Virus record (IMG/VR): IMGVR_UViG_3300003267_000167
Location: 1-54,190 of that record
Source of the DNA: a virus
Lineage: Duplodnaviria; Caudoviricetes
Length of the DNA: 54,190 bases
Direction: 5' to 3' (one strand)
Shown here: positions 1 to 54,190 of the stretch, piece after piece
Position numbering within the stretch: position 1 is the first letter of the stretch
Layout: each line of letters starts with the position of its first letter
The notes under the pieces: generated by a model
Database searches by the model: none
Told to the model about the DNA's origin: nothing
The model's input: only the letters and a program-made list of their open reading frames with translations
Translations under genes and position numbers: made by a program

Positions 1-18
1 ATACGAACGGCGCGGATT
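1..18 (+). repeat. Terminal direct repeat (circular overlap), left copy
   Basis: ATACGAACGGCGCGGATT identical to 54173-54190. Confidence 0.95.
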
Positions 19-163
19 CGCAAACCCGCCGACCGGCAACCCGCGCGAGTGGATATGGTCCGCCAAGGCGGTCGGCGTTGACGTAGTGGCGGCGGATTTC
101 ATCATTGACGACGCCGGCAATTTCGTGATTGACGACGCTGGCAATAGCTTGGTGACGGCTTAA
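2..163 (+). CDS. 3' part of the join-spanning putative neck protein
   Basis: YERRGFANPPTGNPREWIW...LVTA, TAA at 161-163 just before the next ATG. Confidence 0.75.
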   Translation, partial: YERRGFANPPTGNPREWIWSAKAVGVDVVAADFIIDDAGNFVIDDAGNSLVTA

Positions 164-164
164 C

Positions 165-2006
165 ATGGCAAACGTAAGGTACAAAGACCACACGGCGGGC
201 GGCGCGTTAATCGCAACGGACCGCATCCCGTATGATCATGACGCGGGCGGCGGGAGCTTCACCACGCGGTACACGACGCCCGCGCTGATTCGCACCTTCG
301 CGCAAGCCAACCTGGCCGCCGTCGCGCTGTCCGGCGCGTATGGCGATCTTTCCGGCACGCCGACCTTGGGCACGGCCGCCGCCTTGAACGTCGCGGCCAG
401 TGGCAACGCGGCGGCCGGCGAAGTCGTTAAAGGGAATGACACGCGGCTAACCGACGCCAGGACGCCGACCGCGCACACTCACCCGTGGTCACAGATTACC
501 AGCACGCCGACCACTTTGGCGGGATATGGAATCACGGACGCGCAGAATACCAGCGAGCGCGGCCAGGCCAACGGTTACGCAACCCTTGACAATTCGGGCA
601 AGCTGACCGCTTCGCAAATTCCGGCCGCGATCCTTGGTGATGTGAAGTATCAAGGCACATGGGACGCGAGCACGAACACGCCGACACTGGCTGACCCGCC
701 AGCGGGCAGCACGCAGGGTTTTTATTATGTGGTCAGCGCGGCCGGAACCTTTGCCACAATCGCTTTCAATGTCGGGGATTGGATCATCAGCAATGGGAGC
801 GCATGGCAAAAGGTTGATAACACCGACGCGGTTACGTCTGTTTTCGGCCGCCTTGGCGCGGTCACGGCGCAGAGCGGCGATTATACCTTCGCGCAGATTG
901 GCAGTAAGCCGACCACGCTTTCAGGGTACGGCATCACGGACGCGCAGCCGCACGATGCGGACCTTGACAATATCGCCAACGCTACGCCAGGCAATAACAA
1001 ATACTTCGGCACGAACGGCAGCGGAGTAAAGGATTTTTACGATTTGCCTGCGGGCGGCGGCATGGCGATTGGCGGGACCATCACAGGCGCAACGCAGGGC
1101 AGCGTGTTGTTCGCGGGCGCGAGCGGCGTGCTGGCGCAGGACAATGCGAACCTGTTTTGGGACGATGCGAATAACCGGCTGGGCATCGGGACGAACGCTC
1201 CGAGTACGCCTCTCCATGTCATAGGAAAAACCTTCATTGAACAGCCATCCGCGTTCCCCAACCTGCTCCGCATTGGACAGGCAGACTCCGGCTTTTCAGA
1301 CAATACGATCACAGAGGGCTCTCCCTCTTCCGCTCTCGCGAGTTTTGCCTTCCTAAATCCCAACGTGGCGGCGGGGGAAATTATCACAGCGGTCGGCGCG
1401 GTTATCGAGGATAATGTCGCAGATCATTATCAGTACGCATACAACCTCGTCGCTTCGACAACCCATGCAAGCGGAACAAAACCGCTCGTGATCGGCACGT
1501 ACTCTGAAGCAGTCTTGGACGGAGCCGGAAACCTTACCCAATTAGGAGGGATTCACGGCACAGCGATTCAGTACGGCGACGGGAACATTGCTAACGCATA
1601 CGGGGGTTATTTTGAGGTACTTGGTTTCGCAGACACCGGGGCAATTGGCACGGCTTATGGAATCTTCGTTGATCCGCCGTTTAGCTTTTCTAGCGGCGGA
1701 ATCGCGACCGGCTATGGGATTTTCATCGCCGACGAATCCGGGTCCACGGCTGCGAATCACTGGCAGTTCTACTCGGATGGTCCTGGGAAGAGCTACTTCG
1801 GCGGCAATGTGGGCATCGGGACGAACGCGCCTGCTGCGATGTTAGATGTTCACGGCGATATACGCCTGATGTCTTCCAACTCCGACAAGATTGGCTTTCA
1901 TGGCGTGACGCCGGTTGCGAGGCAACTGCTCGCCACGGGCGCGGGCCACACGGTTGACGACGTAATTACCGCGCTGCAAACCCTTGGACTCTTGAGGCAA
2001 TCATAA
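165..2006 (+). CDS. Virion fibre protein (tail or head fibre), 613 aa
   Basis: Gly/Thr-rich; fibre motifs PTTLAGYGITDA (x2), YQGTWDASTNTP, VTSVFGRLGAV, GIGTNAP (x2). Confidence 0.8.
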   Translation: MANVRYKDHTAGGALIATDRIPYDHDAGGGSFTTRYTTPALIRTFAQANLAAVALSGAYGDLSGTPTLGTAAALNVAASGNAAAGEVVKGNDTRLTDARTPTAHTHPWSQITSTPTTLAGYGITDAQNTSERGQANGYATLDNSGKLTASQIPAAILGDVKYQGTWDASTNTPTLADPPAGSTQGFYYVVSAAGTFATIAFNVGDWIISNGSAWQKVDNTDAVTSVFGRLGAVTAQSGDYTFAQIGSKPTTLSGYGITDAQPHDADLDNIANATPGNNKYFGTNGSGVKDFYDLPAGGGMAIGGTITGATQGSVLFAGASGVLAQDNANLFWDDANNRLGIGTNAPSTPLHVIGKTFIEQPSAFPNLLRIGQADSGFSDNTITEGSPSSALASFAFLNPNVAAGEIITAVGAVIEDNVADHYQYAYNLVASTTHASGTKPLVIGTYSEAVLDGAGNLTQLGGIHGTAIQYGDGNIANAYGGYFEVLGFADTGAIGTAYGIFVDPPFSFSSGGIATGYGIFIADESGSTAANHWQFYSDGPGKSYFGGNVGIGTNAPAAMLDVHGDIRLMSSNSDKIGFHGVTPVARQLLATGAGHTVDDVITALQTLGLLRQS

Positions 2007-2017
2007 AAGGAGGCAAG

Positions 2018-2203
2018 ATGGCGGACGAAGTAACGAAGGAAGAAATAACCTATCCTGACAAAGATACAATGCGGGGCGATCTACTAGCGGCGGGCATGCA
2101 TGTGCCGCCACACTTGCCCGAAAGGTTGTTGCAGGCGCGTTATCGTGCCTTACTGCAACGGCGCAAGCGGGAAGCGGAGGAGTCGGCCGCAAGCCCCGAA
2201 TAA
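2018..2203 (+). CDS. Hypothetical protein
   Basis: AGGAGG RBS; operon spacing. Confidence 0.6.
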   Translation: MADEVTKEEITYPDKDTMRGDLLAAGMHVPPHLPERLLQARYRALLQRRKREAEESAASPE

Positions 2204-2238
2204 CAGAGAACGCATTAACCAAGGATCGAGGAAGTACC

Positions 2239-2745
2239 ATGACACATACTCTCACTCTCCGAGAATTACGCGAAGCGGTTGAAAACCGCATGGACGCGGC
2301 CGGCGTCGTGCGCGAGCTATCGCCCTTGAACAAGCTGGCGCGGGCGTCATTGTCGGCGCGCATGATGTTCCACATCGGCGACACGGCCGACGAAGCGCGC
2401 AAGATTTATGACCGAATGGAGACCCAACGGCGCGAGCTTGTGAAACGTCTTGGGCAACCGATGAAAGACGACAAGGGCGCGGTAGTGCCGGATCAATTCT
2501 TTGTGCCGGCTGAAAAGGATGCGGAGTTTCAAGTCGAATATGACGCCCTTCTGAGCGAGACATGCGCGCTCGATGTCCGGCCGTTTTCGGTTTCGGAGTT
2601 TGAAAAGTATGAGGCGGCGCTTGCTGCCGTGGGCTTCAACGGCAACGACATGCGCGCCCTTCGCTTCATGATTCCGATGGACGAAGCGAAGGCCGACGAA
2701 AACGCGAACGGCGCGCGTCCGAAGGCGAAGGCGGTAAAGAAATAA
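2239..2745 (+). CDS. Hypothetical protein, possible fibre assembly chaperone
   Basis: Helical acidic protein directly after the fibre gene. Confidence 0.55.
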   Translation: MTHTLTLRELREAVENRMDAAGVVRELSPLNKLARASLSARMMFHIGDTADEARKIYDRMETQRRELVKRLGQPMKDDKGAVVPDQFFVPAEKDAEFQVEYDALLSETCALDVRPFSVSEFEKYEAALAAVGFNGNDMRALRFMIPMDEAKADENANGARPKAKAVKK

Positions 2746-2757
2746 CCGGGGGCATAT

Positions 2758-2982
2758 ATGATAGAAGTGACGCCAGAAGTTAGTACGCCCTTCGGGGAAG
2801 TAGCCGAAGGTAAAATCAAGTCATACGTTGCGCTGTATATTACAGCCGACGTGCCGCCGAACTTTTTCAGGGACCAACGCCAGGCCATCGCCCATGCGGA
2901 GGCGCAAGGCGCGGACGCGCATGAGATCGTCGTCATGGTAAACGGTAAGAAGGTCTATCTTGAGTTTTCCGATTTTGAGTAA
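2758..2982 (+). CDS. Hypothetical protein
   Basis: Fills the operon gap; GGGGG RBS. Confidence 0.5.
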   Translation: MIEVTPEVSTPFGEVAEGKIKSYVALYITADVPPNFFRDQRQAIAHAEAQGADAHEIVVMVNGKKVYLEFSDFE

Positions 2983-2985
2983 CGC

Positions 2986-3468
2986 ATGATCCGAGTCATT
3001 TGGAATATTGAGGCGGCCTTGAACGCCCTGGCGGCGATGGCCGGGCGCTTGCGCGATCTCTCTCCCTTGTGGCGCGGTATCCTGCCCTATCTTCGCCGGC
3101 AGTCTGAATTGCAGTTTAGTACCTTGGGCGGCCGCAGTGGCGACGAATGGCAAGAGCTTTCCGACCGTTACGCGCAATGGAAGGCGGTACATTATCCCGG
3201 TCAGCCAATCCTGAAGGCGTCGGGGGAAATGTTTCGCTCACTTATCGAGGAAGGCAACGCGGATACCATCGCGGACGTAACGCCCGGCCAATTGGATTAC
3301 GGCACGCGCAACCCGAAGGCGGGCTATCATCAGACGGGCGGCGGCCGGTTGCCGGCGCGCGTCGTCCTGGCCGTCACGAATGAGGACCGGGAGGCGATCC
3401 AGAATGCCGCGCGGGCGTACCTTCGCGGCCAGGCGGAAATATCGGGCTTTACGCCGGTCAAGGGGTAG
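2986..3468 (+). CDS. Phage virion morphogenesis / tail completion protein (Mu gpG-like)
   Basis: W..LS..Y...K, ILKASGEMFRSL, YGT.NPKAGYHQTGGGRLPAR motifs. Confidence 0.8.
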   Translation: MIRVIWNIEAALNALAAMAGRLRDLSPLWRGILPYLRRQSELQFSTLGGRSGDEWQELSDRYAQWKAVHYPGQPILKASGEMFRSLIEEGNADTIADVTPGQLDYGTRNPKAGYHQTGGGRLPARVVLAVTNEDREAIQNAARAYLRGQAEISGFTPVKG

Positions 3469-3471
3469 GTC

Positions 3472-4026
3472 ATGCCGTGGACGCCTTTATTTAATAACTA
3501 CGCCGGCATGCTGCCCGTCCTGACGGCGGCGAAAGCGATCATTGAACGCGATCAAACCGATGCCTTGGCGTGGTCGTTCGGCGCGGACCCGGCCGGGCCG
3601 GATTTTGCGCGCATTCAAACCTTGCAACGTTTCTCGCGCAATTACCCGCTTTTGATTATCCAGCCGGCGCGGTGGTCTCCTGACACCTTGGGCGCGGGCG
3701 GGATCAATCAGAATCACGTTTTCCGGGTCTCGATTTACTGCACGAAGCAATTGGCGAGCGGAGACCCGAACGACGCGCTAGAAGCCCTGACGGCCGACTT
3801 GCTGCGCTACTTTGACGCGGTGTGTATGGCTTGGTGGTCGGCACCGTCCGACGATTGGTACGCGGATTTTCCGGGCGGAGTGAGTGACGCCGGGCAAGGC
3901 AAAGTCAAGATCGAATTTGCCAACGGTGTTTTTGGAAACATTGAAACCGCCGTAGCGACGAACGGCTTGTATTTGTTGTCCATGTACTTTGAGCTTCAAG
4001 TGAGCCTGACGGAGAGTGAATCATGA
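3472..4026 (+). CDS. Putative tail terminator
   Basis: Synteny between the neck gene and major tail protein; size. Confidence 0.5.
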   Translation: MPWTPLFNNYAGMLPVLTAAKAIIERDQTDALAWSFGADPAGPDFARIQTLQRFSRNYPLLIIQPARWSPDTLGAGGINQNHVFRVSIYCTKQLASGDPNDALEALTADLLRYFDAVCMAWWSAPSDDWYADFPGGVSDAGQGKVKIEFANGVFGNIETAVATNGLYLLSMYFELQVSLTESES

Positions 4027-4271
4027 GTGAGCATCCACAACAGCAGCAACCGAGCGCGATTGCTTACCAATGCCCAAGGAACGGCCGCCAGTCGTCCGGC
4101 TTCGGCGTGCAATTCAGCGACATGGCCGGCAACCGTCACACGGTTTACCACTGCTTCTTATGCCTCACGGAGCTATTCACCCGCGCGGGCGTCGCGCCCA
4201 TGACGCCGATTTTGGAAATCCCCGCTCAGGCGGAGGACTTCAAGCCGGGCCTAGACTTGGGGGAGATATGA
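4023..4271 (+). CDS. Small Cys-containing hypothetical protein
   Basis: ATGA overlaps at both ends. Confidence 0.55.
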   Translation: MSEHPQQQQPSAIAYQCPRNGRQSSGFGVQFSDMAGNRHTVYHCFLCLTELFTRAGVAPMTPILEIPAQAEDFKPGLDLGEI

Positions 4272-4825
4272 ACGCGATTTTGAGCAAGTTTACGCATGCG
4301 GCCTTGCCGCCTTCGGATGATGCGCTCGCGCGCTGGCGGGAATGGGTCTTATTGCATCCGTGTAAGACCGTCGCGCAGTGCGGCGAAACCGGCTACCGGC
4401 ACGACCATTCGGAAGGCGGGATCATCCTGGCGGCCGTCCTGACGATTGACCTATTCGCGCCTCCGCTTCGCTGGCATGCCGATGTGTCCATTGTTGGGCC
4501 TGACGGCAAGTGTAAGCCCTATTCCCTTTTTACGGTCTCCGAACGCATGGCGGCCGTCGCCTTCGCGCGCCGGATGGTGCAAGGCGTCGGCGTTGAAGCC
4601 GATCAAGTTTTCACGCGCCAGGACGTGTGTGTTGGCTTCACGCGCCCGTTGACGGCGGCGGAAGTCGAACGCGCCAGCGCGGCCGCGTCCCGTCCCTTTT
4701 CCTTTCAACAAATCGCAATCGGCGCGTTTGCCGAATACGATTTTAAACACAAACCCTCAGAGGTCGGACCGGGCCTCTACATTCCTGCGGATATGGAGGT
4801 CTTTTATGGCAGACGAAGCCACTAG
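4268..4825 (+). CDS. Hypothetical protein
   Basis: GGGAGA RBS before ATG 4268; translationally coupled. Confidence 0.6.
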   Translation: MNAILSKFTHAALPPSDDALARWREWVLLHPCKTVAQCGETGYRHDHSEGGIILAAVLTIDLFAPPLRWHADVSIVGPDGKCKPYSLFTVSERMAAVAFARRMVQGVGVEADQVFTRQDVCVGFTRPLTAAEVERASAAASRPFSFQQIAIGAFAEYDFKHKPSEVGPGLYIPADMEVFYGRRSH

Positions 4826-5354
4826 CAAAACAATCAGCGTCGGCGCGGCCGGCAATTTCGATAAGGACGACTTTGACGAAGGGCTAGACGTAAACAACCT
4901 TCCGGCCTTGCCGTGGACGCGCGAAAACTTAGGCACGCAACTTTTCAACAAACTTGCCCGCGTCGGCGGGTACGGCGACACGTCGAACATGAAACGCGCG
5001 CCGCTTGACGTGCGGAGCTTCGGCACTGGCCGGGCGAATCGCCTAATCGAGCTTCACGGCTTGAACGTCGCCGAAGAGGTCCGGCCAGTCACGGCAACGG
5101 GCCTGACGGATGAACAATTCCGAGAGGCAGAAGAGGCCGAAGGCAAGCGCGTGGACGAAGCCAACGCCTATAAGGCAGATCAAATTCGGGCCTACCTTGC
5201 CGAAGGCGACGCCCTACAGGCGGCCATCAACGAACAGATTGGCGCGAGCGTGGGCACGGCGCGCAACCCGAACGCGCCGGAGCGGACGCCGGCAACCATC
5301 CGCATGCCCAAAGATTTTCCGCGCAAATTCCGGCAAACATCTTCGGCGGAGTAG
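4806..5354 (+). CDS. Hypothetical protein
   Basis: GGAGG RBS before ATG 4806. Confidence 0.65.
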   Translation: MADEATSKTISVGAAGNFDKDDFDEGLDVNNLPALPWTRENLGTQLFNKLARVGGYGDTSNMKRAPLDVRSFGTGRANRLIELHGLNVAEEVRPVTATGLTDEQFREAEEAEGKRVDEANAYKADQIRAYLAEGDALQAAINEQIGASVGTARNPNAPERTPATIRMPKDFPRKFRQTSSAE

Positions 5355-5428
5355 TCGCCGATTCAGTCAAGGAAGTGAAAGGCGGCCGACCGGGCGGCCG
5401 CGAGTAAAGACGACGGAGGAAAGCAATC

Positions 5429-6022
5429 ATGGCAGGCACAGCGAAAACTTACACTAGCGGCGCGACGATTTCAGGACCGCTTGACATTTGGTTTGACGTG
5501 GCAGTACCGGGCGCGGGCGCGGCACCGACGCTCCACACGGACGGGACGCCCGACGCGACGGCCAACCCTTCGGCGGTCCATGCCGGCATGTTGAAGACCG
5601 GAGGCGGCGTCCAAGTCAATGCGGAGATTCAGGACAAGACGAGCGATAACCTTATCGCGCCCTATGAAACGACGCTCTTAACGTCGCAAATGATCGTCAC
5701 GGGCGATTTGTTGCAACTGGCTTCGCAAGCCATCTTGAAACAGATTGCGCCGGGCGCGACGGCCGCCAGCGTCACGGGCAAAACCGGCGTAACCTTCGGG
5801 GCGATCACGCAGCCGGACTACACCGTTTTGCTTGGCGTCGCCACACAGAAGACCACTACCAAATTTTGGGCGGTCATCCTGTACAACGCCTATCAGTCGA
5901 AAAGCTTTGAAATGGCGCTGAATCGCAAAGAGGACGCGGCCGCCGCGTGTGAGTTCAAGGGCTTGGCCGTGACTTCCCGCGCGACGGCGGATCAAGTTGG
6001 GGCCATTTGGATTGACACCTAA
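5429..6022 (+). CDS. Major tail (tube) protein
   Basis: 197 aa, Thr/Ala/Gly-rich, strong RBS, upstream of the chaperones and tape measure. Confidence 0.75.
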   Translation: MAGTAKTYTSGATISGPLDIWFDVAVPGAGAAPTLHTDGTPDATANPSAVHAGMLKTGGGVQVNAEIQDKTSDNLIAPYETTLLTSQMIVTGDLLQLASQAILKQIAPGATAASVTGKTGVTFGAITQPDYTVLLGVATQKTTTKFWAVILYNAYQSKSFEMALNRKEDAAAACEFKGLAVTSRATADQVGAIWIDT

Positions 6023-6178
6023 TCCGAGTGCGGCGGAGATTCTTACTTTTGGATCTCGCGCGCTCTAACCAATCACGCCAGGACCGGCCGTTTGTCGTTT
6101 CTCGCGTAGGACGTGCATGCGGTCCTATGGAGAGCGCGGGGCGCGCGGCGGCCTCCCTGGCGTGGCATAGGAGTTTTC

Positions 6179-6763
6179 ATGAGTCATCAGAACGGAAACG
6201 GCGGCGTCTCTCTCGCCAGTCGTTTCAAGCAAAAAGTTTCGGCGGTTTCAAAACCGCTCGCCTTGCCCGTGCCCGGCATACCGGGCGATAAAGGCTTCAC
6301 GTTTGAATGTATCCTGCGGCGCGTCTCCGTCGTGACGATGCTCTCCGAAGGCGGCGAATTGCCCGAAGGTCTGGCCAATAAAGTCATGGGCCTCCGGCCG
6401 ACGAAGGCGATGGCGGACGCCCAAGCGCAAGCGTCGGCGATGATTCAACAGGAAATGACGATTGCCGACCTGAAGGCAATTGAAGCATTCCAAGAGAAAG
6501 TGGCGATTGAAACCTGTGTTGAGCCGAAGCTTGCGAGCGGCAAAGCGCCGGAGGACGCCGACCCGGACACGATCTATTTAGATGATCTCCCATTCAAGCC
6601 GCAATTGATAACCGCGCTCTATAACTACGCGACGGCGCTGAGTCCCGACGTGCCCGTAGCGACGTTAGACGGAGGGGAGACGACGCTAACGGCGGTTGAA
6701 TCCTTTCGTCCTCAAACGCCGGGCGATGAATTTTCTGGCAGTGGCGAAGGCGGCCGCATATAG
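6179..6763 (+). CDS. Tail assembly chaperone, short form
   Basis: AGGAG RBS before ATG 6179; lies between major tail protein and tape measure. Confidence 0.75.
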   Translation: MSHQNGNGGVSLASRFKQKVSAVSKPLALPVPGIPGDKGFTFECILRRVSVVTMLSEGGELPEGLANKVMGLRPTKAMADAQAQASAMIQQEMTIADLKAIEAFQEKVAIETCVEPKLASGKAPEDADPDTIYLDDLPFKPQLITALYNYATALSPDVPVATLDGGETTLTAVESFRPQTPGDEFSGSGEGGRI

Positions 6764-6971
6764 GGGCGAACCGGCAAGCGTCACGATGCGGATCGCGGAC
6801 CCGCTTATCGCGCTGGCGGTTGACCTGGCGGCGGCGGTCCTACTGACCGGACACGAACAGGACATGCGCGAACTGGCGGCGATGAAGGCGGCCGCGCTCA
6901 TGTGGGGCGTCAAACCGGACGCGGACGGCAACGTATGGGAGGAAAGCGAAGAGTTTGAAACCTACGGGTAA
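6708..6971 (+). CDS. Tail assembly chaperone frameshift extension (+1 frame)
   Basis: Overlapping +1 ORF entered at TCC TTT CGT C (6701-6710). Confidence 0.65.
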   Translation, partial: VLKRRAMNFLAVAKAAAYRGEPASVTMRIADPLIALAVDLAAAVLLTGHEQDMRELAAMKAAALMWGVKPDADGNVWEESEEFETYG

Positions 6972-6972
6972 A

Positions 6973-7006
6973 GCAAAACGCCGGGCATCTACACCCGGCG
7001 TTTTGC
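6973..7006. terminator. Stem-loop between chaperones and tape measure gene
   Basis: GCAAAACGCCGGG-loop-CCCGGCGTTTTGC. Confidence 0.55.
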
Positions 7007-7018
7007 ACTTGTGATGCT

Positions 7019-10000
7019 ATGGCGGATCAACAGATTGACACTCTGCTAAGATTTTTGGGCGAAGATGCCGGGGCGCTGGCGGCCATCAATGCCGTGTCTG
7101 CATCCTTGCAGGCGGCGGCCGCGCAGAGTCAAGCCCTGTTCGCGCCCATAATCGCCCAAGCGGCGCAAGCCGCCTCCGTCGTGCAGACGCTTACGACCGC
7201 GACGAACGCCGAAACCGACGCAGCCACACGGGCGGGCGGCGGCGAGCGCGAGCGCGCGTCAAGCGTCCTGGCGTTGGCGCAAGCCGTCGCGCGCTTGCAA
7301 GTCGCCGAAGGCAACGCGGCCGGCGCGGTGCAAACCCTCAAAGCCGCCTTGAGTGAGGCCGAAGCGGGCACCGTTCAATACGTCAACGCCCAACGGCAGC
7401 TTGTCACAATTGAGGCGCAGCTTGCCAATGCGGCCAGCAAGGCGGATGCCGAGATCGTCAAGCAGGCGTCCACACTCGCACGGCTGGCGCAAGTCTCCGG
7501 CGACTCCGCCAAGGCGCTGAAGATCATTGAGGACGCCCAAGCGCGGCTTGCGAATCCCAACTCCCTGGCGGCCGCGCGCCTGGAAATCCAAAAGACGTAT
7601 CTTAATACGAACTACGCGAATAGTCCGCTAGTCGGGATGCTGCAACAGATCAACGCCGGCCTTGGCCGCTTTTCGCCCTTACTCGGTTCAAGCGGCCGGC
7701 TAGTGCAGACCTTCACGGGCGGTCTCGCGCAAGCGGCGGCCAGTTTGGGCAGCACGAAGGCGAATCTTGACGCCAACGCGGACAGCGCGAATAAGTTTTT
7801 CGAGCGGTTGCGGAATGCGAATCAAGCCGTCGTGGATTTTGTCAAAGATCAGAAGGGCGAAGCCAGCGCGACGGACTTCTTTTTGAATTTATCGAAACAG
7901 GCGAGCGCGGCCGGAGATCGCATCCGGTCGGTTTTCGCCAATATCCGGCAATCGCTCGAAAATGCCCTAGGACCGAGCGGCGGCGGAAATGGCCTCGTTA
8001 CTACCCTTGGGCTAGGAAACGTCGCGCCAGCGGCAAACCAGGCGACAGCAACGCTATCAGGCTTGACGACGGCCGCCGAAGGGTCGGCCGAAGGCTTGGG
8101 CGCGGTCGGCGCGGCGGGCGGCGCGTCGGCGCTTGCCTTGGGCGCAGTGGTCGGCGTCGTCCTGGCCTTGGTTGCCGCGCTGGCGATCCTAATCACGTCG
8201 CTAACAGCCGGCACGAAGCTTTTAATTGACATGGGGGAGGCGGGCGTCAAGGCGAACGCCGACCTTGAGCATTTAAACCTTGGCCTGGCGTCCGTGATAA
8301 ACGGCATCGGCGAAGTGAGCCGGAACGGGATCAAACTGACCGGCGCGGAACAATTCCAAGCATCGCTCGCGCTGGCGACGGATCAAGTCACCAAACTCCG
8401 GCAAGAGGCGGCCGCCGTGGGCTTGCCCGTGCAAGAGGTTGTGGAGGGCTTGCAGACCACAGAGGGGCCGCTAACCCGCTTCGGTCTGAGCTTGGACGAC
8501 GCCCGCAAAACAACCATTAACATCGCCCTGGCGATGAACGCCTTGGGCATTCCCTTACGTGAAATCGGCCAGGAATCGCGCGCCATCCTGCAAGGCCAGA
8601 CCGACCGGACCGCGCGCTTGAATCAAATCCTTCAGATCACCAAAGAAGAGTTGGCCGCCGCCAAGGCGCGGAACGACGTGCAAGGCTTACTGAATGAACG
8701 GTTGGCCGGTTTCGCGGCCGGAGGCGCGGCCTTCGCGCAATCCTTTGACGGCGCGGTAGCGCGGGCACAATCCCGATTGACCGACCTTGAGCGGACCGTC
8801 ACGGGCGGATTATTTGAGGCGTTAAAGACGAAGCTTAACGACGTGCTAGATTCCGTCGCCAAGGCGGGCGGGCTTCAAAACCTTTTCGGCGGCATTGCCG
8901 ATACCCTCACGCGCATCTTTGACACGGCGGGCGGGACCATCGGCAAGGTAATTGATTTTATTTTTTCGAGTCTGCAAGCCGTTGACCGCTTCCTAGCGCA
9001 AAACCGGGAGACGGTCGGGGAGATCATCGAAGAGGTAAACCAAATTATTACCCTGATAGGCAGTACCGTCGCGGGCGTTTTGCGAATCACGCTTGGCGCA
9101 CAAGACGCCGGCAAAGAGGCGAACGTTTTAGCGGGCATCTTGCGCGCCGTCGTGGTTATCGTCGGCCTGGTCGGCGACGGGATCAAGATATGGATTTCCT
9201 CTTTCCTGACGGTCGGCAACGCCTTGAAATTGGCCGTCATTGCGCCGCTTGAGGTCACGGTGAAGCTTTTCGCGGCGCTGGTCTCCGGCATCCCGTTTAT
9301 CGGGGCGGCGGCCGACCGGGCGGCGAACGCCCTGGAATCGTCGCGCAAGTCCGCCGTCGCGGGCGTTACGGAGAGCGCAAAGAATTTCGCATCATCCATT
9401 GCGAACATCGGCCAGGCGTCCAAGCGCGCGAGCGAAGCCATAGACGAAGCCCGAAAGAAGGCGGCGGCCGGCCAGCGCGTGACGGCGCAAGCGGGCGCAC
9501 CGTCAACGGCGGGTCTCGCCTTTCAGGCCAGGCCGGGCACGCCGGACGACAAAAACAAGGGCGGCAAAGGGGCACTGGACGCGGCGCGGGCGTCGGCCGA
9601 AGCCCTATTGCGGATCACGCAGCTTGCCGAAAAAGAGGCGGCGCTTGCCAATCAACGGATCACGAACGCCCTGCGGCAATCGCTCACGGATCGTTTGATC
9701 TCAATCGAGACCTTTACGGAGCTTTCGATTCAGGCGGAGCGGGACTTGCTAGACGCTAAGCGCGCGGCCTTTGACGCCGAAGAGAAGGTCATTAACGACG
9801 GCGCGGCCAGCGAAGAGTCGGCGGCCATCAAATCGAGCAAAACGCGCGAAGCGGCCGCCAATAAGATCACGGCCATTGACGCCAAGCGGAACGAAAAGCT
9901 GGCGGAGTTAAACTTAAAACGCCAGGCGGCGGAGCAAGAGGCGGACATTAAGACCGAAGGCTTGCGCGACGATCTCCGGCGCGCGCAAGAGAAAAACGAG

Positions 10001-11341
10001 GAAGATCATCAAAACCGCCTCATTGCCATCTTGGAAGTCGGCCGGCGCGCGAGGGAGGCGAGCATCCGCACGTCGGCGAGCGTCGGCCTTGTGAGCTTTG
10101 AAGAGGCGGAAAAGCGGCTTGTGGAGATCGAGCGGGAGCGGTTCGCCGAACGGGAAGGCGCGTTAAACGCCGACCTAGAGCGGGCGCGTGAAGACGTGGC
10201 CAAGCGGGCGGAGATCCTAGACGAGCTGGCCAGGCTGGCGGCCGAACGCGCGGCCTTTGAAGAAGACGCTTCCAAGCGGATCATTGACGCACAGAAGAAA
10301 GAGGCCGAAGGCTTCACGGACTTAATCACCAAGCGCGTCCGGGCGCTTTCGGACTTGCGCCGGGCGCAGATTGACGCGCAAGCGGCGGAGACCGTCTTAG
10401 CGTTACAGCGCGGCACGATCACGCGCCAGCAAGCCGACGTGGCTGGATTTCAGCAGCGGCGCGAGCAATTGCGGATCGAGTCCGAAGAGAGAAAAGCCGC
10501 CATCCAGCGCGAAGCCTTGGACCTAATCGAACAAGCTAAGAATCGCGCGGGCGCGGCCGCCGCCATCGTGGACATTGAGCGCGTCAAAAACGAACGACTC
10601 AAGGCGGAGAAAGAGCGCGCGGCGGCCGAAGATGCGGCGCTCGAAAATCAGCAAAACGCGGTACGGCTTACGCCCATCTTCGGGGAGGACGCGGCGCAAC
10701 GGATCGCGGCCTTTGAGCAGACGACCGGCGCGGCCGCAACCACACTCGAAAAGCTACAGCTTGCCGCCCAAGCGACGGCAGACAGCTTGAGCGAGAGCTT
10801 GCCGACCATCGGAGAGCTTTTCGATCAATCCGCGCTGGCGGTTGCGAACGCCTCTGCAACGATGCTTTCAAGCTTCTTGAGCGGCAAAGAGCCAATCCGA
10901 AAGGCGGCGGCGGCCTTATTCGCGGCCGCGCTGCAACCTCTCAAGGATTATCTAAACAAGCGCGCACGGGCGGAGTTCGCCATCGCGGCGGCGGAGTTCG
11001 CGGCCGGCAACTATGTGGGAGGCGCTAAGCACACGCTCGCCGGCATCGCGCTAATCGGCGCGGCCGCGCTGATTGACGTAGGCGCGGGCCTCATTGGCGG
11101 CGGCGGGTCGGCGGGCGGCGCAATCGCGGGCGGCGGCGTCTCTTCGTCGGGCGGCACGCAAGACACGGGGCCGCGCGTGATTTCACAGGACACGCCGCGC
11201 CCGCAGCTTGTACCCGTGGTCATTCGGCCGGAGCTTAATTTCCGGGCGGACCTGACGGGCGGCATTCTTTCAATCGTCCATGACGACATCACAAACAACG
11301 GGCGCACGCGCGCCTTGATACAAGAGACCAACCCGGTTTGA
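7019..11341 (+). CDS. Tape measure protein, 1440 aa
   Basis: Longest ORF; Ala-rich helical and coiled-coil, hydrophobic segments; synteny. Confidence 0.92.
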   Translation: MADQQIDTLLRFLGEDAGALAAINAVSASLQAAAAQSQALFAPIIAQAAQAASVVQTLTTATNAETDAATRAGGGERERASSVLALAQAVARLQVAEGNAAGAVQTLKAALSEAEAGTVQYVNAQRQLVTIEAQLANAASKADAEIVKQASTLARLAQVSGDSAKALKIIEDAQARLANPNSLAAARLEIQKTYLNTNYANSPLVGMLQQINAGLGRFSPLLGSSGRLVQTFTGGLAQAAASLGSTKANLDANADSANKFFERLRNANQAVVDFVKDQKGEASATDFFLNLSKQASAAGDRIRSVFANIRQSLENALGPSGGGNGLVTTLGLGNVAPAANQATATLSGLTTAAEGSAEGLGAVGAAGGASALALGAVVGVVLALVAALAILITSLTAGTKLLIDMGEAGVKANADLEHLNLGLASVINGIGEVSRNGIKLTGAEQFQASLALATDQVTKLRQEAAAVGLPVQEVVEGLQTTEGPLTRFGLSLDDARKTTINIALAMNALGIPLREIGQESRAILQGQTDRTARLNQILQITKEELAAAKARNDVQGLLNERLAGFAAGGAAFAQSFDGAVARAQSRLTDLERTVTGGLFEALKTKLNDVLDSVAKAGGLQNLFGGIADTLTRIFDTAGGTIGKVIDFIFSSLQAVDRFLAQNRETVGEIIEEVNQIITLIGSTVAGVLRITLGAQDAGKEANVLAGILRAVVVIVGLVGDGIKIWISSFLTVGNALKLAVIAPLEVTVKLFAALVSGIPFIGAAADRAANALESSRKSAVAGVTESAKNFASSIANIGQASKRASEAIDEARKKAAAGQRVTAQAGAPSTAGLAFQARPGTPDDKNKGGKGALDAARASAEALLRITQLAEKEAALANQRITNALRQSLTDRLISIETFTELSIQAERDLLDAKRAAFDAEEKVINDGAASEESAAIKSSKTREAAANKITAIDAKRNEKLAELNLKRQAAEQEADIKTEGLRDDLRRAQEKNEEDHQNRLIAILEVGRRAREASIRTSASVGLVSFEEAEKRLVEIERERFAEREGALNADLERAREDVAKRAEILDELARLAAERAAFEEDASKRIIDAQKKEAEGFTDLITKRVRALSDLRRAQIDAQAAETVLALQRGTITRQQADVAGFQQRREQLRIESEERKAAIQREALDLIEQAKNRAGAAAAIVDIERVKNERLKAEKERAAAEDAALENQQNAVRLTPIFGEDAAQRIAAFEQTTGAAATTLEKLQLAAQATADSLSESLPTIGELFDQSALAVANASATMLSSFLSGKEPIRKAAAALFAAALQPLKDYLNKRARAEFAIAAAEFAAGNYVGGAKHTLAGIALIGAAALIDVGAGLIGGGGSAGGAIAGGGVSSSGGTQDTGPRVISQDTPRPQLVPVVIRPELNFRADLTGGILSIVHDDITNNGRTRALIQETNPV

Positions 11342-11348
11342 GGCGAGT

Positions 11349-11504
11349 ATGAGCGATGAAACGAAAATCTTAATTGAGGTCATTGTTGAGCGGGAGACGG
11401 ACCTAACGCTTGAGGTTGAACCGGACGGCCGGTTGACGATCTCGCCGCGCGCTTCGATTGAAGACCTGAAAAAGATCATCGCGGTTTATGAAGAGTACGC
11501 TTAA
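11349..11504 (+). CDS. Small hypothetical protein (51 aa)
   Basis: MSDETKILIEVIVER...YEEYA; TAATG overlap with the next gene; below the ORF-track cutoff. Confidence 0.55.
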   Translation: MSDETKILIEVIVERETDLTLEVEPDGRLTISPRASIEDLKKIIAVYEEYA

Positions 11505-11869
11505 TGAGCACCATCGCCAATTATCCTGACGGCATCGGGACGGCCGGGCCGACCATTGCCCGGATCGTTCCCTTGCCGACCGATTACACGGTTGACCGCT
11601 CAGTGAATGAGGACGGCGGCTGCAACGTGAATGTGCAACCCTGCGGCCTCAAGCGGTTTCAATTGGAGTACGCCGGCTTGAGCGCGGGCGACCTGGCCAC
11701 ACTCCGAACGCATAAAAACTTGGCCAAGGGGCGCGTCAATGATTTTTCCTTTTACTATCGAGAAAATGCCACGACGTACACGGGCGTTATGTATGAATCT
11801 TGGAAGGTCGGCCGGCACGTCAAGACATGGGCGCGCGTCGTCTCCGTCGTGCTGGTCGTTTATCAATAG
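11504..11869 (+). CDS. Distal tail protein-like
   Basis: After tape measure; RFQLEY...AKGRVNDFSF pattern typical of Dit/gpM-like proteins. Confidence 0.6.
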   Translation: MSTIANYPDGIGTAGPTIARIVPLPTDYTVDRSVNEDGGCNVNVQPCGLKRFQLEYAGLSAGDLATLRTHKNLAKGRVNDFSFYYRENATTYTGVMYESWKVGRHVKTWARVVSVVLVVYQ

Positions 11870-11878
11870 GAGGCAATC

Positions 11879-12181
11879 TTGAGCGAAAAGATAGAGAAGT
11901 TGGTTGAACAATACAAAGCGGACGCGCACGCCATGCAAACCGGCGTAGCGTACATGATCGAAAAAGGCAGCGGCGCGGAAAGCCCTAAGCATCTGCGCGT
12001 CGGCGTTAATTCCGCGATGGTTGACCATGCCGGCCTGGCCATGTTGCTTATCAAAAAGGGCATTATCACGGAAGAGGAATACATTGAAGCAATCGCCGAC
12101 AAGATGCGCGAAGAGAAAGAGCGTTATGAGCGCGAAGTAAATGAGGCTTACGGCGGCGGCGGAAAGATCAAGCTAGGCTGA
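11879..12181 (+). CDS. Hypothetical protein
   Basis: AGGAGG RBS with TTG start; LLIKKGIITEEEY motif. Confidence 0.65.
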   Translation: MSEKIEKLVEQYKADAHAMQTGVAYMIEKGSGAESPKHLRVGVNSAMVDHAGLAMLLIKKGIITEEEYIEAIADKMREEKERYEREVNEAYGGGGKIKLG

Positions 12182-12182
12182 C

Positions 12183-13163
12183 ATGCCAACTATCCCAATC
12201 ACATGGACGAACCTGACCAACGCGGCCATCAACGGCAATGGCGAGCTAGAGAAGACCGTTGACACGTTGGGCGGCGCGGGTTGTATGGACAACGCCTCCG
12301 GGTCGGGCGATGCGGGCGCGTGGTCCAATGAGACCGTCACGGGGCCGGATTGGGAGTTTGCCTGTACCTTGGGACCGGGCAGCGGGTCGGGGCGTTCGTT
12401 CGTCGGCGTCACGTCGGGCAGCTTTTCGGTAAACTTTACGCTGTGGGATTACACCTGGCATGTCAGTACCTTTAACAACACGTCCGGCACGCCTCACCCG
12501 CCCGATAGTATCTTTGTCTATCAGGGGTCTCCGCCGAACCTGACCTATCGAGATGGAATCTGGAATGAGGGCGACGATTTGCGGATCGTCTGCACGGGCG
12601 CAACCGTTCGCTTTTATCTCAATTCCCTTTTGGTCTACACGTCAAGCCTTGCGCCGTCCTACCCGATTCGCGCGATTGCTTCCCTTGCCTGCCTTGGCGG
12701 AACGGTCGTTAATCCCCGATTTATTACGGGATCGTCGGGCGGCGGCGGCGGGTCGTCATGCGGCAGAGGGTCGGACGTGGGCGATTCCTGCTCTGACCCG
12801 TGGACGGTCCCGACGCCGGCCGCTTTCCCGACCGCGATTAAATTCGCGTATTTTAACGAACTAGAAGAGGACTGGCGCGAGAAAGGGCAAGCTTTCCCCG
12901 ATGGCGTGCCGGCCTTTACGGCCATCCTGGCGGCGGGCATTCGCGTTTTCGAGTTTGAGACCGTGCCGCTATCGAAGAGTGAGGCGGCGGTGATAGATGG
13001 CCATTGGGATTCAACGCGCGGCGGCCTGGCCTTCACCTTGACGCATCCGCACACGGCCGAAGTGATTACCGGCGTCCGCTATGACGGAAAACTTGAGTAC
13101 CCGCCGCACACGAAAGTATGGGCACAAACCCGGACGGGACGATTCATCAAGTACACATCTTGA
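12183..13163 (+). CDS. Minor tail protein: beta-sandwich N-terminal domain plus Dit-like C-terminal domain
   Basis: C-terminus resembles 11504-11869 (RVFEF...GGLAFTL...TGVRY); Gly linker. Confidence 0.55.
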   Translation: MPTIPITWTNLTNAAINGNGELEKTVDTLGGAGCMDNASGSGDAGAWSNETVTGPDWEFACTLGPGSGSGRSFVGVTSGSFSVNFTLWDYTWHVSTFNNTSGTPHPPDSIFVYQGSPPNLTYRDGIWNEGDDLRIVCTGATVRFYLNSLLVYTSSLAPSYPIRAIASLACLGGTVVNPRFITGSSGGGGGSSCGRGSDVGDSCSDPWTVPTPAAFPTAIKFAYFNELEEDWREKGQAFPDGVPAFTAILAAGIRVFEFETVPLSKSEAAVIDGHWDSTRGGLAFTLTHPHTAEVITGVRYDGKLEYPPHTKVWAQTRTGRFIKYTS

Positions 13164-13166
13164 GCC

Positions 13167-16100
13167 ATGCAGAATGTTTCATCGTCAATGTATGCGGCGC
13201 TGAATACCAGTCAAACGGACTTGGTTAAGGGCGATCTCTTTGAGTTTTACGATCCGAGTGTGACGGACCTTTGCCCTGGCAATGCAACCAAGCTCTACGC
13301 CGGCACAAGCATCGTGTGGCTGGGCTATCAGTACGAACGCCAGGCGCTAGGGCACGGGGAAATCTCGCGGTACATTGACGAACGGTTTGCGACCGTCAAT
13401 ATCAATCTTTCAAACGTTGACCGTAGCGTTTCGGCGTGGATTGGGAGCGTGGAAGATCGTTTGGAAGGCTGGCGCGTACTTGTCCGGGCGGTCTCAAAGC
13501 ATGTGGATGATGATTCCGTCGTCATGGGGGTCTTTCGCTGTGAGCCTGTGGATAAGGTCAATAACAAGCTTGTGCAGATCACGGCGAAGCAATCACTAGG
13601 CTCCATCAATACCGAATTGCCTTGGGGCAAAGAGTCGCCGAAATGTCCGCTCGTTTTTAAAGGCGTTCGCTGTCTTGGCGGTATTCCGCTAGGCTCACAC
13701 TCCGCCGCCTATCAGGCAGCAACCACATGCGACAAGTCGAAACAGCAGTGCGCGGGCTATTCCAACTTGCCGGCCTTTCAAGGCGAGTGGTTTAACGCGG
13801 TCACGGCCAACTTCAAAGTCTCCCAACGGCGCGGCGGCGCGGGCGGCGCACTCCTGGCGCTTTTCGGATCGCCGAATAAGCGCGTTACAAAACAGCATAG
13901 CTCTCAAGACGCTTCATCCATCGGGACGCCGACGCCGATTATCATGGGCGCGGCACAAGTCGAATTTGTGCCCTTGCAGACGGACGACACCGGGCAATAC
14001 CTGGCCGGCCAGTGGATGATAGGCGCGGGCAGGCTCACGAAGATTCAAAACGTCCACACCATTACAAGCGGCTGGGATAACAACTTCCAAGCCTACGCCG
14101 AACACAAAGGCGCGTTGGGGTATGACGCCGAACAGATACCGGCCGGCTACTTCGCCAGCCAGGACCAACGCCATAGCCAGAAAGGCTACGTTGAGATCAC
14201 GATTAAGGGAGACAACCCGGACACGGGCGATCCTGCGCCAACCATCGTCGGCCGGATCATGGGGATTAAAGTGCCGGCGTGGACGGGCACCACCTTCGGG
14301 GCGGACGCCTTTTCAGACAACCCGGTTGACCATTGCCGGGCGATCCTGACCGATGAGCGGAGCTTAAAATACAATTCGGCGTGGATTGATGAGATCGAAA
14401 GCGGGAAGACGGCCGACTTTTGCAGTGAGCCGTTAAAAGACACGACGGGCGGCGAAGATATTTACCTGAGCCAGAACGCCGGCACGCCGGGCACGGATTA
14501 TAAGCGATACCGCTCTAGCGGAGTTTTAGACAAGTATTACTGGCGGTACGTTATGGGGCTGGATGCGGATCATTCGGCCGTCAAGGAAATTACCTATCAC
14601 ACGTTCAACCCGGCCGCCGCGCCCATTTCGCCGACGCCTTCAACCGTCTACCGGAAGCGATACACAAGCAACTTCGTCATTCGGGATACCCTCCCAACGA
14701 TAGACTTTTTGTATCAGTACCTATTGCCGGCCTTCCGGGGCTACTTCATCACGTCGGCGCAAGGCAAGCTACAGATCAAGGCGCGCAAACCGACGATCTC
14801 TAGCTTCATCCGCAACAACTTATCCATCGGCGCAACCGCCATTCCGGTTGAGGACGCCTTAGCCTGGCGGAGTTTGAATCTGCCCGTTATCTTCGCGCTG
14901 GTCGGCGTCGGCCTCTCCACATCGGAGACGCGCGAAGTCACTTCCATTGACTTCAGCACGGCGGGTAATTCCATCACCCTGGCGGCGACGGGGAGCGCGA
15001 CGGCCAGCGGCGCGACGCTCGCCGGGGGATCGTCAAGCGCGCAAGCCCAAGGCACCATCACGATAGGGTCAATCGCGGCCGCTTCCGTCACGATTGACGG
15101 CGTGATCGAAAGCTACACGCCCGGCACGGACGACACCACGGGCACGATAGCGGCGATGCTCGCCACACAGATCAACGCCAACGCGACGATCAACCGATTC
15201 GCCGAAGCCCTTTGGACAAAGACCCTCCCAACACAAGTAATCATCCGCTCGAAATTGGGCATTCTAAACGTCGCGCCGTTGACCTACGCGCACAACCAAC
15301 TTGAGACCGTCGCGCACGTCCACATGGTTTTTTCCGACGTGGCAATGGGCGCACTCTCGCGCGGGAACATTTTGGAGGATTCCTTTGAATGGCCGTTCGG
15401 CGGCAAAGTGGCGAACTATAACAAGTTTGTCTGTAGCTATCAGTCTGCGCCCGACGATTATCAGTTGCTTGAGGTTGACGAAATAGACGAAGCCAACATT
15501 GAAAAGATTAACAAGACGAACAAGAAAGAGATCAAGGGCGGTTGCATTGATAACTACCATCAGGCGCGTCGGTTAGTGGTTGCGGAGCGGTATACCTACC
15601 GAGAGGGTAACTACTTCGTGCAGATCAAAACCGATGACGCGCGCTGTCTGTTACTTGAAGAGGGGGATTTCTTTTGCGCGACGCATAACAACCAACCCAA
15701 CCAACGGAACATGATGTTTACGGTTGAGGAACTAAAGGTATCGGACGGGAGCGGGAACAACGATCTCCATACCGTAACTCTGCTAGGGCGGTTGTATGCC
15801 GACGATCAATTTCCGCTATCGGCGGACCAACGGACGATCTCAAGTACAACCGGCGTGGGTTGGCCTTCCAATGCGCCGGGGCCGGTTACTTCCCTTGTGC
15901 TGACATCAACGCAACCCTTCACGGTGCATGGGAGCTTCACGTTTGCCAACTTCATCGGACCGCAACGCGCCCGGATCGAAGTCGAACGCGCCGGGACGAC
16001 CGGCTTTATGGACACCGGGCTTTCGATCCTGCCCGACGCGAGCAATAACGGATCGTTTGATTTGTCCGGCCTGCCCGCGGGTCTTACGTCCGTGCGCGTG

Positions 16101-16256
16101 ACGGCGATCTCGATTGCGAGCGGCGCCGAAAGCTCGCCAGTCACCGGCACCGTGACGGTTTTAGACTTTGATTTTGAAATAGACTTGAACGCGGACGGCG
16201 TTACCCTTGAAGTGGTTCAGGAGGACGACGGAAGCGGGCCTTTAGTCGAGGGGTAG
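13167..16256 (+). CDS. Tail tip / baseplate hub protein
   Basis: 1029 aa; Cys cluster (KCPLVFKGVRC...CDKS..QC), SDNP..H motif, FN3-like C-terminus; synteny. Confidence 0.8.
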   Translation: MQNVSSSMYAALNTSQTDLVKGDLFEFYDPSVTDLCPGNATKLYAGTSIVWLGYQYERQALGHGEISRYIDERFATVNINLSNVDRSVSAWIGSVEDRLEGWRVLVRAVSKHVDDDSVVMGVFRCEPVDKVNNKLVQITAKQSLGSINTELPWGKESPKCPLVFKGVRCLGGIPLGSHSAAYQAATTCDKSKQQCAGYSNLPAFQGEWFNAVTANFKVSQRRGGAGGALLALFGSPNKRVTKQHSSQDASSIGTPTPIIMGAAQVEFVPLQTDDTGQYLAGQWMIGAGRLTKIQNVHTITSGWDNNFQAYAEHKGALGYDAEQIPAGYFASQDQRHSQKGYVEITIKGDNPDTGDPAPTIVGRIMGIKVPAWTGTTFGADAFSDNPVDHCRAILTDERSLKYNSAWIDEIESGKTADFCSEPLKDTTGGEDIYLSQNAGTPGTDYKRYRSSGVLDKYYWRYVMGLDADHSAVKEITYHTFNPAAAPISPTPSTVYRKRYTSNFVIRDTLPTIDFLYQYLLPAFRGYFITSAQGKLQIKARKPTISSFIRNNLSIGATAIPVEDALAWRSLNLPVIFALVGVGLSTSETREVTSIDFSTAGNSITLAATGSATASGATLAGGSSSAQAQGTITIGSIAAASVTIDGVIESYTPGTDDTTGTIAAMLATQINANATINRFAEALWTKTLPTQVIIRSKLGILNVAPLTYAHNQLETVAHVHMVFSDVAMGALSRGNILEDSFEWPFGGKVANYNKFVCSYQSAPDDYQLLEVDEIDEANIEKINKTNKKEIKGGCIDNYHQARRLVVAERYTYREGNYFVQIKTDDARCLLLEEGDFFCATHNNQPNQRNMMFTVEELKVSDGSGNNDLHTVTLLGRLYADDQFPLSADQRTISSTTGVGWPSNAPGPVTSLVLTSTQPFTVHGSFTFANFIGPQRARIEVERAGTTGFMDTGLSILPDASNNGSFDLSGLPAGLTSVRVTAISIASGAESSPVTGTVTVLDFDFEIDLNADGVTLEVVQEDDGSGPLVEG

Positions 16257-16261
16257 ACACC

Positions 16262-18019
16262 ATGCCGAACCATTCACAATCCGCATATGTTCACAAGGGC
16301 GCGCACATCGCCGCAACCGACCCGGAGACCACCTACGGCGGCACGTCGCTTTTGCAACCGGACGTAATTTGGATCAACACATCATCCGCGCCCTACCCTT
16401 GGAAAAAACGCAACGCCGGGAATACCGGCTGGGACGCGCTGAGCTTCAAAGGCCAGCTTGACGCCAACGGGCAAGTCCTTTCTGGCGTCGCTACGCCCGT
16501 GAGCGGGACCGACGCCGCGAATAAAACCTACGTGGACGGCGTAGCGGGCGCGGCCGCGCCCTTCGTGGACTCAACCGCCATCGTCAAGGGGTCGGGCGAC
16601 GCGACCAAACAGCTACGCTTTGAGGTGGACGGCTTCACGACCGGCACGACGCGCGTACTCACTGCGCCCGACTATAACGGGACGATAGCGACGCTCGCCG
16701 GGGCGGAGACCCTGACCAACAAAACGCTAGGCAGCACCATTGCCGTCACGGCCGCGATTAGCTTCACGGCCGGCGTTAAGCAGACCTTCGCGCCGGACGC
16801 GACGAACGCCGGGCTAAATGCCGGGAGCGTCGCCGGCAACCCGTCGTCATTGGCCAACGGTGACATTTGGTATGATTCAACCGCCAACGCATTAAAGGCG
16901 CGGATCAACGGATCAACCGTGAGCCTTGGCGCGGGCGGCGGCGGGTCGGGCACGGTCAATACGGGCGCATCCGGCAATATCGCCTATTATCCGAGCGCGG
17001 GCACGACGGTTGATGATGTACCCGGCTTTACGTCCGACGCCTCCGGCAACCTGACGGCGGCCGCGTCCGTGTCCACGTCGGGATCGCCGACGCTTTTGAC
17101 CGTCACGGGGCCGGCGCACACAACCCTTGCGGCCGGGACGGAAGCGCCGGACCTGCATTTCAATCTCGCCAGGACGGTGCAGTTTGCGACCGGGGCGCTA
17201 TCGCTGCAACGCGCCGTGCGATTCCGCGCGCCGACATGGGCTTTCGTCGGGGCGTCCACGCTATCGGACGCGATCAACGTGGACATTGACACGCCGACGC
17301 CGGGCACCAATGCGACCTTCACGCGCTCAACCGGCCTTCGGGTCAAAGGCAATAACAACGCCGATTGTTTGGTGTGGTTGGATCATAAAATTTCGAGCAC
17401 GGGCGAAGTGCTGGCGATGGGCCTTGTCGCCTCTAAGGTCGTCCGGTTTATTTCCAACGGAGGGACGATCAACAGCGTTATCAACGGCAGCGGGTCGGCG
17501 CTTTCATCGTCGGCGACGGACGGTTTTTTATGGTTGGGCGAATACTCCGGCACGGGCGCACCATCGGGCACGCCGACCAGCTACACGGGCGCGGAACCGC
17601 TCGTTATGCAGCGGGACAACATAAACGCGATCTATGACCTGTGGGCTTATTCAAATTCGGCCTGGCGATCCATCGGCGGCCAATTCAAACGGTATGACAC
17701 GACGAGCGGCAACGGCGCGCAGACGATAGACTTTAATTCGTCCGCTTCGGCGGTCGTCTCGCGCCAGTTTACCGCGTCGGGCGGCAACGCAACCCTGACG
17801 TTTTCCAACCCGCCGCGCGCCGGCAGTGTGGTCGTGATTATGATCGTTCAAGACGGCAGCGGGAGCCGCACGATCACATGGCCGGCGTCCGTCAAGTGGC
17901 AAGGCGGCAGTGGCAACGCGCCGACCCTCACCACGACGGCGGCCGCGAAAGACATCTTTTCGTTTTTGTATGACGGGACGAATTATTATGAGCTTTCGCG
18001 TCAGTTGAATGTGAGCTAG
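16262..18019 (+). CDS. Tail fibre / receptor-binding protein
   Basis: DAANKTYVD, ETLTNKT, and C-terminal QDGSGSRTITWPASVKW...APTLT...DIFSF.YDGTNY fibre domain. Confidence 0.85.
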   Translation: MPNHSQSAYVHKGAHIAATDPETTYGGTSLLQPDVIWINTSSAPYPWKKRNAGNTGWDALSFKGQLDANGQVLSGVATPVSGTDAANKTYVDGVAGAAAPFVDSTAIVKGSGDATKQLRFEVDGFTTGTTRVLTAPDYNGTIATLAGAETLTNKTLGSTIAVTAAISFTAGVKQTFAPDATNAGLNAGSVAGNPSSLANGDIWYDSTANALKARINGSTVSLGAGGGGSGTVNTGASGNIAYYPSAGTTVDDVPGFTSDASGNLTAAASVSTSGSPTLLTVTGPAHTTLAAGTEAPDLHFNLARTVQFATGALSLQRAVRFRAPTWAFVGASTLSDAINVDIDTPTPGTNATFTRSTGLRVKGNNNADCLVWLDHKISSTGEVLAMGLVASKVVRFISNGGTINSVINGSGSALSSSATDGFLWLGEYSGTGAPSGTPTSYTGAEPLVMQRDNINAIYDLWAYSNSAWRSIGGQFKRYDTTSGNGAQTIDFNSSASAVVSRQFTASGGNATLTFSNPPRAGSVVVIMIVQDGSGSRTITWPASVKWQGGSGNAPTLTTTAAAKDIFSFLYDGTNYYELSRQLNVS

Positions 18020-18061
18020 TATCATCTCACCCGCCAAGCGGACGGGGATTTGATGACGCAC

Positions 18062-18100
18062 GAAAGGCCGAAAGGGATGATAAGTCTCTTTCGGCCTTTT
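18062..18100. terminator. Intrinsic terminator ending the late operon
   Basis: GAAAGGCCGAAAGGGA-loop-TCTCTTTCGGCCTTTT. Confidence 0.75.
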
Positions 18101-18302
18101 CGCGTCTCCTTGTGAGACCGGGCTATCTTGGTTTGATACCCGGCGCGCATCTTAGCGCGTCGGCGGTCGGTCGGGGAGTAGAAATATTTTGGGAGGGCCG
18201 GTATACTCTCCGGCAATGTAGGCAAGCCTTAACGGGCTTCGCTTGGAACGAAAGGCCGGCGCGTTACTGAGAGGACGGTTGCGCGTCGGCCTTGTCTTTG
18301 TC

Positions 18303-18332
18303 TTGACAGCCTTTCCCGCCTTGGCGTAGATT
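18303..18332 (+). promoter_or_regulatory. Sigma70-like promoter with operator in the spacer
   Basis: TTGACA-18-TAGATT; spacer contains CCGCCTTGGCG. Confidence 0.75.
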
Positions 18333-18497
18333 GCCCGCCGCACGCAAACAAAATGCCAGGACGCGACTACCGAACGCCCTGGCGCGTCAATTTACCAGCG
18401 CGGCCACGCTGGCAGCATTGACCGGGCGATTTTCCTATCCGTTGCCCTGCCCGGTCAAGCTTTCAGCCGCCAAGCTTTCAGATGTAATGGAGGCAAC

Positions 18498-19214
18498 ATG
18501 ACCAACGTGCAGAACGCATTTAAGCACAACCGGGCGCGGCAAAACGTTATCGTCGGCGGCGGGTTGATACTCGTTTGTATCACCCTTTTAAGCTGCGTCT
18601 CTTCGTTCATGATCTATCGGGAGGGCTTTTCAGATACGCCCTTCTTTATTCAAAATATCCTCAGTCTCTTCGCGGTCCTAGTGGTAGAAGGCGCGTTTAT
18701 TTGGCTGGTTTACGGCTTCACGCGCGCCTTTTCGAGCTTTATGGAGCGGATCATCAGCCTGGCCGGCATGGTCTTTTTGGTCTCCGTGATGCTCACCAAT
18801 ATCGTCACACATTTTATGATGGTGAAACATTTGGCGCTGTCCACGTTCCAACAGGCATGGCTGAGTTGGGGCGCGGTTTCCGTCTTTATCGGCGTCCTGA
18901 TTTTCGTCCTGTTAATCACGCTGGCGGATCCGGTTTCGCGGCTAATCCGGCTTGAGCTTCGCTACCAAGGCCGACAGCAAGAGACGATCATTCAGGCCAA
19001 GACGGAGGGCTTAAATTCCGAGCATGTGCAACTGGCGATGATCGAACGGGCAGAGATCGAAGCGAAGCAATTAGCGGATCGGATCGTTGGCGGTGAGACT
19101 CAACTTACGCCGCGAAAGCGCGTGCGAATGATTCAACAAGAGCCTTTGGAAAACTTTGATGCCGGCGACGGGGAGAAACCGAAGGGAAAAGGGCGCGGCC
19201 GGAGTTGGATTTAA
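18498..19214 (+). CDS. Integral membrane protein (about 4 TM) with helical C-terminus
   Basis: Four hydrophobic segments; GGAGG RBS. Confidence 0.85.
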   Translation: MTNVQNAFKHNRARQNVIVGGGLILVCITLLSCVSSFMIYREGFSDTPFFIQNILSLFAVLVVEGAFIWLVYGFTRAFSSFMERIISLAGMVFLVSVMLTNIVTHFMMVKHLALSTFQQAWLSWGAVSVFIGVLIFVLLITLADPVSRLIRLELRYQGRQQETIIQAKTEGLNSEHVQLAMIERAEIEAKQLADRIVGGETQLTPRKRVRMIQQEPLENFDAGDGEKPKGKGRGRSWI

Positions 19215-19229
19215 TCCCCGACCCGGCCG
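19184..19229 (+). other. Predicted -1 programmed ribosomal frameshift signal
   Basis: G GGA AAA in the correct phase, then after 5 nt a hairpin CGGCCGG...GGAT-TTA-ATCC...CCGGCCG; the -1 frame is the 19205-19900 ORF. Confidence 0.7.
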
Positions 19230-19900
19230 AATATCAACCGACCGACGCCGACGAAGCATGGTTGAGCAAGCTCGAAAAAGAGCTTGCCGACCTTGGCGCG
19301 GTCAAAGACTTTGGGGGTAGTGATGTTTCTAGTAATTCTGGCCTTCGGCGGCCTGGCGCTGTGTTTGATGGTAGCATTCGGCCGCCAACGGAGGACATAG
19401 ACAATGGACCAAAACATGAAAGCGGAGATCATCCGAAAGACTCTGACGGGGATCATGGCGGGCTTGATTTCCCTTCTGATTCCGAAGCTTCTAGTGTAAC
19501 GCCGGGGCGTGTGGAACCGGATACACGCCTCAAATCAGAAGGCAAAAAACGACACGCGCAACCGGAGACACCAAGGCCGGAAGCGGCCGATGTGGAACCG
19601 GATACACGGACCAAAAAACGCAAGGCTGTGGAACCGGATACACATCGTCACAAGTCGAATAAACGCGGCGACTTGCGGCCGCCGACCATTCCGGGTCATA
19701 AATGGAAAGCGTCGGGCTATACCGGTTTTGAACTATACACCCGCAGAGCGTCAAAATCGGCGAGCGGCAAGCGATCATCCAAGGGCGATTATGTCGCCTA
19801 TTATTCACGTCAAGACATGGAGGATTTTATCAATGAAAGAAAAAAGACGGCCAACATTAGGCCAGCTAAGGGCGGCCGGCGTGGAACTGTGCGGCCTTGA
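19190..19900 (+). CDS. Disordered linker plus basic C-terminal domain; probable frameshift extension of the membrane protein
   Basis: Open -1 frame; own TTG start has GGAG directly abutting (poor RBS spacing); VEPDT x3. Confidence 0.7.
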   Translation, partial: RARPELDLIPDPAEYQPTDADEAWLSKLEKELADLGAVKDFGGSDVSSNSGLRRPGAVFDGSIRPPTEDIDNGPKHESGDHPKDSDGDHGGLDFPSDSEASSVTPGRVEPDTRLKSEGKKRHAQPETPRPEAADVEPDTRTKKRKAVEPDTHRHKSNKRGDLRPPTIPGHKWKASGYTGFELYTRRASKSASGKRSSKGDYVAYYSRQDMEDFINERKKTANIRPAKGGRRGTVRP

Positions 19901-20076
19901 GTGCGCGTGGATTCGCGCCGAAGCGGGAAGGCAAGGCAAGGCCGATGTGGAACAAAAAGCATTAGAGTATATCCGGGCGGCGGACCTGACGCCCGAAATG
20001 GTCATAGAGCTACGGCGGGAAGTATTGCCGGCCGATGTGGAACCGGCCGCGCTTGTGGAACTGCCCGAAGTGGAAC
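19511..20076 (+). repeat. Eight co-oriented GTGGAAC repeats (three as TGTGGAACCGGATACAC)
   Basis: Copies at 19511, 19592, 19628, 19881, 19947, 20037, 20055, 20070. Confidence 0.9.
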
Positions 20077-20090
20077 GTATGGCCGCGTGA
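19833..20090 (+). CDS. Hypothetical protein (85 aa)
   Basis: GGAGG RBS before ATG 19833. Confidence 0.7.
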   Translation: MKEKRRPTLGQLRAAGVELCGLECAWIRAEAGRQGKADVEQKALEYIRAADLTPEMVIELRREVLPADVEPAALVELPEVERMAA

Positions 20091-20183
20091 GCCTTTCCCT
20101 GCCCTGCCAGACCCGCCCGGCCATTGACCGGCCTCCTGGCCAATCCTAGCTTCAAAGCGGGGCATTCTACACAACGCCGAAAC

Positions 20184-20220
20184 AAAAAGGCCGACCGGAT
20201 TCAAACCCGGTCGGCCTTTT
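20184..20220. terminator. Bidirectional intrinsic terminator
   Basis: AAAAAGGCCGACCGG-loop-CCGGTCGGCCTTTT between convergent genes. Confidence 0.85.
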
Positions 20221-20256
20221 GAGTGATTACGAAGGATATTGGCGCCATTGCAAACG

Positions 20257-20874
20257 CTATGCCGCCGCGTCCGGCTTGTCGCGCTTTTTCTTCGCCTTGG
20301 CCGTTTTCTTTCCGGCAACCTTGGCCGGTCGTTTCTTGCTCGCCTTCCCGTTCGCGCTGGCGGCCGTCGTGCCTTTCTTTCGCACGTCCTTATTTTGGCG
20401 AGCTTTGAAATCGTCAAAAAATTCCGCGCATTCGTCGCAGAGAGGACGGCCGCCGCGCTTTGTGGTTGCGTCTGTGGTGATGTCATTCGCGGCACATTCC
20501 GCGCACCGTGGTTTCGTCTTCCCTTGGGTAGCCGTCGCGCCTTTCTTTCGCGCGGCCTTTGAAGTTTGCGGGAAGTCGAACAGCACGCCCATAGGGGTAT
20601 CCGGGCCAAGGCCGAAGGCGTCACAGATTTTTTGCAGCGTCGCAAAATTCAATTGTTTCGGCGGTTCGCCCATTGGCGCGCCGGACTTATCGAGCCGTTG
20701 ATTGATGAAAAGCGGGATCGTTTGATCGCTTGAGGCAATGCCGAGAAACCGACCCAACCGGCTTGCATTGGTCACGGGCACGGTCAGCAGTTTGCCGCCT
20801 TCGTTAATCTCAACCGTCGCGCCTTTTTCCTCACACAATTCCTTGATGCGTAGTCCGATGATGTTTGGTTTCAT
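20257..20874 (-). CDS. Cro/CI-type HTH repressor with CxxC...CxxC motif and Lys/Ala-rich tail
   Basis: LRIKELCEEKG...LNFATLQKICDAFG...GVLF XRE-like pattern; only clear minus-strand gene; divergent from the early operon. Confidence 0.75.
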   Translation of the reverse strand: MKPNIIGLRIKELCEEKGATVEINEGGKLLTVPVTNASRLGRFLGIASSDQTIPLFINQRLDKSGAPMGEPPKQLNFATLQKICDAFGLGPDTPMGVLFDFPQTSKAARKKGATATQGKTKPRCAECAANDITTDATTKRGGRPLCDECAEFFDDFKARQNKDVRKKGTTAASANGKASKKRPAKVAGKKTAKAKKKRDKPDAAA

Positions 20875-20884
20875 AGTGGCGCGC

Positions 20885-20913
20885 AGTGTACACGCCAGAG
20901 CGGGCGGACGCAA
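20885..20913 (-). promoter_or_regulatory. Leftward repressor promoter (near-leaderless)
   Basis: TTGCGT-17-TACACT on the minus strand, 10 nt before the ATG. Confidence 0.65.
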
Positions 20914-20927
20914 CGCCAAAACGCAGC

Positions 20928-20956
20928 TTGACATATCTCCGCCTTGGCGGTATGGT
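20928..20956 (+). promoter_or_regulatory. Rightward early promoter with operator
   Basis: TTGACA-17-TATGGT; spacer contains the palindrome CCGCC-TT-GGCGG. Confidence 0.85.
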
Positions 20957-21009
20957 GCGTGCGCGACGCGGGGGAAGGCCGCGTACATTTCAATCATAGG
21001 AGACCTGAC

Positions 21010-21321
21010 ATGAGATACAACGTGCAATATAGCGACGAATTGCCAAGGGCGACGTTTGCCAATAGAGACCACCAACGCCTTTTGCGGTTTCTTAATTTCC
21101 ATCTCGTTAAGTGGGATATTGAGGATTACTTTTGGAAGGCGTCAGTGAGTGACGACGGGAGGCCAAGGTTTATCCTTTGGTCCCGTCCGGGCGTTAATTC
21201 GGATAGCTACGATATTCGGGAGATCATCGAGGCCGACAATCTCCGCCCGCTTTACTACGCGGCCATGTCCATCACGCGCCAGCATCGCGGCAACCGAAAG
21301 GAGATCAATCATGACGCATAA
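21010..21321 (+). CDS. Hypothetical early protein
   Basis: TAGGAG RBS before ATG 21010. Confidence 0.65.
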   Translation: MRYNVQYSDELPRATFANRDHQRLLRFLNFHLVKWDIEDYFWKASVSDDGRPRFILWSRPGVNSDSYDIREIIEADNLRPLYYAAMSITRQHRGNRKEINHDA

Positions 21322-21715
21322 GCAATGGCTGTCGAAAAATGACAAGGTTAGGGACGGCGAGCTAGTCGTCACATGCGAGCAAGTGCCCGAATATAAACGG
21401 CGCACATTCTCAATGGACGTATCATGGGAAATCTATCTTTGCCCATGCGGGCAAGAGGTCGTCACAGTTGGCGGAGGCGTCCACAATTGGAACTATCAAC
21501 GCGAATGGCAACCATCACCCGATTGGACCGACGCTGAGCGGCTTCGTGTAGTCGCCTTGATTGCGTCAAAGACCCTCCGCCCGCTTTGCTGGACGGACGC
21601 GGCCGCCGACGCGCTTGATGTGATTATTCAAGTGAGCATGCAACCGGCGAGCTTTCTTGAGACCATCCGCGCGAAGATCATGGCCGCAATGGAAAAGGGC
21701 GGCGCGCGGCAATAA
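21311..21715 (+). CDS. Hypothetical early protein
   Basis: AAGGAG RBS before ATG 21311. Confidence 0.65.
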   Translation: MTHKQWLSKNDKVRDGELVVTCEQVPEYKRRTFSMDVSWEIYLCPCGQEVVTVGGGVHNWNYQREWQPSPDWTDAERLRVVALIASKTLRPLCWTDAAADALDVIIQVSMQPASFLETIRAKIMAAMEKGGARQ

Positions 21716-21767
21716 CCAACGCGGCCGGGCGGCCATCGTCCGGCCTTCACCTATTAGGAGGCCAAAC

Positions 21768-22298
21768 ATGAAAGAAAGACTAAGGAAGATTTACGAACTA
21801 GCAACGCGCGGCGTAGGAGGCGAGCGTGAGAACGCTCAACGATTACTTGAGCGGCTTTTGGCGGAGCACAACTTAACTATTGAAGACCTGGCCGGCGACG
21901 AAAAGAAGCTTTATTACTTCCGATATTCAGAGGGATGGGAAAAGAAGTTAATACTTCAGATTGTGGCCAAGGTAACAAACGTAAGCACTATTGAACCTTG
22001 GGTGCGTAAGGGCTGGCGAAAAGCGCGCGGCTTTGAACTGACGGCGGCGGAGTTTGCGGAGTGCCAACTACTGCTTGAAGAGTACCGCAAGGCATACCGG
22101 AAAGAGTTGGAACGCCTTTTCAGTGCATTCGTTCAACGTAACCGGATTTTTGGGGATGGCAAGGCCGACGAATCCAACACGACGCCGGAGCAATGGGCGG
22201 AGCTTGAGAAAGTCCTAGCGATGGCGCGCAGCCTTGATGTGGTCCCGATACCGCGCAAGCGCCTTGTAGAAGGCATATCAGAGGGGGTAGAGATATGA
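21768..22298 (+). CDS. DUF2786-like protein
   Basis: LRKIYELATRGVGGERENAQRLLERLLAEHNL N-terminal motif. Confidence 0.7.
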   Translation: MKERLRKIYELATRGVGGERENAQRLLERLLAEHNLTIEDLAGDEKKLYYFRYSEGWEKKLILQIVAKVTNVSTIEPWVRKGWRKARGFELTAAEFAECQLLLEEYRKAYRKELERLFSAFVQRNRIFGDGKADESNTTPEQWAELEKVLAMARSLDVVPIPRKRLVEGISEGVEI

Positions 22299-25200
22299 AT
22301 AACACATGGCAACCAATTATGGCCGCGCTTCGCTATCTCGCCGGCCTTTGCGACGGCGCGCAGTCGGAAGACGGCCAAGGCTTCAATAAACCCGACTCTT
22401 TGCGCTGCAAACGTTGGGCGGCGCTCGAAAGCTTGAACGAACGCCAGGCGCGCGACGCTTACGACCGTCTCCGCAAGTACACGGCGCAGCTTGACGCGGG
22501 CGGGATAGACTTCACCAAGCTGCCCGTGCCGCCAAACGAGCGGTTGCAGGCGTCGGACCTGATACGGCCGAACGCCGAACAGTCCAAGCGGCGGGACACG
22601 GACGCCCGCGCGATCCGGGCCGGGAAAGACGCCGAAGGGGATCACTTTCAACTTTCCTGGCCGTATTCCGACGTTGCCGCATTGCTTGAGCCGATGAAAG
22701 ACCATTTCACGGCGCGGCGGTACGTGCAGCAACCCTACAAGCATTGGCGCGTACCGGCCGACTACCGCGCCGCGCGCCTGATGGAGTTCGGCGTTGCGTA
22801 TGACTTTGAAATTTCGCCGGAGGCGTGCGCCTTGTTCGACTCCATCACCATCCCTGACGCCTTGCCCGAAGGCGAAAAGCCCAAACACCCGGACCGCATC
22901 ATCAAGCGCGATCTCTTTCGCCCGGAGCGCAAAGGGAAAGCGCCGAAAGAGGGCATCGGCATTTATTTCGATTACGTGCCGGCGATTCACGCGGCCGTCA
23001 AGGAAATGGTCTCGCCGCAGTATTTCGGCGAAGGCGCGCGGCATTGGGTCGTCTCGCTCGATTCCGCCGCCGCCGTCGCCAAGCTCGCGGCGGAGTTCGG
23101 TTTCAACGTCGAACCGGAGACCCGCGCACTACTCGAAAGCGAAGCCGCCAAGGCGGACGCGGCCGCCAGCCTGGCCGCCAAGCGAAAGGCCGTCTTGATG
23201 AAGGCGGCCGAAGATATCCCGCGCGGCAACTTCGGCGGCAAAACGCCGCGCGATTATCAGGCGGCGGGCGTCAGTCGGATGCTTGAGGCCGGGCGCAGCA
23301 TCCTGGCCGACGATATGGGGCTGGGGAAAGGTCAACCCGCAAGCGGCAAAGTTGCGACGCCTAACGGCTGGCAGATGATTGGTACTCTTCGGCCGGGGGA
23401 TTATGTTATCGGGTCAGATGGCAAGCCTGTTAGTGTGCGCGCCGTTTACTTGCGCGGCGTACTACCAATCTTCAAAGTAACTTTTTCGGATGGCTCAAGC
23501 TTAGATGTAGACGCCGACCATATTTGGACCGTCAAGGACCACAACACACACCATAGGGGCGGAGATTGGTACACGATGACCACACGCGAGCTTATGCTAA
23601 AGGGTCTAAAGGATGGCAACGGTAACAGGAAATACCGTATCCCGATGGTAAAGCCCGTAATCTTTGACCATCAGGACTTACCTTTTGATCCGTACCTAAT
23701 GGGCGTCTTCTTAGGGGATGGAAGCTTTAGCAGCGGGTACAACTTCAACATCTGTACCGGAGATGAAGCCGTACCCGCCGAATGCATGCGCGTGATGCCG
23801 CGCGGCGCGAGTCTTGAAAGGATCGAACCGAAAGAGCGCGCTGTCTATTGGAAGCTTCGCGGATTTTCGCGGCCTCTCTTTGAATCGCTTGGGCTGCTAG
23901 GCTCAAAGGCTGAAACCAAGCAAATTCCCTGGCAATACATGCACGGATCGCCCGACCAAAGACTAGCCCTGTTACAAGGCTTGATGGATACAGACGGCAC
24001 GGCGAGCTTAGATGGTTGCGTGTCTTTTTCGTCGGCAAGCTCAAAGCTCGCGCGTGGTGTTATTGAGTTAGTTCAATCTCTCGGAGGTACGGCGCGGCTT
24101 AGCCTGAAACGTGCGCCAAAGTTTAGCTATAAGGGCGAACAGAAAACCGGGCAACCGTCATGGATCGTAACGCTAGCAATGCCGGAGAGGATGAATCCTT
24201 TTCGGGCTTTTGCGTCTCGCTATAAAGAGCGGACGAAATACCCGCCGCAACGGCTAATCGAATCCATTGAAGCTTACGGCCAAGATGAGGTTGTATGTAT
24301 TTCGGTTGACGCGCCCGACTCGCTTTATGTAGCAGAGAGCTACATCGTTACCCACAACACGTTTGAGGGCATGCTGTGGGCAAGGTGCTACCAACGGGCG
24401 TTCGGCGCGCACGTCTTCATCGTCTGCCCGGTTGCCCTAATGGGCGGATGGATCGAAGAGGCGGCCGCGTGTCACGTCCGGGCGGAGGTTTATTCATGGG
24501 CGAAAGTGCCGCCGCCGCCTTCGTCGCCCTTCGTGCTGATATGCGACGAAGCCCACTATGCACAGTCCATTAAAAGCCAGCGAACGCAAGCCGTCCTAGA
24601 GCTATCGGAAAGCGAGCATTGCCTTGGGGTCGTCATGGCGACGGGGACGCCCATGCGCGGCGGCCGGCCGGTTAATATCTTCCCGCTACTGAAGGCGGTC
24701 AAACACCCCTTGGCGCGCAATAAGTCCAAGTTTGAGGAAAGATACTGCGCGGCGCATCAACGCACGGTCCGCACGGGCGGCCGGACGGTCAACATTTGGG
24801 ACACGACCGGCGCGGCGCACCTTGACGAATTGATGCGGGAGATTGCGCCGCAATTCCTACGCCGGACGAAAGAGCAAGTGTTGAAAGACTTGCCGGCAAA
24901 AACGATCCTGCCCAAACCCGTGGACGTGGACGCCGAAGGCATGGCGATTTATCAGGAAGCTTTCAATAAAGCCCAAGCGCAATATAACGACCGGCTGGCA
25001 AAGGGCGAAATCAAGGAAGGCGCGGAGGCGCTTGTCTTATTGACGCACCTAAAACGCGCGGCCGCGCTCGCGATGGTCAAACCGGCGATTGACCTGGCGG
25101 ACGAAGTAATAGAGCAAAAGCGCAAGGTCTTGATGTACTCGGAATACCCGGAGGTCTGTGAAAAGATCGCGGCGCATTACCGATCGCAAGGCGTCGGCGC

Positions 25201-25630
25201 GGAAGTCCTAACCGGCCAGGTAAAGGCGGAGGACCGCGACACGTCGGTTAAACGTTTCCAGTTTGGCGCGTCGCGCGTCTTTTGTCTGACGAAGGCCGGG
25301 GGCGTCGGCCTGACGTTGACGGCCGCGTCTGACGCTTTCTTAGTAGATCAGCCTTGGATGTGGGATGACGTCGCGCAGATCGTTGACCGGCTACACCGTA
25401 AGGATGCCGTCATGGCGGAGCGGATCGAAGCCGGCCAGGCCATGCCGGTCAACGCCTATTTACTGTCCGGCTTTGAAGTCAATCAGAAAATTCAAGCGCG
25501 GCTTTTTGACCAACGGCGGGCGCTTGGGAAGGTCATGGCCGGCGACCGGCGCACGATGCGGGGCGTTCAAAGCGTCCACGATATAGCCAAGGAAATCGCG
25601 CATGAACTATTCGGAGGGCAAAACAAATGA
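22295..25630 (+). CDS. SNF2-family (HARP/SMARCAL1-like) helicase interrupted by an intein
   Basis: RDYQ, LADDMGLGK|T, DEAH, TGTP, LRRTK, GGVGLTLTAA, QIVDRLHR motifs; HARP-like N-terminal repeats. Confidence 0.9.
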   Translation: MNNTWQPIMAALRYLAGLCDGAQSEDGQGFNKPDSLRCKRWAALESLNERQARDAYDRLRKYTAQLDAGGIDFTKLPVPPNERLQASDLIRPNAEQSKRRDTDARAIRAGKDAEGDHFQLSWPYSDVAALLEPMKDHFTARRYVQQPYKHWRVPADYRAARLMEFGVAYDFEISPEACALFDSITIPDALPEGEKPKHPDRIIKRDLFRPERKGKAPKEGIGIYFDYVPAIHAAVKEMVSPQYFGEGARHWVVSLDSAAAVAKLAAEFGFNVEPETRALLESEAAKADAAASLAAKRKAVLMKAAEDIPRGNFGGKTPRDYQAAGVSRMLEAGRSILADDMGLGKGQPASGKVATPNGWQMIGTLRPGDYVIGSDGKPVSVRAVYLRGVLPIFKVTFSDGSSLDVDADHIWTVKDHNTHHRGGDWYTMTTRELMLKGLKDGNGNRKYRIPMVKPVIFDHQDLPFDPYLMGVFLGDGSFSSGYNFNICTGDEAVPAECMRVMPRGASLERIEPKERAVYWKLRGFSRPLFESLGLLGSKAETKQIPWQYMHGSPDQRLALLQGLMDTDGTASLDGCVSFSSASSKLARGVIELVQSLGGTARLSLKRAPKFSYKGEQKTGQPSWIVTLAMPERMNPFRAFASRYKERTKYPPQRLIESIEAYGQDEVVCISVDAPDSLYVAESYIVTHNTFEGMLWARCYQRAFGAHVFIVCPVALMGGWIEEAAACHVRAEVYSWAKVPPPPSSPFVLICDEAHYAQSIKSQRTQAVLELSESEHCLGVVMATGTPMRGGRPVNIFPLLKAVKHPLARNKSKFEERYCAAHQRTVRTGGRTVNIWDTTGAAHLDELMREIAPQFLRRTKEQVLKDLPAKTILPKPVDVDAEGMAIYQEAFNKAQAQYNDRLAKGEIKEGAEALVLLTHLKRAAALAMVKPAIDLADEVIEQKRKVLMYSEYPEVCEKIAAHYRSQGVGAEVLTGQVKAEDRDTSVKRFQFGASRVFCLTKAGGVGLTLTAASDAFLVDQPWMWDDVAQIVDRLHRKDAVMAERIEAGQAMPVNAYLLSGFEVNQKIQARLFDQRRALGKVMAGDRRTMRGVQSVHDIAKEIAHELFGGQNK
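23330..24358 (+). mobile_element. Intein (343 aa) with LAGLIDADG homing endonuclease, class 3 signature
   Basis: Inserted in Walker A GK|T; ends VTHN|T; LMGVFLGDG and LQGLMDTDG; W-C-T triad. Confidence 0.92.
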
Positions 25631-25854
25631 AGGCAACACGACCAACCAAGCGCGAGACGGACGCGGCCGCCTTTGAGCGGTCGTGCCTCCGGCCGATCAT
25701 CGTCACGGTTTACCCGGAAGGGACCATAAGCTTTCGACTCAAGCGAAGCCGGAGAGAATACACGTTGCCCATTGAGGCTTGCTACCATCTGGCCGTAAAA
25801 GCCGAAACAATAGCCATTGAGAAAAGCAAGCGGAAGGCGAAGCGGAAAGCTTGA
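25627..25854 (+). CDS. Small basic hypothetical protein
   Basis: ATGA overlap with the helicase. Confidence 0.65.
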   Translation: MKATRPTKRETDAAAFERSCLRPIIVTVYPEGTISFRLKRSRREYTLPIEACYHLAVKAETIAIEKSKRKAKRKA

Positions 25855-25879
25855 CGCCTCTCCGCCTTGGCGGTATGAT
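25851..25879 (+). promoter_or_regulatory. Early promoter with operator
   Basis: TTGACG-17-TATGAT with CCGCCTTGGCGG. Confidence 0.85.
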
Positions 25880-25929
25880 GCGGTCCGCCGCGGTAGAGGC
25901 GGCCATCTTTCAACCCCTAGGAGACCAGC

Positions 25930-26310
25930 ATGGACAGATCAAAGCTTTTCAACGCCTTCCGGAATTACGTCAACGCGCACGGTATCGAACCGCGGGCCGG
26001 CTTCGTCAATAACAATCTGACGATTCAACGCGGACCCTTTCAAATCAGCATTGAGGGCCGATCGCGCGGCCTGGGCGTCGTGACGGTCCGCAAGGATCAT
26101 AAACTGATTGCGATCGAAGAGACCGCGCAACCGGGCGCGGAGATTTTCGAGGAAAAGGAAGTCACTGAATGTTTACTGGCCGTCGCGGAATTTGAGCTTG
26201 AACGCGAGCGCAACGAAGCCTTGCCGGCGCGGACGGTAGACACGCGCGCCGAAGCGGATCAAGTCGGAACTTTCGGGCCGAACTGGCGAACGCCCTTCCG
26301 GCCGTTGTAA
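25930..26310 (+). CDS. Hypothetical protein
   Basis: TAGGAG RBS. Confidence 0.7.
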   Translation: MDRSKLFNAFRNYVNAHGIEPRAGFVNNNLTIQRGPFQISIEGRSRGLGVVTVRKDHKLIAIEETAQPGAEIFEEKEVTECLLAVAEFELERERNEALPARTVDTRAEADQVGTFGPNWRTPFRPL

Positions 26311-26370
26311 TCACCAACCAACCCGGCCGGGCGCGCGTCGTCCGGCCTTCACCCTTTAGGAGATCAAGAC

Positions 26371-27075
26371 ATGGCCAAACGAGAGAATCAAATTTTTGAC
26401 CAACCGGAGCGACCGGTTGCCAGTAGCGCGGGGGTCGCATATAGCAAGCTTGAGCAGTCCGAAAAGCCGCGACCTTATCCTGACTTCTTTGACCATCACG
26501 CCAGGACGCGCGATATTGTTGCGGAGGCGTTGACCATCGTGGCGGCCGACGCGGCGGATTACCTGCCCGCGTCGGCGAAGCTTGAGGATTACCCGCGCAC
26601 GGTCGCGGCACTTCGCCGGCAAATCTTCACCCTGCGCTTGACGGCCGCCAGCGTCATGAAACCCTTTGCCGCGCAATTGCGCGAATATAAAGGCCAGATA
26701 TGGGCGAAGGGCGTTTACGCCAACGAAGGCGAGCGGGAGCGGGCGCTTGAGGTCACGCTTGAGGGCTGGCCGGAATACGGCGTAGCGGACCGGGAGCGCG
26801 CGGCCATCGAGTCCGCCATTACATACTTGGAAATAGAGCTTGCTTTACAGCTTGACCAGTGGGCGGAGTGCAAGCTTAATTTCGTCCGCGAAACCGCGCG
26901 CATACTCGCGCGGGCGTCGTCCATACCGTCCGACGTTCTCATGTTTGACGACGATCAATGCGCGCACCCGTCCGTTACTGGCGGCGTGTGCGCCGTGTGC
27001 GGTCAGAACGTCAAATCGTCGGAACCTTGGGCGGACTCGCGCCCGTCCATTTATAGGGAGGGGGGACAGTCATGA
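26371..27075 (+). CDS. Hypothetical helical protein with C-terminal Cys motif
   Basis: TAGGAG RBS; coupled to ERF. Confidence 0.7.
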   Translation: MAKRENQIFDQPERPVASSAGVAYSKLEQSEKPRPYPDFFDHHARTRDIVAEALTIVAADAADYLPASAKLEDYPRTVAALRRQIFTLRLTAASVMKPFAAQLREYKGQIWAKGVYANEGERERALEVTLEGWPEYGVADRERAAIESAITYLEIELALQLDQWAECKLNFVRETARILARASSIPSDVLMFDDDQCAHPSVTGGVCAVCGQNVKSSEPWADSRPSIYREGGQS

Positions 27076-27833
27076 CGAAACAGTTAGCACTGGCGGCGGA
27101 ACCGGCGACGGCACCCGCGGCCGAAATAGAGCAACCGCAATTCCAACCGCCGGGCGCAATCTTCGGCGCGATCTCGAAAGTTATGGCCGAAGTCGGACCC
27201 GTCGCCAAGGACCGCAAGAACGAGCAGCAGAAATACAGCTTCCGCGGCATTGAAGACTTCATGAACGCGCTTAACCCCGTCCTGGCGCGCAATGGGATAT
27301 TCTTCATGCCGGAGATACTTGACCGGGACGTAACGGAACGCGAGACCAAAAACGGCACGACGCTGATTTATACAACGCTGGCGGTCCGTTACACCTTTTA
27401 CGCAAAAGACGGGTCATTCCTGCAATGCGTCGTGGCGGGCGAAGCGATGGACAGCGGCGACAAGTCCACGAACAAGGCCATGAGCGCGGCCTTGAAATAC
27501 GCGCTCATGCAAATTTTCTGCATCCCGACCGAGGCGCAAGAGGACGCCGACGCGCACACGCCGGAGGACAGCAAGCCCAAGGCGGCCGCGAAGGCGGAGA
27601 CCAAAACCACGACGCCGGCCGCCGCCGCGCCGGAGCAAGCCGGCATGACGGAGCGCGATAAGCTACTCGCGCAAGCGAAAGACCTGGCCGAAACATGCGG
27701 CGGGGAAGAAACCAAGCGCCAGCTAAAAGCCTTCAGCGCGGACAGAATTTCCGCCTTAACCGATGCTCAATTGCCGCATTTCGTCGCGGGCCTGCAATTG
27801 TTCTATCAAAAGCGGTCAAAAGCAGGTAAATAG
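27072..27833 (+). CDS. erf: ERF-family single-strand annealing recombinase
   Basis: KN..QKYSFRGIED, GEAMDSGDKSTNKAMSAALKYAL.Q.FCIPT motifs. Confidence 0.88.
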   Translation: MTKQLALAAEPATAPAAEIEQPQFQPPGAIFGAISKVMAEVGPVAKDRKNEQQKYSFRGIEDFMNALNPVLARNGIFFMPEILDRDVTERETKNGTTLIYTTLAVRYTFYAKDGSFLQCVVAGEAMDSGDKSTNKAMSAALKYALMQIFCIPTEAQEDADAHTPEDSKPKAAAKAETKTTTPAAAAPEQAGMTERDKLLAQAKDLAETCGGEETKRQLKAFSADRISALTDAQLPHFVAGLQLFYQKRSKAGK

Positions 27834-27902
27834 TCTGCCGACAGCGGGCGCGGGCGGTCTCGCGCCCAACCATCAACCCTTAACCCGTGGAGGATCGTTT
27901 TT

Positions 27903-28520
27903 ATGCTGAATGAGAAGTACACGGCGCAACTGCCCGTGCCAATGAGTGAAAAGGAACGCGCGATCAAGGGCGACGAATTAGCCAAGGTCGGCGCGGAGAT
28001 CAAGGCCAAGGAGACCGAAAAGGCCGAAGCGATGGCCAATTTCAACGCCGAATTGGCCACGCTCAAAAAGTATCAAGGCAAGATCGAAGAGGCGATCAAC
28101 ACCAAAACGCGCCTGGCCGACGTTGAGTGCATAGACGTGCTCAACACGGAGACCGGCCTAATCGAGTGTCATCGCCTGGACAAGAAAAAGACCGACCCGG
28201 CGCGCATCTTCAACACGCGGGACGCCAACTTGTTTGACGTGGAAAACCACGACGCCGACGAAGCGGCCGCGCTGGCGGATGCCGCCGAAGAGGAAACCAA
28301 GGCCAAGGCCAAGAAGAAAACCGCCAAAACGGCCAAGGTTGAAGCGAAACCCGAAAAGCAGGCCAAGGCCAAGGCCAAGCCGAAAACGATTAGCAGCGGC
28401 AAAAAGCGCGGCAATGGCAAGGTTCACGGCGCAGACCTTGACGGGGCGGACGCCATGCCGCCACTCGTTACCGGAGTGACATGGCCGGACGTAGACGATG
28501 ACGCGGCCGTTATCAATTGA
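27903..28520 (+). CDS. Hypothetical coiled-coil protein with Lys/Ala-rich tail
   Basis: GGAGG RBS; AKAK repeats. Confidence 0.7.
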   Translation: MLNEKYTAQLPVPMSEKERAIKGDELAKVGAEIKAKETEKAEAMANFNAELATLKKYQGKIEEAINTKTRLADVECIDVLNTETGLIECHRLDKKKTDPARIFNTRDANLFDVENHDADEAAALADAAEEETKAKAKKKTAKTAKVEAKPEKQAKAKAKPKTISSGKKRGNGKVHGADLDGADAMPPLVTGVTWPDVDDDAAVIN

Positions 28521-28546
28521 CCTTCTCCGCCTTGGCGTGCTAGAGT
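28517..28546 (+). promoter_or_regulatory. Promoter with operator
   Basis: TTGACC-18-TAGAGT (TG extension) with CCGCCTTGGCG. Confidence 0.75.
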
Positions 28547-28552
28547 GTCCGG

Positions 28553-28665
28553 GCTTAGACGGATAGACGCGGACGGTCACGACTTCGGGTAAGCCTTCGA
28601 TTGCCGGGCGATTCTTATCGTCCGTCTCCGCCGTCTAAGCAACTGCGGCAATCGAAGGCTTTTTC
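28553..28665 (+). ncRNA. Structured leader RNA / putative attenuator
   Basis: Perfect 16-bp stem 28591-28606/28646-28661 plus T-run; competing pairing 28553-28575/28619-28640. Confidence 0.55.
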
Positions 28666-28681
28666 AATTTAAGGAGACCAC

Positions 28682-30910
28682 ATGGAATATGGCGAATTTT
28701 TAGCGTCGAAAGCGGCGCGGGTTGAGGACGCGGGGAAAGACCCGCAGTCAATTAACCGGCTTTTATTCACATGGCAGGCCGATATCGTCAAATGGGCGAT
28801 CAAGCGCGGGCGCGCGGCGATCTTCGCGGACTGCGGCATGGGCAAAACCCTGATGCAAGTCGAATGGGCGCGACAAATGGGCGAGCGCGTGCTAATCGTC
28901 GCGCCGCTCTCCGTCGCGCAGCAAACCATCGAAGAGGCAAAAAAGCTGAACGTAGAGATCGTCTACAAAGCCGCGCCGGATGATTCAGGCGGCATCTGGA
29001 TTACGAACTATCAAAAGCTTCATAAGTTTGTCGGCGTGCCATTTGATGCCATCGTGCTTGACGAATCTTCGATCCTCAAAAGCCTGGACGGCAAAACGCG
29101 CACGCTCTTACTTGAGCAATTTACGACCATCCCGTACCGCCTTTGCTGCACGGCGACGCCAAGCCCGAACGATCAGACGGAGCTAGCCAATCACGCGGAG
29201 TTTTTGGGCGCAATGTCGCGCGTTGAAATGCTCGCCACTTTCTTCGTCCACGACTCCGACCGGGCAGGGTCAAACGGCTGGCGGCTGAAAGGGCATGCGA
29301 AGGATGACTTTTGGCGATGGGTTGCACAGTGGGCCGTGTACATTCGCAAGCCGAGCGACCTAGATCACCCGGACGGCGATTTCATCCTGCCGCCGCTCAA
29401 CGTCCGCCAGGTACAAGTTGAATCGAACTTCATCCCAGACGGAAAGCTATTCCCAGACATTACGGCGGGCATTACCGGCCGCACGCAGGCGAGGCGTCAC
29501 ACGATGGACGCGCGCATCAACCGGGCGGTAGAGATTATCAAGAAATCAAAAGGGCAGTGGGTTGTGTGGTGCGGATTGAACGACGAAGGCCAGAAGATCG
29601 CCAAGGCGCTAGGACAGAAGGCGGCACTCATCGAAGGATCAACCGACGATGAATCACGCATCACGCTTGAGTCATGCTGGCGCGCGGGGAAGGTCAAAAC
29701 GCTCATCACGAAGCCGGGCATGTTCGGCTTCGGCCTCAACTGGCAGCACTGCCATCAAGTCATGTTCCTTGGGTTGGGGGATAGTTTCGAGCAGTGGTAT
29801 CAGTCCATCCGCCGATGCTGGCGATTCGGGCAGAAGTCGGCCGTTGATGTGGTCGTTGTTACGTCCGACGCGGAAATCAGCATCGTCGAAAACGTACAGC
29901 GCAAAGAGCAGCAGGCGTCCGAAATGGCGGCCGGCATCGTCGCCGCGATGAAGGACGCCCAAATTGAATCGGTACTTGGTAAACTTTCACGAAAGGATCA
30001 TTACACGATGAAAACGAAAAAGGCGGAGCAGTGGGAAGTCAAAATGGGCGATTGCGTGGAACGGGTCAAAGAGATCGAGACGGGCAGCGTCGGGCTGTCA
30101 ATCTTCAGTCCGCCGTTTAGCCAGCTTTATACGTATTCGGCCAGCGATCGCGACATGGGCAACACGAAAGATCACGCGGCATTTTTCGATCATTTTCGAT
30201 TTTTGATCCCTGAGCTACTGCGCGTGACGATGCCGGGCCGGCGTTGCTGCGTCCACGTTCAGCAAGTCGCACAGACGCTCGTCAAAGATGGCGTGATAGG
30301 GTTGTACGACTTCCGCGCCGACGTGGTGCGCGAGTTCGTCAAGGCGGGATGGGTTTACGATGGCGAAATTGTGATTGACAAAAACCCGCAAGCGCAGGCC
30401 ATCCGCACGAAGGCGAAGCAATTAATGTTCGTGCAAAAGAATAAGGACAGCGCATGGAGTCGTCCCGCGATGGCGGATTACATCCTGCTCTTTCGCTCGC
30501 CAGGCGCTAACGCCCAACCTATTACGCAATCGGCGACCAGTGGCGTCACCAATGAAGAATGGATCAAGTACGCGCATCCAATCTGGTACGACATCAACGA
30601 ATCCGACACGCTGCAATATACGAGCGCGCGAGAGCATCAAGACGAAAAGCACATCTGCCCGTTGCAGCTCGAAACCATCCGCCGATGCGTCCGGCTGTGG
30701 TCGAATCCGAATGACTTAATCCTTGACCCGTTCGCCGGGATCGGGTCAACCGGGCATATCGCAATGGAGCAGGATCGGCGATTCGTCGGGATCGAACTGA
30801 AGGAGTCGTATTGGAAGCAGGCCGTTAAAAACCTTCAGAACGCGGTCAAACAGCAAGCACTCTTCACGCCAGGAAGGGAAGCGCATGAATCCGTCGCCGT
30901 CCCCGCTTGA
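28682..30910 (+). CDS. SF2 helicase fused to an N4/N6 DNA methyltransferase
   Basis: DCGMGKT, DESS, TATP, QSIRRCWRFGQ; then SPPF and LDPFAGIGST, GIELK. Confidence 0.9.
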   Translation: MEYGEFLASKAARVEDAGKDPQSINRLLFTWQADIVKWAIKRGRAAIFADCGMGKTLMQVEWARQMGERVLIVAPLSVAQQTIEEAKKLNVEIVYKAAPDDSGGIWITNYQKLHKFVGVPFDAIVLDESSILKSLDGKTRTLLLEQFTTIPYRLCCTATPSPNDQTELANHAEFLGAMSRVEMLATFFVHDSDRAGSNGWRLKGHAKDDFWRWVAQWAVYIRKPSDLDHPDGDFILPPLNVRQVQVESNFIPDGKLFPDITAGITGRTQARRHTMDARINRAVEIIKKSKGQWVVWCGLNDEGQKIAKALGQKAALIEGSTDDESRITLESCWRAGKVKTLITKPGMFGFGLNWQHCHQVMFLGLGDSFEQWYQSIRRCWRFGQKSAVDVVVVTSDAEISIVENVQRKEQQASEMAAGIVAAMKDAQIESVLGKLSRKDHYTMKTKKAEQWEVKMGDCVERVKEIETGSVGLSIFSPPFSQLYTYSASDRDMGNTKDHAAFFDHFRFLIPELLRVTMPGRRCCVHVQQVAQTLVKDGVIGLYDFRADVVREFVKAGWVYDGEIVIDKNPQAQAIRTKAKQLMFVQKNKDSAWSRPAMADYILLFRSPGANAQPITQSATSGVTNEEWIKYAHPIWYDINESDTLQYTSAREHQDEKHICPLQLETIRRCVRLWSNPNDLILDPFAGIGSTGHIAMEQDRRFVGIELKESYWKQAVKNLQNAVKQQALFTPGREAHESVAVPA

Positions 30911-31094
30911 GCGGGTTAATGCCCTTATCAGGGAGGCGCAATTACTCATTGCGCTTTCCTGGGGCCACGAAGCCCGGACGCCGGAATGGATGATGTGGCG
31001 AATCGCGCGGCTTGTGCGAATCCGCCAGGCGTTAAGAAGCGGCCGCGATTCTAATGTAGGAGGTATTGACCCTGAGCAACCCAAAGGCGTATAA
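30885..31094 (+). CDS. Hypothetical protein
   Basis: Overlaps the end of the upstream gene; purine-rich RBS. Confidence 0.45.
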   Translation: MNPSPSPLERVNALIREAQLLIALSWGHEARTPEWMMWRIARLVRIRQALRSGRDSNVGGIDPEQPKGV

Positions 31095-31095
31095 A
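31066..31095 (+). promoter_or_regulatory. Putative promoter for the replication operon
   Basis: TTGACC-18-TATAAA. Confidence 0.5.
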
Positions 31096-31254
31096 ACGCA
31101 TCGGTTTTGCTCTCCAAAAATCGGGGCTTTCCCGCCCTTACGCATAAGGAAAAGCCCTATTACGACCGTCCCGAATTTGCTTCTAATTTAACCGCTTCGG
31201 CGGTTTTGCGTGCCGCGCCGGCAGTCAACCGGCGCATTGACTCAAAAATAACAC

Positions 31255-31392
31255 GCGAAGATGAAAGCGCGTGTGGTATCATCCCTTTGTCTTGAGACCC
31301 TTCAATTGAGGGGCGGAGCGAATCCGGCCGGACTGACAATCCACAATGGCCGCTTTCATCTTCGCTTTCGCCTTTCAATTGAAGGGTTTTTT
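31255..31392 (+). ncRNA. Structured leader RNA / putative attenuator
   Basis: Long stem 31297-31322/31361-31387 plus T-run; competing perfect 15-bp pairing 31255-31269/31351-31365. Confidence 0.55.
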
Positions 31393-31445
31393 GCTTTCTA
31401 CCCGCCGCTTTGGTGCCCCCGGTGTGTGGAATGGGTATTTGATTG

Positions 31446-32312
31446 ATGTCTGAAATCAGAATCCATCGGCGCAATAAATTTGCTCAAATCGCTAACTCCT
31501 TACTTCAGGACACTTCACTAGGCTTCGACACGCGCGGGATGCTAGGCTATTTGCTGAGCAAGTCGGACGATTGGAAGGGCCGGCCATCGGACATAGAGCG
31601 GGAAGGCAACATCGGCCGCGATGCCCGACGCCGGATGATGAAGGAGGCGGAGATTGCCGGCTATTTGAGCTTTCATACGGAGCGAAAACCGGGCGGTTTT
31701 CTTGACAGTTGGTACGATGTTCATGAGTTACCCTTGCCGGAAAACGAGCGAACGAAAAGTTGGGAGTTTGGCAAACGCAAAGACTTAGCCGACCGACCAC
31801 CTACGGGAAACCCGCACCCGGTCAACGCCTCACCGCCTACGGGTTTGCCGCCTACTGGTCAACCGCTACCCGGTCAACCGCCTACTGGTCAACCGCCAGG
31901 CGGTCAACCCGCACCCCATGTAATACATGAAGTACAAAATAAAGATTTACAAAATACTAGAGAGAGAGAGGCGGCGGCCGCAGATGCCGTCGCGGTGGCG
32001 GTTGACTCTCTCTCTCTGGCTTTGCGTCGTCTGTATGGGGTTGGGGATAAAACCGGCTGGCAGACCAACGGACAGTTTCAAAGCGAAGCAATCAAGCTTC
32101 ACGGATTGCACGCGACGCCGGAGGAGATCGAAGAGTTTTGGCACAGCCGGAACAAAAAGCCGGGCATTACTTATTTCACGATTGACTTCCTGCCCTGGCG
32201 GGCCGGCAAACTGACAAGGGGGAATCACGCCGGGGCGGGCGATGACTTTATCGAGCGGGCGCGGGCGAGCGCGATCAAAAACGGGAGGCTGAAACATGAC
32301 TTACGCGGATGA
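31446..32312 (+). CDS. Phage replication initiator (wHTH, replisome organiser type)
   Basis: FAQIANSLLQD.SL....RGMLGYLLSK.DDW motif; internal repeats. Confidence 0.8.
   Translation: MSEIRIHRRNKFAQIANSLLQDTSLGFDTRGMLGYLLSKSDDWKGRPSDIEREGNIGRDARRRMMKEAEIAGYLSFHTERKPGGFLDSWYDVHELPLPENERTKSWEFGKRKDLADRPPTGNPHPVNASPPTGLPPTGQPLPGQPPTGQPPGGQPAPHVIHEVQNKDLQNTREREAAAADAVAVAVDSLSLALRRLYGVGDKTGWQTNGQFQSEAIKLHGLHATPEEIEEFWHSRNKKPGITYFTIDFLPWRAGKLTRGNHAGAGDDFIERARASAIKNGRLKHDLRG
31797..31917 (+). repeat. About 15-bp tandem repeats (CCGCCTACTGGTCAA-like); putative origin iterons
   Basis: Several imperfect copies inside the initiator gene, followed by an A-rich stretch, as in lambda O. Confidence 0.7.
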
Positions 32313-32904
32313 CTTCAAAGACTTTTGCGACGCCTTCAAACTCTTTTACAAGGGCATGACCGGCCGCGAGCTTCTAGACGTGGATTTGCCCGGCATCTAC
32401 TTTGACGCCTGTATCCGCTACACGCCCGATGTGGTCATGGAAGCTATCGAACGCGCGCCGAAAGAGTACCCGCAAAAGCTCGCCACCTATGGCCAGCTTG
32501 CGACCATTTGCGGCCGCGTCCATGCGGAGCGCAGCTACGGCCGGAGAGAGCGCGAGACGCAAGAGACCATTCTCGACATGGCGCGGTGCCAGCATCCGGC
32601 CGGACTGCTCAAGGTTGCGGCGGAGCCGGAGGTTGCCGGCATCTATGACGGCTACCTTGTGTGCGAGGCGTGCGGCTTTTCCAAGCCGGTCATCAAAAAG
32701 CTTGAGGCGATGCGATCCGAGCAAGCGAAGCGCGCGGCCGCGATGCTGCAAGAGGCGATCACGGCCAAGCCGCGCCCGCACTATGACAGAATGGGCGAAG
32801 CCTTGCCGGATTTGTGGGAGCGTCGCAACGCCTTACTGTTCGATATGAAGCGGGCGGCGGCCGAAGAGATCTACAGCCACGAGGCGGAGGAAAGCTATGA
32901 TTGA
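32296..32904 (+). CDS. Putative helicase loader-type protein
   Basis: Directly after the initiator; assignment by synteny. Confidence 0.45.
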   Translation: MTYADDFKDFCDAFKLFYKGMTGRELLDVDLPGIYFDACIRYTPDVVMEAIERAPKEYPQKLATYGQLATICGRVHAERSYGRRERETQETILDMARCQHPAGLLKVAAEPEVAGIYDGYLVCEACGFSKPVIKKLEAMRSEQAKRAAAMLQEAITAKPRPHYDRMGEALPDLWERRNALLFDMKRAAAEEIYSHEAEESYD

Positions 32905-33251
32905 CACGTTACCGCTTTTTGATAACGTGCCCGACTTCCCGCCGCCAAGGCGGCCGCGCTACCCGCGCGTGCCGGGCGCGCAAGCGACCGATACCAGCCG
33001 CGAAGCCGCCGCCGCGATGGTCGGCGACGCCGACTCTTTACGCGCCAAGGCGCTTGAACTACTGCGGGGCGCGGACATGACGGCCGACGAATGCGCGCGA
33101 AAAATGGACGAATCGCCTCTGTCTATCCGGCCGCGCTTTTCCGAGCTTCGCAAGCTGGGGCTAATCATGGACACGGGGGGGGCGGCGGACGGTCCCGACG
33201 CGGCACGGGCGGCGGCCGGTCAGTCACATCATTTGGAGGGCGATAGCATGA
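32897..33251 (+). CDS. wHTH protein; reading frame shifted at a G8 tract
   Basis: TSREAA...MTADECA...SIRPRFSEL.K.GLI.DTG; the natural-looking end (RR...IIWRAIA, stop overlapping the next ATG) is in the +1 frame. Confidence 0.6.
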
Positions 33252-33565
33252 ATACTACTGAGCATGTTTTGACTGTCCTTAGCGAAGAGTGCGCCGAAGT
33301 TTCGCATCGTGTCTCTAAGGCGCTTCGCTTTGGTCTTGATGAGATAGAGCCTGGCCAGTCGCACACCAACGCGGAACGGATCGCGCAAGAAGTCTGTGAT
33401 TTAGTGGCGGTAATTCTGATGCTAGAAGACGCGGGCATAATCAAGCGGCCGAAAGACGGCGGGCAAGTAATGCAAAAGCAGGCTAAGGTTCGGCAGTACA
33501 TGGACTATGCAAGAAAGTGTGGAACGCTGTTAGACCTTGACGCCAAGGCGGAGACGGGCGTATAA
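33248..33565 (+). CDS. MazG-like nucleotide pyrophosphohydrolase
   Basis: LSEECAEV...SKALRFG...QEVCDL; own GGAGG RBS. Confidence 0.75.
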   Translation: MNTTEHVLTVLSEECAEVSHRVSKALRFGLDEIEPGQSHTNAERIAQEVCDLVAVILMLEDAGIIKRPKDGGQVMQKQAKVRQYMDYARKCGTLLDLDAKAETGV

Positions 33566-33724
33566 GCTTGAGGCGCGCGGCCGCGCCGGTTTGCCGGATG
33601 CGGCGAAAGCTAGACCCTGCGTTAGTCCGTAGCCAGTCGGACACGCGGCCGCGCGCTAAGCGGGCGTCCGGCCTCTTCAACGGCCGCCCGCTTTTACACC
33701 TTCAACCGTTCCACACGAAACCCG

Positions 33725-34195
33725 ATGGCAGGACACAAGCGACAATTCAGCGAACAGACGATTAAGCGCCTGATGAAAGAGGGGCGCATTAAGGACAACG
33801 GGGCGACCGTCAAAGAGCGAGATCATTTCTTCTTTTCGATACGCGCCGACATTCCGCCGTCCGTGAATCACTACACCGAGCTTGGGCGCGACGGCGCGCG
33901 AAAGAAGACGCCGAACGCCATCGCGTACCAAGAAAAAATAGGCAAGATCGCCAAGGCGGCCGGCTGGATTCTGGCGGAGGGGAAGATGCAAGCCGATGTG
34001 TACGTCTACGCCGACGAAGGCCGGATTGACCTTGATAACGTCTTGAAGTGCCTGGCCGATGGGTTGCAGGGCATTTGCTACCGGGACGACGCGCAGATAT
34101 GGAAATGGACAGTTGAGCGGTTGATGAGGCCGCCGACGGAACGAAACCCCTATATTGTTATTAACCTATCCCGTTATTACGCGGACCTGTCCTAG
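33725..34195 (+). CDS. rusA: RusA-like Holliday junction resolvase
   Basis: PPSVNHY, RIDLDNVLKCLADGLQGICYRDDAQI. Confidence 0.88.
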   Translation: MAGHKRQFSEQTIKRLMKEGRIKDNGATVKERDHFFFSIRADIPPSVNHYTELGRDGARKKTPNAIAYQEKIGKIAKAAGWILAEGKMQADVYVYADEGRIDLDNVLKCLADGLQGICYRDDAQIWKWTVERLMRPPTERNPYIVINLSRYYADLS

Positions 34196-34197
34196 TT

Positions 34198-34824
34198 ATG
34201 ATTTATCTTTCCGGCGCATTGAATAGAAATCAAATGGGGAAACGCCCGGACGTTGGGATCATGTTGGGGTATCGGGAGGGCAGCATCGCGCACGGCTGGC
34301 GGAGGCTAGCGGGAATCCATTGGGCGGCGGATAACGGTTGCTTTACTAACCCTAACCTTGACGTTGATAAGTACCTGGCGTGGCTTGAAAAGCTCAAGGC
34401 GGTTCAAGGTACATGCCTTTTTGCGACCGCGCCCGACGTAGTAGCGGACGCGGCCAAGACATGGGAGCGGTCGCGCGACGTGTTGCCGAAGATTCGGGCG
34501 CTTGGCTATGACGCGGCTTTTGTCGCCCAGGACGGCCAGGAAGATCGCGCGCTTGATTGGGATCGCTTTGACTGTCTTTTTATCGGCGGTTCTACGGATT
34601 GGAAATTATCACAGCATGCGTTTTGGCTGTGCCGGGAGGCGGCCAGGCGCGGTAAGTGGGTACACATGGGCCGGGTTAATTCTTTCCGGCGTTTACTGCG
34701 CGCCCGATTCGCGCGGTGCAATTCGGCGGACGGGACGCAGCTAGCATTCGGTCCGGATCAAGGCTTTAAAAAGCTTTGTGAATGGCTTGATTTTATTCAA
34801 CGGCAACCAACCTTGGACTTTTAG
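34198..34824 (+). CDS. TGT/DpdA-like protein (putative deazaguanine DNA transglycosylase)
   Basis: AADNGCF, APDVV, FVAQDG, FIGGST, VHMGRVN, SADGT match the TGT-barrel motif order. Confidence 0.6.
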   Translation: MIYLSGALNRNQMGKRPDVGIMLGYREGSIAHGWRRLAGIHWAADNGCFTNPNLDVDKYLAWLEKLKAVQGTCLFATAPDVVADAAKTWERSRDVLPKIRALGYDAAFVAQDGQEDRALDWDRFDCLFIGGSTDWKLSQHAFWLCREAARRGKWVHMGRVNSFRRLLRARFARCNSADGTQLAFGPDQGFKKLCEWLDFIQRQPTLDF

Positions 34825-34825
34825 C

Positions 34826-35170
34826 ATGATTTTCACCCTAAACGAATATCAGATGGCCGCCGACGAAGAGGCCGGCAAACTGACGCCGGCCGCGGCGCTT
34901 CAAAACCTTATGACCGCTAGCGCGGCCTTATTGCCTTATGTGTTGAGCGCGGAGGCCGGGACGCTTGGCGAAGCCGACGAAGAGGCCATGACCGGGCCGC
35001 TTGATGAGACCCGGCGGGAGGCCATGACGGTCCTGGGCGCGGCACTGTTTAACGTCGCGGTACTGGCCAGGCGGCTTGACATTGGCTTGAACCGCGTCGG
35101 GGAGTCCAACCTTGAACGCATCCGCTACGCCTCACAGTCCGGCAAGCTCCGGGCCATTCAGGGGAAGTGA
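34826..35170 (+). CDS. Degenerate MazG-like protein
   Basis: TLNEYQ...LGAALFNVAVLARRLDIGL..V.ESNLERI; acidic catalytic residues replaced. Confidence 0.55.
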   Translation: MIFTLNEYQMAADEEAGKLTPAAALQNLMTASAALLPYVLSAEAGTLGEADEEAMTGPLDETRREAMTVLGAALFNVAVLARRLDIGLNRVGESNLERIRYASQSGKLRAIQGK

Positions 35171-35340
35171 TGGACAAAGCGGCATATATCGCAATCGGCG
35201 GCGTCCTGGGCTTTCTTTTCTTTCTGCTCTTTGTCCTTGTCGGCGTCATTTTGGAGATCGTCTTTAAGACGACTCTTAAAACCGCCGATGACGTAGAAGC
35301 GATCAAAAAACGCCTTGATAAACTTGAGGGGAAACAATGA
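35170..35340 (+). CDS. Small single-TM membrane protein (56 aa)
   Basis: MDKAAYIAIGGVLGFLFFLLFVLVGVILE...; overlaps both neighbours. Confidence 0.6.
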   Translation: MDKAAYIAIGGVLGFLFFLLFVLVGVILEIVFKTTLKTADDVEAIKKRLDKLEGKQ

Positions 35341-35618
35341 GATATACCTTGACCTTCAACCGGCTTTTGTCCGTGGTCGCCAACCCTCCGGACCGGGCTA
35401 CGTGCATGTATTGCCAAGTGCGCGCGAAGCCGGGCGAGTCCTGGCGCGCGGCGCGTGTGCCGATCAACCCCGACGAACCGGGCGGCGATAGCGTCATGGT
35501 CCCCGTGTGCGGTCCCGTGTGCGAGACTCTATTCAAGGCGCACCCGCGGGCGGAGGTCGTAATTGACGACTTGATTGCCCAAGCCAAAGACGGCCGGGGC
35601 GAAAGGCGGGAGCGGTGA
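35337..35618 (+). CDS. Small Zn-binding hypothetical protein
   Basis: CxxC...CxxxC; translationally coupled. Confidence 0.6.
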   Translation: MRYTLTFNRLLSVVANPPDRATCMYCQVRAKPGESWRAARVPINPDEPGGDSVMVPVCGPVCETLFKAHPRAEVVIDDLIAQAKDGRGERRER

Positions 35619-36034
35619 CTTGGCGGAGTGAAGCGGCGGCCGTCGTTCGTCGTGTTATCGCCAAGACGGGAAGGGAAGACATGGCCGCGCTCCGGCGCGC
35701 AATCCGGGCGGCGTACCCCTTCGGCGAGCGGGCGCACTACCCGTACAAAGTTTGGTGTGAAGAGGTCCGCCGGCAATTAGGCCAGGCGGCCGACCCGCCC
35801 GCGGACATGACGGTTGCCGACGCCCTGGCGGTCGTGCGGGAGATCAAGGCGGCCGGCTTCGTGTGCGGCGACCGCTCGCGCTTCGCCAGGCTGGACGCCA
35901 CGCTCGAAAAGGCCGCGGCCGCCTTCAAGGAATGCCAGGCCAGCGTAAGCGGGTCGGACGCCCGCTATTTGCGGAACCTGCACAAACACTGGCGGCCGAA
36001 GCCGGCGCTTGACGCCGACGCCGACGCGGCTTAG
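35615..36034 (+). CDS. Phage hypothetical protein
   Basis: AYPFGER.HYPYKVW.EEV motif; GTGA overlap. Confidence 0.65.
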   Translation: MTWRSEAAAVVRRVIAKTGREDMAALRRAIRAAYPFGERAHYPYKVWCEEVRRQLGQAADPPADMTVADALAVVREIKAAGFVCGDRSRFARLDATLEKAAAAFKECQASVSGSDARYLRNLHKHWRPKPALDADADAA

Positions 36035-36235
36035 ACTCTCGCCAATTCGCAAGAAACGAAGTAACTGATTAGACGGCCGGCATCAATCCTGTGTATGCCG
36101 GCCGTCGCTTTATTAAAAGCCGGCCGCGCCATTGGCCACGCTGGCAACAGTCCCCACAAATCCAGTAGACTACCCGCGGCCATGCGACTCTCTACGCCGG
36201 CCGCAATCGTGCCCCCACTAACACGAGACCGACAC

Positions 36236-36904
36236 ATGGACCGGCTTAACTCTGTGAAACCCTCAAGGCAAGAATCCTTGTTCACGTTGGGCGCGATCGT
36301 CTTGGCTGTGCTTTTAGTGGAGCTTGGCGCGATAGCGATCTCCGCCGATGGCTACATGCCGCATGGCATGTGTTACCTGTGGGAGCCGCGCATGATCGCG
36401 TTGCACCTGGCCGCGGACCTGACGATATGCATGGCTTATTACGCAATCCCCTTCGTCCTGTGGCGATTCATCCGACGCCAGCGCGGGCATGCGGTCAATT
36501 GGATAATCGGTTGCTTCGCCGGATTCATCCTGTTATGTGGGACGACTCACTTAATAGCCTGCGTCACCATCTGGCACCCGTGGTACTGGTTTGACGGCGC
36601 GGTCAAGACGGCGACCGCCATTTTCAGCGTCGCGACGCTGGCGCTACTTTGGCGGATCACCCGGCGGGCGAAACCCTTGCCCGACGTGGAAGAGATTTAC
36701 CGGACGAACGCGGAACTAAGAAGGCGGATCGAACGGTTGCGCGCGACGTACCCGGAGGACCGCGGCATTTTGGAAGAGGACAAGGCGGCCGAAGTGTTGA
36801 GCGGGGCGCATCAGCTTTTAGACGATTACGCCTCTTTGGTCTCCGCGCTACGCGGCCATCCGAAGCCGGCGCAAGTCGGGAAACCCGCGGAGGACGCGCC
36901 TTGA
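36236..36904 (+). CDS. Stand-alone ETR1-like ethylene/Cu-binding membrane sensor domain protein (start uncertain)
   Basis: MPHGMCYLW, D-x6-Y-x2-IP and FILLCGTTH with exact ETR1 spacing; no kinase or GAF domain. Confidence 0.85.
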   Translation: MDRLNSVKPSRQESLFTLGAIVLAVLLVELGAIAISADGYMPHGMCYLWEPRMIALHLAADLTICMAYYAIPFVLWRFIRRQRGHAVNWIIGCFAGFILLCGTTHLIACVTIWHPWYWFDGAVKTATAIFSVATLALLWRITRRAKPLPDVEEIYRTNAELRRRIERLRATYPEDRGILEEDKAAEVLSGAHQLLDDYASLVSALRGHPKPAQVGKPAEDAP

Positions 36905-37395
36905 GCGGATGGCAGCAAGTCCTAGCGGCGATACTTTCCTCCGGCGTCGTTTCGGGCGTGGTCGGCCTCCTATTCGGCCGGAAGCTTGAGGCCGCCAAGG
37001 CGGATAAAGAGCGGGCGGCGGCGGAGGTTGACCGCGCCAACGCGCAGAACGCTGAAGCCAAGACCATTACCGAACTAATGGCCGCCTTCAAGCAGACGAT
37101 GGAAATGGCGCGGGAGTCCGACCAACGCCACCGGGAGACCCTTTTAAAACTGAGCGAGGCCGAAGCCACCCTGGCCGCCCGCGATTCTGTCATTGCCAAC
37201 TTGCGGCGAGACCAGGCGCTTTTAAAAGGGGACACGACGGAGCTACGGGCGGAAGTTACGGGCGTCGCGCTACAGTGCAGCGACCTGGCCGAACAGTGTA
37301 AAAAGATTTTGCGGAAACTGGACAACATCGAGCATGCGGCCGACGCGAGCGGCGCGCACGTCACCCCAACCCCTAACCCTTCGGAGAAGTCATGA
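36901..37395 (+). CDS. Single-TM coiled-coil protein (holin/spanin-like architecture)
   Basis: GGAGG RBS with TTG start overlapping the upstream stop; N-terminal TM then heptads. Confidence 0.7.
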
Positions 37396-39317
37396 GCATT
37401 TCACGTCACCATTTCAGAGTTAGCGAACCGATTGCCGCCTTGGCGTCTTTGGTCTTTGGCCTGTGCGCCTTGGCGATTATCGGCCGGATGGTTTACCCGG
37501 CCGCGGCGCAAGGCCAACCGCAGACCGTCACGTTACAACCGGGTCAAACCCTCATGGTTAAATGCAACGGGCAGCAAGCGGCGGCGGAGTCCGTTGATAA
37601 ATTTAACATGCGGAATAAGTGCGGACCCGGACCGACGCCGACGCCCACACCAACGCCAACCCCAACCCCGAAACCGACACCAACGCCGACGCCGACGCTG
37701 ACACCAACCCCAACCCCAACGCCCGGACCGACGCCGACGCCAACGCCGTCAAACGGCGGCTTGCCGGCACCTTTAAGTCAGTTTGTAGATACGGCCTGGC
37801 CGACCAATCAAACGGGGGTCGTCCGAAAGATTTTGCCGGGCGGGGACTTTCAACAGGCGTTGCAAGACTGCCAGCCGGGCGACGATATAGAACTTGACGT
37901 TTCGGGCGTGTGGACGGGTAACTTTACATTCCCCGCGAAGGCCAACCCGAATAACCAATGGGTCATTATCCGGGCAAGTAACGTGACCGCCACGACCGCC
38001 GCCGCGGGCGCGGTGACGGCCGCCAGGGCGGGGAAGGGCAAGGCGCGGAAAGTGGTCTATTACCGGCCGGCGAAGGGGAAGGCGGCCGCCCGGACGGGCA
38101 AGGCGGTTGCCGCCTTCAAGTCTGCCGGCCAGCGCGTGACGCCGGGCGCGCAAAGCATGCCGGTCATTCAATCGCCCAACGTTTCGGGCGCGTTCTTTAT
38201 GTCCGAAAATTCCGGCTACGTCCGCCTTGTCGGCCTTGAAATGACGTTTACGCCGGCCGCCGCCGCGGACGCGCCCGGCGGTTTTACCGTGTGGCGCGTG
38301 TTGCAACTTGGTTCAACCGACACGACCGACGCGGCGAAAGTGCCGCATCACATCACGGTTGACCGATGTTACATTCACGGGTTGCCGACTAAAAACTTAC
38401 GCCGCGGCATTGAACTTAATAGCAACTGGACGGCGGTAATAGATTCGCAAATCCGTGAGGTCCATGAGGTCGGCGCGGACAATCAGGCCATAGGCGGTTG
38501 GAACGGCGCGGGGCCGTACAAGATCGTTAATAACTATCTCGAAAGCGGCGGGGAGATCGTCATGCTTGGCGGGTCGGACCCGAAGATTGCGAACCAACTG
38601 CCGCGCGATATTGAGGTCCGGCGCAACACGATAACGCGGCCGACCGCCTGGAAGACGGGCGCGATACATTGGGAGGTCAAAAACCTTTTCGAGGTAAAGC
38701 ATGGCATACGCTGGCTAGTGGACGGTAACACCTTCGCGAATAATTGGACCGACGCCCAGGACGGTTACGGGATTTTGTTACGATCCATGAACCAAGACGG
38801 CGGCGAAACATGGTCAATCTCAACGGACATAACTTTTACGAATAATACAATCACGTCCGAAAACGGGATAAACCTGAACGGGTTGGACCCGTACCACCCG
38901 GCGAACCAAATGGCGCGGCTTTTGATCTCTAACAACGTTTGGAACGTGACGGGGACATGGCTAAAGGCGTCGGACTTCATCAATTGCACCTTTGACCATA
39001 ACACGATTAACAACGGCTATTCCGTCACGAACCTATACGCCGGCCTCAAGCCCAACATGCCGGGCGTTCGATATACTTTCAACATAGCCAACCGCTCCGG
39101 CGGTTATGGCATCTTTGGCGATGCGGTTGGAGAAGGAACGCCAGCCCTTACGACGTACTGGCCGCAAGCGGCCTTGGCGTCCAACGTCCTGACGGGATGC
39201 GCCAACACTGGCGGCCAGTGTAACGGCTACCCGTCCGGCTTTTACTCTTCGGCGTCGTCCGTGCCGGGCGTCGGCGCGGACACGCAGGCAATCACGGCGG
39301 CGCAAAACCGCCCATAA
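37392..39317 (+). CDS. Exported right-handed beta-helix (pectin-lyase fold) protein with Pro-Thr linker
   Basis: Signal/anchor; PT repeat; [40 protein letters not shown]. Confidence 0.8.
37625..37750 (+). repeat. Pro-Thr linker-coding tandem repeat
   Basis: (CCR ACN)n. Confidence 0.9.
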
Positions 39318-39331
39318 CCCGAAAGGTTCAC

Positions 39332-40360
39332 ATGAAAATCAAAACACTCTCCATTTTGTTTCTCGCGGTCTCCGTCACTCTGATAATGCCGGCGCGGACG
39401 CTCGCGCAAGCTTGCGTCCCTCCGGCCTATCAGGGCTTTGCTAATTCCTGCAAGGGGATCAACGCGCGGTGGCTGAATAAAAACGCGGTCAATGACATTG
39501 CGTTTTTTAAGCTGTATTGGGCGGCGGACGGCAAATGCAGCGGGGCCGACAATCAGGGCGTCCCGTGTGATTCCCCCCTGGCGGTCTTGCCGGGATCGGC
39601 GACCAACGCCGGCCGGACCGACCTATACCCTGGCTTTTCGAGTGCCATCACGATCACGCAAACGCTCAACAACGGCCTATCGTGCGCGACGGCGAGCGCG
39701 GGCAGTGTGCCGCACACGTACCCGCCGGACCTTTGCCAAGGGGTCGGCAATCAGCCGCTAGGCGTGGTCAACGCGGCGAACTACCGGAGTCAGGGGACGC
39801 CGGACAGCATCGCGGCCGCCTTCGCGGCCAATATCGCCACCTTTACCGCCTTGGCGTCGGGCTTGCCGCTCCCCTTGAACGTCGGGGGCGTCACGGTCAC
39901 TGTAGACGGGGAACCGGCCGGCATTTTTTACGTGTCACCCGGCCAGGTAAACTTTCTTGTCCCCGCGGACCTGTCGGCCGGCCTGAAAGTGGTTAGGGTC
40001 GCCAACGCCTCCGGGCAGACCTTCACGGGCGAATACTACCTTGGCGCGCAAGCTCCGGGCGTATTCACGCGCGACTCAACGGGCGAAGGTCCGGCAAGTA
40101 TGGACGTCGGGCCGGGCGGCGCGTATATCAGCTTGTATCCTACCGGCATCAATTCGGCGGCCGTCACCAAGGCGGACATTTTTTTGAGGACGTCAACCGG
40201 GCGTTACCCGGCGCAATACCTTGAAACGCCGGACCCGTCACACCCGGCGCAATTCGTCGGCGCGCGTCAATTGAATTTCGTCAACGTCCCTCTGGACGGG
40301 CAGGCGGCATACCTTGAGGTCGCCGGCTTTACGTCCAATACGTTCACGCTTCGGAGGTAA
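39332..40360 (+). CDS. Exported protein with TIGR03437-like (acidobacterial C-terminal) domain
   Basis: Signal peptide; VVNAANY...SIAAAF...LPL..GGVTVTVDG...FYVSPGQVNFLVP...APGVFT. Confidence 0.8.
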   Translation: MKIKTLSILFLAVSVTLIMPARTLAQACVPPAYQGFANSCKGINARWLNKNAVNDIAFFKLYWAADGKCSGADNQGVPCDSPLAVLPGSATNAGRTDLYPGFSSAITITQTLNNGLSCATASAGSVPHTYPPDLCQGVGNQPLGVVNAANYRSQGTPDSIAAAFAANIATFTALASGLPLPLNVGGVTVTVDGEPAGIFYVSPGQVNFLVPADLSAGLKVVRVANASGQTFTGEYYLGAQAPGVFTRDSTGEGPASMDVGPGGAYISLYPTGINSAAVTKADIFLRTSTGRYPAQYLETPDPSHPAQFVGARQLNFVNVPLDGQAAYLEVAGFTSNTFTLRR

Positions 40361-40361
40361 C

Positions 40362-40580
40362 ATGGACAGTCGGGACCGGGAAGCGATTGACATGGAAGTT
40401 TCCAAGATCGTCGCGATTGAATTGGAACTAAAAACCATTCCGGGGCGCATTCGCGACGGTCTTAACGGGCGAGACTTAGAAGACAAACTTCTAAGTCTCG
40501 CCCTGGCGATTCACAACACGGCGGACAATCTCAAAGGGTTGAGCCGCCCGGAGGATCAACATGCGAACGCAGCGGCTTAA
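40362..40580 (+). CDS. Hypothetical protein
   Basis: GGAGG RBS before ATG 40362. Confidence 0.6.
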   Translation: MDSRDREAIDMEVSKIVAIELELKTIPGRIRDGLNGRDLEDKLLSLALAIHNTADNLKGLSRPEDQHANAAA

Positions 40581-41097
40581 ACGCTTCGGCGTTACTCTCT
40601 TCGTGGTCTTGTTCGGACTCTCGCAATCCGCTTGCGGCGGTCCGACGCTGGCCAGCATCGGGCGCTATATCGGGCCGGTCGGGCAGGGGTTTAACGACTA
40701 CCTTGACCAACTGAAGGCGGCCGGCGAGATCACACAGGAAAACTATGATAAGGCCAAAAACCTTAACTTGCCCGGCAAGGCTAAAGAGGTCGGCGACTAC
40801 CTACAGAGCTTGACCGTTATCAACGCCGGCAACCGGGACGAAGTGTTAGCGGTGATTGACGGCGGCTTGAAAGTCTTTCGGGACGTGTCCGGCCTAGTCA
40901 AGCCGGGGAGCGCGGCCGCCAAGGTCGTCTTATACCTGTCAACCGCCTTGTCCGTGGCGCGGGGCGTCCTGGCGGCCATGCCTGTCAAGCCGGCGTCTTT
41001 CTCGATGAGCGCGAAAGAGGAAGGGAAGCGGCCGGCGGACGTGAAAATTGACTTGCCGCCGCCGCCGCCGGAGGTTAAAAAATATCTTCCGAAATAG
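40561..41097 (+). CDS. Putative lipoprotein
   Basis: Basic N-terminus, hydrophobic stretch, SA-C-GG lipobox-like site. Confidence 0.7.
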   Translation: MRTQRLKRFGVTLFVVLFGLSQSACGGPTLASIGRYIGPVGQGFNDYLDQLKAAGEITQENYDKAKNLNLPGKAKEVGDYLQSLTVINAGNRDEVLAVIDGGLKVFRDVSGLVKPGSAAAKVVLYLSTALSVARGVLAAMPVKPASFSMSAKEEGKRPADVKIDLPPPPPEVKKYLPK

Positions 41098-41108
41098 GCC
41101 GCCAGGGG

Positions 41109-41138
41109 TTGACGCCTTGGCGGACTCCCCTTTAGACT
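41109..41138 (+). promoter_or_regulatory. Promoter with operator overlapping the -35
   Basis: TTGACG-18-TAGACT; CGCCTTGGCGG. Confidence 0.65.
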
Positions 41139-41162
41139 CCGGGCCGAAATGGAGGCGCGAAC

Positions 41163-41405
41163 ATGGCAAGCAAAGTGACGATTGTAATCGAGGGCGACAC
41201 GCCGGCCGACGCGGCGGCGATCGCCAACGCGCTACTTGACAACCCGAAGCTTGACGAAATCCAAGGCACGATTAACGACGTGTTAGCGGAGATCAAACGG
41301 CAGGGGTTGGACCAGTCGAAAATCAATGCGGTTTTCGACAAAGTAACCGCCAACGAGCAAAAGCTTGAAGGCGCACTAAACGCGGGCGAACCGTCCGACG
41401 TTTAA
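41163..41405 (+). CDS. Small acidic helical protein (paralog of the next gene)
   Basis: INAVFDKV...KLEGAL versus INAIFDKV...KLEQAI. Confidence 0.7.
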   Translation: MASKVTIVIEGDTPADAAAIANALLDNPKLDEIQGTINDVLAEIKRQGLDQSKINAVFDKVTANEQKLEGALNAGEPSDV

Positions 41406-41452
41406 CCGGGCCGCGACGGCGGACCCTTAACCGAAACCTTGGAGGTTATACA

Positions 41453-41758
41453 ATGGCCAGAGATCACGACGTTTCAGTAGACGAATTATTGCAGGCGGCG
41501 ACCGAAGCCGAAACCGTAGGGGACTCCGCGGTTGCCTTGGTGCAATCCCTCCGCGACCAAATTGCCGCATACACGAGCGGTCAGCAAATTTCGCCCGCGA
41601 CGCAGCAAGGAATCAACGCGATTTTTGACAAGGTTTTGTCAGAGCGCGGCAAGTTGGAACAGGCCATCACAGCCAACACGGACACGGGCGGCGGCGGTGA
41701 CACGGGCGGCGGCACTGGCGGCGGCGGTGACACTGGCGGCGGAACGCCGACGCCCTAG
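41453..41758 (+). CDS. Small acidic helical protein with Gly-rich tail
   Basis: GGAGG RBS; ETVGDSAVALVQSL; DTGGGG repeats. Confidence 0.75.
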   Translation: MARDHDVSVDELLQAATEAETVGDSAVALVQSLRDQIAAYTSGQQISPATQQGINAIFDKVLSERGKLEQAITANTDTGGGGDTGGGTGGGGDTGGGTPTP

Positions 41759-41821
41759 ACTTTTCCGGCGCTGTCTTGATAGCCCAAGGCACAAGCCTTG
41801 GTTCTCCTTATCTCGTTATCC

Positions 41822-41854
41822 GGCGGGGCGTCTAACCAGCGTCCCGCCTTTTTT
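41822..41854 (+). terminator. Intrinsic terminator
   Basis: GGCGGGGCG-loop-CGTCCCGCC-TTTTTT. Confidence 0.75.
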
Positions 41855-41862
41855 GTTGCCTT

Positions 41863-42228
41863 ATGGACGCATCACAAGAACAAAAATTCAGAGCATGGCT
41901 TAACGAACCGCAGCCGCCGACGCCTCCGGGCCTTGAGCCGCCGCCCGTGCCGACGCCGACGCGGTTGGATTACTTTTGTTATTTGGTCGCATGCAACGGC
42001 GGTAAAACGGTCGTCCGCGGTTGGGGCGTCATTGGCTACGGGGCCGGACCGTTTAAGCAAGGTCTCGAAATGCGCGAAGCCTTGGACCTAATGCAACTTG
42101 TCGCCTTTATTACGGGCGTGGAGTTCGTTTGCGGCGGGGCGCAAGCTCTCATGGACCCGATGATTGACGCTTGGCTGAAAGCCAGGCTTGCCGAACATGA
42201 GGCCGCCAACAATGCCGGAAGAATTTGA
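41863..42228 (+). CDS. Hypothetical protein
   Basis: ORF fills the gap. Confidence 0.5.
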   Translation: MDASQEQKFRAWLNEPQPPTPPGLEPPPVPTPTRLDYFCYLVACNGGKTVVRGWGVIGYGAGPFKQGLEMREALDLMQLVAFITGVEFVCGGAQALMDPMIDAWLKARLAEHEAANNAGRI

Positions 42229-42457
42229 CCAATTGAGCGACGCCGGCAAGATGGTTTTCATGTTGTGGATTCATCACCGGACCTGGCATGCCTTTTCGGC
42301 CGCAATCCGGCAAGCCTTCGGCGCGAACATTGAGACGGCCGAAGCGGGAAGGAAAGAGGCCATTCTTTTGATGAATCGTTACGACCGCGAAGGCGTAGCG
42401 GCGAAAGCGGAGCGGCGGCGGCGATACGTCAACGCGGAAAAGAAGGGAAGGCGGTAA
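42212..42457 (+). CDS. Hypothetical protein
   Basis: GAGG RBS before ATG 42212. Confidence 0.55.
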   Translation: MPEEFDQLSDAGKMVFMLWIHHRTWHAFSAAIRQAFGANIETAEAGRKEAILLMNRYDREGVAAKAERRRRYVNAEKKGRR

Positions 42458-42458
42458 C

Positions 42459-42863
42459 ATGGCAGTCGAAACCCTAACGGAATACGCTTTAGTCTTGGAA
42501 GAGTGTTGTGTATGTTTCACGCCCTTTGCCATGACGCGCTTTATGTACCAACGCCGGAAGCAAGACGGCCAGAACTTTTACTGTCCGGCGGGCCATAGCC
42601 AGAGCTACACGGGCAACGAAAATTCTAGGCTCAAGGCCAAAGTGGCGCAGCTTGAGCAACAATTGAGCGCGAAGGCGCAGCAAGCGGCGACCGAAGCCGA
42701 CGCCAGGCGCAAGGCCGAAGAGAAATTGAGGCGGGCAGAGTCCGGACTAAAGAAGGCCACGACCAACGCCAGGGCGGGCCTGTGTCCCTTCGGATGCCGG
42801 CGGCACTTCGCCAGCCTGGCCAATCACATCAAGGCAAAACACCCCGAAAAGGCGGGCGCATGA
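42459..42863 (+). CDS. Zn-binding coiled-coil phage protein
   Basis: CxxC...FYCPAGH.Q, coiled coil, CPxxC...H...KHP. Confidence 0.75.
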   Translation: MAVETLTEYALVLEECCVCFTPFAMTRFMYQRRKQDGQNFYCPAGHSQSYTGNENSRLKAKVAQLEQQLSAKAQQAATEADARRKAEEKLRRAESGLKKATTNARAGLCPFGCRRHFASLANHIKAKHPEKAGA

Positions 42864-43063
42864 TCAAATTCCTTTCCACGAAGCCCAAGGGCGAACCGAT
42901 CACGGCCGATGAGGTTATCATTGATGGCGGCATGCCGTGCGGCAATTGTGGCGAGTGGCGGATACTGCTAAGGCGGACGCATGAAACGCCGGTAATTGAA
43001 CAGTGTGGCAACTGCCATGACGAAGAGTTTGATTTATATTCTATTGAGGACGACGGACCATGA
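42860..43063 (+). CDS. Small Zn-ribbon protein
   Basis: CGNC x2; ATGA overlaps. Confidence 0.6.
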   Translation: MIKFLSTKPKGEPITADEVIIDGGMPCGNCGEWRILLRRTHETPVIEQCGNCHDEEFDLYSIEDDGP

Positions 43064-43299
43064 CATGGCGGGCAATGCACCAACGAAAGAAGCGGCGGCA
43101 GAATTACCGGCGGCTTATGATGCAGTGGGAGCGGGGCGCGGTGCGGCTTCGCCAGGCGGCGACGTCGGCGGCCGTCGCGACGGCCAGGCTTGAGACGGTC
43201 TCGACGCCGGCCGGGGCCGGCGAGTGGCTAAGGGAAGTCGGCGTTGATTGGGGCGTTGGCGGCGGACATGCCTTGGGTCCGATAACAGCCCTTATGTAA
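43060..43299 (+). CDS. Hypothetical protein
   Basis: ATGA overlap. Confidence 0.5.
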   Translation: MTWRAMHQRKKRRQNYRRLMMQWERGAVRLRQAATSAAVATARLETVSTPAGAGEWLREVGVDWGVGGGHALGPITALM

Positions 43300-43335
43300 T
43301 CGCCAAGGCGGAGATTAAACGACTTAGGGGGACTT

Positions 43336-43650
43336 ATGGAAATTAACATTACGCCGGAGGACGTTGACCGTTTGGTCAAAGACTCGATTTTAAAGGCCGG
43401 ACTTGGGCGGATCATAACGGATACGATCGCAAAAGTTTTAAACCCGAACGCCTACAATAATCCGATCAATGGGGCGGTTGAGAAATATATTCTCGAAGTG
43501 GCGAACCAACTTTTACGCGACGTGTACGCCGACAAAGTGCGGCAGATCATCCGGGCGGAGATCGAAAAGCGCGTGACGGATGAACTACTACAGCAAATTG
43601 CGGCCGGCGTGGTCAAAAAGATGGAGAACGCGGCCAAGGAACGCTATTAA
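43336..43650 (+). CDS. Hypothetical protein
   Basis: AGGGGGA RBS. Confidence 0.7.
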   Translation: MEINITPEDVDRLVKDSILKAGLGRIITDTIAKVLNPNAYNNPINGAVEKYILEVANQLLRDVYADKVRQIIRAEIEKRVTDELLQQIAAGVVKKMENAAKERY

Positions 43651-43665
43651 ACGAGGGGGGCGATT

Positions 43666-43830
43666 ATGGCGACTAAGAAGGCCAGAAAGAGGCCGGCGGG
43701 CAAAAAGGCCGACGCCGCGGAGGACGTTTTAAAGTGGCTAGGATCGGTCCTGGCGGACGCGCCACGCATCCTGGCTTGGTATCAAGCGGTCATGGCGGAG
43801 CAACGCCGGACGCCGATTCGTAAACTATAA
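43666..43830 (+). CDS. Small basic hypothetical protein (54 aa)
   Basis: GAGGGG RBS; MATKKARKR... Confidence 0.55.
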   Translation: MATKKARKRPAGKKADAAEDVLKWLGSVLADAPRILAWYQAVMAEQRRTPIRKL

Positions 43831-43835
43831 GGCTT

Positions 43836-44537
43836 ATGGAGGCGATGAAAATGTACTGTAACAGATGCGACACGAACCTTGGCGAACCTATGACCCATGT
43901 GTTTTCGGTCTATGGCGGCATGATTGCCTTCTGCCCGACGTGTTGCCCTGGCGGGCTTGATGGCGTCGTTTGCGAAGCTTGCGAGATCGGCCGGCAAATA
44001 AAAGTGATTGATACATTCGTTGGCCGGGTCGCCGACAAGATCAATGTGGAGATCAAGGGCGACATGCCGGCGTGTACCCTTGGGCGGCCGATGTGTGAAG
44101 GGCCACGCCTTGAGCCGTGCGACCAACCGCCGTTTGATTTCTCGCCGAATCATGCCACGCGCCAACCGGAGGGGCCGGACCGCTCAAGACTGACGCTCGA
44201 AACCTGGCTTGAGATCAAGCGGAGATACACGGACCGCTTCCCGCCGCAACCCGTCGCCTTTTCCGTGACGCCGATAATTGCCAAGCTGTACCGGGAGCAA
44301 CTTCAATTGGCGGAGCATAACGGCTACCAACTTATGCATGGCGTGTTGGTCGCGGAGGACGCCGACCAACGCCAACCCGTCTTGGCGTTTTATGATTGGG
44401 ATTTGTTCCATGCCTACCGGAACCGGAAGGCCGACCCGGCGAAGTTTCTTGAGGCGCTTATACGGCAATTCGTCGGGCCGGAGGTCTTTGACCAACTATT
44501 TCCCGATGGCCTACCAAGGCCGGAGGCGACGTCATGA
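43836..44537 (+). CDS. Cys-rich hypothetical protein
   Basis: Several CxxC motifs. Confidence 0.65.
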   Translation: MEAMKMYCNRCDTNLGEPMTHVFSVYGGMIAFCPTCCPGGLDGVVCEACEIGRQIKVIDTFVGRVADKINVEIKGDMPACTLGRPMCEGPRLEPCDQPPFDFSPNHATRQPEGPDRSRLTLETWLEIKRRYTDRFPPQPVAFSVTPIIAKLYREQLQLAEHNGYQLMHGVLVAEDADQRQPVLAFYDWDLFHAYRNRKADPAKFLEALIRQFVGPEVFDQLFPDGLPRPEATS

Positions 44538-44746
44538 CGGACACGCGCAAACTTTGGGCGTCCGCGGTCCTTTGGTGCGCGTTGGCGGCCTTGGCTGCGA
44601 TGGACGGCGAGCGCGGCGCGGCCTTCCTTGCCCTTGTAACCGCGGCTTGCTTCGCCGGGCAAGCTCGCCAAACCCGAAAACTCAAATCAACGGAGGCAAT
44701 GCGACATGAAACGATCGGCAAGCGAAAAGCGGAAACAAGCTTTTGA
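44534..44746 (+). CDS. Small membrane protein (2 TM)
   Basis: GGAGG RBS; two hydrophobic segments and a basic tail. Confidence 0.55.
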   Translation: MTDTRKLWASAVLWCALAALAAMDGERGAAFLALVTAACFAGQARQTRKLKSTEAMRHETIGKRKAETSF

Positions 44747-44954
44747 CAATGGCCAGCTTGAACGCTTTGAGATATTCACGACGGCCAACGGGCAAACGCA
44801 TTTTCGATTCAAGGCCGGCAATCATGAGATCGTCTTAGCGGGCGAAGGCTATCACAATCGCCAGGACGCACTAAGCGCAATCACCTTGATTCAGCGTCGC
44901 GCAGCCGGCGCGGCCATCGTGGACGCCGACACGGGGGAAATCGTCAGTGTGTAA
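44706..44954 (+). CDS. YegP/DUF1508-family protein
   Basis: FEIF...GQ.HFRFKAGNHEIV..GEGY.NRQDA..AI..I. Confidence 0.8.
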   Translation: MKRSASEKRKQAFDNGQLERFEIFTTANGQTHFRFKAGNHEIVLAGEGYHNRQDALSAITLIQRRAAGAAIVDADTGEIVSV

Positions 44955-45297
44955 CCAAGCAATCAAAACGATTCAGGCGCGGATCAAGCAACATAAGGAC
45001 AACCTGGCCGGATGGTATGAGGGCGAAGTTTGCATGTGTGTTACCTACGCCCGTCAAGGTCTATCGGACTTGATACAAGCGCGGCCGTCATGCGCAAGTT
45101 GTCATGGAGCGGGGCGCGTCAATGTGGGATACCTTGTCCCAACGGACCCGGACCCGGAGGACCGCGAACAGACCCGCCGGGACTTGCGCGTTGCGATCTC
45201 CGAACTTGAGGCGGTCTTGACTTCCCTTTTACCGCCGAATGTCCGCCTTGACGGTTGGGAAGAGACGGCGAGCGGCGGCAAGGTCAAAGGAACATGA
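44947..45297 (+). CDS. Hypothetical protein with CxxCxGxG motif
   Basis: CASCHGAG. Confidence 0.55.
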   Translation: MCNQAIKTIQARIKQHKDNLAGWYEGEVCMCVTYARQGLSDLIQARPSCASCHGAGRVNVGYLVPTDPDPEDREQTRRDLRVAISELEAVLTSLLPPNVRLDGWEETASGGKVKGT

Positions 45298-45298
45298 C

Positions 45299-45553
45299 AT
45301 GGCCATAATTCATAAAATCGAAATTTTCATCTTACGCGAAGGCGTACCGGACAAAAGCGCGTCCAAATGGGTCAAGGACGGCGAGTATGTAGGATTTCAG
45401 GCGTCCGACGTTCTGGCGACGGCGGACGGCCACATCGCGGCGCACCTGGCCAAAGGCAACCCGCCGGAGAGTTACGTTGCGATGTACACGACCGGGACGC
45501 GCTACATAATGCCGCCATTCGCGCGCCCGTCCGACCCGGAGGGCAAGCGATGA
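45299..45553 (+). CDS. Hypothetical protein
   Basis: AAGGA RBS; operon spacing. Confidence 0.55.
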   Translation: MAIIHKIEIFILREGVPDKSASKWVKDGEYVGFQASDVLATADGHIAAHLAKGNPPESYVAMYTTGTRYIMPPFARPSDPEGKR

Positions 45554-45795
45554 TTGCGACGGCCGAAGAGAATATAAAGGCGGGGGACCGCTCGATTTTG
45601 GTCTTTGGGTCGGCCTATCGTCTCTCTACCCTTACAAGTATCGAACCGGACGGCCTGGCGATGAATGACGCGCGCCCGGCCGAAGCCGTTGAAGTGTTGG
45701 CGCTTTACGGCGAAGGCGAAATTGACCGACCACAACCTATAGACACGATCGGAGCTGAGAGGCCGCAAGATATAGGGGGCGATCCATGTTTATGA
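45550..45795 (+). CDS. Hypothetical protein
   Basis: GGAGG RBS; ATGA overlap. Confidence 0.55.
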   Translation: MIATAEENIKAGDRSILVFGSAYRLSTLTSIEPDGLAMNDARPAEAVEVLALYGEGEIDRPQPIDTIGAERPQDIGGDPCL

Positions 45796-45907
45796 TTCTT
45801 ATTTGCCGATTCTTTCATGGGAGCCGCTTTCATCTGTTAGACGATACGGACGGATGGCAAGTAATTCGTTGTCTCCGATGTGAGCGGCTTTATTATGTGG
45901 GTGAGTA

Positions 45908-46342
45908 ATGTCTGAGAATTTCCCTAATGTTTCCCCGTACCAATGGACGCCGAAAAAACAGCAAGCCGCCGTTTTGCTGGCGGAAGGGTTCACGCATCAA
46001 AAGGTTGCCGAACGGGTAGGCGTCACAAAACGCACGATCACCAACTGGCTAGGAGAAATGGAATTTCGCAAGGAAGTGGACACCCTTAGCGTGATGGTCT
46101 CGATTGCCGGCCGGGCCGAACGCCTCCGGATGGCCATGCGCGCCTTCCGTCAGTTTGTTAAAGACGATGGCACGATTACAACGGAAAGAGACGCCCTTGA
46201 CTGGCTCAAATTCGCGCGGGACGAAACGGACGGGATCAAAACCGGCCTTGATGCCGCCTTCGCTAATGCTCTCGCATCTTTCACCGGATCAGGACAAGAT
46301 CGCCTTCGTGAGCCGGACGGCGGCGATTCACCGGGAACGTGA
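45908..46342 (+). CDS. terS: Terminase small subunit (HTH)
   Basis: KKQQAAVLLAEG...VAERVGVTKRTITNW; upstream of TerL. Confidence 0.75.
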   Translation: MSENFPNVSPYQWTPKKQQAAVLLAEGFTHQKVAERVGVTKRTITNWLGEMEFRKEVDTLSVMVSIAGRAERLRMAMRAFRQFVKDDGTITTERDALDWLKFARDETDGIKTGLDAAFANALASFTGSGQDRLREPDGGDSPGT

Positions 46343-47759
46343 AGAGGCCGCCGAACAAGCGAAGGCATACGACGGACGCGCACACGCGCCCAAATTCCGC
46401 GGCGCAAACCTTACGATCCAATCCTACACCGGCCGCGAATGGTTACTGTCCGGACCTTCCGAAACGGGCAAGACCTGGGCGACGCTTTGGCGGCTTGATT
46501 CCCTTCTCCGCGCCACGCCAGGCGCAAAAGCAACCCTACTGAGGAAAGTACAGGCGGACATTCATGGAACTGTGATTGTCACCTGGCAGGCGATACAGCT
46601 TTTGCGCGAAGCTATGGGCGAAGTGCCGGCGCAGGAATACGGCGGACAAAAGCCCAACTTTTACACCTACCCGAACGGCGCGCGTCTTTGGTGCGGCGGC
46701 CTTGACCACGCCTCAAAGATTCTTTCCGGCGAAAGGGATTGGATTTACGTTAATCAGGCGGAAGAGTTGGCCAAGGAAGATTGGGAGACCTTGACCACGC
46801 GCACGACCGGCCGCGGGGCCGTCACGCCGACGCCTATGCTTTTCGGGGACTGCAACCCAGGGGGCGAAGATCATTGGATACAAAAGCGCGAAGATTTAAA
46901 GCTCTTTCACTCAAGGCATGTTGATAACCCTTCGTTGTATGACGACGCCGGCAACATCACGCCGCAAGGCCGCCGGTCAATGGCGACGCTGATGGCCTTA
47001 ACGGGCGTCCGAAAGAAGCGGCTTTATCATGGCCTATGGGTCGGCGCGGAGGGGTTATTCTTTGAGCATTACGACCCGGAGGACACGCGGATTGTCATTC
47101 CGCCGCTTGACTTCCTTCCGGGCGATTGGCCGGTATGGGGGGCGCTTGATTGGGGCCACAAACACCCCTTGGCCTTCGGCCTCTTCGCCGAAGATAACGA
47201 GGGGAACATTCACCTTGTTTGGGAGCATGTCCAAGCGGGATGGCTAATCCCCTACCATTGCCGGGCGATTCGTGAAGGCTTGAAACGCTTCGGCGTTTGG
47301 CCGGAAAAGCTAGAGACGATCGCGGCCGGCCATGACGTGTTCACCACGACCGGCGGGAGTCATTTGGAGGATTTGAAAACCAAGGCCATGCAATTCGCCG
47401 ATTCCAAAGACCCGGTTACGAAGCAAGACAACGGGTTGATTCTGGATTACGCGAACATAGACCGGAAGCAAGGGGCGGCGGAATTAACGCTCCGGATCGG
47501 CAACCCGTCGCCGGGGCTACAGATTGAGCCGACCCTTAAAATTTGGTCACACTGTACGCGGACCGTTGCAACCCTAGCCCGAATGGTACACAATCCGCGC
47601 GACCCTGAAGACGTATTGAAAGTGAACGCCGACCCTCTCACAGCGGAAGGCGGGGACGACGCATACGATATGCTCCGGTATGGCGTCATGGTGAAGGCCG
47701 GCGGCGCTTCCTACGTGCCGGCGGTCGGCGGATCGCGCGGCACCTACCAAACGTTATGA
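46266..47759 (+). CDS. terL: Terminase large subunit
   Basis: GPSETGKT, YVNQAEE, DCNPGG..HWI, DNP, LDWG..HP, DDAYDMLRY. Confidence 0.92.
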   Translation: MLSHLSPDQDKIAFVSRTAAIHREREEAAEQAKAYDGRAHAPKFRGANLTIQSYTGREWLLSGPSETGKTWATLWRLDSLLRATPGAKATLLRKVQADIHGTVIVTWQAIQLLREAMGEVPAQEYGGQKPNFYTYPNGARLWCGGLDHASKILSGERDWIYVNQAEELAKEDWETLTTRTTGRGAVTPTPMLFGDCNPGGEDHWIQKREDLKLFHSRHVDNPSLYDDAGNITPQGRRSMATLMALTGVRKKRLYHGLWVGAEGLFFEHYDPEDTRIVIPPLDFLPGDWPVWGALDWGHKHPLAFGLFAEDNEGNIHLVWEHVQAGWLIPYHCRAIREGLKRFGVWPEKLETIAAGHDVFTTTGGSHLEDLKTKAMQFADSKDPVTKQDNGLILDYANIDRKQGAAELTLRIGNPSPGLQIEPTLKIWSHCTRTVATLARMVHNPRDPEDVLKVNADPLTAEGGDDAYDMLRYGVMVKAGGASYVPAVGGSRGTYQTL

Positions 47760-47941
47760 CGCTTCAATGCCACAAATGCCGGAAGGTTCACGCATTGACA
47801 CTTTCGAGCGGCGCGCGTATCGTTTCGCTTGTTCGGTTTACGTGCAATGGCCTTTTCAATGGCCAGGCTTGCGGGAAGGTCATAACGTACCGGCCGCGGG
47901 CAACCAAGACGCCGCGCACGTCGGCGCAGACACATGATTAA
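47756..47941 (+). CDS. Small Zn-finger protein (Com-like)
   Basis: CHKC...C...C; coupled to terL. Confidence 0.5.
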   Translation: MTLQCHKCRKVHALTLSSGARIVSLVRFTCNGLFNGQACGKVITYRPRATKTPRTSAQTHD

Positions 47942-48283
47942 GACGACGTTGATTGAAATACACTGGCAATGACCTTTGACCGGAACCGCGCAAGAGTCCG
48001 GCAAAGTGAGCCGACAAGAGGGCAAGACGTCGCGCGGGATTTCTTGCCCGACGCCTTTGAAATTGCATCATCCTTTCTGATAATAGGCGTGTTCTTTTGC
48101 GGAGAGTGCCTATTATTGAATGGGCGATATTAGCCACAAGGGGCGGCAATGTGGCTATGGCCGGCGTCATTATTGGGTGAGTGACGCCGGCCGCTTCCCT
48201 TCTCAACTTCCTTCGCAGTCGCGGGCCACTCTTCAGGCTTCGTGCAAACTCCGGCTTGATGCAACCGGAACGAAGCGCGAGCT

Positions 48284-49738
48284 ATGGCTAAGCGACGAAA
48301 CCAAGCAAAACTCCGGATCGTTCCACAACCCGACGCCCCCGCGGACGTCGCGCCCGTGGACGGCGGCCGCGAATACGTTGCCGCGTCAGGCGTGAGCTTC
48401 GCCGAACGCGGCACGGTCCTACCGTCTACCACGATCAACGAAGATTGCCTTGACCCGAAAATATACCGCCTCATGGGTCATGACCCGGAGGTTGCCAAAG
48501 ACCTTTGGCTATTGGTTTCGTCCGTCCTGGCGGACGGTCCTAGCCTGAAGGGCGTTGAGCTTCCGGAGACCGACGCGCGGGCGGAGACCGCGAACAAGTT
48601 TTATGAGTTCCACAAACGCAACCTTGAGGGGTTGGAAAAGCCGCTTGCCGACACGCTGGAAAAGCTTTTGAAAGAGGCCATTCAATACGGCAACAAGGTC
48701 GCCGAACAGACATGGCAACTGATGGAGGACGGACCCGACGCCGGCCTTGCCCGTCATAAGTCAATCAAGGTCAAAAGCCGGTCGGCCGTTCAATTCGTCG
48801 TGGATAAGTTTTGGAACGTCCTGGGGCTAATGCCGACGCTTTACGGCAACACGACGCCGGGCGCGATCATTCCCCGTTCAAAGTTTGTCGTCCTGACGTT
48901 GCGCGAAGAGGACGAAGACCCGCGGGGGACGTCATGGCTACGGCCGGCCGCGAACGGTTGGAAGTTTAAGCAGGAAACATGGCCTATTTTCTTTCGGTTT
49001 TTAAAGCGCGTCGCCATTCCCTCTTTAGTCGGCAAGACCGCGCCAGGCAGTAAGGATGAACGGGTCATTGACGCGGACGGAAACCCCGTCATGGTGAATG
49101 GCAAGCCCAAGGTAATACGCCCGCAGGACGTCCTGTTAAACGCGCTAGTCAATTTTGAAAATTCCGTTGCGATCGTCGTCCCGCCCGGCGCGGAGGTTGA
49201 CCCGCTCGAAACCACGCACCAGGGCGAACTGTACGAACGGACCATTGAAATCTGTAATACGGAAATCACAAACGGCATTCTCTCGCAGACCCGCGCGACC
49301 AACGAAGCGCAGCACGGAAGCAAGGCGGACAGCACGACCGCCATGACGATCCTTGATTTAATCATTTGGTATCTGAAGGGGAAAATCTGTTACACGGTCG
49401 CGCATGACATTATGTTGCCGATTCACCTGGCCAACTTCGGAAACCAAGACCTTGACCTTTTGCCCGTCTGTACCCTGGGGGACTCCGAACGCAAAGATTG
49501 GGCGACCGACGCGACCGCCGCCGCGGAGCTATTCGGCAAAGTCACCCCGTCGCAATGGCTCGCGCTATTAACGCAACTTGGCGTCCCTCCGCCGGAAGAG
49601 GGGGAAGAGTTACCCGCGGCCGCGCCAATGCCGCCAGCGGGCAATATGCCGCCGCCAGGGGGTAAGGGCGACCCGGCCGAAGAGACGAAGCCGCCCGCGA
49701 AAGACGATCAACCAAACGAGGGAGGGCAAGCCAAGTGA
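48284..49738 (+). CDS. Portal protein (DUF935/Mu gp29-like)
   Basis: DPRGTSWLRPA, P.LVGK, CNTEITNGILSQT; between TerL and protease. Confidence 0.88.
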   Translation: MAKRRNQAKLRIVPQPDAPADVAPVDGGREYVAASGVSFAERGTVLPSTTINEDCLDPKIYRLMGHDPEVAKDLWLLVSSVLADGPSLKGVELPETDARAETANKFYEFHKRNLEGLEKPLADTLEKLLKEAIQYGNKVAEQTWQLMEDGPDAGLARHKSIKVKSRSAVQFVVDKFWNVLGLMPTLYGNTTPGAIIPRSKFVVLTLREEDEDPRGTSWLRPAANGWKFKQETWPIFFRFLKRVAIPSLVGKTAPGSKDERVIDADGNPVMVNGKPKVIRPQDVLLNALVNFENSVAIVVPPGAEVDPLETTHQGELYERTIEICNTEITNGILSQTRATNEAQHGSKADSTTAMTILDLIIWYLKGKICYTVAHDIMLPIHLANFGNQDLDLLPVCTLGDSERKDWATDATAAAELFGKVTPSQWLALLTQLGVPPPEEGEELPAAAPMPPAGNMPPPGGKGDPAEETKPPAKDDQPNEGGQAK

Positions 49739-51159
49739 GCGGACGCCTTTTTAGTCTCGCGTGTCAACAAGTGTGGCTGTGCCGGCCTGACGTCGTGGAG
49801 ACCTATTTACAGATCATTGACCGCGAACAGACCGGCGACTTTGAAGCGGTCGCGAAGAAACGGTCTCGCTACTTGGACAACGCCGACGCGGCGCGCAAGC
49901 GGGATGGGGTCGCAATAATCGAAGTCCTGGGGCCGATTGTCCGGCGGGCCGACTTCTTTACGGAAGTGAGCGGCGGGGCGTCCGTGGAATCGTTGGCGCG
50001 CGACTTTGAGACCGCGCTTAATGACAACAAGATTAAGGCGATCGTTTTGGAAATGGACTCCCCAGGGGGCGAAGCCGGCGGCATCAACGAATTTAGCCAA
50101 ATGGTCTTTGACGCCCGCGGCAAGAAACCGATCGTTGCCTACGTTGACGGGGAGGCGGCGAGCGCGGCGTACTGGATTGCGAGCGCGGCGGATGAAATCA
50201 TCGCGGAGCCTACTGCAATCCTGGGGTCAATCGGCGTCGTGGCGAAAATCGCCAACCCGGACGCCAAGCGCGCGACGGACGTAAAGTTTATTTCCTCACA
50301 GTCCCCGAACAAGCAAGCCAACCCGAACACGGAGGCGGGGGCCGAACAGTGGCAAAACTTGGTTGACCACATGGCGGAGGTCTTTATCTCCGCGGTCGCG
50401 CGAAATCGCGCGGTCTCCGAAGAGACGGTCTTAAACGATTTCGGCGCGGGCGGCCTTTTGGTCGGACGCCGCGCAGTAGAAGCGGGCCTGGCCGACCGGC
50501 TAGGGTCGTTTGAATCAACCCTAGACGAACTTGCGGCCGGCGTCTGGACTCCGCCGAAGCGGGAGGCCAAACGACCCGGCGCGCAATCGGAGGAAAAAAT
50601 CATGGCAGACAGTCAAGACATGGGCGTCATTGACCGCATTAAGGCGCTATTGAACGGCGACAAGCCGGCCGCCACGACGGACCCGGCGAAGCCGGCCGCC
50701 ACGACGGACGACCAGCAAGCGCGCATTGCGGCGCTTGAGGCCGACGCGCGCAAGGGGCGCGAAGAGGCGGAAAAGGCGCGTCAGGACGCGGCCAGGGCGC
50801 AAGCCGACGCGATCAAGGCGCGGGCGGAGGCGTTCGCGGAGGCGTCAATCTCCGCCGGCAAGGCGCTCCCCGCCGAGCGGGCGACGATGATTGACCGCTA
50901 CATTTGTTATGCCGCGGACGACCTGGCCATGCCGGTCGCGGAGGGCCAACCGTCGCGCGTTGACCGCTACAAGGCCGACCTTGAGGCGCGCAAGGCGCAT
51001 GCCATGTTCGCCGAACAAGTGCCGGAGAAAGAGGCGGCCGCTAAGGCGGTCGCGACCGACAAGGGCGGCGAAGCCGGCGGCGAACTGACCGAAGCGCGGA
51101 GAAAAGAATTGCTGGCGCACACGTCCCTTGGTCAGACCGTCCTGGGGAGCGCGAGCTAA
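49735..51159 (+). CDS. S49 prohead protease fused to scaffold
   Basis: DSPGGE, AASAAYWIASAAD, GSIGV, GLADRLG; coiled-coil C-terminus; possible internal start MADSQD after GGAGG. Confidence 0.92.
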   Translation: MSGRLFSLACQQVWLCRPDVVETYLQIIDREQTGDFEAVAKKRSRYLDNADAARKRDGVAIIEVLGPIVRRADFFTEVSGGASVESLARDFETALNDNKIKAIVLEMDSPGGEAGGINEFSQMVFDARGKKPIVAYVDGEAASAAYWIASAADEIIAEPTAILGSIGVVAKIANPDAKRATDVKFISSQSPNKQANPNTEAGAEQWQNLVDHMAEVFISAVARNRAVSEETVLNDFGAGGLLVGRRAVEAGLADRLGSFESTLDELAAGVWTPPKREAKRPGAQSEEKIMADSQDMGVIDRIKALLNGDKPAATTDPAKPAATTDDQQARIAALEADARKGREEAEKARQDAARAQADAIKARAEAFAEASISAGKALPAERATMIDRYICYAADDLAMPVAEGQPSRVDRYKADLEARKAHAMFAEQVPEKEAAAKAVATDKGGEAGGELTEARRKELLAHTSLGQTVLGSAS

Positions 51160-51222
51160 CCGCAGACCATCGGCGCGACTCTCCCCGCGCTTTCACGATC
51201 AACCCACAACCCGGAGGGCAGC

Positions 51223-51651
51223 ATGGCCACATCAGCAACGAACACTTTCCAAAACACCAAGCTTGAGCCGGCGCGGGCGTGTGACGCCAGGACCGAAGCC
51301 GTACCCTTCGGCGCGTCGCTAACCGTCGCCAAGGGGACGGCCGTAGCGCGCAAGGCGTCGGACAATAAATGGTATCCCTACAATGACGCCGGGAGCGGCG
51401 GCCTTGAAGTGTGCCGCGGTCTTGCTCAGTACAGTTTCGTGACGGACTCAGGCGGCAACGTCTTTTACGGCACGTCGGCCGTCAGTGAGCAGGGGACGGC
51501 CGGCGAACTGACCGCGCCTATTTACGTCCAAGGGGACTTTTTCGGGGCCGACCTGACCGGCTTTGACGCGGCCGCAATGGCGGACCTAAACGGCCATCTC
51601 ATTTACGGGGACGACCTGGCGGACGCAAACGCGATGGTCCACATCGGGTAA
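51223..51651 (+). CDS. Head decoration protein
   Basis: Between protease and capsid; KGT.VA...KWYPY...GSGG.E. Confidence 0.75.
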   Translation: MATSATNTFQNTKLEPARACDARTEAVPFGASLTVAKGTAVARKASDNKWYPYNDAGSGGLEVCRGLAQYSFVTDSGGNVFYGTSAVSEQGTAGELTAPIYVQGDFFGADLTGFDAAAMADLNGHLIYGDDLADANAMVHIG

Positions 51652-51699
51652 GTGAAGGGCGACCCGATACCAAAGACAATTTTCAAGGAGTGAAAAATC

Positions 51700-52722
51700 A
51701 TGGCTACCTTCATTTATCCCAGCAACGGCGAGTTGTCACAGATCGCCCAGACCAAGATTCCCAACCTGACGAAAGACCGGCCGATTTTCCGGATTCTGCC
51801 AATCATTACGAAGGATTGGGACGTCTTGCGCTGGGAGCAAAAGGACAATTACGTAGGCTTGCAGCAAGTCCGCGGCCTTAACGGTCGGCCGGGGCGCGTG
51901 GCGCGCGTCGGCGCGAAGCAATACACCATGACGCCCGGCGTTTACGGCGAGTTCACGACCGGCGACGAATTGGAACTGACCCGCCGCCGCCAATTCGGCA
52001 GCTACGGCAACGCGCCAATCTCCGTTGACGATATTGTCATGGAGTGCCAAGACCAGTTGCTAGGCCGGCGTCTTGACCGGATTGAAAAAATCGGTTGGGA
52101 CTTGCTGACCGCCGGGACGTTTAGCGTAGCGGGGCCGGATGGTGTCACCATGCACACGGACACCTTCACCTTGCAAACCGCTTCGGCGGCGGTCCCCTGG
52201 GCGACCTTCGCGACCGCCACGCCGCTTAAGGATTTTCGCGCGGTCCAACTGCTTTCGCGCGGAATTTCCGTGAGTTTCGGCGCGGACGCGGAAGCGTACA
52301 TGAATCGCGTCACGTTTAACAATCTCGTGGCAAACACCAACACGGCGGACTTGGCCGGCCGCCGCACGTCGGGCTTGCAAACGGTCTTAACGCAAAACGA
52401 GATTAACAACATTCTGGCCGGCGAAGGCTTGCCGCAGATCGTCGTCTTTGACGGCGGGTATCTGGACTCAAGCGGCACGTTTCAACCCTTCATTCCTAAC
52501 TCAAAGGTTACGATCGTCGGCCGGCGGTTGGACGGGGCGGCCATCGGTAATTACGTGTACACCCGGAACGCCAACAATGAAGGGATGGCACCCGGACCGT
52601 ACATGTTCGTCAAGGACACGCTCAACGAATATGTGCCGCGAACGTTGGAAGTCCATGACGGGCACAACGGCGGGCCGATCCTTGAGTATCCGGGCGCGGT
52701 CGTAGTTCTGACCGTCTCTTAA
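51700..52722 (+). CDS. Major capsid protein (lambda E-like)
   Basis: 340 aa; RRLDRIE, ATPLKDF, FIPNSKV; strong RBS. Confidence 0.88.
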   Translation: MATFIYPSNGELSQIAQTKIPNLTKDRPIFRILPIITKDWDVLRWEQKDNYVGLQQVRGLNGRPGRVARVGAKQYTMTPGVYGEFTTGDELELTRRRQFGSYGNAPISVDDIVMECQDQLLGRRLDRIEKIGWDLLTAGTFSVAGPDGVTMHTDTFTLQTASAAVPWATFATATPLKDFRAVQLLSRGISVSFGADAEAYMNRVTFNNLVANTNTADLAGRRTSGLQTVLTQNEINNILAGEGLPQIVVFDGGYLDSSGTFQPFIPNSKVTIVGRRLDGAAIGNYVYTRNANNEGMAPGPYMFVKDTLNEYVPRTLEVHDGHNGGPILEYPGAVVVLTVS

Positions 52723-52758
52723 TTTCTTTCCCGCGGTGCTACTAAGGCAACTATTCAC

Positions 52759-52797
52759 CCGCCAGCGCGGCCGCGCGCTTCGCTGGCGGTTTTTTTG
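52759..52797 (+). terminator. Intrinsic terminator after the capsid gene
   Basis: CCGCCAGCG...CGCTGGCGG-TTTTTTT. Confidence 0.75.
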
Positions 52798-52806
52798 GAG
52801 GCAATC

Positions 52807-53214
52807 ATGGCAGAGCAGAACGAAGCGAAGGCGGCCGGCGGCGGCAAGCATTACGTGGTCATGCATGGGACCGTGGCGTTGCCGGAGAAAGAGGCGGTGT
52901 ATCAGGGCAACATCGTTGAGTCGCGCGACTTCGGCGACCAACTGCAACGGCATTTGGACAACGGGGCGATACGTGAGGCGACGCCCGCGGAGGTCCGGGC
53001 GGGCCGTGCCGGCGCGGTCGGCGAGGTCACGCTTGAGGATCAAATCAAAAACGAAGAGGCCGAAATTGAGGCCGGCAAGGCGCGCATTGAGCAGTTACGC
53101 GGGCAGATCGCGGAGCGCGACGCGCGGGCCGACCACGCGGCAAGGAAGGCCGCCGACAAGGCCAAGCAAGGCGTCCAGACGTCGCCGGCCGGCCGGGTTG
53201 CCGAAAACAAGTAA
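52807..53214 (+). CDS. Hypothetical virion-associated protein
   Basis: GGAGG RBS; L...GAIRE motif common in genes after the capsid gene. Confidence 0.7.
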   Translation: MAEQNEAKAAGGGKHYVVMHGTVALPEKEAVYQGNIVESRDFGDQLQRHLDNGAIREATPAEVRAGRAGAVGEVTLEDQIKNEEAEIEAGKARIEQLRGQIAERDARADHAARKAADKAKQGVQTSPAGRVAENK

Positions 53215-53220
53215 ACCCCT

Positions 53221-53703
53221 ATGCCGACCAGCGCAGACATTACGGCGGCCGTCGCCTTGACGGATATCGAGGGCGAACGCCTCAAGGGCGCGATCCGTGC
53301 CAGTAGCGTCTATCTCGAAACGCCGGAGCTGTACACCGACGCGGGCGACTTGATAGACGATCTCATTGGCGTTGATTTGACGCCTCCGCTATCGGCCGAC
53401 GCCCTGAAGTCGAAACACCTGGCGGCCATCGTCGCCGCGCTCGATACGCTGGGAGACGGGACGGTTGGCGTCAAGGGCGGCAGGTACGGGGCGGACTATT
53501 CGCAAACGCGGGACCGGGACGCCCTTATCGCCGAAGCCTTGGGCACGCTCTACGCCGCGCCGTTTTTCGGCGTGTTGGAAGACGGATCATCGGGGAGCTA
53601 TGCCGCCAGGACGATGAACGAAGTTACTTGCTGCGCCTTCTGTCTGTCCTGGCCGTGTAACTGCATCCAGCGGCCAACGGGCGGCGGTTGGGCGGCATGC
53701 TAG
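53221..53703 (+). CDS. Putative head-tail adaptor
   Basis: Synteny only. Confidence 0.5.
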   Translation: MPTSADITAAVALTDIEGERLKGAIRASSVYLETPELYTDAGDLIDDLIGVDLTPPLSADALKSKHLAAIVAALDTLGDGTVGVKGGRYGADYSQTRDRDALIAEALGTLYAAPFFGVLEDGSSGSYAARTMNEVTCCAFCLSWPCNCIQRPTGGGWAAC

Positions 53704-53918
53704 CGAGTTCGCGCCGCTTTCTTGCTCTTTGCAGCCAAGGAAATCGTCTTGAATCAAGCGTCAAGCTTGAGACGCACGGGCGGTAACTTTGGATTGTGTA
53801 ACTTGAGCAAATGAAGTGAAGGGACTTCATTTGATGATCTAGCAATCGCAACCTTTACGACCGGGCGCTTGGCACGGGTAAGACCGACCGGGCGCGGGAA
53901 GCGGCGCGATCACACACT

Positions 53919-54190
53919 ATGCCGGACTTAACCGCAGCATTTCAGAAAGTCTTTGGCGCTTTGCAATCGAAGATCATCCAAGCGCGGCCTTCGGACCTTC
54001 GGTTGTATGACGATGACGGCGCGTTGATTGACACCATCTTGAGCGGCGACGGCTGGTTTCCCGATGAGCTAACGCCGGAGCAAGTCGGCGAGCGGATGCT
54101 TGAGATTCACATCACGGACCGGGACGGCATAGATTTTTCAGCCGTCACATTCTTTGGCATCGGCGGGTACAAATACGAACGGCGCGGATT
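53919..54190 (+). CDS. 5' part of a ~138-aa putative head-closure/neck protein spanning the circular join
   Basis: ATG 53919 (MPDLTAAFQKVF...) stays open to the end and continues in frame at position 2; lies after the capsid genes. Confidence 0.75.
   Translation, partial: MPDLTAAFQKVFGALQSKIIQARPSDLRLYDDDGALIDTILSGDGWFPDELTPEQVGERMLEIHITDRDGIDFSAVTFFGIGGYKYERRG
54173..54190 (+). repeat. Terminal direct repeat (circular overlap), right copy
   Basis: Identical to 1-18. Confidence 0.95.

Follow-up and report, generated by a model that had tools for sequence, protein, structure and literature searches.

Few conserved -1 frameshifts are known in ordinary genes of bacterial chromosomes, the textbook cases being dnaX and copA. 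In Escherichia coli, dnaX (tau/gamma) is a chromosomal, non-mobile gene recoded through an X XXA AAR heptamer and a downstream stem, copA carries the heptamer C CCA AAG, and sequences of the X XXA AAA form are less shifty than those of the X XXA AAG form. The lambda tail assembly chaperone G/GT is obtained by a frameshift on G GGA AAG. Two further phage systems are relevant to the proteins described below: p16.7 of phi29 is a membrane-anchored DNA-binding protein that organizes phage replication, and lambda O and SPP1 gene 38 are initiator genes containing their own iterons. In PMC5009743, which also reviews dnaX, the -1 frameshift of E. coli copA is described as ending translation early and yielding a 70-aa soluble chaperone. 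A literature search on programmed ribosomal frameshifting and Acidobacteria led to PMC3711429, whose accessible part names the phylum solely in a genome table and whose supplementary clusters might include the family studied here. Nothing was found for ribosomal frameshifting and Blastocatellia, and the titles and abstracts retrieved on phage slippery sites in transmembrane genes reported no such gene.

The locus analysed here belongs to a virus of the Caudoviricetes and is carried by the window, i.e., the whole stretch of 54,190 nt of IMG/VR record IMGVR_UViG_3300003267_000167. It associates a membrane-protein gene, A, with an overlapping -1 open reading frame (ORF), B (Table 1). Judging from the comparison of homologous sequences, A and B very probably form a conserved and previously undescribed instance of canonical -1 frameshifting. 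The family resembles dnaX in that its gene is chromosomal in most members, in its heptamer, accompanied in the window and in part of the relatives by a candidate stem, and in predicted products sharing an N-terminal part and differing in their C-terminal domains. However, the gene families are unrelated, the dnaX shift yields the short product whereas the A/B shift would add 236 residues, and the upstream Shine-Dalgarno-like stimulator of dnaX is not conserved in the A/B family. With copA the likeness lies in a frameshift within a membrane-protein gene and in the C CCA AAR-type heptamer found in 30 relatives. In copA, the shift truncates the protein to a soluble chaperone, whereas the A/B shift would join a soluble domain to a membrane part. 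The tail chaperone G/GT has the same heptamer type, and there also a short protein is extended by an extra C-terminal domain. Identity of A/B with this chaperone was rejected, given that the locus follows a tail-fibre gene (16262-18019), that its product is a membrane protein and that most members are chromosomal. The sequence-only reading had rightly placed the signal in a non-structural gene, the tail-fibre gene preceding gene A, which is followed by an HTH gene in divergent orientation and by genes for helicases. Tail chaperone pairs of the G/GT type stand between the major tail gene and the tape-measure gene, and the 1440-aa ORF (7019-11341) taken as tape measure here, being the longest in the window, by size alone and with no PHROG match, lies far upstream of the locus.

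Table 1. Coordinates of the features at the A/B locus (positions in the window).
Feature	Position	Strand	Remarks
Sigma-70-like promoter candidate	18303..18332	+	TTGACA, 18 nt, TAGATT; 10/12 matches; ~165 nt 5' of A
Gene A, zero frame	18498..19214	+	238 aa, 26.8 kDa
Slippery heptamer G GGA AAA	19184..19190	+	X XXY YYZ phase
Part B, -1 frame	19190..19900	+	236 codons after the predicted slip; listed ORF begins at TTG 19205
Predicted hairpin	19196..19229	+	5 nt 3' of the heptamer; contains the zero-frame stop 19212-19214
Three copies of TGTGGAACCGGATACAC	19510..19651	+	linker-coding DNA; translated VEPDT(R/H)
Conserved C-terminal domain of B	19685..19867	+	predicted: five strands, one helix
Shine-Dalgarno GGAGGA for gene C	19819..19824	+	8 nt 5' of ATG, within the helix-coding part of B
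Gene C	19833..20090	+	85 aa; same reading frame as A
Five more GTGGAAC copies	19881..20076	+	at 19881, 19947, 20037, 20055, 20070
17-nt inverted repeat	20185..20220	.	94% complementary arms, 2 nt apart

The predicted frameshift signal at the end of gene A

Direct reading of the DNA agrees with the sequence-only reading, which had recognized a slippery heptamer in the X XXY YYZ phase of the 238-aa ORF, eight sense codons upstream of the zero-frame stop (AAG GGA AAA GGG CGC GGC CGG AGT TGG ATT TAA). Its predicted junction (...KPKGK/RARPELDLIPD) and its 467-aa long form are both correct translations of the two frames. The -1 frame is blocked by a stop up to ~19160 and is then open as far as 19900. 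It overlaps the end of the zero frame by 17 codons, the zero-frame stop coming shortly past the heptamer, and 236 codons follow the slip. The remark that the -1 ORF lacks a well-spaced ribosome-binding site also holds, GGAG abutting TTG 19205 with zero spacer. On the + strand of the whole window, only 3 heptamers show the same ORF geometry. Because in-phase heptamers occur in gene bodies at a rate of 36 per 11906 codons (56 homologous genes), the chance of finding one in a 17-codon overlap is ~5%. The phage site alone could thus be a coincidence, and the case for more than chance comes from its homologues.

Downstream of the heptamer, the outer stem of the hairpin proposed by the sequence-only reading (CGGCCGG 19196-19202 with CCGGCCG 19223-19229, after a 5-nt spacer) was recovered, but its inner GGAU/AUCC pairing was not, the inner stem of the minimum-energy fold being formed by GUUGG 19204-19208 with CCGAC 19218-19222. 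The energy of this hairpin is not exceptional compared with shuffled sequences: the fold reaches -26.2 kcal/mol over 77 nt (z = -1.23), and 22 of 200 shuffles are equally stable in this 59% G+C DNA. Compared with the 55-nt windows of its own locus, the same hairpin gives z = -2.04. Averaged over the downstream folds, z is only -1.14. A 7-bp stem located 7 nt past the heptamer is common to 16 relatives with G GGA AAA or A AAA AAA, two of its pairs being changed on both sides, and no consensus 3' structure was found among 26 relatives with C CCA AAA. A GCC situated 8-10 nt past the heptamer is invariant. Regarding the assembly, no indel was detected across 18900-19500 in contigs from 4 DNA runs, all belonging to one study and 3 of them possibly being the window's own source. 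A search of sequencing runs for the stretch matched DNA runs and no RNA run.

In the proposed mechanism, gene A and the -1 ORF B would constitute a single recoded gene. Most ribosomes would terminate at the A stop, giving a four-helix inner-membrane protein of 238 aa. Some would slip back one base on the heptamer, aided by the hairpin 5 nt downstream, and would synthesize a 467-aa protein in which the A membrane anchor is followed by ~160 residues of acidic, disordered linker and by a basic domain of ~70.

Conservation of the arrangement among homologous loci

The comparison set comprised 55 homologous loci and the window, i.e., 56 genes. In 54 of the 55 relatives, the A stop is spanned by a -1 ORF of 131 aa or more, the 55th ending at a contig edge; a +1 ORF of this length is present in 2 of them. 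The sequence-only reading had made its case depend on conservation of the heptamer, and an in-phase slippery heptamer does lie within the 0/-1 overlap at 50 of the 55 homologous loci, which are not 50 independent events since many of the loci are closely related. Counted over these 50 relatives and the window, the heptamer is G GGA AAA in 17 cases, C CCA AAA in 30, A AAA AAA in 3 and A AAA AAG in 1. Across the 56 genes, 51 heptamer words are in phase and 2 out of phase, and the density of in-phase heptamers is 60 per 1120 codons over the last 60 nt vs 36 per 11906 elsewhere. The tree built from 54 A proteins requires at least 10 changes of heptamer type. For instance, L011, with CCC, groups as sister of the window, with GGG, at 91% identity and a support of 99/88. 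The residues encoded by the heptamer vary accordingly in identity (GK, PK, KK) while the slippery pattern and its phase are constant, i.e., conservation is seen at the nucleotide level. Among 51 loci, 14 have a -1 frame that opens at the heptamer or 3 nt 5' of it. Measured from the first base of the heptamer, the distance to the zero-frame stop is 7-28 nt in 45 of these 51 and 49-283 nt in the other 6, the place of the heptamer and the following peptide being unchanged wherever the stop falls. Just past the heptamer, single-base codon differences within the G/A clade are more frequently synonymous in the -1 frame than otherwise read (0.41 vs 0.26 and 0.15); this signal is absent in the C clade.

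The alternative that survives best, which we nonetheless hold to be quite unlikely, is that B is a separate protein, translated from its own start (TTG 19205 here, GTG or TTG elsewhere) or by termination-reinitiation, the heptamer being incidental. In its favour, TTG 19205 is only 7 nt 5' of the A stop with GGAG adjacent, -1 codon 12 of the G-type relatives is a GTG preceded at 3 nt by GGAG, and gene callers annotate the domain within proteins of 66-250 aa. Moreover, the heptamer is missing from five relatives. Four of them (L005, L006, L008 and L009) have GGGGG, 7 nt and an ATG in the -1 frame right after the stop, which suggests that B can be made alone in some lineages; the fifth, L043, has A TCA AAA in place of the heptamer. 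However, independent initiation, which the earlier reading had named as one outcome that would overturn its prediction, is not favoured by the comparison: among the loci, neither a start codon, in kind or position, nor a spaced Shine-Dalgarno sequence is conserved for the -1 ORF, ATG is absent from the first 80 -1 codons in 22 of 51 loci, and the first GTG or TTG stands at varying positions. Separate translation would also leave unexplained the 51 in-phase vs 2 out-of-phase heptamers, the 10 or more switches leading to slippery heptamers only, and the fixed place of the heptamer where the A stop moves 49-283 nt away. Nor does it account for the natural one-frame fusions which the earlier reading had suggested looking for and which do exist, namely P0105 (334 aa), P0210 (308 aa, with 41% identity to A at E 5e-59) and P0233 (310 aa), each combining the membrane part with the C-terminal domain. 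In a search for fused forms of 418-2000 aa, none of 2066 candidates scored, a weak result given that the known fusions have 308-334 aa. Open frames of 290-375 aa in three genomes were considered as fusions and rejected, as they correspond to upstream read-through of loci already included.

Fusion could instead take place at the RNA level, polymerase slippage on the A run adding or dropping a base and thereby bringing A and B into frame in part of the mRNAs. The longer A runs of L002, L016, L017 and L021 (6-8 bases) would suit such a process. However, established transcriptional slippage needs runs of ~7 or more, 47 of the 51 loci have just four A's, and the need for XXX 5' of the A's together with the codon phase is a ribosomal rather than a polymerase signature, making this explanation very unlikely. 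That A and B have no functional link, being a mere gene overlap or a decayed fusion gene, is hardly credible: the phage heptamer taken alone is within reach of chance and its hairpin is unexceptional, but the arrangement is kept across A-protein identities from 56% to 93%, in syntenic chromosomal loci and in viruses, and the B domain is clearly conserved. Ribosomal -1 slippage on these heptamers is considered very probable.

Predicted properties of the short and long forms

The gene A product had been described as a four-TM protein, and four hydrophobic segments (~13-42, 48-75, 80-110 and 119-152) were found along with four long helices in the AlphaFold model. Its N-terminus is basic. Beyond the helices, a cytoplasmic helical extension followed by a disordered basic tail is predicted. 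We infer a topology with the N-terminus inside, which would place the tail on the cytoplasmic side. A total of 569 homologues of gene A were found, with 65-100% identity among the matches listed. Gene A matched no Pfam family at E <= 0.1, its weak matches in PHROG ('lipoprotein', E 0.0033) and in NCBIfam (one, E 0.057) being far below the cut-off, and only unnamed clusters were obtained from the protein atlas. Likewise, Pfam, PHROG and NCBIfam gave nothing above cut-off for A, B and C. Zero matches were returned by a phage collection (blastn with the region and tblastn with A) and by a viral-contig collection queried with single proteins, and Foldseek found no match in the PDB at E <= 0.001 for either of the two structure models.

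Part B consists of an acidic, variable linker and a basic C-terminal domain. The latter, modelled with a mean pLDDT of 72, is a sheet-plus-helix domain of ~70 aa conserved across relatives, with a pI of 10.5 and a basic, aromatic composition. Its profile matched 212 cluster representatives, and P0231 is 57% identical over 83 aa. As tblastn of phage B against all loci returned itself only, B appears to diverge fast. In fold comparisons, the top rows were PC4/Sub1 structures (6ycs, Z 4.5, rmsd 2.9 over 57 residues; 5zg9, 4.2; 5a4n, 4.1; 4bhm, 4.0), followed by PUR-alpha (5fgo, Z 3.8), all below Z 5, a range where the tool warns of common arrangements. The likeness to PC4/Sub1, PUR-alpha and Whirly-type domains (6ycs, 5zg9, 5a4n, 4bhm, 5fgo and 4bg7) lies in strands followed by one helix; however, Z is only 2.9-4.5, identity is 2-8% and there is no profile match. 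The fold is defined by a four-stranded sheet packed against one C-terminal helix; in the model, a helix and five strands are seen. The 38 domain sequences showed no Pfam match to PC4/PUR/Whirly-type families at E <= 1, and a PDB profile search with the B domain gave 0 matches at E <= 10. DNA binding by the C-terminal domain is thus only suggested, by weak fold matches of its model (Z 4.0-4.5) and by the basic, aromatic composition.

Possible role of the long form

The family is mostly chromosomal and adjoins lexA in Blastocatellia. A LexA homologue (Peptidase_S24 and LexA_DNA_bind) is encoded upstream on the same strand at 28 of 47 genome loci, and is absent upstream of A at the window locus and at the other 8 virus loci. 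The chromosomal relatives stand just 3' of lexA, beside DinB-family and bleomycin-resistance-like genes. Such a neighbourhood hints that the family may act in the response to DNA damage, which we put forward as a tentative possibility. The LexA motif GTTC-N7-GTTC, which may differ from the operator of these bacteria, is scattered in 15 of 57 loci, with no consistent fixed place before A in these 57. SOS-regulated membrane proteins of the YneA, ChiZ and SidA type offer a parallel insofar as the gene for a membrane protein is adjacent to lexA in the 28 of 47 genome loci. To our knowledge, there is no studied SOS-linked membrane protein in Acidobacteriota.

If the modelled C-terminal domain of B binds nucleic acid, the long form would tie DNA or RNA to the membrane and the short form would not; this is conceivable, the balance being somewhat against it. 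The predicted long form is analogous to phi29 p16.7 in having a membrane anchor, a helical stalk and a C-terminal nucleic-acid-binding domain, an analogy only, as p16.7 has one transmembrane helix, involves no frameshift and is not detectably related in sequence or fold. As for the virus-borne copies, their likely target would be the short direct repeats found in the linker-coding DNA and just past it. GTGGAAC occurs 14 times in the window (5.6 +/- 2.5 expected), and 8 of these copies, all on the + strand, lie within 19511-20076. In virus-borne members of the family, the linker DNA contains short direct repeats specific to each element, whereas chromosomal relatives are without them. Lambda O and SPP1 gene 38 are similar in that short direct repeats lie within the coding DNA of a gene adjoining the replication module. 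They differ in that the repeats of A/B, here candidate binding sites, reach into the next gene and are lacking in the chromosomal relatives. PC4-type domains bind single strands without sequence preference, which fits poorly with specific repeats as the target. On a more speculative reading, which we consider doubtful, the frameshift would set the dosage of a membrane tether, the long form anchoring nucleic acid to the inner membrane through its C-terminal domain while the short form competes cargo-free for the same assembly in the membrane, with phage DNA being held via the repeats. The phage would then gain a membrane-attached site for replication or segregation, and in the SOS response of the host the lexA-linked copy would likewise anchor DNA that is damaged or single-stranded.

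A confirmed frameshift would add to the few bacterial cases a gene family of several hundred members, shared by a little-studied phylum of soil bacteria and its phages. The family comprises three coexisting evolutionary states (frameshift-linked, one-frame fused and separate), in which the reasons for keeping a fixed short/long ratio could be studied in a natural setting. It would also correct the annotation of the second ORF, currently called from arbitrary internal starts (66-250 aa). Should the long form tether nucleic acid to the membrane, it would provide a lead into the SOS-linked and phage-replication biology of Acidobacteriota.

Neighbouring elements

The promoter candidate upstream of gene A is a consensus match only, the region having 4 promoter-like sites vs 1.1 expected. 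No tRNA gene was detected in the window or in 7 loci, no Rfam family at the locus, and no homologues of the window's neighbour genes in other loci. At the other end, gene C shares 68 nt with the 3' end of B (19833-19900, the B stop codon being counted). An analogous ORF of 88-99 aa is present in 38 relatives, where it overlaps B by 38-62 nt, and the same Shine-Dalgarno layout, with AAGGAG within the MKEY motif of B, is found in ~38 relatives. No sequence similarity was detected between gene C and these analogous ORFs. For the chromosomal family, a predicted complex of its protein C with the B domain scored 0.01, giving no verdict. Finally, the inverted repeat separates gene C from a convergent minus-strand gene (20257-21102) and, from its sequence and position, is likely to act as a two-way terminator.

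Gene layout and the slippery site

The candidate frameshift lies in a 54-kb viral window with a G+C content of 59%, in which a membrane-protein gene (A) is followed by an ORF in its -1 frame (B) and by a third, overlapping ORF (C). The DNA of the window was confirmed in four sequencing runs, three of which may be its own source. Protein A has a basic N-terminus and four hydrophobic segments, and its structure model comprises four long helices, an additional helix (residues 175-198) and a disordered tail.

Features of the window around the A/B overlap
Feature	Position (nt)	Strand	Remarks
Portal gene	within window
Tail-fibre gene	16262-18019
Promoter-like site	18303-18332		within the 478-nt gap after the tail-fibre gene
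A	18498-19214	+	238 aa
B	listed 19205-19900	+	-1 frame relative to A
C	19833-20090	+	85 aa; in frame of A; GGAGGA 8 nt ahead of ATG
17-nt inverted repeat	20185-20220		between C and the convergent gene
Convergent gene	20257-21102		weak HTH match
Helicase genes	22295-25630 and 28682-30910

The sequence-only reading had placed a -1 frameshift on the heptamer G GGA AAA (19184-19190), and most of what it reported was recovered: the heptamer is in X XXY YYZ phase with the A stop eight codons on, the -1 frame is long, TTG 19205 at the listed B start is abutted by GGAG, and the long form would count 467 aa. The analysis adds that the -1 frame, which continues to 19900, is not open before about 19160, and that the long form would be made up of 231 + 236 residues. 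As for the proposed hairpin, the stem CGGCCGG/CCGGCCG indeed begins 5 nt past the heptamer, but the inner pairs of the minimum-energy fold are GUUGG/CCGAC and not GGAU/AUCC; compared with shuffled sequences, this fold has a z of -1.23. With a background of 36 in-phase heptamers per 11906 codons, the 17-codon overlap would contain one by chance in roughly 5% of cases, and only three heptamers on the + strand of the window have such an ORF geometry. Taken alone, the site of the window does not make a compelling case for frameshifting.

Conservation of the overlap and the heptamer

It is the comparison with relatives that, at the level of sequence, decides the frameshift question. The A family comprises 569 proteins at E <= 0.001, with identities of 65-100% among the 120 matches listed. 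Eight virus and 48 genome loci were compared which, as the gene of L053 runs off its contig, left 55 relatives that are not independent samples. A -1 ORF of at least 131 aa spans the A stop in 54 of them, the remaining one being truncated by the contig end, and a +1 ORF of that size occurs in two. The conserved slippery site expected by the sequence-only reading was found in 50 of the 55 relatives as an in-phase X XXA AAA within the overlap. With the window included, there are 17 G GGA AAA, 30 C CCA AAA, three A AAA AAA and one A AAA AAG, and slippery words in the 56 A genes are in phase in 51 cases vs two out of phase. The -1 frame opens at the heptamer or one codon before it in 14 of these 51 loci. 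The distance from heptamer start to A stop is 7-28 nt in 45 loci and 49-283 nt in the other six; the heptamer and the -1-frame peptide after it keep their position.

On a maximum-likelihood tree of 54 A proteins (omitting the incomplete L055 and L057 as well as L001, which is identical with the window), at least ten changes of heptamer label are needed, and the residue pair encoded at the heptamer varies among GK, PK and KK. The heptamer has thus been replaced repeatedly, each time by another slippery one with its phase unchanged. This is illustrated by the window (GGG) and its tree sister L011 (CCC), which share 91% identity. The A protein of the window is also close to L014, a lexA-linked copy; L011 is a non-syntenic copy from the same metagenome-assembled genome. 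This kinship hints at the host lineage of the phage and at gene exchange between host and phage.

Translation of B

In most loci B lacks an independent start. ATG is absent from the first 80 codons of the -1 frame in 22 of the 51 loci, and the first GTG or TTG varies in codon position across the 51 without a spaced Shine-Dalgarno sequence. Just past the heptamer, single-base codon differences in the G/A-type clade (G GGA AAA or A AAA AAA) are synonymous most often in the -1 frame (0.41 vs 0.26 and 0.15); the same test gave no -1-frame signal in the C-type clade (C CCA AAA). The search for natural in-frame fusions returned three relatives in which a single frame covers both parts, namely P0105 (334 aa), P0210 (308 aa; 41% identity to A, E 5e-59) and P0233 (310 aa), each known from one metagenome sequence, mutually divergent and common in architecture. 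Independent initiation is the likely arrangement in a single virus clade of the A tree (L005, L006, L008 and L009) that has no heptamer and carries GGGGG, a 7-nt spacer and, 20 nt past the A stop, an ATG of the -1 frame. Another locus, L043, reads A TCA AAA where the heptamer is expected. Together, the fusions, the heptamer loci and the heptamer-less clade indicate three states of the family: fused, frameshift-linked and separate.

Recoding of A into B by a -1 frameshift is therefore very probable from these comparisons taken as a whole. It would proceed in the canonical mode, by tandem slippage on an X XXA AAA heptamer close to the zero-frame stop, and a 3' stem may assist in setting up the slippage in part of the family. 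Sixteen G/A-type relatives have in common a 7-bp stem starting 7 nt past the heptamer, and two of its pairs vary on both arms; the stem of the window is in a different register. No consensus 3' structure was found among 26 C-type relatives, and the 55-mers downstream of the heptamer have a mean z of -1.14 vs windows of the same locus. Besides, a GCC trinucleotide 8-10 nt past the heptamer (19198-19200 in the window) hardly varies across 43 aligned sequences: all of them have the G and the second C, whereas conservation of the first C is at least 90% among 26 C-type and at least 70% among 17 G/A-type sequences. In the -1 frame this G occupies the third position of codons for differing amino acids, which suggests a role at the nucleotide level.

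The B protein

From the junction onward, B consists of a short conserved peptide, then a linker that is variable and, in the window, acidic, and finally a conserved domain some 70 aa long. A profile search with this domain retrieved 212 cluster representatives, nearly all of 66-250 aa with the domain C-terminal, which is what gene callers would produce by choosing arbitrary start codons inside B; P0231 shares 57% identity with the domain of the window over 83 aa. Pfam and PDB sequence searches gave no match. The domain model has five strands and one helix (pLDDT 72), and Foldseek returned no match to it at E <= 0.001. The best rows of a wide structural search include PC4/Sub1, PUR-alpha and a PC4-like protein of phage T5, with Z of only 2.9-4.5, a range flagged by the tool for common arrangements. 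Nucleic acid binding is thus a lead from modeling. Frameshifting could serve to maintain a fixed mixture of two forms of the membrane protein, one bare and one with a cytoplasmic, probably nucleic-acid-binding domain.

Repeats in virus-borne copies

The linker DNA of the window contains three identical 17-mers, each with GTGGAAC, and five more GTGGAAC copies are spread over the last part of B and ORF C. Hence, eight of the 14 copies in the window fall within 566 nt (19511-20076), all on the + strand and all read as Val-Glu in the local frame. In each of the other virus loci with a heptamer (L002, L003, L004 and L007), a different 11-mer, specific to that locus, occurs three or four times at the same places, and control windows contained no such repeats. 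Among 47 genome loci only L050 scored, through a tandem array past the B stop codon, within C. Proteins from the domain profile search likewise carry such peptide repeats. The repeats look like putative element-specific binding sites and, with the position next to replication genes, they raise the possibility, a rather doubtful one, that the phage copy tethers phage DNA.

Chromosomal surroundings and ORF C

In 28 of the 47 genome loci a LexA gene precedes A in the same orientation, usually together with a divergent zinc-ribbon protein, and the downstream neighbours are a DinB-family protein, a glyoxalase/bleomycin-resistance-like protein, an SRPBCC protein or GlmM. This synteny is common to both heptamer clades, so that the chromosomal locus is orthologous. 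None of these neighbours was found in the nine virus rows. Matches occurred in 23 genomes of a sample of 151 from Blastocatellia, mostly as one copy apiece. With lexA close by and neighbours reminiscent of DNA damage, an SOS-related role of the host copy may be entertained, if only tentatively.

ORF C is conserved in 39 of the 47 genome loci. In 38 loci it has 88-99 aa, is in the frame of A and starts 38-62 nt before the B end, with AAGGAG inside the MKEY motif of B as ribosome-binding site. The C of the window has the same layout but is unrelated to that of the relatives. With the window (19819-20090) counted in, the 3' overlap of C with B is 38-68 nt (another example is L036:4309-4572), and the Shine-Dalgarno sequence of C sits where B encodes its conserved helix. 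On chromosomes, C (88-99 aa) is highly conserved and matches no known family.

On chromosomes, but not in the window, the stretch from lexA to A includes a conserved non-coding element (L020:2690-2780, L036:2785-2885 and 18 further loci). Rfam and tRNA searches found nothing there. It consists of an invariant block followed by a 13-bp hairpin whose loop is conserved; across the 20 loci, 10 of the 13 pairs show changes on both sides.

Elsewhere in the window, frameshift-like ORF geometry was also seen on the + strand at T TTT TTG (41849; ORFs 41532-41903 and 41863-42228) and at A AAC CCG (44670). Finally, residues ~280-690 of the helicase-like ORF 22295-25630 (1111 aa) match unrelated PHROG enzymes (terminase, primase, helicase loader), which suggests an inserted intein.

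Follow-up and report, generated by a model that had tools for sequence, protein, structure and literature searches.

In a stretch of 54,190 nt of viral DNA (IMG/VR record IMGVR_UViG_3300003267_000167, referred to as the window in its entirety), a stand-alone ETR1_N gene was identified at 36236..36904 (+). Its 222-aa product, P0001, is, judged from its sequence, a true member of the ETR1_N domain family and carries the binding-site residues. The reading favored here, to which a probability of roughly 40% is assigned, describes a copper-dependent sensor with ethylene as the prime ligand, which would signal in trans through a partner protein and perhaps time late membrane events. In this tentative view, P0001 would be a functional, kinase-less sensor of the ethylene-receptor family, for which we infer metal and ligand binding, partner contact, topology and a lytic output.

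The window is a tailed-phage genome. In agreement with the earlier note, the gene is phage-borne: genes for terminase, portal, protease, capsid and tail proteins are found on the same strand, and the DNA stems from a virus record. In line with the soil or rhizosphere cue invoked in the same note, the DNA derives from root metagenomes; all four runs that hold it are root metagenomes of one study, two of which may be the source of the record itself, and no RNA run is listed among them. Across these four runs the phage is nearly clonal: two differences, each confined to a single contig, occur over 8.5 kb. An acidobacterium is the probable host.

The ETR1_N domain, its binding-site residues and its relatives

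The open reading frame at 36236-36904 is real and its translation contains MPHGMCYLW, AADLTICMAYYAIP and FAGFILLCGTTH. The assignment to an ETR1-type domain, originally made from the letters alone, was upheld by Pfam: residues 53-145 correspond to positions 2-94 of the 97 positions of the ETR1_N profile (PF25487; E=6e-30, 103.8 bits, cut-off 27), values that rule out a chance match. A profile search across the whole record placed ETR1_N at the same site (36392-36670, 105.7 bits). The start codon is supported by the alignment with the relative P0002, which begins at the same place, while an upstream ATG at 36095 was rejected, as it lies inside a strong hairpin and receives no support from this alignment. 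Searches of P0001 against the PDB returned nothing at E<=0.001 by fold and chance matches only by sequence. A fold search of BFVD gave one significant match, an unnamed viral protein of 289 aa (E=2.2e-4).

The seven residues that the earlier note had claimed as the binding site are all present (D61, Y68, I71, P72, I98, C101 and H105). The claimed spacings are also right, with Y68 seven residues after D61, C101 29 residues after P72 and H105 four residues after C101, and I71 and I98 are in register. ETR1 Y32, I35, P36 and I62 are taken by us to be the counterparts of P0001 Y68, I71, P72 and I98. In addition, P0001 keeps the Lys bridge (K124). The numbering of ETR1 D25, C65, H69 and K91 agrees with the available part of the literature, in which the roles of these four residues and of T68 are described (PMC10266040), and seven residues of AtETR1 are reported elsewhere in the literature as needed for ethylene binding, given as a number without a list. 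Asp25 mutants of ETR1 are described as having lost copper binding (PMC10266040), and the ethylene affinity of ETR1 D25N is reported to be about 100-fold lower (PMC11971883). The ethylene-binding bacterial receptor AzoEtr1, whose residues 1-130 are reported to bind 14C-ethylene, carries D35, C75, H79 and K98, and the spacing of D61, C101, H105 and K124 in P0001 is identical. The literature found holds two bacterial ETR1_N proteins for which ethylene binding is described as demonstrated.

An alignment of 110 sequences revealed C46, Y68, F97, C101 and G102 to be invariant and D61, I71, P72, I98, T104, H105 and K124 to be at least 90% conserved; P0001 has all of them. In a second alignment, C46, Y68, I98, C101 and H105 were invariant in 20 of 20 sequences, among them the Maribacter phage protein and all small forms from viruses. 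Cys46 closes a periplasmic PHGMC motif (P42-C46, 36359..36373, +) and is thus shared by all 110 aligned relatives and every viral form. In the 20-sequence alignment, several phage groups carry H, G or N in place of D61 and G or S in place of P72. Together with the effect of the D25N exchange in ETR1, these replacements suggest that some of these proteins may have a ligand other than ethylene.

The AlphaFold2 model of P0001 is confident (pLDDT 83) and contains six helices, four in the membrane and two in the tail. The ETR1_N domain (residues 53-145, 36392..36670, +), which holds D61, Y68, I71, P72, I98, C101, T104, H105 and K124, contributes three transmembrane helices (51-81, 87-111 and 117-144; pLDDT 87-96). 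The hydrophobic helices number four rather than three, owing to an extra N-terminal hydrophobic helix (residues 11-35, 36266..36340, +) with an invariant Glu29, which the alignments confine to a four-member subfamily. The domain is followed by a tail (residues 146-222, 36671..36901, +) that is predicted to face the cytoplasm by the positive-inside rule. This tail had been described as short and helical; it is indeed helical, though at about 75 aa and with two helices (151-171 and 181-205) it is not short. It carries the motif I-x-R-L-(R/K)-x-x-x-P-E, and I165, R167, L168, P173, E174 and R176 are invariant in the subfamily alignment. As the earlier note had stated, no output domain follows: Pfam finds no further domain and the protein ends after the two helices. 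Lacking GAF, PAS, kinase or any other output domain, P0001 is consequently not an ethylene receptor proper. Unlike P0001, 134 of the 150 best ETR1_N representatives are longer than 260 aa.

A unique, neutrally decaying fragment, the case against its own reading that the earlier note had named, can be set aside because three full-length relatives retain the tail and the key residues. These proteins (P0002, P0059 and P0074; 212-218 aa) align with P0001 from end to end at 37-52% identity and keep C46, D61, Y68, P72, I98, C101, H105 and K124 as well as the tail motif; each is encoded on a single contig of 1.1-3.4 kb. No close relatives of this subfamily were found in IMG/VR in scans with P0001 alone and with the subfamily alignment, and a metagenome scan for relatives returned almost only fused kinases. 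Across a core of 97-99 residues, P0001 is 51.5-55.6% identical to ETR1_N fusion proteins of 556-574 aa from Solibacteraceae MAGs. In the domain tree, the P0001 subfamily forms a separate, starred group that is not nested in the Solibacteraceae clade.

The stand-alone form, for which a search of viral databases had been proposed, does recur: of the 15 IMG/VR loci found, 11 carry a kinase-less ETR1_N gene, as do cultured Maribacter phages, whose protein has the same length as the 289-aa BFVD match, a likeness by length alone. The minimal viral forms measure 123-133 aa. Two Sericytochromatia loci encode a 193-aa stand-alone copy with a membrane histidine kinase gene directly after it, an arrangement in which the receptor is split; the kinase of one locus (L098) matches PDB 7z8n (E=2e-56). 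No description of a phage ethylene-binding domain was found in the literature.

The partner gene and the surrounding genes

The stop codon of the ETR1_N gene overlaps the start of a second gene (36901..37395, +), termed the partner gene. The overlap itself had been read correctly (cTTGA); the start codon of this gene is a TTG at 36901 and not an ATG. It is preceded, 6 nt upstream, by a GGAGGA Shine-Dalgarno sequence within the 3' end of the ETR1_N gene (36889..36894, +). The TTGA overlap and this site support translational coupling of the ETR1_N gene to the partner gene, which encodes a long-helix membrane protein of the single-pass type. The 164-aa product has, by a heuristic, one N-terminal transmembrane segment at residue 6 followed by a 139-aa tail with 33% charged residues, and a single-sequence AlphaFold2 model shows a helix spanning residues 16-149 (pLDDT 87.7). 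As positive charges succeed the membrane segment (R27, K28, K33, K36 and R38), this helix should be cytoplasmic. For the partner, no homologues were found at near lengths, and Pfam, PHROG and PADLOC gave no significant family match. A complex prediction for P0001 and the partner scored 0.00, which counts neither for nor against a contact. ESM Atlas returned for the partner viral hypothetical clusters only (0.92-0.93, recognition below the mark), which can serve as a lead only. A function as a spanin (Rz/Rz1) was rejected on the grounds of the wrong topology, the missing lipoprotein gene and the missing spanin PHROG match. The region of 34.8-41.5 kb holds no genuine lipobox ORF; three pattern matches were judged spurious, being internal starts in P0001 or a 48-aa ORF without a hydrophobic signal.

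In 10 of 13 loci, the kinase-less ETR1_N gene is followed within 2.2 kb by a gene of the same build, whose product has a single transmembrane segment at the N-terminus and then a long, charged tail; nine of these loci were detected by script, and the window was assessed by hand. Among the 231 filtered ORFs of 11 loci this build occurs eight times, and all eight are those downstream genes. The three loci without such a partner are L002, L003 and L004, the last of which ends 936 bp after the gene. The conserved linkage that had been asked about thus holds in part: the build recurs in three other phage lineages, or four with the window, and the partners themselves show no detectable homology (hhalign probabilities of 0.4%, 12% and 1.6% between lineages), so that the linkage is a likeness of build only.

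Upstream of the module, a consensus scan identified a putative sigma-70-like promoter motif, TTGACG-N17-TAGACT (36009..36037, +), and the identical hexamer pair is present at 41109-41138. TTGACG-N16-19-TAGACT occurs twice in the window versus zero expected occurrences (100 shuffles). The 200-nt leader between this motif and the start codon contains a strong hairpin followed by a U-rich run (36072..36118, +; -29.6 kcal/mol, z=-4.8), and none of 200 shuffles folds as well. The hairpin may act as a terminator, an attenuator or a stabiliser. A riboswitch was also considered and dropped, as the leader matches no Rfam family (best match E=0.29).

The partner gene is followed by a gene for a 641-aa protein (37392..39317, +) whose N-terminus forms a signal or anchor and which also contains a Pro-Thr linker and a right-handed beta-helix domain, to which the Pfam Beta_helix profile matched weakly. 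The 4-nt overlap and the shared strand suggest that it belongs to the same operon as the partner. Its homologues number 1328, of which the named ones belong to Acidobacteriota or Blastocatellia, some as "TIGR03437 family". The next gene (39332..40360, +) encodes a secreted protein of 342 aa with the "Solibacter uncharacterized C-terminal domain" (NCBIfam TIGR03437, E=6e-24, 85 bits vs cut-off 29). Further downstream, the strongest intrinsic-terminator-like site, a 10-bp GC-rich stem followed by TTTTTT (41822..41848, +), is possibly the end of the transcription unit or units.

Possible functions of the module

In the favored model, P0001 would reside in the inner membrane, probably as a dimer, and use Cys101 and His105, assisted by Asp61, to hold Cu(I); its ligand would probably be ethylene or a small unsaturated molecule like it. 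Without an output domain, it would have to signal in trans, and the most likely receiver would be the co-translated single-pass membrane protein with its long cytoplasmic helix (36901-37395), which P0001 would contact with its third transmembrane helix and its conserved tail of two helices. The same mode of action would apply to the split pair of Sericytochromatia, in which the membrane histidine kinase is encoded next door. A late membrane event, e.g., lysis timing, would be the most likely output in the phage, because related kinase-less copies are located in or beside lysis cassettes. Colly1_63 (ETR1_N, E=3e-16) lies directly upstream of an annotated amidase, in L011 a GH108+PG_binding_3 gene precedes the start of the copy by 826 bp, and in L016 the copy is situated 1.9 kb after a muramidase+PG_binding_1 gene. 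An endolysin next to a kinase-less ETR1_N gene is therefore seen in three lineages and not in the window. In the vicinity of the lysins, the available part of the Molly/Colly paper mentions nothing beyond the amidase and transmembrane proteins that are left unnamed. Among the 37 window ORFs scanned (PHROGs, 30; Pfam, 19; NCBIfam, 12; PADLOC, 4), none can be recognised as encoding an endolysin, holin, spanin or integrase, and the lysis link is consequently borrowed from other phages. Counter to a lytic output, the next genes of the window encode host-like secreted proteins (beta-helix and Soli_cterm) instead of lysis enzymes.

A rather unlikely alternative turns the ETR1_N protein itself into a holin- or pinholin-like channel, maybe gated by metal or ligand, with the single-pass neighbour as antiholin or co-holin. 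In its small size, its three or four membrane-spanning helices and its charged tail on the cytoplasmic side, P0001 is built like a holin, and the minimal viral forms of 123-133 aa, which have no tail to signal with, are located among small membrane proteins, beside endolysins or after tail genes. In lambdoid phages, the lysis genes lie between the RusA/replication region and the terminase, and the window gene occupies the corresponding place between RusA/replication genes and terminase. The partners of L011 and L016 match phrog_2658, "hol-like chemotaxis" (1.4e-9 and 3.2e-5), and the accessible description of Molly and Colly annotates no other holin. In addition, OsERS1 and OsERS2 are reported to conduct cations in oocytes, with a current raised by ethylene and Cys65 being dispensable (PMC13261662), although this report is one study on full-length plant receptors. 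Known holin families, however, give no match (Phage_holin_3_6 E=0.18, 12.3 bits vs cut-off 28.4), neither do PHROGs for P0001, the best-ranked holin-named protein in BFVD has E=0.32, and no endolysin was recognised near the window gene. The invariant pocket Cys, His, Tyr and Ile would be unexpected in a plain hole-former, and the invariance of C46, Y68, I98, C101 and H105 in the viral forms argues for a sensor rather than a plain pore. Their metal ligands C101 and H105, together with the periplasmic Cys46 near His43 or His45 and Met residues, could also point to copper handling or sensing instead of gas perception, i.e., to an inner-membrane Cu(I) sensor, sink or hand-over protein. This explanation is the least probable one considered: Y68 and I98, which presumably line the ethylene pocket, are equally invariant, and no copper-transport or chaperone genes were found nearby with Pfam, PHROGs and NCBIfam. 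It would account for the variation of the ethylene-affinity positions D61 and P72 in some phage groups and gains from the loss of copper binding in ETR1 Asp25 mutants (PMC10266040), yet copper is described as a fixed cofactor and not a signal in every member covered by the available studies.

It is also unlikely that the module is cargo (a moron) acting on host physiology or surface together with the secreted proteins, for example in exopolysaccharide or biofilm remodelling, or serving superinfection exclusion. Its own promoter-like motif and leader hairpin, the strong terminator downstream and the two acidobacterial-type secreted proteins encoded next would fit such a role, as would the effects on biofilm and surface behaviour reported for bacterial ethylene receptors in the studies available and the position of the group B gene, which lies at a prophage end beside an integrase, a usual place for cargo. 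Against this, the same gene resides within lysis cassettes of virulent-looking phages, as no integrase is listed for Molly and Colly in the accessible part of their description, and a regulatory output domain is absent. No integrase was found in the window either, which leaves a lysogenic role unsupported here, and a defence system was rejected, with PADLOC yielding only weak coiled-coil matches at the level of noise. Highly unlikely, finally, is a decoy that would form mixed dimers with ETR1_N sensor kinases of the host and thereby jam or lock their signalling during infection. The likely host group does encode ETR1_N fusions (the Solibacteraceae proteins), ETR1-type receptors are described as working as dimers, and P0001 has kept sensor and linker helix with the kinase gone. 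A decoy would, however, leave the recurrent partner gene, the extra N-terminal helix and the tail motif of the subfamily unexplained; moreover, the subfamily stands outside the Solibacteraceae clade, an identity of about 50% is on the low side for mixed dimers to form specifically, and the host itself is an inferred one.

The copper-dependent in-trans sensor is thus retained as the preferred reading. A bolder and quite unlikely extension would have a root phage read ethylene with its own receptor domain and decide, via the partner or a ligand-gated pore, when to breach the host membrane; kinase-less ETR1_N proteins would then constitute an unrecognised, ligand-controlled class of lysis proteins in several lineages, including cultured marine Maribacter phages.

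Relation to known sensors and lysis proteins

Ethylene receptors are known from plants and two tested bacterial cases, always with the sensor fused to signalling domains. A kinase-less phage copy with an intact site would extend the perception of a plant hormone or gas to viruses. The recurrence of kinase-less ETR1_N copies in phages, often beside lysis genes, suggests that a gas or copper could serve some phages as a signal, and their presence in several unrelated lineages points to a soil or root cue linked with phage-driven bacterial death. The viral proteins (123-222 aa) would also represent a naturally isolated, minimal ethylene-binding domain for binding and structural work, and the cultured Maribacter phage-host pair makes the question accessible to bench testing.

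P0001 shares with Arabidopsis ETR1, Synechocystis SynEtr1 (Slr1212) and Azospirillum AzoEtr1 the ETR1_N domain with its three helices, the Cys/His copper site, the Asp and the Lys bridge. Unlike these receptors, it is phage-encoded, has no GAF, PAS, kinase or receiver domain, would depend on another protein for its output and exhibits an extra N-terminal helix and a 75-aa tail of its own.

Holin and antiholin systems include lambda S105/S107 and T4 T with RI and RIII. P0001 resembles them as a small inner-membrane protein with a charged cytoplasmic end, encoded next to a second small membrane protein, and in the endolysin adjacency seen in three related lineages. It differs from holins in lacking a holin-family match and in possessing a conserved metal/ligand pocket, and the window gene has no adjoining endolysin. 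The phage quorum-sensing receptors of Silpe and Bassler are reportedly soluble, DNA-binding regulators with known ligands. Like them, P0001 would be a phage's own copy of a bacterial-type sensor that may tie an infection decision to an outside chemical cue; in contrast to them, it is a membrane sensor domain with a putative ligand and no recognised output.

The "hormone receptor-type ion channels" OsERS1 and OsERS2 are full-length plant receptors, unlike P0001, and their channel is reported to need the N-terminal Cys4 and Cys6 and not the copper Cys (PMC13261662). They belong to the same domain family, and the cation passage and ethylene-raised current described for them suggest a possible way in which a kinase-less copy could act on the membrane.

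The ETR1_N protein and its relatives

An open reading frame at 36236-36904 (+) encodes a protein of 222 aa (P0001), and its translation carries the three motifs quoted in an earlier note, which had assigned it to the ETR1-type ethylene-receptor sensors. This assignment was borne out, as residues 53-145 match ETR1_N (PF25487) in Pfam with E=6e-30 and 103.8 bits (cut-off 27), and searching the complete IMG/VR record led to the same stretch. The seven binding residues claimed are present at the spacing given there (D61, Y68, I71, P72, I98, C101 and H105), and the missing output domain was also seen correctly: only the sensor and a two-helix tail are found. We take Y32, I35, P36 and I62 of ETR1 to be the counterparts of Y68, I71, P72 and I98. 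In an AlphaFold2 model (pLDDT 83.3), the domain forms helices 51-81, 87-111 and 117-144, preceded by an additional N-terminal helix (11-35) and followed by tail helices 151-171 and 181-205. The positive-inside rule would place the tail on the cytoplasmic side.

An exhaustive search returned 7,679 representative clusters related to P0001 at E<=0.001. Among the best 150 of these, 134 exceed 260 aa, with kinase, PAS, GGDEF or similar modules attached, and only three representatives align end to end: P0002 (215 aa, 52%), P0059 (218 aa, 38%) and P0074 (212 aa, 39%), each known from a single short contig. They share with P0001 the additional N-terminal helix with an invariant Glu29 and a tail motif, and keep all key residues except for I71, which is Met in P0002. 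Twelve of the 13 remaining short matches (all save P0082) were inspected by eye and mostly resemble truncated kinases. In an alignment of 110 sequences, C46, Y68, F97, C101, G102, W113, T127 and S131 are invariant, while D61, I71, P72, I98, T104, H105 and K124 are conserved to at least 90%. The invariant C46 (110/110 relatives and every viral form) is a periplasmic cysteine just ahead of helix 1, usually set in P-H-G-x-C (residues 42-46, 36359-36373). It may provide a dimer disulfide or a copper entry site; no discussion of it was found in the portions of the literature available.

Partner genes and kinase-less ETR1_N in other phages

The following gene (36901-37395, +) starts with a TTG at 36901 that overlaps the TGA stop of the ETR1_N gene, and GGAGGA is located six bases upstream. 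The encoded protein combines a single membrane segment at the N-terminus with a tail of 139 aa, 33% of it charged; a structure model from the single sequence shows one long helix (16-149, pLDDT 87.7). Both the overlap and this build agree with the earlier description. Since the charges follow the membrane segment, the helix is probably cytoplasmic. A role as spanin was rejected on this placement and because no genuine lipoprotein ORF lies nearby, three lipobox pattern matches being judged spurious.

To count as a partner, a gene had to encode one membrane segment beginning within residues 1-35 and a tail of 50 aa or more, with a charged fraction of 28% or higher and less than 12% Pro+Gly. At nine of 12 other loci, such a gene follows the kinase-less ETR1_N gene at a distance of no more than 2.2 kb, and the window's partner, read from its TTG start, brings the total to 10 of 13; the exceptions are L002, L003 and L004, the last of which stops 936 bp past the gene. 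Over 11 loci, eight of 231 filtered plus-strand ORFs fit the definition, and all eight are the downstream partner genes. The suggested conserved linkage to a coiled-coil gene therefore holds for a similar build, whereas no homology was detectable between partners of different lineages. The partners at L011 and L016 match phrog_2658 (“hol-like chemotaxis”).

Among 50,697 phage records searched in translation, only eight matched, all from Maribacter phages (Molly, Colly). Colly1_63, annotated as “hypothetical,” comprises 289 aa (ETR1_N E=3e-16) and is directly followed by an amidase gene. The accessible text of the Molly/Colly paper gives this amidase as the sole gene for lysis. Near the lysins it notes proteins of 1-4 membrane segments that it leaves unnamed, and the word ethylene is absent from it. 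The stand-alone form, for which the earlier note had advised searching viral databases, accounts for 11 of the 15 loci found by an IMG/VR profile scan (123-160 aa; L003, group A = L004-L007, group B = L011-L015, and L016). L008-L010 encode an identical 481-aa ETR1_N protein (6004-7443) on three contigs that are AT-rich and 49-61 kb long, with PAS- and kinase-like parts judged by eye, and L017 (5746-6804) encodes an ETR1_N-STAS fusion. All five proteins tested (L003, L007, L011, L016, L017) pass the Pfam cut-off. In a 20-sequence alignment including all viral forms, C46, Y68, F94, F97, I98, C101, G102, H105 and S131 are invariant; in some groups D61 is replaced by H, G or N and P72 by G or S.

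In a quickly built domain tree (76 rows, 109 columns; LG+G4, simpler than the default mixture model, with SH-aLRT support only), groups A and B, L003 and L016 fall on one side of a starred branch (97), and the window's subfamily forms a separate starred set (98) amid bacterial fused sensors, in a picture biased by choosing the bacterial sample by likeness to P0001 and subject to a program warning of long branches. By these separate sets, the kinase-less phage copies comprise at least two lineages.

At L011, the ETR1_N gene starts 826 bp past the end of a GH108+PG_binding_3 gene; at L016, the distance to an upstream muramidase+PG_binding_1 gene is 1.9 kb. The L011 prophage lysis region (4285-6874) runs from the GH108 endolysin, which has a C-terminal hydrophobic segment, through an i-spanin-like gene harbouring a lipoprotein ORF (lipobox and spanin-like pairing by eye) and a 157-aa membrane protein to the ETR1_N gene and, later, a 108-aa single-pass helix protein; by eye, an integrase lies beyond. 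In L012-L015, a further single-pass membrane protein, only 61-82 aa long, is located between the latter two.

Genomic context and probable host

A promoter-like motif, TTGACG-N17-TAGACT (36009-36037), lies ahead of the ETR1_N module. The hexamer pair, with N17 or N18, occurs exactly twice in 54 kb (again at 41109-41138), against an expectation of none from shuffles, and both copies may be phage promoters for a host sigma factor. The second follows the gene at 40561-41097. Between motif and module (36038-36235), a strong hairpin with a U-rich tail (36072-36118; -29.6 kcal/mol, z=-4.8), fitting no Rfam family, precedes the gene that opens a long run on the same strand; a 139-aa gene (35615-36034) lies directly before this layout. 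The layout resembles the lambda late promoter/terminator/antiterminator arrangement; no antiterminator family was detected. The same run continues with a secreted beta-helix protein of 641 aa (37392-39317), which contains an extended Pro-Thr linker and whose 1328 relatives are mostly acidobacterial, the named ones included, and a Soli_cterm protein (39332-40360; TIGR03437, “Solibacter” C-terminal domain, E=6e-24). These two secreted, host-like genes (37392-40360) may represent surface- or polysaccharide-acting cargo. A strong terminator (41822-41848) lies downstream of the module.

All large ORFs of the window are on the plus strand. PHROGs identified the large terminase (46104-47759, +), portal, head protease, major head protein, tail fibre proteins, helicase-methyltransferase, primase/helicase, Erf, RusA and small terminase. 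Two large fusion proteins stand out: a 1111-aa primase/helicase-like protein (22295-25630) and a 742-aa helicase + DNA methyltransferase (28682-30910). No tRNA was found in the window, and scans of 37 of its ORFs (30 against PHROGs, 19 Pfam, 12 NCBIfam, 4 PADLOC) revealed no recognisable endolysin, holin, spanin or integrase.

CheckV puts the completeness of the 54,190-b source record at 54. In one sequencing run (X1), three contigs that overlap (14,935, 1,436 and 37,891 nt) have lengths fitting, by arithmetic only, a circle of ~54.2 kb, in which case the genome would be nearly complete. Four root-metagenome runs, all from one study, contain the DNA in nearly clonal form, and two of them may be its source. 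One X1 contig at depth 22 (surroundings ~60-74) joins 33672 to 35049 and omits 1376 b holding the RusA-like and phrog_15826 genes; a phage subpopulation may lack both. We infer an acidobacterial host from the TIGR03437 gene, the acidobacterial beta-helix relatives and the core identities of P0001 to Solibacteraceae, which are the highest among 80 genome loci (51.5-55.6% over 97-99 aa, MAG proteins); the best bit scores at these loci belong to proteobacterial MAG proteins, not Solibacteraceae.

Possible functions and comparison with known receptors

The pocket and metal residues are invariant among proteins sharing <35% identity, which argues that the site is likely in use and makes a sensor or gated protein more likely than a plain membrane protein. 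As P0001 has no output domain, action in trans through its coupled partner would be the simplest mechanism. The leading interpretation is thus a copper-dependent sensor acting through the partner, probably on a late membrane event. Its probability is put at only about 0.4, because the lysis connection made in the earlier note stands by gene position near lysis genes in three other lineages, while the window's own neighbours are secreted host-like proteins.

Alternatively, P0001 might itself form a gated holin-like channel, an unlikely idea made thinkable by one report, consulted in part, of cation currents through rice ethylene receptors (PMC13261662). About as unlikely is a cargo function in host surface physiology or the exclusion of other phages. 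The decoy of host sensors also put forward in the earlier note appears doubtful, and a role in copper handling more doubtful still.

A bacterial parallel is found in Candidatus Sericytochromatia MAGs, which encode a split receptor. In L098 (5001-7269) and L100 (4980-6880), the gene for a 193-aa ETR1_N + coiled-coil protein lies only a few bases ahead of one for a membrane histidine kinase, and the kinase of L098 matches PDB 7z8n (E=2e-56); L099 carries the same 193-aa stand-alone gene. This arrangement shows that an ETR1_N sensor and its output can reside in separate genes, with the sensor gene adjoining that of a membrane-anchored partner.

The ethylene-binding domain itself is well known. 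In agreement with the earlier note, full-text literature searches, within the excerpts they returned, yielded no description of such a domain in a phage or prophage, and two reviews, in the same excerpts, limit the viral link to histidine-kinase gene exchange with giant algal viruses. ETR1 positions D25, C65, H69, K91 and T68 are described in the available parts of three papers (PMC11819568, PMC13261662, PMC10266040). According to the first, as available, residues 1-130 of AzoEtr1 bind labelled ethylene, and D35, C75, H79 and K98 of this receptor are separated by the same distances as D61, C101, H105 and K124 of P0001.
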